Below, piece by piece: positions 1 through 36,597 of a stretch of 36,597 nt of DNA. The stretch spans positions 1 through 36,597 of the forward strand of contig JAUCBJ010002145.1 in NCBI GenBank assembly GCA_032718475.1, read 5' to 3'. The notes below the pieces were generated by a model that saw only the letters and a list, made by a program, of their open reading frames with translations, made no database searches and had not been told where the DNA came from. Positions within the stretch are counted from its first letter, which is position 1. Each line of letters begins with the position of its first letter. A program made the translations under genes and the position numbers. Origin of the DNA: Nemertoderma westbladi (Eukaryota > Animalia > Xenacoelomorpha).

Positions 1-1853
1 CGCCGTCTCTCGTCCACCCATTCGACCGCCGAAGCGGGAGTCGCCAACGTTGTAGCGGGCGGACGAGGGACAACGGGCGACAAATTGTGAATATTTCGCT
101 CGGGGTCCAGGACCTGAACTGTCGCCTGGGCAGTTCTACTGGGCACAGGTAGCTTAGTGCTATGTAGAGGGAATTTAGAAGTAGCTTCAGGGAGCACAGG
201 TGTGTCTATCACCGAAGGGGTGATTTCAAGAACAGGCCTAATTATTTCAGGCTCATCTACTATAGTAGGGAGTCTTTCTATTGTAATTATTTGGTCTGTG
301 GGCTCTGTACTACCTAAGTTGGTGTTATTTAGTTGCCTTCTAACAGCTGGAGGCAAATCAGGCAATTTCTGACGGTGGAATGTTCTTTTACGTCTGCTTA
401 GGCGAGATCGATTTCTTCCGCCTTCAGTGTCGGTGGTATCGCCTTCCTCAGATGATGTATACCCCTGTCTCTTGGGAGTAGATCGACTCATCATCCGCAT
501 ATTGCTCGCTGTTAACTGTTTATTGAAGTTGTCTTGCTTCTCTTGAAGAATTTCCAACTCTAGTTGGGTTGCCTCTTCAGATGCCCTCCGTTCTGCTTCT
601 ACCACTGCCTCTGCTATTGCCAGTGCCGCTTTTCTTTCGGCTTCTGCCGCTGCCACTGCTGCTGCCACTGCCGTTGTCTTTCTATCTTCTATACGTTTTT
701 TCTTTACTTGTTCTTCTTGTTCTCTAGCGATGCGGAGTTGTTCATCGAATTTAGCTTGGTTCGCCGCTAACCTATCCACATCAATCGCATCTAACACGAG
801 TTTGGCTCCTTCGCTATTAGGGCTAAGTCCCTCTAGCCTTCTCCTCAACTCTTCATCTCCCAAAAAACGCTGATAGTCTGACAGATAGATATCAATGGCA
901 TCCTTCTTATGCGGTTTCTCTGCCGTCGCTTCACTTTCCACTTGGGAAAAAGTAGCGTCCGTCGATTCTCCATGGGTTGAGCGCTCCTCCAACTGAGCTT
1001 TCCACCGAGCTGCTCCTTGAACCTGGCGACTCACCCGTTGAAACCAAGTTTTTACGGCAACTTGCAACGACGTGTCTTGTTTTCTTTTAGAAGCCTCCTC
1101 AAAGGCGGATAAGATTAGCCTAATCCGCAAAACTCTTTCTCTAACTTGATAAAGCAGCGATCCCTGCTCTTGAGGTCCTTGAGGTTGTTGTAAAAGTTGC
1201 TTTTCTACTCGCTCCATAGAGCTGAAGAATCCCTGTGCGTATCCGGCTGCGGACCTCTTCCACACAGCTGGATCGATGGTTTCCTTGGCTACTCCCATCC
1301 GGTGTATGTCTTCCCAGGCAGCTTCTGATAAATCAAACGGGAGTCCGGGTCCGGGGAAGTTCCATTGCGACTCGACAATAGACTTCAGTTCTTCACTCGT
1401 GTATCCCGCGTAACTATCTCTAGTTGACCGTTGACTTCTCGCCCAATCGATCTGGTGTTCTTCCACCGCGATCAATAACCCAGCGAGCACGGCTGCAGGA
1501 AGGATGAGAAGGGGATCCGTATAAACCGCATCCGTCATCTCTGTTCCGCGCTCGGGCGTCAGCTCTACAGTATCCTCACTACTGGAGCTGCTGGGCCGCT
1601 GAGGAATAGATTCTTGACTAGCGGGTTGTTGCTGTTCCGCGGCTTGTTGGTCCCGCTTGACCTGAGCTCGGGTGCCTATGATAGACCTACGATGTTGGAC
1701 TAGCCTAGGTTCTGTTATTACTACTGGAGGGATGACCTTCCTCACAGTGGGAGGTGAACTGGATTTACGACCAGACGGTTGTACGTCTCTATCTGAGTCG
1801 CAGATAGTTACATCTAATATACTGTCTGACAGGTTCTGCTTAGTATCAGACAT
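1..1853 (-). CDS. Long ORF (>=617 codons) running off the left window edge; probable Gag-like ORF1 of a retrotransposon
   Basis: Manual translation from the ATG at 1853 (in-frame TAA shortly upstream) gives MSDTKQNLSDSILDVTICDSDRDVQPSGRKSSSPP...EQLRIAREQEEQVKKKRIEDRKTTAVAAAVAAAEAERKAALAIAEAVVEAERRASEEATQLELEILQEKQ...VVPRPPATTLATPASAVEWVDERR, with no stop down to position 1. It is intronless, with a coiled-coil and a Pro-rich segment. The ORF track omits it because it has no stop. The Gag identity is inferred from context; no zinc knuckle or pol domain is inside the window. Confidence 0.7.
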   Translation of the reverse strand, partial: MSDTKQNLSDSILDVTICDSDRDVQPSGRKSSSPPTVRKVIPPVVITEPRLVQHRRSIIGTRAQVKRDQQAAEQQQPASQESIPQRPSSSSSEDTVELTPERGTEMTDAVYTDPLLILPAAVLAGLLIAVEEHQIDWARSQRSTRDSYAGYTSEELKSIVESQWNFPGPGLPFDLSEAAWEDIHRMGVAKETIDPAVWKRSAAGYAQGFFSSMERVEKQLLQQPQGPQEQGSLLYQVRERVLRIRLILSAFEEASKRKQDTSLQVAVKTWFQRVSRQVQGAARWKAQLEERSTHGESTDATFSQVESEATAEKPHKKDAIDIYLSDYQRFLGDEELRRRLEGLSPNSEGAKLVLDAIDVDRLAANQAKFDEQLRIAREQEEQVKKKRIEDRKTTAVAAAVAAAEAERKAALAIAEAVVEAERRASEEATQLELEILQEKQDNFNKQLTASNMRMMSRSTPKRQGYTSSEEGDTTDTEGGRNRSRLSRRKRTFHRQKLPDLPPAVRRQLNNTNLGSTEPTDQIITIERLPTIVDEPEIIRPVLEITPSVIDTPVLPEATSKFPLHSTKLPVPSRTAQATVQVLDPERNIHNLSPVVPRPPATTLATPASAVEWVDERR

Positions 1854-3229
1854 GACTATGTATACCGCTGAATGTCTACTGCTGTATTACAGTCTGAGTA
1901 AGTCTAGTAACTCAGTATTAACTGCTAGCCTAGTAATTAATTACCGGTACTGCTACTCAGTGTAGCGTGATATATATAATATATTAAATACCGGTATGCT
2001 TATAGTATATATAAGTATATAAGTATTATTACAGACTAGGTTTATCACAGAATACCGGTATAATTTTAGCACAAATATATATAAATATATAATAGGCCTA
2101 TCGGAATACCGGTATACAGCTTACAGTTTGTAGTATATATAATTCTGGAATAGAATTAATTACAAGTACCGTTATAATTTCAGCCTAGATTTATAGAAAT
2201 AAATAATAGGCCTATCGTAAATACTGGTATATCAATTATTTTGGAATAATTGAATTTCTGAACTTTAGGGTTACTTGGTTACTTTAACTTACTTTATTAC
2301 CGTTATTTAAGCAGTAATCCAACTGATATTGAGACCTAATGGTTGTATGGTAGGCCTACTATTTATAAATCGTTAGATTTGATTTATAATATATATATAC
2401 CCGTTTTAATGGGTTTTGTCAATGTTTGAAATAAATGTTATTATTTCTGGGGAGTAATCACTACACAAAGCGGTGCGCTTTCAGTGAAGTGTTACTTATA
2501 GACACTAAAACAAATATTACTAATTTACCTAAGTTACTTAATACTACAAATTACGTACAATTCGGGTGAGATTACAATCTCTAAATAAATGCAAAAATTT
2601 ACAAAAAACACAAAATACGAATTTTTAGGGTAATTTTACAAGAAGTCTACAAACCAGCCTAACAAAGGGTTAGAAAACTGGTTATTACAACGGACAGGGT
2701 ACTGCGGTATTTGAAAATAATACGTAGTAGTAAATACACTGCGTTGTCCAGAGAGAAAAATACCACCGCCTGACGACCTATAGCCGTATCGCTATAGGTT
2801 CTACGTTATGTATCACGGAGTGTTCCTACCTAGAAGTTAATAGAGCTAATCGAATGTGCCTATCAACCACTTTACAACACAAATATAATGCCTACACTAA
2901 TTATTTTCGGAAAGCACTGTACACTAAACCCTAAATTAGGTACGAGTACTTGTACAACAGATAATCAGTAATTAAATATACTTGAACAGCTAAAAGAACC
3001 ACGGCATCTGCTGGAGTGACCGATGCACAAAATCACCAGTCTTTACCTACGCCAAGCAGCCCGTGTAGTACCGAGGTTAATTTAACTATAGCGGTATGTA
3101 TAACAAACACAATTACTGTAGGAACAAACTTGGGGACTTGAATGTTGCGAATAATCGCATAAACTCTGAATAATAAATATTACGCTACGCGTACAAACCA
3201 CTCAAACAAAAATGCAGACTAAATACTGA

Positions 3230-3745
3230 CAGACTACTATCAAGCCTAAATAAACTACAGGACATGCAGACTCCGAAATAGTTAGGTAGTATGCGTTCTA
3301 ACCCAGTAGTACGACTTATTCTTTAATTGGGGGTTTACTTTACAGCAATGGCTACCCCAACTTCCCAACCGTTCTTTATCGGACAAGGGCTCTACACACA
3401 CTGCAATCCGTTCAGACCTAATAACAGACAGACAACTATCCAGCCTACAAATTATCTAAATGATATTATACGCTACCTGTACAGACTACACAAACAAAGT
3501 ACAGACCAAACGATGGCAGACTACTCTCAAGCCTAAATAAACTACAGGACATGCAGACTCCGAAATAGTTAGGTAGTATGTGTTCTAACCCAGTAGTACG
3601 ACTTATTCTTTAATTGGGGGTTTACTTTACAGCAATGGCTACCCCAACTTCCCAACCGTTCTTTATCGGACAGGTGACCTACACACACTGCAATTCGTTC
3701 GGACTTAACAGCAATCAGACAACAGCTCAGCCTACAAATTGTCTG
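3230..3745. repeat. Direct duplication with 287-bp period in the retroelement leader
   Basis: cagactact..caagcctaaataaactacaggacatgcagactccgaaatag... starts at 3230 and 3517. About 150 bp are nearly identical, then the copies diverge. This explains the twin ORFs at 3327 and 3614. Confidence 0.95.
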
Positions 3746-5242
3746 TACAATCTGATCAGGCTTACACGCCTTCTGTTCAATACTGGCCTACAAACAAATA
3801 AAACTTGACAGAAATAAGTAAAAATCTCAATAAAAAACCAGGGCTGCAGTCCCTGATTAATTATTAAGGCCTACCGGTATATAATAATCAAAATCGAATA
3901 ATACTGCTGTAGGTACCGGTCCGGATGATCAGGCAGTCAGGCCTACTGGTTACCGGTCGACCGGTACTTTCGACTTTATTGCTTACTGCAATAAAGAAGC
4001 GATATCCGTTATTGTTCGCGCTTTCAGACCTTTGGCAGTTTAACCCGCCAAATTAGGATGTCTGTTAGATAATAAATCACTTTAGCCGATGACAAATATT
4101 TGATTCACTACACTAGTCGAAACCAATCTGTGCGCGATCATTCACCCGCTGGATAATTCCCGGGAGATTGGGTTCGACGGCTTAATTTTATTGCTATGTA
4201 AGCTTAATGTATTATTCGACTGACAGTATTATATAATCTCTGACAATATTATTCACCTTCGGGAATATTAACAGTTCCTTTAGGACGTGGCGCTTTATTT
4301 ATATAAACAGAGTTATGACTTAAACTACTCACAACGATATGGCTTAATTATAATTCACATATATGGCACATTCTTTAGGAAATGCTTCGTTATCAGTCTC
4401 ACTCATACACAATGCTGCACAATACTGCACACTGATCTGCCGATCTTCACTGATTTTAGTCACATATAAAAGGAACACGGACTGACTCATGTAGGGGCTA
4501 TCAAATAACATTAGATTCACTTCAAACCACTTTAACATAAGTCACAATCGTTATGTATAACCTTTCTCTCTTACCTTCAGTATATCAAGAATATTGGGTT
4601 TTCGGGGTTATTTATCGTTATTCCAAATATAATAATTCATCAACCAAATTATGAAGTACAGACAGCAAATAGCAGTATAACAATATAAAGTATGCACAGT
4701 GTTACACAGTATGCAGTGTATGCAGTACTGCAGTATGCATTGATTGCATTGAGTTAGGTTAGTCAAGATAACGGATATATGTCCTTGTGATTAAGCCTAC
4801 TAGTGTACGGCTAAAACAGTAAAGCACAAAATACTTCCAAGCCGTTCTTTCTTTGGCTCAGGACTGAATGTAAACACTGCACATAGGCATTGCGTCATTT
4901 CTCGGAAATTTTCTGTACAAGGAGCCACAAAAACGCTCTAATTGGCTGACTGAACTGAGAGACGCCGTAGAACAAAGGAAATCAACACGTATGAATGTCA
5001 GCTGTTAACCGTAGTCAAGTAACTACTGTTCAAGAGTAGCTATCACCCCTTTGCGTCACGAATTGCCATAGAATCATAAAATATGCCTTTCACAGTACAC
5101 ATACGGAGGAAATAGGTCTTAGATCCTCTAAAAACACCGATACAGCAATAATACGGTCTCTTACACTTATTAAATCAACTACAGAGTATTTTAATGTAAA
5201 AGATAATAAAAATAACGGGGCAATTCAGCAAAGGCTTTTACA

Positions 5243-5380
5243 GTTATCTCTTATGGGGGTGGTGTTTTATTTAATGATGGTGTCTGTTCCGTATGCAGTT
5301 CTCAAATCTCCCACACATATTCATATATCATCTGCATGTGCACTAGAAAGATGTGGCCCGAAGGGCCACAGGCTTTCTAG
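5243..5380 (+). mobile_element. Helitron 3' end fragment (copy 0), truncated by the retroelement insertion
   Basis: It matches the 3' 138 bp of the downstream copies and ends in tgtggcccgaagggccacaggctttCTAG. Confidence 0.8.
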
Positions 5381-8300
5381 TCTAATATATATAAATATCG
5401 ATTGTCTGTCAGTCAGTCTGTCTGTCTGTGTGTTTGTCATCGGCTATACAATCGAACCCATCTCGATGAAATCTCGCTTGCTATAGCTCGTTAGAAAGGT
5501 CTCGCCCTAACTCGTTGCAACGTAATACTCAGAGTCGTCTGAAGTTCACCCGTCTGCCGCTAGAGGGCGATTTTCGTGATTTTCGGGTGAAATTTATCGA
5601 ATTATTTTGGTTCTTCTATCGGTAATTAATGATTTAGAGGGCTAACATTTATCCCACCTGGTATAATATTAACATGGGTAGATTCGCCGTGTCCCATTCT
5701 CACAAAGTTTTTATTTTATTCGAGTGTTTAATATAAATATGTATGATTATTTATTGATTAAAAATCAAATAGTGTATAAATATGTCATATTCGCCAAGCA
5801 CGATCGAATTGGCCTATTGATATTGAATAGGGAAGGATATTTTTCTGTATCATAGCAACGTTAAGGTAATTATTGAACTCGCAGCTAGCTGGCTGGGCAC
5901 AGATAAGGAGCAAGCAGGCTGGAGTGTTGATTGGGGTGGGTTTGGGTTGTCTATTGCGAATTGCTCAACAGTAATTCTGCTTTCTCAATCATTGGCTGCA
6001 TGGAAAGAGAGGTTTATAACATTTTTGTTTTACTGTTATGAATATAAAAGTAAAATAATTATTTCTGTAGGCCTATACTTACTGTATCATTATTTTATCT
6101 AATATTATACATCTAATCTCGATGAAATCTCGCTTACTATAGCTCGTTAGATAGGTCTCGCCCTAACTCGTTGCAACGTAAAACTCAGAGCCGTCTGAAG
6201 TTCCCCCGTCTGCCGCTAGAGGGCGAATTGTCCGATAGTGAAAACCTGATCTCATTGGGTTGTTTTTAATGCTTTTGAGTTGAAACTCGGTAGCTATATA
6301 CTGCAGCATAGGCTGTATATTTCCGCAGTCACTGAGTTGTCTACAGTTCCCCAGTCTACCGTTAGAGGGCTAAATGTCTGAGAGTTAACATCTTTTCCAA
6401 CTGTGTTATTTACAATCTGTTTAGACTGAAACTTGGTAGGCATCTACTACAGCATAGGCTGTATTTTTACTGAGTAGCAGAGTCGTCTACAATTCCCCGG
6501 TCTACCGCTAGAGGGCGAAATGTCTGAAAGTTAACATCTTCTCCAACTTTGTTATTTTTAATGCTTTTGAGCTGAAACTTGGTAGCAATATACTGCAGCA
6601 TAGGCTGTATCTTTACTGAGTAGCAGAGTCATCTACAATTCCCCGGTCTACCGCTAGATGGCGAAATGTCTGAAAGTTAACATCTTCTCCAACTTTGTTA
6701 TTTTTAATGCTTTTGACCTGAAACTTGGTAGCTATATACTGCAGCATAGGCTGTATATTTCCGGAGTCACTGAGTCGTCTACAATTCCCCAGTCTACCGC
6801 TAGAAGGCGAAATGTCTGAAAGTTAACATCTTCTCCAACTTTGTTATTTATAATCCGTTTAGACTGAACTTGGTAGGCATCTACTACAGCATAGGCTATA
6901 TCTTTAATGAGTCGCGCAGTGTTATCTACAGTACCTGTGTCTACCGCTAGAGGGCGAAATGTATGAAAGTTAACATCTTCTCCAACTTTGTTATTTACAA
7001 TTCTTTTAGACTGAAACTTGGTAGGCATCTACTATAGCATAGGCTATATCTTTGCGGAGTTGTAGAGTCGTCTACATTTCCCCAGTCTACCGCTAGAGGG
7101 CGAAATGTCTGAAAGTTAACATCTTCTCCAACTTTGTTATTTTTAATGCTTTTGAGCTGAAACTTGGTAGCTATATACTGCAGCATAGGCTGTATATTTC
7201 CGGAGTCACTGATTTGTCTAAAGTTCCCCAGTCTACCGTTAGAGGGCTAAATGTCTGAGAGTTAACATCTTCTCCAACTTTGTTATTTAAAATCCGTTTA
7301 GACTGAAACTTGGTAGGCATCTACTACAGCATAGGCTGAATCTTTACTGAGTCGCAGAGTCGTCTACAATTTCCCAGTCTACCGCTAGAGGGCGAAATGT
7401 CTGCAAGTTAACATCTTCTCCAACTTTGTTATTTATAATCCATTTAGACTGAACTTGGTAGGCATCTACTACAGCATAGGCTATATCTTTACTGAGTCGC
7501 GCAGAGTTGTCTACAGTACCCGCGTCTGCCGCTAGAGGGCGAAATGTATGAAAGTTAACATCTTCTCCAACTTTGTTATTTACAATCCTTTTAGACTGAA
7601 ACTTGGTAGGCATCTACTATAGCATAGGCTATATCTTTGCGAAGTAGTAGAGTCGTCTACAGTTCCACAGTCAGCCGCAAGAGGGCGAATTGTCTGATAG
7701 TGAAAACCTCATCCCATTTGGTTCTTTTTAATCCTTTTGAGCTGAAACTTGGCAGGTATCTACTACATCCTAGGCTCTATCGTTACGGAGTTGCAGAGTC
7801 CTATACACTTCCCCAGTCTACCGCTAGAGGGTGAAATGTCTGAAAGTTAACATCTTCTCCAACTTTGTTATTTACAAACGGTTTAGACTGAAACTTGGTA
7901 GGCATCTACTACAGCATAGGCTCTACCTTTACGAAGTCGCAGAGTTGTATACAGTTCCCCTATCTGCCGCTAGAGGGCGAATTGTCTGATAGTGAACACC
8001 TCATCCCAATTGGTTCTTTTTAATCCCTTTGAGCTGAAACTTGGCAGGAATCTACTACAGCATATTCTGTATCTTAACGGAGTCTCAGAGTCGTCTACAG
8101 TTCTTCAGTCTACAGCTAGAAGTCTGAATGTGAACATCTACACCAATTTTGTTATTTACAATCTGTTTAAGCTGAAACTTGAAAGGCAGGCATTTTACTT
8201 CACCATAAACCCCATCTTTACCAAACTGCAGCGCCGTCTGCATTTCACCAGTCCGCAGGTAGAGGGTGGGTCTGAAAGTGATCATTTTCTGGAAATTTTG

Positions 8301-8473
8301 TTATTTACAATCTGCCTAAAGATGAAACTTGACAGTTATCTCTTATGGGGGTGGTGTTTTATTTAATGATGGTGTCTGTTCCGTATGCAGTTCTCAAATC
8401 TCCCACACATATTCATATATCATCTGCACGTGCACAATAAAGCCTGTGGCCCGAAGGGCCACAGGCTTTCTTG
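5381..8473 (+). mobile_element. Non-autonomous Helitron copy 1 (3093 bp)
   Basis: Starts TCtaatatatataaat, has a GTCT-type microsatellite near the 5' end and an internal 146-bp array, and ends in a GC-rich hairpin with a CTTG terminus. No Rep/helicase ORF. Confidence 0.8.
6116..8330 (+). repeat. 146-147 bp tandem array (about 15 units) inside Helitron copy 1
   Basis: The anchor motif ccgctagagggcg or a variant occurs at 6213, 6359, 6505, 6651, 6797, 6944, 7090, 7236, 7382, 7529, 7675, 7821 and 7967. Confidence 0.95.
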
Positions 8474-10713
8474 TCTATATATATAAATATCCTCTGTCTG
8501 TCTGTGAGTCTGTGAGTCTATGAGTCTGTGAGTCTGTCCAAGCTATATGCTCCGACACACATGCACCAATCTGAGCAAATGATACATCGATCGAAAGCTC
8601 TCGTCCTGAGCACGTAAACTATCGCAATCTCGAGGCTAATTTTACGCGTTTGCTTGCGTGAATGCGTATTTTGTGTTCGTTCGGGCGAAATGTATCGATT
8701 TATTTCGGTTCTTCTATCGGTAATTAATTATTTAGAGGGGTAACATTTATCCCATCTGGTATAAAATTAACATGAGTAGATTCGCCGTGTCCCATTCTCA
8801 CAAAGTATTTATTTTATTCGAGTGTTTAATATAAATATGTATGATTATTTATTGATTAAAAATCAAATAGTGTATAAATATGTCATATTCGCCAAGCACG
8901 ATCGAATTGGCCTATTCTTAGTGCTGTAGTGAATAGGGAAGGATTTTTTTCTGTATCATAGCAACGTTAAGGTAATTATCGAACTCGCAGCTAGCTGGCT
9001 GGGCACAGATAAGGAGCAAGCAGGCTGGAGTGTTGATTGGGGTGGGTTTGGGTTGTCTGTTGCGAATTGCTCAAGAGTAATTCTGCTTTCTCAATCATTG
9101 GCTGCATGGAAGGAGAGGTTTATAACATTTTTGTTTTACTGTTATGAATATTAAAAGTAAAATAATTATTTCTGTAGGCCTATAATACTTACTGTATTAT
9201 TATTTTATCTAATATTATACATCTAATCTCGATGAAATCTCGCTTACTATAGCTCGTTAGATAGGTCTCGCCCTAACTCGTTGCAACGTAATACTCAGAG
9301 CCGTCTGAAGTTCCCCCATCTGCCGCTAGAGGGCGTATTGTCCGATAGTGAAAACCTGATCTCATTGGGTTGTTTTTAATGCTTTTGAGCTGAAACTTGG
9401 TAGCTATATACTGCAGCATAGGCTGTATATCTCCGGAGTCACTGAGTTGTCCACAGTTCCCCAGTCTACCGTTAGAGGGCTAAATGTCTGAGAGTTAACA
9501 TCTTCTCCAACTTTGTTATTTATAATCCATTTAGACTGAACTTGGTAGGCATCTACTACAGCATAGGCTATATCTTTACTGAGTCGCGCAGAGTTGTCTA
9601 CATTACCCGCGTCTGCCGCTAGAGGGCGAAATGTATGAAAGTTAACATCTCCTCCAACTTTGTTATTTACAATCCTTTTAGACTGAAACTTGGTAGGCAT
9701 CTACTATAGCATAGGCTATATCTTTGCGGAGTAGTAGAGTCGTCTACAGTTCCACAGTCAGCCGCTAGAGGGCGAATTGTCTGAAAGTTAACATCTTCTC
9801 CAACTTTGTTATTTACTAACGGTTTAGACTGAAACTTGGTAGGCATCTACTACAGCATAGGCTGTACCTTTACGGAGTTACAGAGTTGTATACAGTCCCC
9901 CCATCTGCCGCTAGAGGGCGACATATCTGATAGTGAACACCTCATCCCATTTGGTTCTTTTTAATCATTTTGAGCTGAAACTTGGTTGGTATCTACTACA
10001 TCATAGGCTGTATCTTTACGGGGTTGCAGAATCCTATTCACTTCCCCAGTCTACCGCTAGAGGGTGAAATGTCTGAAAGTTAACGTCTTCTCCAACTTTG
10101 TTATTTACTAACGGTTTAGACTGAAACTTGGTAGGCATCTACTACAGCATAGGCTGTACCTTTACGGAGTCACAGAGTTGTATATAGTCCCCCCATCTGC
10201 CGCTAGATGGCGACATATCTGATAGTGAACACCTCATCCCATTTGGTTCTTTTTAATCCTATTGAGCTGGAACTTGGCAGGAATCTACTACAGCATATTC
10301 TGTATCTTTACGGAGTCCCAGAGTCGTCCACAGTTCTTCAGTCTACCGCTAGAGGGTGAAATGTCTGAATGTGAACATCTACATCAATTTTGTTATTTAC
10401 AATCTGTTTAAGCTGAAACTTGAAAGGCAGGCATTTTACTTCACCATAAACCCCATCTTTACCAAACTGCAGCGCCGTCTGCATTTCACCAGTCCGCAGG
10501 TAGAGGGTGGATCTGAAAGTGATCATTTTCTGGAAATTTTGTTATTTACAATCTGCCTAAAGTTGAAACTTGACAGTTATCTCTTATGGGGGTGGTGTTT
10601 TATTTAATGATGGTGTCTGTTCCGTATGCAGTTCTCAAATCTCCCACACATATTCATATATCATCTGCACGTGCACTAGAAAGCTGTGGCCCGAAGGGCC
10701 ACAGGCTTTCTAG
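8474..10713 (+). mobile_element. Non-autonomous Helitron copy 2 (2240 bp)
   Basis: Starts TCtatatatataaat and ends hairpin + CTAG. It abuts its neighbours with no spacer and no TSD. Confidence 0.85.
9226..10570 (+). repeat. 146-bp tandem array (about 9 units) inside Helitron copy 2
   Basis: Anchor motif at 9323, 9469, 9616, 9762, 9908, 10054, 10200 and 10346. Confidence 0.95.
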
Positions 10714-12887
10714 TCTATATATATAAATATCCTCTGTCTGTCTGTGAGTCTGTGAGTCTATGAGTCTGTGAGTCTGTCCAAGCTATACGCTCCGACACAC
10801 ATGCACCAATCTGAGCAAATGATACATCGATCGAAAGCTCTCGTCCTGAGCACGTAAACTATCGCAATCTCGAGGCTAATTTTACGCGTTTGCTTGCGTG
10901 AATGCGTATTTTGTGTTCGTTCGGGCGAAATGTATCTAATTATTTCGGTTCTTCTATCGGTAATTAATTATTTAGAGGGGTAACATTTATCCCATCTGGT
11001 ATAAAATTAACATGAGTAGATTCGCCGTGTCCCATTCTCACAAAGTATTTATTTTATTCGAGTGTTTAATATAAATATGTATGATTATTTATTGATTAAA
11101 AATCAAATAGTGTATAAATATGTCATATTCGCCAAGCACGATCGAATTGGCCTATTCTTAGTGCTGTAGTGAATAGGGAAGGATTTTTTTCTGTATCATA
11201 GCAACGTTAAGGTAATTATTGAAATCGCAGCTAGCTGGCTGGGCACAGATAAGGAGCAAGCAGGCTGGAGTGTTGATTGGGGTGGGTTTGGGTTGTCTGT
11301 TGCGAATTGCTCAAGAGTAATTCTGCTTTCTCAATCATTGGCTGCATGGAAGGAGAGGTTTATAACATTTTTGTTTTACTGTTATGAATATTAAAAGTAA
11401 AATAATTATTTATGTAGGCCTATACTTACTGTATTATTATTTTATCTAATATTATACATCTAATCTCGATGAAATCTCGCTTACTATAGCTCGTTAGATA
11501 GGTCTCGCCCTAACTCGTTGCAACGTAATACTCAGAGCCGTCTGAAGTTACCCCATCTGCCGCTAGAGGGCGAATTGTCCGATAGTGAAAACCTGATCTC
11601 ATTGGGTTGTTTTTAATGCTTTTGAGCTGAAACTTGGTAGCTATATACTGCAGCATAGGCTGTATATTTCCGGAGTCACTGAGTTGTCCACAGTTCCCCA
11701 GTCTACCGTTAGAGGGCTAAATGTCTGAGAGTTAACATCTTCTCCAACTTTGTTATTCGCGCAGAGTTGTCTACATTACCCGCGTCTGCCGCTAGAGGGC
11801 GAAATGTATGAAAGTTAACATCTCCTCCAACTTTGTTATTTACAATCCTTTTAGACTGAAACTTGGTAGGCATCTACTATAGCATAGGCTATATCTTTGC
11901 GGAGTAGTAGAGTCGTCTACAGTTCCACAGTCAGCCGCTAGAGGGCGAATTGTCTGAAAGTTAACATCTTCTCCAACTTTGTTATTTACTAACGGTTTAG
12001 ACTGAAACTTGGTATGCATCTACTACAGCATAGGCTGTACCTTTACGGAGTTACAGAGTTGTATACAGTCCCCCCCATCTGCCGCTAGAGGGCGACATAT
12101 CTGATAGTGAACACCTCATCCCATTTGGTTCTTTTTAATCATTTTGAGCTGAAACTTGGTTGGTATCTACTACATCATAGGCTGTATCTTTACGGGGTTG
12201 CAGAATCTTATTCACTTCCCCAGTCTACCGCTAGAGGGTGAAATGTCTGAAAGTTAACATCTTCTCCAACTTTGTTATTTACTAACGGTTTAGACTGAAA
12301 CTTGGTAGGCATCTACTACAGCATAGGCTGTACCTTTACGGAGTCACAGAGTTGTATACAGTCCCCCCATCTGCCGCTAGAGGGCGACATATCTGATAGT
12401 GAACACCTCATCCCATTTGGTTCTTTTTAATCCTATTGAGCTGGAACTTGGCAGGAATCTACTACAGCATATTCTGTATCTTTACGGAGTCCCAGAGTCG
12501 TCCACAGTTCTTCAGTCTACCGCTAGAGGGTGAAATGTCTGAATGTGAACATCTACATCAATTTTGTTATTTACAATCTGTTTAAGCTGAAACTTGAAAG
12601 GCAGGCATTTTACTTCACCATAAACCCCATCTTTACCAAACTGCAGCGCCGTCTGCATTTCACCAGTCCGCAGGTAGAGGGTGGATCTGAAAGTGATCAT
12701 TTTCTGGAAATTTTGTTATTTACAATCTGCCTAAAGTTGAAACTTGACAGTTATCTCTTATGGGGGTGGTGTTTTATTTAATGATGGTGTCTGTTCCGTA
12801 TGCAGTTCTCAAATCTCCCACACATATTCATATATCATCTGCACGTGCACTAGAAAGCTGTGGCCCGAAGGGCCACAGGCTTTCTAG
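10714..12887 (+). mobile_element. Non-autonomous Helitron copy 3 (2174 bp)
   Basis: Near-identical to copy 2 except for a deletion of about 64 bp near 11757. Ends CTAG followed by T at 12888, as expected for Helitron insertion at an A|T site. Confidence 0.85.
11464..12745 (+). repeat. 146-bp tandem array (about 9 units, one partly deleted) inside Helitron copy 3
   Basis: Anchor motif at about 11560, 11706, 11789, 11935, 12082, 12228, 12374 and 12520. Confidence 0.93.
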
Positions 12888-12891
12888 TAAC

Positions 12892-13185
12892 TGTATAAAG
12901 ATCGTCAGTCTGCGTTTAGGAAAAATATTTTATGACAAAACAGGACAAGCGACGAGTGCAACGAGGCATATAATGAAGACGAGTACTGCGTTGACTAAAT
13001 TATTATATAAACCACCTGGCTTCACATATTGATCGCATCCCTAGTTATTATTATTATAAAGATCGTCCTAGCCTGCGTTTAAGAAATATATTTAAATACA
13101 AAAGAGGACGAACGCAAAGAGGCTTATAATGAAAACGAGTACTGCGTTTATTATATTCCTATAAACCACCTGGCTTTGCATATTT
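12892..13185. repeat. Degenerate tandem duplication (about 160 bp x2)
   Basis: The pattern tataaagatcgtc...ctgcgttta...tataatgaa.acgagtactgcgtt...tataaaccacctggctt occurs twice. Confidence 0.8.
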
Positions 13186-13638
13186 AACGTGCGATTGGAA
13201 ATAAGTTCGTGCTACCCTTCCGTGGGTGGTAGATGTCGCGGTTATGTATTGGTGGTTGGGAAGGGTGGAGGGGGGGGGGGGGGAGATTAAAAGGGGTGAA
13301 CACGTACTGTCCCCCTTTCTTTGATTGATTGGTGGTGTGGGTAAATTTCTCAAAACCTGATTTTGTGATACAGTCGCTCAATTTTAATTTGTATATAATA
13401 ACTAGGCCTCGTGCTGCGCGAAGGCCCCACGAACGTGTAACTAACCACAAGGCAGGTAGAGAGATTGGCCAGCTAGATAACGAGATGGAAACCTGAATTC
13501 CCTACCTCCTATTACACTGTAGGGTCCATTATTGTGTTGTTGCTTTCGTCTCAGGTAATAGATTTAATAGGTCTAATTTTATTTATTTGTGTAGAATTAT
13601 TTGTAATTAGGCACTTAAACGTTCTAGAACAACCTAAT

Positions 13639-13797
13639 AATGACGCGTGACATACTGGATGTAAACTGGAAATACATATTAAATGTATGGCGTAGGGACA
13701 TACTGAGAAATAATGTCGCACTGCGATATAAAGTTAGAAAATATGTCGCCCTGGCGATTTGGTAGTGCGAAATTAATTCCATACAAATAAATAAAAA
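13639..13797 (+). repeat. Dispersed repeat, copy A (copy B at about 16195-16340)
   Basis: The two copies share aatgacgcg...actggaaatacata...atactgagaaataatgtcgcactgcga...gatttggtagtgcg.aattaattccatacaaataaataaaa. Confidence 0.85.
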
Positions 13798-14304
13798 GGG
13801 ATATGAATTTCATCAATATTCCTGGACATCACTACTATTAAAATGATTAATTAATTAAGTTAAGCGTTCGGAACCTCATGTTCCATGATGAGAGAGGGAG
13901 AGGATAGCCTATGACTTTCTTGAGAGTCCTCTTACTAAGGTGAAGATGCGGATGATCTCGCGGAAGTCATGGAGTTGTGGCCGCGCATTTTTGTCGATAA
14001 GCCGGCATAGCATTTTAATGCACAATTGTGGATTGCATGGATTTGCTTATATAGGCTCTCGTACTGGGCGAAGGCCCCACAACGTGTTCTGTTTGCGTGG
14101 TGATTCCTTTATAGTAAACGGAACATTACTTAAGAAGAGAAATAAAGACCATATTATCTTATCTCTTATTTGAAAAACACAAGAAATGTAAATTTGCAGG
14201 CACCATTTTTTCTTGCTTTTAAAACACTTTGACTTTACCATGAAAAACACTAATTGAAGCGCACGTCCTTTATGGCATAACCGCGTTACGATATGAAAAT
14301 ATTT

Positions 14305-14919
14305 AGGCTAGAGTTCCGAATGCAGTCGCATTTGATATTTTGTTATTAATTACTGAAATTATGTACTTTTTGCATAGTAATATCAAATAATAAATAAATA
14401 AATATTGTGTTCTAGAACATTAGCTAATCGACTAGCTAGTAATTTTTCAAAACCTGATTGATTATTATATATAAACATTTTTTTTTAATTTCTAAAAATA
14501 CTGCAAGTAGAAAATTAGTAGATATGTTTTGTATGGTAGCTAGTGTTTTTTTACTAGCTAGTTTTTTTTGTAATTATAAATAATGTGAAGTCATTGATAT
14601 TTCAGGATTAAACTAATGCAGAATATATTAATGAACAAAAATATTGATGATATTATAGCAGTATACGGTACATTTTTTGCATGGTAACAATGATTTTATG
14701 TTCAGTATTATAAAAATTCAGTTTTATTTTAAATTACCGGTACTAGCCATTTTAAATTTGAAAAATTACTAGCTATATGTTCTAGAAAATTATATTTTTT
14801 ATTTTATTTATGTTCTGGAACAGTGTATAATAATTATAGTTTGTTCTAGAACTCTGCAATGTTGCCATGGTAACAATGATTTATGTTATAAAAATGCGAC
14901 TGCATACGGAACTGTTCCC
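14305..14919. mobile_element. MITE / foldback element of about 615 bp
   Basis: Terminal inverted repeats agttccgaatgcagtcgcattt (14312) and aaatgcgactgcatacggaact (about 14892-14913). There are internal inverted repeats (tagctagtaatttttcaaa / tttgaaaaattactagcta), and aatattt occurs on both flanks. Confidence 0.75.
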
Positions 14920-15338
14920 AATATTTATGTTCAGAGGGAGCGTAACGAGATAAGTTTACATAAATAAGCGAGGCTCTTTTACGCTGAATGGACGGACCCC
15001 TTTCTTATAATGATGTAATTTTGCTACATTATGTGAGTCTGTTATCTTGGTTTTGTACACACGTAATAACATTAATATTGTATTGTTTGGTGAAATTTAA
15101 TTTGAAAAACACCAAGTGGAGAAAATTAACTTCCAAGGATCGCTAAAAATCTATGACAGTAGGCGTACTACTATACCAGTGGTATACTACCGTAATGTAA
15201 TTTGTATAACAAGAAATAATAACTATATACGTCATTGTTCATAAAATAGTACTTTATAGCGTTACGGCATGAATGATTTTGTATCACAAAACGAGGGCCG
15301 TACATAACTCTTTACATACCGGTACTTGTGTGAAATTT

Positions 15339-15440
15339 ATTATATAATATATATATATAATATATAATAATATATAAATATATATAATATATAATAATAT
15401 ATAAATATATATAATATATAATTATATTATTAATATTATT
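15339..15440. repeat. Pure A/T low-complexity (TA)n-like tract
   Basis: About 100 bp made of only A and T. Confidence 0.9.
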
Positions 15441-16019
15441 TGACCTTCTGACAGTAAGATGGTAGCTAGTACTTTTGATTTTGTGTTAGCTAGTACTTTT
15501 TATTAGCTAGTGAAAAAAATTTAAGATATAAGTTAATTTTCAATTATATTATACATTCACCTGGAATAATTTATGAGTCATGGTACAGTAGCTAGTAATT
15601 TTTATTTGATAGTCAAAGTAGGTCTAGCTAGTAATTATTTACTAGAATTTACTAGATTTCCAGAATGCATTATTTCCATTTATATAAATGCGAGCTGCTT
15701 AATTATCCAGTTTGCAGTGACGGGACAAGCTACTGTATGTAAATAATTGTTTAACGTGTACTGTAATCCATTATCTCGAAACGTCCAATAGAAGACACTA
15801 AAATGACCAAAGAAAATGGCGACAGTGTTCAGTAAAACTGAACGGACACAGACGGTGACTAAGATTGCTTCAGTTGACTATAGTGAAGATGGATTAATGA
15901 TTTATCACATCCATGCAGGAGATAACTTACAATAAACCTTAATTAGATTTAAATGTATTAAATAAATGAGTATCCATAAAATCCTTTCTTCACATACCGA
16001 ACGCTGATAAGTTGACAAA

Positions 16020-16190
16020 ATGTAACAAAATTACATACAACATTATGTACAAAGCAAAGGTCACTTTTCAGCGTTAAGACCCTTGTTTATTTATGTAAAC
16101 CTCCCTCGCTGCGCTCGCTCGGTACATAAATAAACGTAACGCTGCAAAGTGCTACTTTGCACACAATGATGTAAATAGTTGTGATTATAT
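16020..16190 (-). mobile_element. Palindromic non-autonomous element (same family as 30260-30860, opposite orientation)
   Basis: Imperfect foldback centred on ctcgctgcgctcg (tttatttatgta...tacataaataaa; cacttttcagcgtt...aacgctgcaaagtg). The arm actatttacat..ttgtgtg.aaagtagcacttt.cag is shared with about 30267-30305. Confidence 0.65.
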
Positions 16191-16194
16191 TTAG

Positions 16195-16340
16195 AATGAC
16201 GCGGTGATATACTGGAAATACATAGTAAATGTATGGCTTAGGGAAATACTGAGAAATAATGTCGCACTGCGACATTATTTAGAAAATATGTCGCCATGGG
16301 ATTTGGTAGTGCGGAATTAATTCCATACAAATAAATAAAA
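16195..16340 (+). repeat. Dispersed repeat, copy B (copy A at 13639-13797)
   Basis: Direct sequence similarity to copy A. Confidence 0.85.
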
Positions 16341-16452
16341 GTGTATAACTACCGGTGCTGACAATGTTGTTTCAAATTTATATCTATTCTGGAATAAATG
16401 TCATCTATGGTGTTTATAATACTTATTGATTGCATTCTGAAAATGTAAATTT

Positions 16453-17519
16453 GCGAGATACCGACCCAGCAGTCCTCCAGGCTCCCGCTGGAGGGTTACT
16501 AATGCGTGATACCGACCCAGCAGTCCTCCAGGCTCCCGCTAGAGGGTGACTAATGCGTGATACCGACCCAGCAGTCCTCCAGGCTCCCGCTGGAGGGTGA
16601 CTAATGCGTGATACCGACCCAGCAGTCCTCCAGGCTCCCGCTGGAGGGTGACTAATGCGTGATACCGACCCAGCAGTCCTCCAGGCTCCCGCTGGAGGGT
16701 GACTAATGCGTGATACCGACCCAGCAGTCCTCCAGGCTCCCGCTGGAGGGTGACTAATGCGTGATACCGACCCAGCAGTCCTCCAGGCTCCCGCTAGAGG
16801 GTGACTAATGCGTGATACCGACCCAGCAGTCCTCCAGGCTCCCGCTGGAGGGTGACTAATGCGTGATACCGACCCAGCAGTCCTCCAGGCTCCCGCTAGA
16901 GGGTGACTAATGCGTGATACCGACCCAGCAGTCCTCCAGGCTCCCGCTAGAGGGTGACTAATGCGTGATACCGACCCAGCAGTCCTCCAGGCTCCCGCTG
17001 GAGGGTGACTAATGCGTGATACCGACCCAGCAGTCCTCCAGGCTCCCGCTAGAGGGTGACTAATGCGTGATACCGACCCAGCAGTCCTCCAGGCTCCCGC
17101 TGGAGGGTGACTACGGCGTGATACCGACCCAGCAGTCCTCCAGGCTCCCGCTGGAGGGTGACTAATGCGTGATACCGACCCAGCAGTCCTCCAGGCTCCC
17201 GCTAGAGGGTGACTAATGCGTGATACCGACCCAGCAGTCCTCCAGGCTCCCGCTGGAGGGTGACTAATGCGTGATACCGACCCAGCAGTCCTCCAGGCTC
17301 CCGCTAGAGGGTGACTAATGCGTGATACCGACCCAGCAGTCCTCCAGGCTCCCGCTAGAGGGTGACTAATGCGTGATACCGACCCAGCAGTCCTCCAGGC
17401 TCCCGCTGGAGGGTGACTAATGCGTGATACCGACCCAGCAGTCCTCCAGGCTCCCGCTGGAGGGTGACTAATGCGTGATACCGACCCAGCAGTCCTCCAG
17501 GCACCCCCTAGAGGGTGCC
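16453..17519. repeat. 51-bp GC-rich minisatellite, about 21 copies
   Basis: Unit gataccgacccagcagtcctccaggctcccgct(a/g)gagggtgactaatgcgt, with essentially one A/G variable site. Confidence 0.98.
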
Positions 17520-17654
17520 TGACGGTTGAAATAGTTCGCCCGTATGATAAGCGAATGAACGTGGAAGTATTTACCAATGCGCCACTTTTTAAACTGTTGT
17601 AGGCGAAAGTTCTCATCATGTTTGGTTAATAAAAATACATTTGGTTTATCTCAG

Positions 17655-17787
17655 GGCCCTCAATGGCACCAGAAGTTGAGCACCTACCAGGAAGGTCTCC
17701 AACACCTCCTCTATCAACCCAACACCCTGTGTTTGTTGCACCACCACAAAGAAATCAACGCCTCATGCATTCCAATATATATTTAAA
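17655..17787 (+). CDS. PBRM1: Polybromo-1 (BAF180), third-from-last coding exon
   Basis: Bounded by tctcag| and |gtaagt. Encodes PSMAPEVEHLPGRSPTPPLSTQHPVFVAPPQRNQRLMHSNIYLK, matching the recalled vertebrate PBRM1 segment PMFVAPPPKTQRLLHSEAYLK. Confidence 0.88.
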
Positions 17788-17852
17788 GTAAGTTTATAAA
17801 ACTAATTAGCTTGTCGTTATAGTAACTATCTAATCGCTATAGTAATTGGCTA

Positions 17853-17958
17853 TGCTACCAACTGGCTTATCTCACCGTTATATTGGACCCACCGGCGGTG
17901 CTACCAACTGGCTTATCTCACCGTTATATTGGACCCACCGGCGGTGCTACAAACTGGC
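17853..17958. repeat. 46-bp tandem duplication (2.3 copies) in the short PBRM1 intron
   Basis: The unit tgctaccaactggcttatctcaccgttatattggacccaccggcgg starts at 17853 and 17899, with a partial copy at 17945. Confidence 0.95.
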
Positions 17959-18015
17959 AGTGAGGAGGCTATACCTTCAGAGGTTTTATCAAATTATAAT
18001 CTTTAACAATTACAG

Positions 18016-18152
18016 ATACATTGAAGGTCTAACACCGGAGAGTCGTTCAGTGAGCAACTGGAGGAGACAGTTAGCAGCTAATCAGGATAATACGTCGATA
18101 AACCACGAGCAAATAGGAAAGCTGCCAGCTCATTGGCTACCTCATGATATAG
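18016..18152 (+). CDS. PBRM1: Polybromo-1, penultimate coding exon
   Basis: Bounded by ttacag| and AG|gtaagt, and phase-compatible with the previous exon (AA|A = Lys). Encodes YIEGLTPESRSVSNWRRQLAANQDNTSINHEQIGKLPAHWLPHDI, versus recalled human YIEGLSAESNSISKWDQTLAA...EQESRLPSHWL. Confidence 0.9.
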
Positions 18153-20558
18153 GTAAGTTAACAACAGCAAATGGGAAAGCTGCCAGCTCATTGGCTACCT
18201 CATGATATAGGTAAGTTAACAACAGCAAATGGGAAAGCTGCCAGCTCATTGGCTACCTCCTGATATAGGTAAGTTAGCAACAGCAAATAGGAAAGCTGCC
18301 AGCTCATTGGCTACCTCCTGATATAGGTAAGTTAACAACAGCAAATGGGAAAGCTGCCAGCTCATTGGCTACCTCATGATATAGGTAAGTTAGCAACAGC
18401 AAATAGGAAAGCTGCCAGCTCATTGGATACCTCCTGATATAGGTAAGTTAGCAACAGCAAATAGGAAAGCTGCCAGCTCATTGGCTACCTCCTGATATAG
18501 GTAAGTTAGCAACAGCAAATAGGAAAGCTGCCAGCTCATTGGCTACCTCCTGATATAGGTAAGTTAACAACAGCAAATAGGAAAGCTGCCAGCTCATTGG
18601 ATATCTCCTGATATAGGTAAGTTAGCAACAGCAAATAGGAAAGCTGCCAGCTCATTGGATATCTCCTGATATAGGTAAGTTAACAATAGCAAATGGGAAA
18701 GCTGCCAGCTCATTGGCTACCTCCTGATATAGGTAAGTTAACAACAGCAAATGGGAAAGCTGCCAGCTCATTGGCTACCTCCTGATATAGGTAAGTTAGC
18801 AACAGCAAATAGGAAAGCTGCCAGCTCATTGGCTACCTCCTGATATAGGTAAGTTAACAACAGCAAATAGGAAAGCTGCCAGCTCATTGGATACCTCCTG
18901 ATATAGGTAAGTTAGCAACAGCAAATAGGAAAGCTGCCAGCTCATTGGCTACCTCCTGATATAGGTAAGTTAACAACAGCAAATAGGAAAGCTGCCAGCT
19001 CATTGGATATCTCCTGATATAGGTAAGTTAACAATAGCAAATGGGAAAGCTGCCAGCTCATTGGCTACCTCCTGATATAGGTAAGTTAACAACAGCAAAT
19101 GGGAAAGCTGCCAGCTCATTGGCTACCTCCTGATATAGGTAAGTTAGCAACAGCAAATAGGAAAGCTGCCAGCTCATTGGCTACCTCCTGATATAGGTAA
19201 GTTAACAACAGCAAATAGGAAAGCTGCCAGCTCATTGGATACCTCCTGATATAGGTAAGTTAGCAACAGCAAATAGGAAAGCTGCCAGCTCATTGGCTAC
19301 GTCCTGATATAGGTAAGTTAACAATAGCAAATGGGAAAGCTGCCAGCTCATTGGCTACCTCCTGATATAGGTAAGTTAACAACAGCAAATGGGAAAGCTG
19401 CCAGCTCATTGGCTACCTCATGATATAGGTAAGTTAACAACAGCAAATGGGAAAGCTGCCAGCTCATTGGCTACCTCCTGATATAGGTAAGTTAGCAACA
19501 GCAAATAGGAAAGCTGCCAGCTCATTGGCTACCTCCTGATATAGGTAAGTTAACAACAGCAAATGGGAAAGCTGCCAGCTCATTGGCTACCTCATGATAT
19601 AGGTAAGTTAGCAACAGCAAATAGGAAAGCTGCCAGCTCATTGGATACCTCCTGATATAGGTAAGTTAGCAACAGCAAATAGGAAAGCTGCCAGCTCATT
19701 GGCTACCTCCTGATATAGGTAAGTTAGCAACAGCAAATAGGAAAGCTGCCAGCTCATTGGCTACCTCCTGATATAGGTAAGTTAACAACAGCAAATAGGA
19801 AAGCTGCCAGCTCATTGGATATCTCCTGATATAGGTAAGTTAGCAACAGCAAATAGGAAAGCTGCCAGCTCATTGGATACCTCCTGATATAGGTAAGTTA
19901 GCAACAGCAAATAGGAAAGCTGCCAGCTCATTGGCTACGTCCTGATATAGGTAAGTTAACAATAGCAAATGGGAAAGCTGCCAGCTCATTGGCTACCTCC
20001 TGATATAGGTAAGTTAACAACAGCAAATGGGAAAGCTGCCAGCTCATTGGCTACCTCCTGATATAGGTAAGTTAACAATAGCAAATAGGAAAGCTGCCAG
20101 CTCATTGGCTACCTCCTGATATAGGTAAGTTAACTACAACAAATAGGAAAGCTGCCAGCTCATTGGATACCTCCTGACATAGGTAAGTTAGCAACAGCAA
20201 ATAGGAAAGCTGCCAGCTCATTGGATATCTCCTGACATAGGTAAGTTATCAACAGCAAATAGGAAAACTGCCAGCTCATTGGATATCTCCTGATATAGGT
20301 AAGTTAACAATAGCAAATAGGAAACCTGCCAGCTCATTGGATATCTCCTGATATAGGTAAGTTAGCAACAGCAAATAGGAAAGCTGCCAGCTCATTGGAT
20401 ACCTCCTGACATAGGTAAGTTATCAACAGCAAATGGGAAAGCTGCCAGCTCATTGGATACCTCCTGACATAGGTAAGTTATCAACAGCAAATAGGAAAGC
20501 TGCCAGCTCATTGGATATCTCCTGACATAGGTAAGTTATCAACAGCAAATAGGAAAGC
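18108..20558 (+). repeat. 58-bp satellite, about 42 copies, derived from the PBRM1 exon/intron junction
   Basis: Unit agcaaataggaaagctgccagctcattggctacctcctgatataggtaagttaacaac. The first GT is at 18153 and the last at 20531, exactly 41 x 58 apart. Confidence 0.97.
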
Positions 20559-21034
20559 GGCCTACATTGACAGGGCTACCTTGATATTGGAGCACCTTTT
20601 TGGTATACGAGCATCTTTTTGTTGTAAACAGTGTTATTTGTGCTATAATAAGCAATATTTATATTTAATGCTTCGTTTACAGAGAGTAATTGTCAATTAT
20701 CTTTCATATTAGTTATGTGGACCCATATTATTTATATGCACTGCGCTGAACTAAGGGTCTAATGTCCTGTAGACAGAAGAAAATCGGAAAGATTTACACT
20801 CCACAAAACACAAATTATTGTTATAATAATAATTAGTTAATTGTTTAAAAACAACGAGTAAATGACAAACATACCATGCTACATAAGTTGCTTTGTTTTA
20901 GTCCACATGCATTTCATCACTTAACAACATAAAAAAGTCTAAACAATATTTACAAACGTTTAATACAATAAATTACTGAATTAGTGAATTTAAACAAAAT
21001 CGACGACATATTGCTTTCTGTTACATGGCGACGT

Positions 21035-24000
21035 CTAATTGAATGAGTATTGTGGCCCAGGTGTCCCACCACACCATTGGCCAATAAAACGAAGGACATC
21101 TTGGCAGGCCGGACTATGACTGATTTTGGTTTGAGTTAAGTATTTATTCCATTCGGAAGAGATGGCCTCCTTACCAACCTCTTTAAACTCAACTTTATTC
21201 CGTATCACCGGGTATCCAGATATCACACAGGGCTGACTGTTGATGTTGTTACCAATTAGACTCGCCTCATAGATATCGCGTTCATCCTTTGGTAGAACCT
21301 GCTCCACGCTGTGGTCCATACTAACCGCCAGAACCCATTCCCTCACCTCTTCACGTTGGTCCTCGATGACATTAACATGTTCCGGAAGTTCGATCTCAAA
21401 TGGGATGTCTGTATCCCGGAAATCCGTATTATCTAACCCATCCAAAGAGTTCTCCTCAATGGCTTCGCATAAATCTAGGAACCTATTTAGGAATACGAAT
21501 GCCATGTTTCCCCACCCTTGGGCTCTACAATGTATCCCTGCTTCATAGAAAGCCCTATCTGCGGGTATGAGATGGGTATACCGGAGTAGGGATACAGATA
21601 ACTTAGCCAGTAGGGGTTCCAGTTGAGGTTGGCCGATGCATGAGCACCTAATAGCATTGTAGTGGGATACAAGTAGTAAAGCATTAAATATATCAGTGTC
21701 GGATTGGGTAACATCTGAATGACTACCTGTCTTTATATTCTCCGTCAAGTCGTACAACATGTCTCTTAAATTCGCCCATAACTTCTGAGCTTCGGCTGAG
21801 AGTGAGTTTGGCAATATCAAGAAATCAGCTGCGATCCGCTTGTAAATATTGAAGTTTTGATTGTTGGCTGGAGATCCATGCTCATTATACAAGTGTAGTG
21901 CATCTATAGAATTTCCTTTCTTGATTAAATTTGTTGCATATTTTGCAATATACTTATGTAAAACCTGAGCTCCCTGAGATTTAGCAGTTTCAATGCATTT
22001 AACCCACTCACCCCTTTCCGCCATTGTATCCAGAGCTTCACCCATATCAACCTTGGCAAGACTTTCAGTTTCACCATGAAATTTTAAATATTCTTTATAT
22101 TTATTTTCGACATAAGCCTCAAGTCGAGAATCCAATTCCCTCGCTACCTTCCGTGCTTTTGCCCACTCATCTCCTGCCATTAGAACATCCACAGCTTCTT
22201 GAACTAAATCAACATTTAAGTACAATTCGGCAGCGCCTTTGTACTTCTTGATCTTGACGAGTCTTGGGGCAATTTCATTCACAACACTCATTGCCTTATG
22301 ATTCTCAAGAAATTTTATTGCAATGTTTCCGGCTCTCATCCAGCATTGCTCCAATATTGTGGTATCATCCGTAATGGCATTCGATATGCGGCTATAAGCT
22401 TCAACTGCTTTAATGTGGTCACCTGATGTCTCAAAGGACTGAGCTTGATGAACAATCCCCTCAACACCAATTCCCTGCTCCATTGCTGATTGTTGAAATG
22501 CTCGTTGCAAATCATCAACCTTGTTTGGAAGGTATTCCTTACATATCCTCATAGCATCTTGGAACATTCCTGCTTCCTGATAATATGATACAGCTATTTC
22601 AGGTTTAAATGCCTTCAATAAATATGACTCCGCTTGTTGATATTCCTTATTATCAAATGCCATTCTTGCTTGACCGATTAGAACATCGGATATTGACTCC
22701 TTGTCATGTAATTCTGCAACTCTTTGCGCAGAATCCCAGTCTCTATTGTGGACATACATGAGGACTGCTTCCTTTGGGCGGTTGGCCTTAATAAATTCTT
22801 CTTCTGCTTCCCGGAATTTGCCTTCATCTTCTAAAAATTCTGCTTGTTTTATATGAATATCAGGAAGTTTTTCTTTCATGGCAGTTCGAGCCAATTCAAA
22901 TGCAAAGTCGAATGCCCCATTCTCAGCAGCATAGTCGATAGCTGACTCTAGCAACCCATATTTATTTAATAGTTTCACTGCTGATTCACCACCTAAACTC
23001 TTCGCCCATAGATAAGCAACCTGTTTGGACGCATTTGGACCTCCATGCCCTTTGGCCACCCTAAAAGCTTCATCCCATAGATCATTCAATCTGTACATAT
23101 TAACAGCATTTTTCCATTCTTTAGCTTCAACGAAATGGTGTTCTGCTTGTCTGAATTGCTTTTCGGCTTCTAGTTCTTTAGCGAGATGTAGATGACTTTC
23201 TTGAAGGAGTTCTGGATGATTATCTCGAATTAATTTGATCATTGGCTCGTATTGTTTCTCTCTCTTATACATAGCTATCGCTGAATCAGCGTCACCAGCA
23301 ATGAGATATAACCTTTCTGCTTCCTTGAACTTTCCCTGTTTCTCTAATTCCTCAGCTTGAACCATATACATTGTTGATACTTCATCTGGATTCATAGTTT
23401 GTGCTGCAATCTTATGTGCTTCTTCCCATTTCCCTGCTGATTTATACATATCAATGGCTTCTTTGTGCATACCTGCTTGCACATAATAATATTCTGCATG
23501 TTCATATTCCTTGATTGCTGCATAATGCAGTGCAATTCTGTGATAATATTGAGCTGCTACAGATTTATCTTGGAATTTCAATATTTGTATTGCCTTTTGC
23601 CATTGACGGGCCTGTATAGCAGCTTCAGTAGCCTTTAATGATGCCCCTGCTTCTATGTAATGATTTATAGCTGCATCCAACTGCTTTTGGGAAACTAAGT
23701 GATCGCCCCATTCCTCTTCTAACTTCACTACATCCTGGGGAAATGCAGTTTTTGCAAGGTCTAGAGCCCTTCTATATGCCTGGCCTCGTCTGTAGCATTC
23801 TAATGCTCGCTGCATTGATTTGGCCTTCTCAAATAGATCACCTGCTCTCTCAAAGAACTCTCCTTTAATTAATGCTGCCGCAATACGTTGGACCAAATCA
23901 GTATTTTCTAAGAGATTGTCACGAGTTGCCACAACTCGTGCTGCTCTTGCAGGCATACCAGCCTTCATATACAATTGTATTGCAGCATTTATTTCACCTT

Positions 24001-26287
24001 CATTTTCTTTGAGTTCCCCAGCTTTTTCCTCTTGCCCAGTATCCATTAGCCAGTCGTGGTAACTCCTCCTTAGATTATCAAGTTGAGGGTGTTGCTTAAC
24101 CTCAGCAACCTCTATTGCAGCATCCCATTTATGCAGCTGTTGATACATTGCTATTGCGTCATCAACACAGTTGTTTTCTATATAGATTCGCTCAGCTTCT
24201 TTAAACTGCTTCATCAACATTGCCAATTTCGCTTTGATGGTATAATGCCGAGTTCCATCTGTCATCTTCAGCTCTTCAGCAATAGTAATTGCTTCTTCAT
24301 TAAGTTGTTTGAGATATCGTGTCTTGGCAATGTCTCCAAGTGCAGCAAAGCACCTTTCAGCTATAAGTAGATGACTATTCTCCAAACTCAACTTACTTAA
24401 CGTTTTCCACATTGCTTCTGTCTCTGAACTCATCTCCAATGTTTCAAGAAACGAAATAGCTCTGCTATAATCTCCATCATCAACTGCTGTACCGAATTCT
24501 ATCAAACCTTCATCTAAGGTATACGAAATTGGAGACATACCCTCATTTACTATCACATCAGTTTTTCCATCTGTTCTTTCAACATCTGTGATGTCTCCCT
24601 TTATAGGAAACATACTAACTTGTTCTGGTACATCAATATTGTACCAGACACATAGATTGCCACGATTCTGAGCAACTACAACATCCGAACCTGGAACCCA
24701 TTGAACATAGGTGCAATAATTAAGTACTGTTGTCTTTGTCTCCGACATAATATCATATAGATATAATCGCAAGCGTTTATCTCGAAATAAAAGTTTCCTA
24801 CCAGTCTCATTCAATTCAAGCCAGTCGATTTTACTTTCATGGGAGAGGGTAGAGAGGGTGATACCGCTAGTTAAGTCAAGAATACATACTGTCTTCAAAT
24901 CCAACAGGTATACCATCTTTTTGCTATCTTCAACGCCATTTTGCTTTCGCTCATTTAGTCTAATACTGATTACATGGGGATTCATAAACTCCGTACGAAC
25001 AGAGCCCAATATCTCATTGGTGCCATATTCAATTAGGCTCAATTCCCCTGCATTAAATATCATACAAACTAATGGGTTTTCGAAGAAGAATTTTTCATTT
25101 CCTCCAGTTGCCTGCCATTGAACCTCACTCAGTCGACTGGTCTGCATGTCCCCCACCATAAGAGTGTCAGATGTGTGAGCCACCAGAAACCGGTCCTGTC
25201 CCATAACCTTTACCTCATCTATTTCGTAGCCATAGAAAGACTTGAGCACAACTCGATGTCCAGTTTCTATTGTTTTAACAATCACTTGACTCAATCCCAC
25301 ATATGTAACCTCAAATTTATTTCGGATAATGTTTCGTTTCAAGGCACAATCAAACATTTCCACAGCACCACACAAAGTTCCAGCTACTAGGCGAGAACCG
25401 TCTTTCCTCCAAGCGAGAGATGTTATGGTGTAAAGATTCTTAATTTCTTTGGATTTAGCTTCCTCCCAAGCGTGTCGCCGTGGACTCCAATTATAGACCC
25501 TCAGTTTATCCCATGAACCAACCACAAAAGACTGGCCACTTGGGCTACTGGCAGCCACTGTCAATTCTTTTTCGTCATCATCGTGAGAATAATCGAATTG
25601 TTGAACTTGTTTGCCGTCACGGTTATACACCACAACTCTCTTATCGCAGCCACCAGCAACTATTGTGCTCGCCGTCCAACACAGCGCATATGGTGGACAT
25701 CTGTGAGTGACTATCTTTCCCTGATTGCCACCCCCCTCCTCTTCAAAGAAGTACCTAGCGATACTCCCATCGGCGTGGCCTGATAGAAGAGTTTTTCCTG
25801 TTCCACTGCACGTCAAACTGACAACCATGGAATCGGTTCCAAACAATGTCGATGACTTGTTGGTTTTACTGTTACACAAGCGGATTTTACCATCACCTAA
25901 TCCGCAAACAATATCGCGATCAGGTGGCCAAATTAGAGCTAATACTGCAGAGCTCTGCGGAAACTTGTTACAAATAGTCTTCTTGTCACCCCATTCTTCC
26001 CCAATCTTATAAACTAATATTATATTATCTGTTTGCCCTATAGCTATCTTCGAAGAACATGGCGAAAACGCCATGCATTTCACCTGATAGGATTGTTTTC
26101 CATACTTTGCATCAGCAGGTTTCGTCGCGAATTTATCCTTTCTCTCACCTGTCTCATCAAACAGAATAATGGTCCTATCTGACGTAGCCACTGCTAGCTT
26201 TTGGTTATTTGGAGCCCAAGACATGCAAGTAATACGATGCATGCCATCCTGGTGCATCATTAATGACTTTAAGTATTTCAAATTCAT
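21035..26287 (-). CDS. IFT172: Intraflagellar transport protein 172, full length, single coding exon
   Basis: Uninterrupted 1750-aa ORF. The N-terminal WD40 region has hallmark segments (DKFATKPAD.KYG, IAIGQTDNII.VYKIGEEWGDKKTICNKF, SVRTEFMNPH.IS.R.NER). It is followed by a long TPR/alpha-solenoid and a C-terminal AFVFLNRFLDL...EEVREWVLAVSMD...PCVISGYPV. Length is essentially that of vertebrate IFT172. Confidence 0.98.
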   Translation of the reverse strand: MNLKYLKSLMMHQDGMHRITCMSWAPNNQKLAVATSDRTIILFDETGERKDKFATKPADAKYGKQSYQVKCMAFSPCSSKIAIGQTDNIILVYKIGEEWGDKKTICNKFPQSSAVLALIWPPDRDIVCGLGDGKIRLCNSKTNKSSTLFGTDSMVVSLTCSGTGKTLLSGHADGSIARYFFEEEGGGNQGKIVTHRCPPYALCWTASTIVAGGCDKRVVVYNRDGKQVQQFDYSHDDDEKELTVAASSPSGQSFVVGSWDKLRVYNWSPRRHAWEEAKSKEIKNLYTITSLAWRKDGSRLVAGTLCGAVEMFDCALKRNIIRNKFEVTYVGLSQVIVKTIETGHRVVLKSFYGYEIDEVKVMGQDRFLVAHTSDTLMVGDMQTSRLSEVQWQATGGNEKFFFENPLVCMIFNAGELSLIEYGTNEILGSVRTEFMNPHVISIRLNERKQNGVEDSKKMVYLLDLKTVCILDLTSGITLSTLSHESKIDWLELNETGRKLLFRDKRLRLYLYDIMSETKTTVLNYCTYVQWVPGSDVVVAQNRGNLCVWYNIDVPEQVSMFPIKGDITDVERTDGKTDVIVNEGMSPISYTLDEGLIEFGTAVDDGDYSRAISFLETLEMSSETEAMWKTLSKLSLENSHLLIAERCFAALGDIAKTRYLKQLNEEAITIAEELKMTDGTRHYTIKAKLAMLMKQFKEAERIYIENNCVDDAIAMYQQLHKWDAAIEVAEVKQHPQLDNLRRSYHDWLMDTGQEEKAGELKENEGEINAAIQLYMKAGMPARAARVVATRDNLLENTDLVQRIAAALIKGEFFERAGDLFEKAKSMQRALECYRRGQAYRRALDLAKTAFPQDVVKLEEEWGDHLVSQKQLDAAINHYIEAGASLKATEAAIQARQWQKAIQILKFQDKSVAAQYYHRIALHYAAIKEYEHAEYYYVQAGMHKEAIDMYKSAGKWEEAHKIAAQTMNPDEVSTMYMVQAEELEKQGKFKEAERLYLIAGDADSAIAMYKREKQYEPMIKLIRDNHPELLQESHLHLAKELEAEKQFRQAEHHFVEAKEWKNAVNMYRLNDLWDEAFRVAKGHGGPNASKQVAYLWAKSLGGESAVKLLNKYGLLESAIDYAAENGAFDFAFELARTAMKEKLPDIHIKQAEFLEDEGKFREAEEEFIKANRPKEAVLMYVHNRDWDSAQRVAELHDKESISDVLIGQARMAFDNKEYQQAESYLLKAFKPEIAVSYYQEAGMFQDAMRICKEYLPNKVDDLQRAFQQSAMEQGIGVEGIVHQAQSFETSGDHIKAVEAYSRISNAITDDTTILEQCWMRAGNIAIKFLENHKAMSVVNEIAPRLVKIKKYKGAAELYLNVDLVQEAVDVLMAGDEWAKARKVARELDSRLEAYVENKYKEYLKFHGETESLAKVDMGEALDTMAERGEWVKCIETAKSQGAQVLHKYIAKYATNLIKKGNSIDALHLYNEHGSPANNQNFNIYKRIAADFLILPNSLSAEAQKLWANLRDMLYDLTENIKTGSHSDVTQSDTDIFNALLLVSHYNAIRCSCIGQPQLEPLLAKLSVSLLRYTHLIPADRAFYEAGIHCRAQGWGNMAFVFLNRFLDLCEAIEENSLDGLDNTDFRDTDIPFEIELPEHVNVIEDQREEVREWVLAVSMDHSVEQVLPKDERDIYEASLIGNNINSQPCVISGYPVIRNKVEFKEVGKEAISSEWNKYLTQTKISHSPACQDVLRFIGQWCGGTPGPQYSFN

Positions 26288-26731
26288 TTTGATAAATTAA
26301 TTCGTAATAAAGTTTCTGTTTATGGAGTATTTGTTTATTATAGTTCACCAACAAACTGTTCTGGCCTACGCCTATGGTCGTTGAGCAGTTAAAGCACTAT
26401 GTTGATCCTAAACGCTTAAAAAATCATTATAACAATGACAAATTTAAGAATATTAGTGATGCTATTGGTAAATTACTACACAACTTTATGGTAAAGGCTA
26501 CCAATTTCCGATGCGCCAAAATAGGTAATTTAATCATCATTTTTTTCAAAATTAATTTGTGATTCAAAAGTAGATAGGCCTATATTTATAACCACTCATC
26601 ACAACAGATCTATCATCAATTAATAAGGTTAACATGCATCAGTTAAGTTACTTTTTTTTCACCTAATAAAGTAAACTACCGGTATGTATCAAATTAGATA
26701 CCAGATACAATTAGTATCGTCCCCACAATTA

Positions 26732-27117
26732 GGGGCCGTCCAAGTATGACGTCAGCACTTTAGGGGGGGGGGGGGGGGGGTTGGGAAAATCTGATGACGT
26801 GCTGATGAGGGGAGGGGAGGGGAGGGGGTCAGCCAAAATCTGACGTCAGCATGTTCATTTATAGGTGCTAGAAGAGATATAGCAGAAGAGTAAATAGCTT
26901 GCCTATTTTAATTGTTCGAAGCCCCCGAAGGCCCGTAGCACGACCTTCTGTTTCAGTTACCAGTCACCATGTTTCAGTGATTAGGACGCGAATTTTTTTT
27001 AAATCTGATTAAGGGGGGGGGGGGGGGGGTCAACGCCTATCTGATGACATCTGATTTAGGGGAGGGAGGGGGTCAACATTTTGGGGAAAAGTGCAGACCT
27101 CATACTTGGACGGCCCC
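26732..27117. mobile_element. PIF/Harbinger-type (Tourist-like) MITE
   Basis: Perfect TIRs GGGGCCGTCCAAGTATGA / TCATACTTGGACGGCCCC, flanked by a 3-bp TTA duplication (26729-26731 and 27118-27120). It contains two poly-G tracts. Confidence 0.88.
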
Positions 27118-28793
27118 TTACGTCTCTTGCTCAAACATTATTCATCATGACAGACAATATGAAAAGTAAAAATTTCGTAAAACTATTTGCTTGGATAATT
27201 TATATTCCAATCAAATGTTTGCAGAGGCGTATGTGTACCAGAATTAATCAAGCACTAGGCCTATATGTATGGAGCAACCAGCAAACCCATAATCGGATTT
27301 GCAATTACGAAGAAATTTAGAACCCCACAGATATCACCACTACAATGTACCCCTAAGACCAAATCGGAAATGCGGTTAACCGTTTAAGGTCAATGCTTCA
27401 CTTATTACACAATACAACGGTTGATTATTTAGGGCCTAATGTGGTTAATTTAATTTGTTGATATATATATAAGCATTGATATATATATTAATTTTTATTG
27501 TTAATTTTGGAGATTAAATCACCAATGTAGTAACAAAAATATTAATAATAAATTATAAATAATATTTTATTTTTAAAATGACAGCTAAACAACGATGTCA
27601 ATGATCTACAGTAGGCCTGCCAGCCTGTAGGAGTGTTGGCAAGGTAATAAATAAGCTGACAAGGCGGGGGCGGGCTGCGCAACATTAAAATCAATAATAT
27701 ATTGCTAACTGTCACGGTCGGACGTCAGGACGTTATTGTACTAAATTTATTAGATTATAGCTTCACTAAGCCTTACTGTACCAACCAGCCAACCAAACCT
27801 ACGCCGAAACAAACGAAAATCTGAACATTTACATAAAACTAAATGTGACTGAATGCAGGAATTTTAAATAAAGATTAAATAATGGTGGTAGGCCACAATT
27901 ACAATGTGATGAGGCTGATGTACCGTTGTAGTTGTACCGTACCGCGTATCCAAGAAAGGCCATCTCAGCATCTAAAAGTTGTTTAGATGGCCTTGACTGT
28001 TGACCGTAAGTCTTGACCGTACCCTCCCCTCCCTGCGCTGTGCGGTGGTGTCTGATCTGGTATCTGGATCTGTTGTACTTGTATTACTAAATAAGAATCT
28101 GAAATAAAGTACCGCAGGTAACGCCCCCAAACACGTCATGTACTGTACCGGTACCGGCAGGCCGATGCCTAACTGCTGAACTGGTAAACTCTGAAATTAA
28201 TGCAGGAATGAAATGCACATTCCTTACTGAGTAGCTACAGTATACTTGCCAACTTAACAACCGTTGCTAGGCTGCCAGGATATGAGCCAATAGATGAATA
28301 GCTATGGACGAATTTTATTTAGAAAAATAAATATAACTTAATAATACAATTAATTGAGTATTATTATCAATATTTTTTATATTTGTTTATCAATCAAATC
28401 ATAATAGTCTCTGTGTGTAGTGATTAATTATGCCTTATAAAAATCTGGTACCGTTAAGCTTTATATGTTTTTGATTTTATTGATTTTCAAATTAAGCGCT
28501 TCCATTTTAAAATTGTTTTACCTGGATTAAATGACACCTTTTACGTAAATATCGGATACCTTGAATCGTTTAATCACGTTGTCTTAAATGTTGTAATAAT
28601 CATACTAGATTATTCCAACACGTCATGTGAGGTATTGCTTAAATGAAAAATGAAAAATTCTACATTATGCATTTAAATAGTGGCGAATTCATATAAACCA
28701 TATTTTTTGTGCCTTCAACAGTTTAATAATATGAATACTATGTAATTACAAATTTGTAACTTATTTAATACATTGAGATCATTTTATTTACAG

Positions 28794-28894
28794 GTGGACA
28801 TCAGGATGTTGTATCTGCTCTATGGTCTTTGCGAGACTATATGCTCCAAGATGCTCTGAAACTAGACAGGGTCCTTGATGCAACAGAGTTCTAG
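28794..28894 (+). CDS. PBRM1: Polybromo-1, terminal coding exon
   Basis: Acceptor attttatttacag|, phase 1 compatible (G|GT = Gly). Encodes GGHQDVVSALWSLRDYMLQDALKLDRVLDATEF-stop (TAG at 28892-28894), versus recalled human GAHTTMADALWRLRDLMLRDTLNIRQAYNLENV-stop. Confidence 0.9.
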
Positions 28895-30259
28895 AAGTTA
28901 GACTAAAAGTACCACGATGTGCAATTAACTGCTTTACTTTCACTGTGGAGACTCGTTTATATAAATTTGATATTTAAACTTGTTGCTAAGTGTTTATGGT
29001 ATATATACAGTTATTGTATTTACAATATTTAGGACTACATTGAGTACTGCAATTGAACGGTTATAATGTTTGTGTGTTCAGAGTTTGTGTTTCGTTTTAG
29101 AAGTTTTTACAGTAATATATATTTACTTATTTGGTATATATTAACTATTTTCGGCAATGAGTATGTTGTCGTTTTATTCGTAAATTGTATCATTTCGAGA
29201 CGACCGCCTATCCCCCCCCCCCCCCCCCCCCATCCGTTATCTTTTATTACAATATTTACACTTATTTACAAAATTTTTTGAATATAAATTATTTAATTAG
29301 GTAGACGATCTTGTCTTAATATACTGTAGTATCGGTCGATTTTGTTCTTCTGTTACTGAAGTGTAATTTATTTATTTAACCCTTTTTGTTATCAGTCAGT
29401 ACCAGTTCTGGTTTCTTTATATAACTGTATCGGGATTAATTGATGGTTATAAAATCCGACGTAATTGAAGTTTACCCGAGCTATTGACATCAGCTTACTG
29501 ATTTCAGCTATTTTTGTAATACTTTCTATTTCATCTTTGCAATTTAGTTAAGCAGTTGATATTTTTTAGTTGTATCTGTAAATTCACAATCGGAGTGAAT
29601 GGATTGGCTGTATTCTGGTAAACAGCTTATAAACAGTAGGCCTAGGGAATATCGGTTAAACATATTTCCAGTTTACGTCGATTATTTAGAATTTATGCGA
29701 CATGTTGTTTATATTATATTTATGTTTGTTCACGTGCATAGTGCATAAATAATTATAACAAATATCCGTTTTTCAAAATGATTATATAAAAAACGGCGCT
29801 GTTTTTATAATCGTCCATGTTATATTATTTTACATTATTAGCCAATCACACTGGGGATAGTTTTAAACTACTTACTTATTAGAAGACCGTGAGGTGTAAA
29901 ACAAAACGTATGTTTATGTGTCTGTATGTATGTTTGTGCACATTGATATTGGCTTGGAAGGGAACCTGCTCTACCTGGTGGTCAACTATACAAAGAATAA
30001 GTATTATTAAAATAACAAAAAATTTAAAACAAAAAAATTAATTAAAAAGTTAAAAAGTAATAAGTGGCACAAATTCAGCCACCATACATGCCTACACCTT
30101 TACGATATATTAAAATTTTTATTAGATATAATTCAAATTCAAAACTTGAAACGTTACTAAGGTGGTTTTGACTTTTCTACTTAACGATATGTTGGTTGAT
30201 GGTACCGCTACGCTGAGGCATAACCTTACTTATTGGCTCGCCCCACACCCCATGAATAT

Positions 30260-30860
30260 TGTAATAACTATTTACATACTTGTGTGTAAAGTAGCACTTT
30301 ACAGTGTGATGATCCCAGTGGCTTTGTTACACGAACCAACGTTAGTGAGTGAGTGAAAATAAAGCCACGAGTATCAGAACACTGTAAAGTACTTTGCAAC
30401 AAGTATGTATGTAGTTTTATTCCAAAATTTAAACATTACGAAATTTTTGTACATATACATTATAAGTGATAGAAACTGAACAAATTATATTAGTTGCTGT
30501 ATAAATAATTGTAAAAATGACATAAATTATGTTATAAATAAGTTAGCTTATATTTATGGTGGCGTTTGGAGCCATGTTATAATAATATAGCTAGGCCCTA
30601 CTGGTCATTAATAGCTATACCCCGCCTACCGGTAGGTAATGCAGTCGGCCTATTTGGCTGTCAGGCAAATTTCCACCTATTGTTTACGTGGTATCCAATG
30701 ACGGCGTTAATGGGTTACCACGTAAACAATAACATCAAATACAATACTAAATGTACAGGCCAATACAATGCTGTAATGTCCTCTAAAGTTGTAAAGTGCT
30801 AAATAACAACTCGCTGTTAATACTAACGGCGTTGAGTAATATTACAATTTTGGAATAAAG
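30260..30860 (+). mobile_element. Non-autonomous element with a terminal foldback and a second inverted-repeat pair
   Basis: Hairpin tacatacttgt...actttacagtgt...gtggcttt / aaagccac...acactgtaaagt...acaagtatgta (30273-30410), then ttattccaaaat (30418) paired with attttggaataa (30847). Superfamily uncertain. Confidence 0.6.
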
Positions 30861-32394
30861 TGTATTTATACAGTGCCCCCCCCCCCCCCCCCCCCCTCTC
30901 CTCTGTAGGTTCACCTCCCGATTTCTTACTTATTGTCGAAATCTTGAGTTACAAGCGTTTGAAAAGGTGTCTCTGCCTACGGCATCACAAATGGCACAAA
31001 TATCGAATATTTGATATTGGATCGATATTGCACCAGTCACTGTACTGCAGTTATTCTTCAAATATGAATAGAGCAGTATGTCATACAGCGGTATGCCTAT
31101 ACAATATCTTTATTACTTAGCTATCATATACATAAATAAAATGTTCCAGAACATTGTATTTTTACCTATTTAATAGAATAGATGGCCTTCAGCGAACGAT
31201 AATTCTTGCAATCTTTGAACGCTTATACTGTATCTCAGTTGTTTCTCAACGAAATTCAAATATTGTTATATATTTGGAATCCTCTCAACGCAAGCTTTCT
31301 AATGATATGAAAATTACGATTAATGTGCAGTGTCATCGATACGGAGGAGGGTGCGATTAATGTGCAGAGTGTCAACGATAGGCCTACGGAGGAGGGTGCG
31401 ATTTCGCATGACACTTTTTTAAAACTATTATTGAAAAAATTTAAAGGCAAATCGAAAATTCCGGCTTCATTGTAAGTTTCAGACTGCAGTATAGTTCAAC
31501 TCACCGTTGTAACACTACTATAGTGTTTCAAATGTTAAGAAATTTGATGAAGAATTGTAGAAAAATTTGGGCGGGGAAGGGGGGGGGGGGGGGTGTCATC
31601 AGAAAATGACACTATATTACGGGTCATTGTGTATACTAAGTTGCAAGTTGTTGCATCTGCGGAGATGCTATTTAATAAATACGCATAATTCTGGAACATT
31701 ATATTTATCCCATAAAGCGTAATGTAGCTGGGCATTTATTACTGAATATAATTTTACTATTACAGTACGTTCATACGGTACAATATACAAAATGTTCTAT
31801 GGAGTATTTAAATACAGTATAATAATAATGAATGGCGCCACCGGAGCAAGCCACTGAATAAGACACAACATTTTAGACATTCTGTACTGTGATACCGGTA
31901 CATTGAAGTTGAAATTAAATTGAAACATTTTTCTTACAGTCTGACAGTTGTGTACTGTACATGCCTACCGTTCAGTACTGCATTGGTGAATGAATGTTAC
32001 GAAGTTTGCTAAAGAACAGTGACAGTGGTACGGTACCGGTACGCCACTTCGTATTTACAGTCAACCAAGGACTTATCTACTTCGATTCGAGTTGGCCTTT
32101 CAGTCTACATATCTGAGTGTTAATTTAAATTAAAACCTTTTTAGTATGCTTAGTTAGGTCTAGCCGCCTAGGCCTTCAGTACGATACTGCGATATGATGT
32201 AGTAAATGTATTGTGGGCGTACGCCTACCCCTCCGATGGTAGGTCGAGGATTAGGCCTAGCATGAGTACTGCCCATAACCAGATCTCAGTCAGCCACACA
32301 CAGTAACATAGCCCCCCAGATCTCGCAGTCAGCCATATACACACACAGTGCCAATATGTTGGCAAGTTACTCGGCCCTGGGACGTGAGATTGAG

Positions 32395-32542
32395 ATTGAC
32401 CTTGAAATCTACTTCAAGGTCACCTTGAAACTCAAGTTTTACCTTGACTAAGATTTTCTTGAGTTTAAGTCAAGCGGGTAACTCAAAGCAGTAGGCCTAT
32501 TTAGTCAAGGTGAAACTTGAAATTTCAAGGCTCACCTTGAGT
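32395..32542. repeat. Nested inverted repeats built from CCTTGA/TCAAGG
   Basis: ccttgaaactcaagttttaccttgactaa pairs with ttagtcaaggtgaaacttgaaatttcaagg, and tgaccttgaa pairs with ttcaaggtca. Confidence 0.8.
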
Positions 32543-34188
32543 AGGCCTACCGGTAAAAGATGGACGACATACAGTATTTGTTTATTTCAGCAGTTCCCTT
32601 GGTTATGCAGTGAAACCCACTGTAGGCTATACAGTAGTGTATAATATCTGGACCTGCAATATGCAGTAGGCCTATTCAATACAGTTCGGCAATGGTAATT
32701 TCGATAACACCACGGATCTTTATAAACAGTTGTTTAGATAGAAGGCTGTAGTTAGTTTACCGACCGACTACAGTAGCCTGTGCTGTGAGGGGGAGCAATG
32801 TAGTGCTTAAGGAGGGGGGGGGGGGGGGGGGGGGGGTGTATTTTTCGATACTACATTTTTTGAAACCAGCATGTTCATTTTCATCATATTTTCGGCCACT
32901 TTTTGTGTTTTAATTTTTCTATTTCTGATATTTGGTAATTTTGTAAGAAAAAAAAATTAAAAATTAAAAAAAAATGAAAAAACCCATGTTTTTTTCTAAC
33001 TTTTCATTGGAAATAAATGGGGAAATATTACGTAATCAAGAAAATAAAACTGGCTGAAATTTATTTAAGCTTATGAAATTACCTTTCATATAAGTAAAAA
33101 ATTACAAAAAAGGCTAGTATTTTTCGCGTGAAAAAATGTCATTCAGAGATAATTGCTTTCAAAGTTCAAACCTTCCCGCCCAAAATTGCCTTGGGATCTG
33201 GTTGGTTTATAGTACTGCAAATTGGATAGTTGGAACTGTGGAAGGAGGCATACCCCGATCACCGAGCTAAAATTATATTTACTCAAGATAACTCAAGAAC
33301 TACTGTAAAAGGGGCCTCTCTAAGCGGTTTTCAGAACCAGTACTCCTGTATGTGAGCCCATGCTGGGCTCTAACTGCGGAAGACACTAAATATGGCACAT
33401 AGGTACACATACACATACAGGTAGAAGCTGACCATTGAAGCATATTGTACATTTACAACACTCTAACCAACCCCTCTCTTGGGTATTTTTTTAATCCGTA
33501 GAGTTAGAGAATTTATTATTTTTGAAAACCAGACGACAACTAATGCGGCTTATCTTAGAACAAACAAACATAAACAAAACCTGTAACAATGTGTTGGCAA
33601 GCTGTATTTTTCGAGGTGTTTGTTATTATACGAATGGTTCGAATCCGACACCACGCTGATGAGACCCAGACGCGTACGTGGTTTGGAGAGATATGACAAA
33701 TTAATTTCAAGACAAATTACGCGATTCTTAAATTTGTACACTACCCGGTTAAAAAGTACGCATGTGATGGGATTAGTCCTACTATTGCGCCAATAAAGAT
33801 AAGTTATCTTCGGTAAAATAAACTTATCATTCGAGGTTAAGACGCCTAGATCCCTTCCTATAACAAAACCTGTAACGCACATATTATAATGTATGTTTGG
33901 TATACAGGTATGGACAATAATGTGGGATCTTCGTGCATTAGGGGCCTACCAAGAAGGCTAAGCAAGCTTTGCATACGGGTGACGGGGGGGGGGGGGGGGG
34001 GGGGGGGTTGGTTGGACGCAAATACCATCTCGGCGAATTTATATCTTTAATGTTAAATCATCAATTAAGGGAAATTAGCACTGAGTAGGTTACAATGGCA
34101 CGTTATTCTAACCAAAACAATATTCATTTTTGTTTTTAATCACTTATTATTTATCTAGTTTCAGTTGAAACAGCGGTACCCGTATGCT

Positions 34189-34861
34189 ACAGTAAGCTCG
34201 CTTACTTCGTTGCTCACCCCACAGTAAGCTCGCTTACTTCGTGGCTCACCCCACAGTAAGCTCGCTTACTTCGTGGCTCACCCCACAGTAAGCTCGCTTA
34301 CTTCGTGGCTCACCCCACAGTAAGCTCGCTTACTTCGTGGCTCACCCCACAGTAAGCTCGCTTACTTCGTGGCTCACCCCACAGTAAGCTCGCTTACTTC
34401 GTGGCTCACCCCACAGTAAGCTCGCTTACTTCGTGGCTCACCCCACAGTAAGCTCGCTTACTTCGTGGCTCACCCCACAGTAAGCTCGCTTACTTCGTGA
34501 CTCACCCCACAGTAAGCTCGCTTACTTCGTGGCTCACCCCACAGTAAGCTCGCTTACTTCGTGGCTCACCCCACATTAAGCTCGCTTACTTCGTTGCTCA
34601 CCCCGCAGTAAGCACGCTTACTTCGTGGCTCACCCCGCAGTAAGCTCGCTTACTTCGTGGCTCACCCCACAGTAAGCTCGCTTACTTCGTGGCTCACCCC
34701 ACAGTAAGCTCGCTTACTTCGTTGCTCACCCCACAGTAAGATCGCTTACTTCGTTGCTCACCCCGCAGTAAGCTCGCTTACTTCGTTGCTCACCCCGCAG
34801 TAAGCTCGCTTACTTCGTGGCTCACCCCACAGTAAGCTCGCTTACTTCGTGGCTCACCCCA
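34189..34861. repeat. 32-bp minisatellite, about 21 copies, with an internal inverted repeat
   Basis: Unit acagtaagctcgcttacttcgtggctcacccc, containing AGTAAGC-tc-GCTTACT. There are no spacers between units. Confidence 0.97.
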
Positions 34862-35113
34862 TGTTTCTTTCACTCACTCACTACACATTAACAGTACTGT
34901 AGGTCTACATGGCTCGACCTGCTTTTGTTTCCTTCTTTACTCTCGTTTGTGTTTCTCATTAGCTTATATGAACTTATACTTTCATGCATGCTGGTAATAT
35001 TAATCAGCAGAACGAGACGGGTTGAATATAATGCTTCCTTTCTAATCGCTATTGACAGCCAGCAACTCTAAGACTACTTACTGTGGCCAACAGCGGGTGG
35101 AATAACTTGTACG

Positions 35114-36589
35114 ATGTCGACTTCAAAAACTAACCATCCGGGTAAACTAGCCGCTGCTCTTGGTATCCAGGGTGGGGATGGTATCGTTATCCCAAATGCA
35201 CCTCTTTTGCAAAAGTCAGAGTTATCGAAACAGACGTACACCTCAGAGTTTAGTGAAAAACTTAATGATAAAAATACAGTTAAGTTAATTCAGACTGGAA
35301 TTGTTACATGCAGTAAACTCCCTATTGTTGGTAATAAGGGAGGTGGTGATCAGTCTCAAAGTTTGTTGAGAACTGAGATTGTTGGTAATAAACAGGCTGT
35401 TGTTAAGAAAGGAACTGCTGAAATTTGTATCAAACGGCTTAGGAAGGGTATGGAACAAGATCAAATTAACAACAAACAACATCAGTTTAATTACAAAAAG
35501 GCAGAGATTGAAAACAATGAGTTTGGGAAGGTTATGAATCAAGTCCGGACTGACAACATACCTAAACACCACCCTAACAAGACAACCGGGTTCAATAAGA
35601 ATCAGGCTGAGATTGATTTCAAACAGAATGATATTAGGAACAAACAAACTGTTTATGTTACCAAACAGCTTGGTGAACAGGTTCAAATCAACCAGAAACA
35701 ACCCGAGTTTAACAAGAAAAAGGCCGAGATAGGTACCAAAAAGTTTAGTAAGGGCAAGGAAGAAGCTCAGATTAACAATAAACCTGAGATTAGTAAAAAA
35801 CGGGCCGGGATTGGTGATAATCAACACAAATTAGCATTGTCGTGTGGACGATCTGCTAGCGGTAACTTTAAAGCCAAAAATCCTCAAAATGTCGCTATCC
35901 AAGAAGCCAGTATTAAAGATAAATATACCATGAAAACTACTGTTTTAGGTGCTCAAAGTAGTGAAAATGTCATTAAGATACGATCTTACATTGATAATGA
36001 GGTAAAGGCAACATCTAACAGTAAGGAGGCCAGTGGCGAAGGGAATGAGACTCAAAGTAGAAAACTCCCAGATGGAATTGAGGAACTGGACCGTCGTGAG
36101 ATGACTGTTACGACAAACACTTCTCGTCGTAAATCTCAGGACACAGATACGAACTCGAAAAAAAATCGTTTAGACGAAAAGTCACGCACGGGTGTGAGTT
36201 CTAACAAGAAGGGCAGAGATGAAACAACTCTGCCACGTATTTCCCAGCCGAAAGAAGCGAAATTGAGAGCTAATTTATCTCTTTCTGGAACGTCGGAATT
36301 GAAGGAAATGGCCCGGGAAATTATTCAAGACATCAACGTGAAACGAGAAAGGGATAGCAGACGTTTATATGGCTATAAAACTCAAGCGGAAACTAAATGC
36401 AAAGTTATTACGGGCAATTTACAAAAAAGTATGGTGGATGTTTATACCGGCATGGGACCAAAAATAGAGGCGAAAATAAAAGCGATTTATAATTCTTTGG
36501 ATCGAATTGATGGTCTCCAGACAGAGTTGGACTCGTTCAAAGAAACTCTCAACATATTCTGTCGCGATATTGTTCGGGAGGAGATGTGA
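35114..36589 (+). CDS. SYCE2: Synaptonemal complex central element protein 2-like, with long K/N/Q-rich N-terminal extension; single coding exon
   Basis: The C-terminal ~95 aa ELKEMAREIIQDINVKRERDSRRLYGYK...VDVY...IEAKIKAIYNSLDRIDGLQTELDSFKETLNIFCRDI aligns without gaps to the recalled SYCE2 core LQKRAQELIENINKSRQKDHALMTNFR...YQIY...IQEKLQEFTQKMAKISHLETELKQVCHSVETVYKDL. The 491-aa ORF is uninterrupted. Confidence 0.75.
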   Translation: MSTSKTNHPGKLAAALGIQGGDGIVIPNAPLLQKSELSKQTYTSEFSEKLNDKNTVKLIQTGIVTCSKLPIVGNKGGGDQSQSLLRTEIVGNKQAVVKKGTAEICIKRLRKGMEQDQINNKQHQFNYKKAEIENNEFGKVMNQVRTDNIPKHHPNKTTGFNKNQAEIDFKQNDIRNKQTVYVTKQLGEQVQINQKQPEFNKKKAEIGTKKFSKGKEEAQINNKPEISKKRAGIGDNQHKLALSCGRSASGNFKAKNPQNVAIQEASIKDKYTMKTTVLGAQSSENVIKIRSYIDNEVKATSNSKEASGEGNETQSRKLPDGIEELDRREMTVTTNTSRRKSQDTDTNSKKNRLDEKSRTGVSSNKKGRDETTLPRISQPKEAKLRANLSLSGTSELKEMAREIIQDINVKRERDSRRLYGYKTQAETKCKVITGNLQKSMVDVYTGMGPKIEAKIKAIYNSLDRIDGLQTELDSFKETLNIFCRDIVREEM

Positions 36590-36597
36590 TAGGTTTA

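What the first reader, a model, noticed from the sequence alone, without database searches (positions are those of the whole stretch)
17655..28894. Intronless full-length IFT172 nested antisense inside the last intron of Polybromo-1
Seen in sequence: three phase-compatible GT-AG exons rebuild the PBRM1 C-terminus, and the last intron (18153-28793, 10,641 bp) encloses a 5.25-kb intact IFT172 ORF on the opposite strand. Established: IFT172 is typically intron-rich in animals, with dozens of exons in vertebrates. The host gene here keeps spliceosomal introns, so the genome is not simply intron-free. Inference: this is an unusually large functional retrogene, or a case of complete cDNA-mediated intron loss, that may have replaced the parental gene. 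The arrangement puts an essential ciliary gene and a PBAF chromatin-remodelling subunit in overlapping antisense transcription.
Basis: partly seen in the sequence, partly recalled or inferred. Interest (0 to 1): 0.85.

Follow-up and report, generated by a model that had tools for sequence, protein, structure and literature searches.

The report
Intronless IFT172 inside Polybromo-1 intron
In this invertebrate animal, the large cilium-building gene IFT172 has an uninterrupted, intact coding sequence and sits backwards inside a spliced intron of the chromatin gene Polybromo-1; it is likely an old RNA-derived copy that took over from the original gene, a known process seen here on an unusually large gene.

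Summary
Observation confirmed. A stop-free 1,750-codon IFT172 (26287-21035, minus; 65% identical to amphioxus and hemichordate IFT172 over its full length) lies in the 10,641-bp last intron of PBRM1. One spliced contig of run X4 joins 17787>18016 and 18152>28794, so the intron is real. Three DNA runs each hold the ORF in one unbroken contig; one second haplotype links it to the PBRM1 last exon. Of 20 variants seen in the ORF, 16 are synonymous (pN/pS 0.07). X4 also holds IFT172 contigs. No second copy at 90% identity or more was seen, so this is not a recent retrocopy. Best reading (0.6): an old retrogene that replaced its parent ('orphan retrogene'). Loss of the parent and the retroposition itself are inferred: no genome or close relative was available, and no poly(A) or target-site relic survives. 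The lineage is unresolved and leans tunicate-like; retrogene replacement is reported as fairly common in Ciona. The scan's earlier notes hold analogous cases in other genomes (nested NSMCE3; sea-squirt intronless genes), none for IFT172. New member of a known kind, notable for size.

The parts
21035..26287 (-). IFT172 coding sequence, one exon, 1,750 aa (WD40 propellers, TPR solenoid, C-terminal domain)
20793..21034 (-). Probable IFT172 3' UTR (X4 contig of 1,660 nt ends at 20793; strand cannot be read from contigs)
   Evidence: table 8
17655..17787 (+). PBRM1 third-last exon
17788..18015 (+). PBRM1 intron, 228 bp, GT..AG, skipped in the X4 contig
18016..18152 (+). PBRM1 second-last exon
18153..28793 (+). 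PBRM1 last intron, 10,641 bp, GT..AG, host of IFT172; skipped in the X4 contig
28794..28894 (+). PBRM1 last coding exon to the stop codon; 3' UTR appears to run on to about 29897
18108..20562 (+). 58-bp x 42 tandem array that copies the PBRM1 exon end and its splice donor (42 identical TAG|GTAAGT sites); the X4 contig uses the first
26732..27117 (.). MITE-like insertion with inverted ends and TTA duplication, about 445 bp upstream of the IFT172 ATG; absent from the X3 haplotype

Best explanation
The window holds an intact, single-exon IFT172 coding sequence on the opposite strand of a spliced PBRM1 intron; it is likely the organism's working IFT172, and likely arose long ago when a full-length IFT172 mRNA was reverse-transcribed and inserted there, after which the intron-bearing parent was probably lost. 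Shown: the reading frame, the nesting, splicing of the host intron, purifying selection on standing variants. Inferred: transcription from its own promoter between 26288 and 28793, the retroposition step (presumably by a LINE or LTR reverse transcriptase in the germ line, where ciliary genes are active in sperm formation; established knowledge), and loss of the parent. The antisense orientation would keep its sequence out of the PBRM1 mRNA and its poly(A) signal off the PBRM1 strand, so both genes can work; no regulatory link between them is needed.
For: Full-length and colinear with only five indels of 1-2 residues against amphioxus; keeps 606 of 679 columns invariant in 12 other animals. 16 of 20 variants synonymous, pN/pS 0.066, P=3e-8 against neutrality. 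Runs X1, X2, X3 each have one contig through the whole ORF, and summed depth equals that single contig in 7, 11 and 9 of 12 ORF bins, so no second copy of 90% identity or more was laid. Run X4, whose PBRM1 contig is spliced, holds contigs at 20793-22447 and 25444-26256, the first ending about 240 nt past the IFT172 stop. The host keeps 101-137-bp coding exons and canonical introns, so splicing is normal here. CpG across codon boundaries is depleted (51 against 88.9 +/- 6.6 in 1,000 synonymous shuffles) with TpG and CpA excess, as expected of long-methylated gene-body DNA. No poly(A) relic: only two 5-A runs in 470 nt past the stop, and no flanking direct repeat among the 20 families shown of 32, which fits an old event. 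Precedents: PMC3548309, PMC5803294, PMC5408686.
Against: No close relative was found among 386 homologues compared, so neither age nor ancestral locus could be tested. Missing poly(A) and target-site relics also mean there is no direct mark of retroposition. X4 is labelled 'DNA?' by the tool; that it is RNA is my inference from its spliced contig, and contigs give no strand. The protein has a long branch (0.40-0.70) and keeps fewer invariant columns (89%) than Antedon, Owenia, lamprey or Nematostella (95-98%), which could be lineage rate or a past spell of relaxed selection. Two of 27 differences and 7 gap letters in the X3 piece were not shown in the tables, so the variant count may be incomplete and a frame break in that haplotype is not excluded.
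Confidence: 0.6

Rival explanations
1. IFT172 lost its introns by repeated recombination with its own cDNA (or as part of a lineage-wide wave of intron loss in long conserved genes) and came to lie in the PBRM1 intron by a separate DNA-level move or by the host intron forming around it. It is then the original gene, not a copy.
For: A full-length 5.25-kb cDNA is long, and retrocopies are often 5' truncated (PMC5408686 passage). No retroposition relic. The protein leans to a tunicate-like position, and an earlier scan note reports many intron-free housekeeping genes in a sea-squirt genome (unchecked).
Against: It needs two kinds of event (complete loss plus relocation) where retroposition needs one. 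The neighbouring host gene keeps small exons and introns.
Confidence: 0.25
2. It is a functional retro-duplicate, and a diverged intron-bearing IFT172 still exists elsewhere in the genome (for example one copy for sperm or larva, one for other tissues).
For: Long branch and lower retention of invariant columns fit a duplicate that was once relaxed; read laying sees only 90% identity or more.
Against: Strong purifying selection now; all 120 listed full-length hits are plain IFT172 orthologues; IFT172 is single-copy in most animals (recalled, not tested).
Confidence: 0.13
3. Artefact or dead copy: misassembly, a contaminating organism's gene, or a recent processed pseudogene.
For: No laid contig crosses the 2.4-kb tandem array between the PBRM1 exon at 18152 and IFT172 (the array was left out of both layings); X1 and X2 may be the source of the window.
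Against: X3 contig of 8,307 nt, a different haplotype, runs from the array edge through the ORF to the PBRM1 last exon; the array itself is made of the PBRM1 exon end; the spliced contig joins both sides; intact frame and 16:4 synonymous excess.
Confidence: 0.02

Closest known systems
Amphioxus SYCP1 retrogene replacement (Garstang and Ferrier 2018, PMC5803294; abstract and passages seen)
   Same: A large, normally multi-exon gene present as one coding exon at a new locus in an invertebrate, with the parent reported lost.
   Different: SYCP1's exon is about 3.2 kb and lies between genes; here 5.25 kb and inside another gene's intron. Parent loss was shown there and is not shown here.
Human 'orphan' retrogenes (Ciomborowska et al. 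2013, PMC3548309; abstract and sections 14-15 read), including the IFT-B gene TTC30B and KTI12
   Same: Single-exon, strongly constrained replacements of multi-exon parents (Ka/Ks 0-0.24; here pN/pS 0.07). TTC30B is in the table; that it encodes IFT70 of the same IFT-B complex is recalled. KTI12 sits in an intron of TXNDC12 (PMC5408686 passage).
   Different: Those were defined by genome-wide absence of the parent and by changed neighbours, neither testable here. The listed genes are, from recall, much shorter than IFT172.
Retroduplication with parent loss in Ciona (Kim et al. 2014; paper not held; known only through citing passages in PMC5803294 and PMC5408686)
   Same: Same proposed mechanism; described as relatively common in Ciona, and this protein leans to a tunicate-like position.
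   Different: I could not see whether IFT172 is on their list, nor show that this organism is a tunicate.
Nested genes in introns (Lee and Chang 2013, PMC3814207, passages; RetrogeneDB figures in PMC5408686)
   Same: 71% of Drosophila nested genes are antisense; about 20% of 84,483 animal retrocopies lie in introns.
   Different: Nested genes there tend to be fast-evolving and narrowly expressed; IFT172 is a conserved core ciliary gene.

Membership tests
IFT172 orthologue | Full-length similarity to IFT172 with WD40 propellers, TPR repeats and the C-terminal domain | tested here: met
PBRM1 (host) | C-terminal exons match polybromo-1 in order and are spliced together | tested here: met
PBRM1 (host) | Upstream bromodomains, BAH and HMG domains in the same gene | not testable with these tools
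   No such exons in the window; they would lie upstream of position 1
Nested antisense gene | Whole coding sequence inside one spliced intron of a host on the other strand | tested here: met
Retrogene | No introns across a coding region that has introns in orthologues | tested here: inconclusive
   No introns here. Orthologue introns: only a figure legend for Xenopus ift172 (bioRxiv 10.1101/2020.11.27.400994) and 'isoform' labels; the human count of about 48 exons is recalled (search found nothing); intron positions were not mapped
Retrogene | Poly(A) relic and target-site duplication | tested here: not met
   expected to decay in old copies, so this lowers 'recent' more than 'retro'
Retrogene | Location differs from the ancestral locus | not testable with these tools
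   No genome and no close relatives
Retrogene (functional) | Intact frame, purifying selection, transcription | tested here: met
   Frame and selection. Transcription rests on contigs of X4, inferred to be RNA, without strand
Orphan retrogene / retrogene replacement | Parental multi-exon gene absent from the genome | tested here: inconclusive
   No copy at 90% identity or more in three DNA runs; more distant copies not visible

The most novel reading that the evidence does not exclude
The whole 5.25-kb message of an essential ciliary gene was reverse-transcribed in one piece, erased dozens of introns at a stroke, landed in PBRM1 and became the animal's only IFT172, under a new promoter without a recognisable X-box; it would be larger than the replacements found in the papers read, and may mark a lineage where long conserved genes are routinely replaced by full-length cDNA copies.
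Probability: 0.35. Interest if true: 0.6.

Novelty: new member of a known kind. Interest (0 to 1): 0.42.

Why it matters
It extends retrogene replacement to a 1,750-residue, dozens-of-exons core ciliary gene, so message length is not a hard limit on full-length, functional retroposition. It also offers a natural test of how a ciliary gene regains cilium-specific control at a new locus, and of whether head-on transcription with a chromatin-remodelling host matters. The class of event is known, so the value is that of an extreme example.

Tried and rejected
Whole-genome search for a parent: no genome held. X4 has no contig over 22448-25443 or 26257-26287: a hole proves nothing; the edges of the hole are not splice sites. 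Close relatives: none among the listed hits of three homologue searches and one profile-free library scan (386 compared); the exact protein is not in the collection; 19 of 20 representatives looked up were unnamed or from other groups, one was mammalian, none a tunicate or xenacoelomorph. Lineage: five trees disagree (beside Ambulacraria, 81; near the base with long outgroups; with vertebrates, 92; in a chordate polytomy, 89; none finished a careful search); AU tests under LG+G4 rejected only a sister position to Antedon (p 0.017), 1 of 5 run, and the cnidarian test timed out. Xenoturbella was considered: its published median intron of 131 nt and 43% GC (PMC11521371 passages) fit the window poorly; acoelomorph figures (PMC10565955 passages) neither fit nor exclude. 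X-box upstream of IFT172: none in 26287-28790 with four recalled patterns; one perfect X-box at 14861 lies in another PBRM1 intron. Rfam: no match. Literature: 'IFT172'+'intronless' gave 2 unrelated papers (listing only); 'IFT172'+'48 exons' none; searches gave nothing on an intronless IFT172 (listings only). The library lacks most subscription journals, and no supplements were read; gene lists in supplements (Kim 2014 above all) may already name IFT172.

Full report
The observation. The longest frame in the window runs stop to stop from 26296 to 21035 on the minus strand. Its first ATG is at 26287 and it gives 1,750 residues without a stop; at the window's composition such a frame has a chance near 1e-48. 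A homologue search found 952 proteins at E below 1e-50; the 120 listed are 60-65% identical over 99-100% of the query, and those with a telling name are IFT172, led by amphioxus and two hemichordates. Pfam gives WD40 propellers and the IFT140/172 and IFT80/172 TPR families; solved IFT172 chains match at E=0 and 1e-99. Against amphioxus there are five indels of one or two residues, and 606 of 679 columns invariant in 12 other animals are kept.

The host. Three short exons (17655-17787, 18016-18152, 28794-28894) translate in phase to one peptide ending in a stop. Taken singly they hit the PBRM1 chain of 7y8r at residues 1483-1519, 1521-1562 and 1567-1590, in order; only the middle exon is significant alone (E 2e-6; the others 0.37 and 1.2). 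The middle exon also finds an insect polybromo-1 with six bromodomains, two BAH domains and an HMG box, and that protein hits all three exons in order. No earlier PBRM1 exon lies in the window, so the preceding intron exceeds 17.6 kb.

Splicing. Six runs were listed, none on record as RNA. Run X4, from a study other than the two possible source runs, holds a contig of 896 letters and depth 158.2 that covers 17654-17787, skips 228 bases with GT..AG ends, covers 18016-18154, and goes on with the letters of the exon at 28794. A contig of the same length and depth starts at 28792 with 451 letters before it, and the record positions fit exactly, so I take them as one contig. Both introns are therefore removed, and I infer that X4 is RNA. 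The 10,641-bp intron is real.

The nested gene in DNA. X1, X2 and X3 each carry the whole ORF in one contig (6,237, 6,232 and 8,307 letters). The X3 contig is another haplotype and runs on to 29217, past the PBRM1 last exon, lacking only a repeat at about 26729-27117. X1 and X2 may be the source of the window, and X3 shares a sample label with X2, so this is limited independent support. At a 90% threshold the summed depth over 12 ORF bins equals the single contig in 7 (X1), 11 (X2) and 9 (X3) bins and exceeds it by at most 7% in the rest. An intron-bearing parent that close would add exon-sized pieces throughout; none appear. The tool warns that depth is no copy number, and a more distant parent would be invisible. 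No contig was tested across the 2.4-kb array at 18108-20562, but that array is itself built from the PBRM1 exon end.

Function. Twenty variants were listed inside the ORF (19 from X3, 1 from X1): 16 synonymous, 4 non-synonymous, pN/pS 0.066, P=3e-8 against neutrality. Two of the 27 differences and 7 gap letters in that X3 piece were not shown, so the count may be short. X4 holds contigs at 20793-22447 (depth 61.6) and 25444-26256 (20.9); the first ends about 240 bases past the IFT172 stop, as a 3' UTR would. Contigs give no strand, so a minus-strand mRNA is inferred. CpG across codon boundaries is depleted (51 against 88.9 +/- 6.6; 0 of 1,000 shuffles as low) with TpG and CpA excess, the mark of long methylation; this could come from the parent's exons or from residence in the PBRM1 gene body.

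Origin. No poly(A) tract or flanking duplication (20 of 32 families shown) survives, no close parent exists, and the sequence is well aged, so a recent retrocopy is unlikely. One insertion of a full-length cDNA explains both the lack of introns and the position inside another gene, and is my best reading (0.6). Intron loss in place plus relocation (0.25) and a surviving diverged parent (0.13) remain open, because no genome is held and no close relative turned up among 386 homologues. That IFT172 is intron-rich in animals rests mostly on recall (about 48 human exons); in print I saw only a legend on Xenopus ift172 introns, and a direct search found nothing.

Lineage. The protein is an isolated, longish branch. 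It fell beside Ambulacraria, near the base with long outgroups, with vertebrates and in a chordate polytomy, never with starred support for a small group. It shares 12 of 41 vertebrate-diagnostic columns against 3 of 16, 2 of 11, 11 of 107 and 3 of 77 for ambulacrarians, spiralians, cnidarians and amphioxus. That leans to a tunicate-like position, but no tunicate or xenacoelomorph sequence was in the set and the AU tests did not reject Ambulacraria (p 0.38) or Spiralia (p 0.26).

What is known. Retrogene replacement is documented: 25 human orphan retrogenes under strong constraint, TTC30B among them (PMC3548309, abstract and two sections); amphioxus SYCP1 with a 3.2-kb single exon, and a statement that the process is relatively common in Ciona (PMC5803294, passages; PMC5408686, passages; PMC5470649, passages). 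About 20% of annotated animal retrocopies lie in introns, and 71% of Drosophila nested genes are antisense (PMC3814207, passages). Kim et al. 2014 was not held. I found no paper on an intronless IFT172 (listings only; the library is partial and no supplements were read). The scan's notes hold no IFT172 case and nothing for this genome but two analogues elsewhere, which are unchecked leads.

Verdict. The arrangement is real and the nested gene is very likely functional. It works like an orphan retrogene; membership is not established because parent loss and change of locus could not be tested. It is a new member of a known kind whose distinction is size. Interest 0.42.

Noticed in passing
window 18108-20562: 58-bp unit x 42 copies the PBRM1 exon end and donor: 42 identical TAG|GTAAGT sites. 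The X4 contig uses the first; use of any of the next five tested would bring a stop in the extended exon. Same kind as the human F7 intron 7 minisatellite (PMC1557585, abstract).
   Followed up: yes
window 26732-27117: MITE-like element with GGGGCCGTCC ends and TTA duplication (PIF/Harbinger-like, label recalled), very high depth in all runs, about 445 bp upstream of the IFT172 ATG and absent from the X3 haplotype: a polymorphic insertion in the likely promoter.
   Followed up: partly
window 1-17654: No PBRM1 exon here although the spliced contig has 182 more letters upstream, so this is one intron of over 17.6 kb, filled with 146-bp arrays (6186-12603) and a 51-bp x 21 array (16452-17517) that appear to share a CCGCTAGAGGG core.
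   Followed up: partly
window 3-1886 (minus) and 35072-36589 (plus): Open frames of 628+ and 505 aa with no Pfam match even at E 0.5; low-complexity and coiled-coil-like, possibly ORF1 or gag-like parts of mobile elements (guess).
   Followed up: partly
window 14861-14874: A perfect palindromic X-box-like motif in the upstream PBRM1 intron, 6 kb beyond the IFT172 stop, with a partial second copy at 14675; probably part of a repeat.
   Followed up: no
window 34189-34861: 32-bp x 21 tandem array at 97% identity just before the 505-aa frame.
   Followed up: no
window 18151-18154 and 28792-28795: Both ends of the host intron read AG|GT, so the junction has four ambiguous letters; common for introns, but also what an insertion with an AGGT duplication would leave.
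   Followed up: no

What the first reader, a model, noticed from the sequence alone, without database searches (positions are those of the whole stretch)
18108..20558. Satellite made from a live exon end: 42 tandem consensus 5' splice sites
Seen in sequence: the 58-bp unit is the last 43 nt of the PBRM1 exon plus a 15-nt GTAAGTTAACAACAG piece. AG|GTAAGT therefore recurs 42 times with the same exonic context, and the donor hexamer looks invariant while flanking positions vary. Only the first donor keeps the frame. Using any later donor reads GKLTTANGKAASSLATS into TGA (18203-18205) and loses the conserved ALWxLRD C-terminal segment. With donor 2 (18211) the stop lies only 5 nt from the last junction and should escape 50-nt-rule NMD, whereas later donors should trigger it. 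Inference: the array could be a copy-number-tunable splicing rheostat, a set of recursive AG|GT ratchet points, or a U1 snRNP loading array that protects the long intron from premature polyadenylation. It could also be a neutral expansion that the spliceosome ignores.
Basis: partly seen in the sequence, partly recalled or inferred. Interest (0 to 1): 0.85.

Follow-up and report, generated by a model that had tools for sequence, protein, structure and literature searches.

The report
Repeated splice donor in PBRM1 intron
The end of one exon of an animal's PBRM1 gene, with its splice signal, is copied 42 times into the next intron, but the one assembled transcript uses only the first signal, so this is likely a harmless example of a repeat type already known from human and lancelet genes.

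Summary
18108-20558 is 42.3 copies of a 58-bp unit made of the end of PBRM1's second-last exon plus its donor, so AG|GTAAGT recurs 42 times. The array's words stand at high depth in two DNA runs from different studies. One run that behaves as RNA holds a single 896-nt contig that leaves at donor 1 (18152/18153) and joins the last exon (28794); no array-derived contig was laid in that run. Donor invariance is at chance level (P 0.13-0.27), and the exon-derived part drifts like non-coding DNA. Block duplications point to ordinary minisatellite turnover. This is a known kind: human F7, CBS, 6-16, LMNB2 and PDGF arrays, and lancelet 'mirages'. For F7, first-donor choice was shown by mutagenesis (PMC1557585). 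The scan has noted the same kind in this genome before: 12 distinct unreviewed notes, many on far larger arrays. A rheostat is unsupported. Minor leakage and recursive splicing cannot be excluded, because contigs drop rare forms and re-splicing would give the same mRNA. Ordinary; low interest.

The parts
18108..20558 (+). 58-bp minisatellite, 42.26 copies; unit = last 43-45 nt of exon B plus first 13-15 nt of the intron; 19 unit types; ends in a 15-nt partial unit
18153..18158 (+). Donor 1, the authentic 5' splice site (AG|GTAAGT)
   Evidence: 896-nt contig of run X4 leaves here and continues in the last exon
18211..20536 (+). 41 pseudo-donors, one per unit, at 58-nt spacing; none seen used
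   Evidence: 1 of 1 X4 records laid on 17560-18240 is the donor-1 contig
18203..18205 (+). TGA in unit 2 that would end the frame for any later donor
17655..17787 (+). PBRM1 exon A (third-last exon seen)
   Evidence: joint 17787>18016 GT..AG in X4; weak match to P0002
18016..18152 (+). PBRM1 exon B (137 nt, second-last), source of the repeat unit
18153..28793 (+). Last PBRM1 intron, 10,641 nt; the array is 23% of it
28794..28894 (+). Coding part of the last PBRM1 exon (ALWSLRD segment; stop 28892-28894); X4 contigs continue to 29897
21035..26287 (-). Intronless IFT172 reading frame (1,750 aa) nested antisense in the same intron; context, not part of the repeat
   Evidence: partly covered by X4 and X5 contigs

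Best explanation
The array is 42 tandem copies of the PBRM1 exon end and its splice donor, the one assembled transcript leaves at the first donor, and the array is likely a neutral minisatellite that likely grew by slippage or unequal exchange. Shown: the anatomy, donor-1 use in one RNA-like run, and duplicated blocks of units. Inferred: a 58-bp duplication across the exon/intron junction seeded the array; the spliceosome defines the 137-nt exon from its upstream acceptor and takes the first donor it meets, as shown for human F7; the 41 later copies stay silent and leave with the intron; rare later-donor products would end at the TGA in unit 2.
For: RNA: X4 is listed as 'DNA?' but its contig joins 17787>18016 across GT..AG. 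Its 896-nt contig (depth 158.2) covers 18016-18154 at record 317-455 and 28792-29231 at record 452-891, so there is no extra unit at the junction. It was 1 of 1 X4 records laid on 17560-18240 at 90% likeness. In simulation, use of donor 2, 3 or 4 adds 49, 80 or 123 new 31-mers and splits this contig. No sign of selection on the donor: P = 0.13-0.27. Exon-derived variants are 6 non-synonymous to 2 synonymous, against 77% expected for unconstrained change. Turnover: units 2-9 equal units 23-30 and units 10-14 equal 16-20; 0 of 2000 shuffles reach an 8-unit block; 3' units are the most diverged. No special fold at the donor, z -0.02 to 1.02. Precedent: F7 IVS7 uses only the most upstream site, shown with 50 constructs (PMC1557585); lancelet mirages do not disturb splicing (PMC3087553, PMC3902484).
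Against: One RNA-like run with a readable junction, as contigs only. Logan contigs are simplified graphs (PMC12424806) and drop rare forms, so minor leakage is not excluded; human 6-16 and CBS arrays do use nearby pseudo-sites (PMC1557585 introduction). An unreviewed scan note reports a later copy used in GALNS in this genome (e1-10614089; not tested here). Mature RNA cannot exclude recursive splicing. The test of donor invariance has little power: 13 variant alleles, and the observed 12-nt invariant run around the donor has P 0.05 as a fixed window, although some run of 12 or more arises in 70% of permutations. The scanning mechanism was shown in mammalian cells, not in this animal.
Confidence: 0.72

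Rival explanations
1. Self-correcting ratchets: the copies are sometimes used in multi-step splicing. Donor 1 would splice to an internal AG and regenerate a donor, or a later donor would join the last exon first and the retained GT..AG piece would then be spliced out. Both routes give exactly the donor-1 mRNA.
For: Removing GT(donor 1)..AG(before donor n) from a donor-n product gives the donor-1 mRNA letter for letter, tested for n = 2, 5 and 42. The 20 nt before the unit's AG hold 12-13 pyrimidines, like the three real acceptors (12 each). 5' and 3' ratcheting are described pathways (PMC4829307 passages).
Against: The unit has 7-8 T against 9-10 in the real acceptors, and 22% of 384 background AGs in the same intron have as many pyrimidines, so it is not a marked acceptor. 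No intermediate was seen in X4, although poly(A) contigs would rarely hold one. The identity of products follows from any AG|GT junction duplication and needs no selection.
Confidence: 0.12
2. Leaky but unregulated donors: the nearest pseudo-donors are used at a low rate, giving a C-terminally truncated PBRM1 (donor 2) or decayed RNA (later donors), with no regulatory role.
For: [quoted passage not shown] All copies keep the same donor letters. Contigs drop rare forms.
Against: No array-derived record in X4 at junction depth 158. F7, LMNB2 and PDGF use only the authentic site.
Confidence: 0.11
3. Selected control device: copy number tunes PBRM1 dose through unproductive splicing, or the array loads U1 snRNP to shield the intron from premature polyadenylation.
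For: 42 intact strong donors. The unique part of the intron has 12 AATAAA and 7 ATTAAA words on the + strand and the array has none.
Against: Donor invariance is at chance level. The NMD-escaping donor-2 form is not seen. The array covers only the first 23% of the intron, and U1 protection is short-range (recalled). Many unrelated genes of this genome are noted to carry such arrays (unreviewed), which fits a mutational tendency better than gene-specific design.
Confidence: 0.04
4. Assembly artefact: the array was inflated or invented by the assembler.
For: No record spans the array, and the exact copy number could not be read from contigs.
Against: X1 and X2 hold many variant array contigs at high depth: one at 410.7 against 22.5 in the flank (X1), one at 155.2 against 15.6 (X2). 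The 6 listed array contigs of each run alone give at least 10-20 copies (X1) and 4-8 copies (X2). An X2 contig runs from unique DNA into the last unit.
Confidence: 0.01

Closest known systems
Human F7 intron 7 37-bp VNTR (PMC1557585; abstract, introduction and discussion read)
   Same: First monomer spans the exon/intron boundary, so the donor is repeated in the intron; only the most upstream donor is used.
   Different: F7 has 5-9 copies with 4 exon nt per unit; this has 42 copies with 43-45 exon nt. F7's pseudo-sites were shown functional by mutagenesis; here untested.
Human CBS intron 13 31-bp VNTR, c.1444_1467+7(16_21) (PMC2630376 passages), and the 6-16, LMNB2 and PDGF arrays as cited in PMC1557585 (primary papers not read, the CBS VNTR paper was not held)
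   Same: Unit mostly exon-derived (CBS: 24 exon + 7 intron nt), tens of copies, single-base variants among units.
   Different: CBS and 6-16 also use nearby pseudo-sites; none was seen here. CBS length polymorphism is documented; here it was not measured.
Lancelet 'mirage' minisatellites: Adh3, globins BflGb6 and BflGb9, troponin C, PGBD5 (PMC3087553 and PMC3902484 passages; supplements not read)
   Same: Invertebrate tandem repeats across an exon/intron boundary, concerted turnover with diverged edge units, normal splicing.
   Different: More copies than the globin cases (3-6 units in BflGb6). The host is another animal: IFT172 is 59-67% identical to the listed hits, apart from one at 51%, with no close named relative.
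Recursive-splicing ratchet points (PMC4829307 passages)
   Same: An AG directly before GT inside a long intron.
   Different: Here the AG is the copied exon end, the acceptor context is unremarkable, the points are 58 nt apart, and no intermediate was seen.

Membership tests
Junction-spanning minisatellite ('mirage', F7/CBS type) | Head-to-tail tandem array of minisatellite-size units | tested here: met
   58-bp period, 42.3 copies, mean pairwise difference 4.8%
Junction-spanning minisatellite ('mirage', F7/CBS type) | First unit overlaps a real exon/intron boundary of an expressed gene | tested here: met
   Exon B is PBRM1 and is spliced at 18152/18153 in X4
Junction-spanning minisatellite ('mirage', F7/CBS type) | Splice signal repeated in the copies | tested here: met
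   42 of 42 units carry AG|GTAAGT
Junction-spanning minisatellite ('mirage', F7/CBS type) | Authentic site remains the main one used | tested here: met
   One run, one contig at depth 158.2 through donor 1; minor forms not excluded
Junction-spanning minisatellite ('mirage', F7/CBS type) | Length polymorphism between alleles (VNTR) | tested here: inconclusive
   Array present in X1 and X2, copy numbers not resolvable; X3 differs at the right boundary
Recursive-splicing ratchet points | Functional acceptor directly followed by a donor | tested here: inconclusive
   AG|GT present; pyrimidine count like real acceptors but also like 22% of background AGs
Recursive-splicing ratchet points | Splicing intermediates or lariats at the point | not testable with these tools
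   Only contigs were available and no run is on record as RNA
Splicing-regulating tandem repeat (spl-TR, PMC10078293 passages) | Splicing level changes with repeat length across individuals | not testable with these tools
   No matched DNA and RNA panel

The most novel reading that the evidence does not exclude
The array is a self-correcting ladder of ratchet points: the spliceosome does use internal copies, but every route regenerates the donor-1 mRNA. That would explain why an animal genome can carry such splice-site arrays in many essential genes at no visible cost, and the unit variants would serve as natural barcodes for following multi-step splicing.
Probability: 0.12. Interest if true: 0.6.

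Novelty: new member of a known kind. Interest (0 to 1): 0.15.

Why it matters
On its own, little: it is one more, mid-sized case of a described repeat type, and the transcript seen is normal. Its use is as a test bed. With 42 identical donors, 19 distinguishable unit types and a donor-2 product that should escape decay, it could test whether first-donor choice, shown for human F7, also holds in a distant animal. The more interesting question is genome-wide: why this genome is noted to seed arrays at splice junctions so often. That rests on unreviewed scan notes and cannot be answered from this window.

Tried and rejected
No whole genome is held, so no genome-wide count of junction arrays and no enrichment test was possible. 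No RNA holder is listed among the 6 runs; X4 was recognised as RNA-like only by its spliced contig. X6 laid 0 records, which is no proof of absence. X1 and X2 have no cover at about 17930-18110, so the left boundary of the array is not bridged in DNA contigs; a filter may explain the hole. X5 has a contig that starts at 28792 with 21 unaligned letters (depth 4.2), as a spliced RNA would, but the letters were not shown, so its donor is unknown. Copy number from simulated unitigs did not match the simplified contigs well enough to test 42 exactly. Pfam found 0 families for the three PBRM1 exon pieces and for the ORF at 35111-36586. The exon upstream of exon A is not in the window: 0 matches. A hairpin over the donor is no more stable than shuffles and is shared by units 1 and 4, so it cannot explain the choice of donor 1. 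The IFT172 protein is not in the cluster collection, and its homologues did not place the animal; an unreviewed note says 'likely acoel', not tested. Paper searches with 0 hits: (a recalled UPF3A case was not found and is not used). PMC4329672 held nothing relevant. The paper search on acoel repeats was seen as a listing only. No earlier scan note lies near this window or names the nested IFT172.

Full report
Observation. The array runs 18108-20558, 42.26 copies of 58 bp (TRF 42.3 copies, 95% matches). All 42 AGGTAAGT words of the window lie in it at exact 58-nt spacing. The first unit overlaps the 3' end of a 137-nt exon (18016-18152). That exon matched 2 of 2 candidates, both named polybromo-1 (59% over 41 aa). 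The exon before it (17655-17787) and the last exon (from 28794, stop 28892-28894) match the neighbouring parts of the same protein. One search's script placed two exon borders one base off without changing the translation; one search uses the right ones. Donors 2-8, the ones translated, all end at TGA 18203-18205.

Is the array real? DNA runs X1 (possibly the source) and X2 (another study) hold many short variant contigs of the unit at high depth: up to 410.7 against 22.5 in the flank, and 155.2 against 15.6. Of 21 and 47 records laid, 8 each were listed, 6 of them in the array. Those alone give lower bounds of 10-20 and 4-8 copies. An X2 contig of 6,232 nt runs from unique DNA into the last unit. 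The array is real; its exact length was not testable.

Which donor is used? No run is on record as RNA, but X4 holds a contig that skips 17788-18015 across GT..AG, so it behaves as RNA. This 896-nt contig (depth 158.2) covers exon B to 18154 at record places 317-455 and the last exon from 28792 at places 452-891: the junction is donor 1 to 28794 with no extra unit. The 30 letters shown before the acceptor fit only donors 1, 2, 5, 23 and 26, and the record places single out donor 1. It was 1 of 1 X4 records laid on 17560-18240. In simulation, use of donor 2 adds 49 new 31-mers and splits the contig in four, so frequent use should have shown. Donor 2 is the informative case, because its stop lies 5 nt from the junction and should not be hidden by decay. 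Limits: one run, contigs only, and Logan contigs are simplified graphs (PMC12424806 passages), so rare forms may be lost.

Is the donor being preserved? Not detectably. Only 11 of 58 columns vary, so an untouched hexamer has P = 0.27 and an untouched -3..+6 has P = 0.13. The longest invariant run, 15 nt, is exon-derived and away from the donor. The test is weak (13 alleles); the 12-nt invariant run around the donor has P 0.05 as a fixed window, but some run that long arises in 70% of permutations. Read in the exon's frame, the copies' variants are 6 non-synonymous to 2 synonymous, against 77% expected without constraint.

How it grew. Units 2-9 equal units 23-30 (517 nt exact) and units 10-14 equal 16-20; 0 of 2000 shuffles reach an 8-unit block. 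Distance from unit 1 rises toward the 3' end (rho 0.54; units are not independent). This is the pattern of slippage or unequal exchange with diverged edges (inference). The window has other intronic arrays of 146, 51, 46 and 32 bp, so the genome makes such repeats readily.

Mechanism. Shown: anatomy, donor-1 use in one run, block duplication. Inferred: a junction-spanning duplication seeded the array; exon definition from the acceptor at 18015 and first-donor choice keep splicing normal; the copies leave with the 10.6-kb intron. Folding does not explain the choice. The rival that mature RNA cannot refute is multi-step splicing: removing GT(donor 1)..AG(before donor n) from a donor-n product gives the donor-1 mRNA exactly (n = 2, 5, 42). 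The unit's acceptor context has as many pyrimidines as the three real acceptors but fewer T, and 22% of 384 background AGs match it, so this stays open at low odds. A rheostat or U1 shield has no positive evidence.

What is known. PMC1557585 (abstract, introduction, discussion read) describes the human F7 array, whose first monomer spans the junction and where only the most upstream donor is used, and lists 6-16, CBS, LMNB2 and PDGF; 6-16 and CBS also use nearby pseudo-sites. PMC2630376 (passages) gives the CBS VNTR as 24 exon plus 7 intron nt, 16-21 copies. PMC3087553 and PMC3902484 (passages) describe lancelet 'mirages' that do not disturb splicing. I reached the CBS parallel before opening the scan's notes; the F7 paper and the name 'mirage' came from those notes, and I checked them in the papers. 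Searches list 12 distinct unreviewed notes on such arrays in other genes of this genome, up to about 2,100 copies; one (GALNS) reports a later copy in use. I did not test them.

Verdict. Real, correctly described, a new member of a known kind, smaller than others noted in the same genome, and with normal splicing in the one transcript seen. Interest 0.15. The boldest reading left open is self-correcting recursive use (probability 0.12).

Noticed in passing
window 21035-26287, - strand: A complete, intronless IFT172 frame (1,750 aa) lies antisense inside the last PBRM1 intron. X4 and X5 contigs cover parts of it; the X4 contig ends at 20793, 235 bp short of the array. IFT172 has many introns in vertebrates (recalled), so this may be a retroposed or intron-stripped gene.
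   Followed up: partly
window 34189-34861: A 32-bp array (21 copies) may be a second junction repeat. On the - strand the edge copy reads ATG GG|GTGAGC; on the + strand an acceptor-like TTTCAG lies 27 nt before a GTAAG word in the first unit. No RNA was laid here.
   Followed up: partly
window 20545-20558 and 26728-27118, run X3: X3 carries another haplotype: 66 other letters over an 8,307-nt contig, and it lacks a 389-bp high-copy insertion at 26729-27117. Its contig aligns only from 20556 and has 52 unaligned letters before that, so the array's right edge may differ between haplotypes. The letters were not shown.
   Followed up: partly
window 5557-12603 and 16452-17517: The 146-bp and 51-bp arrays share an 13-nt core found 40 times (21 and 19 places); it resembles the CTCF-binding motif (motif recalled, not tested). 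Both likely lie in the long intron upstream of exon A.
   Followed up: partly
window 5237-12912: The 146-bp arrays sit inside larger tandem segments of about 2.2-3.1 kb, 85-99% alike, a nested repeat structure.
   Followed up: no
window 1-17654: The PBRM1 exon upstream of exon A, seen as a loose end in X4, is not in the window, so that intron is likely longer than 17.6 kb.
   Followed up: partly
window 35072-36589, + strand: A 505-codon open frame rich in K, N and Q with no Pfam match; possibly a retroelement ORF1 (guess).
   Followed up: no
window 20544-20558: The array ends in a 15-nt partial unit, too long for chance microhomology, so the right edge was likely trimmed or rearranged after the first duplication.
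   Followed up: no
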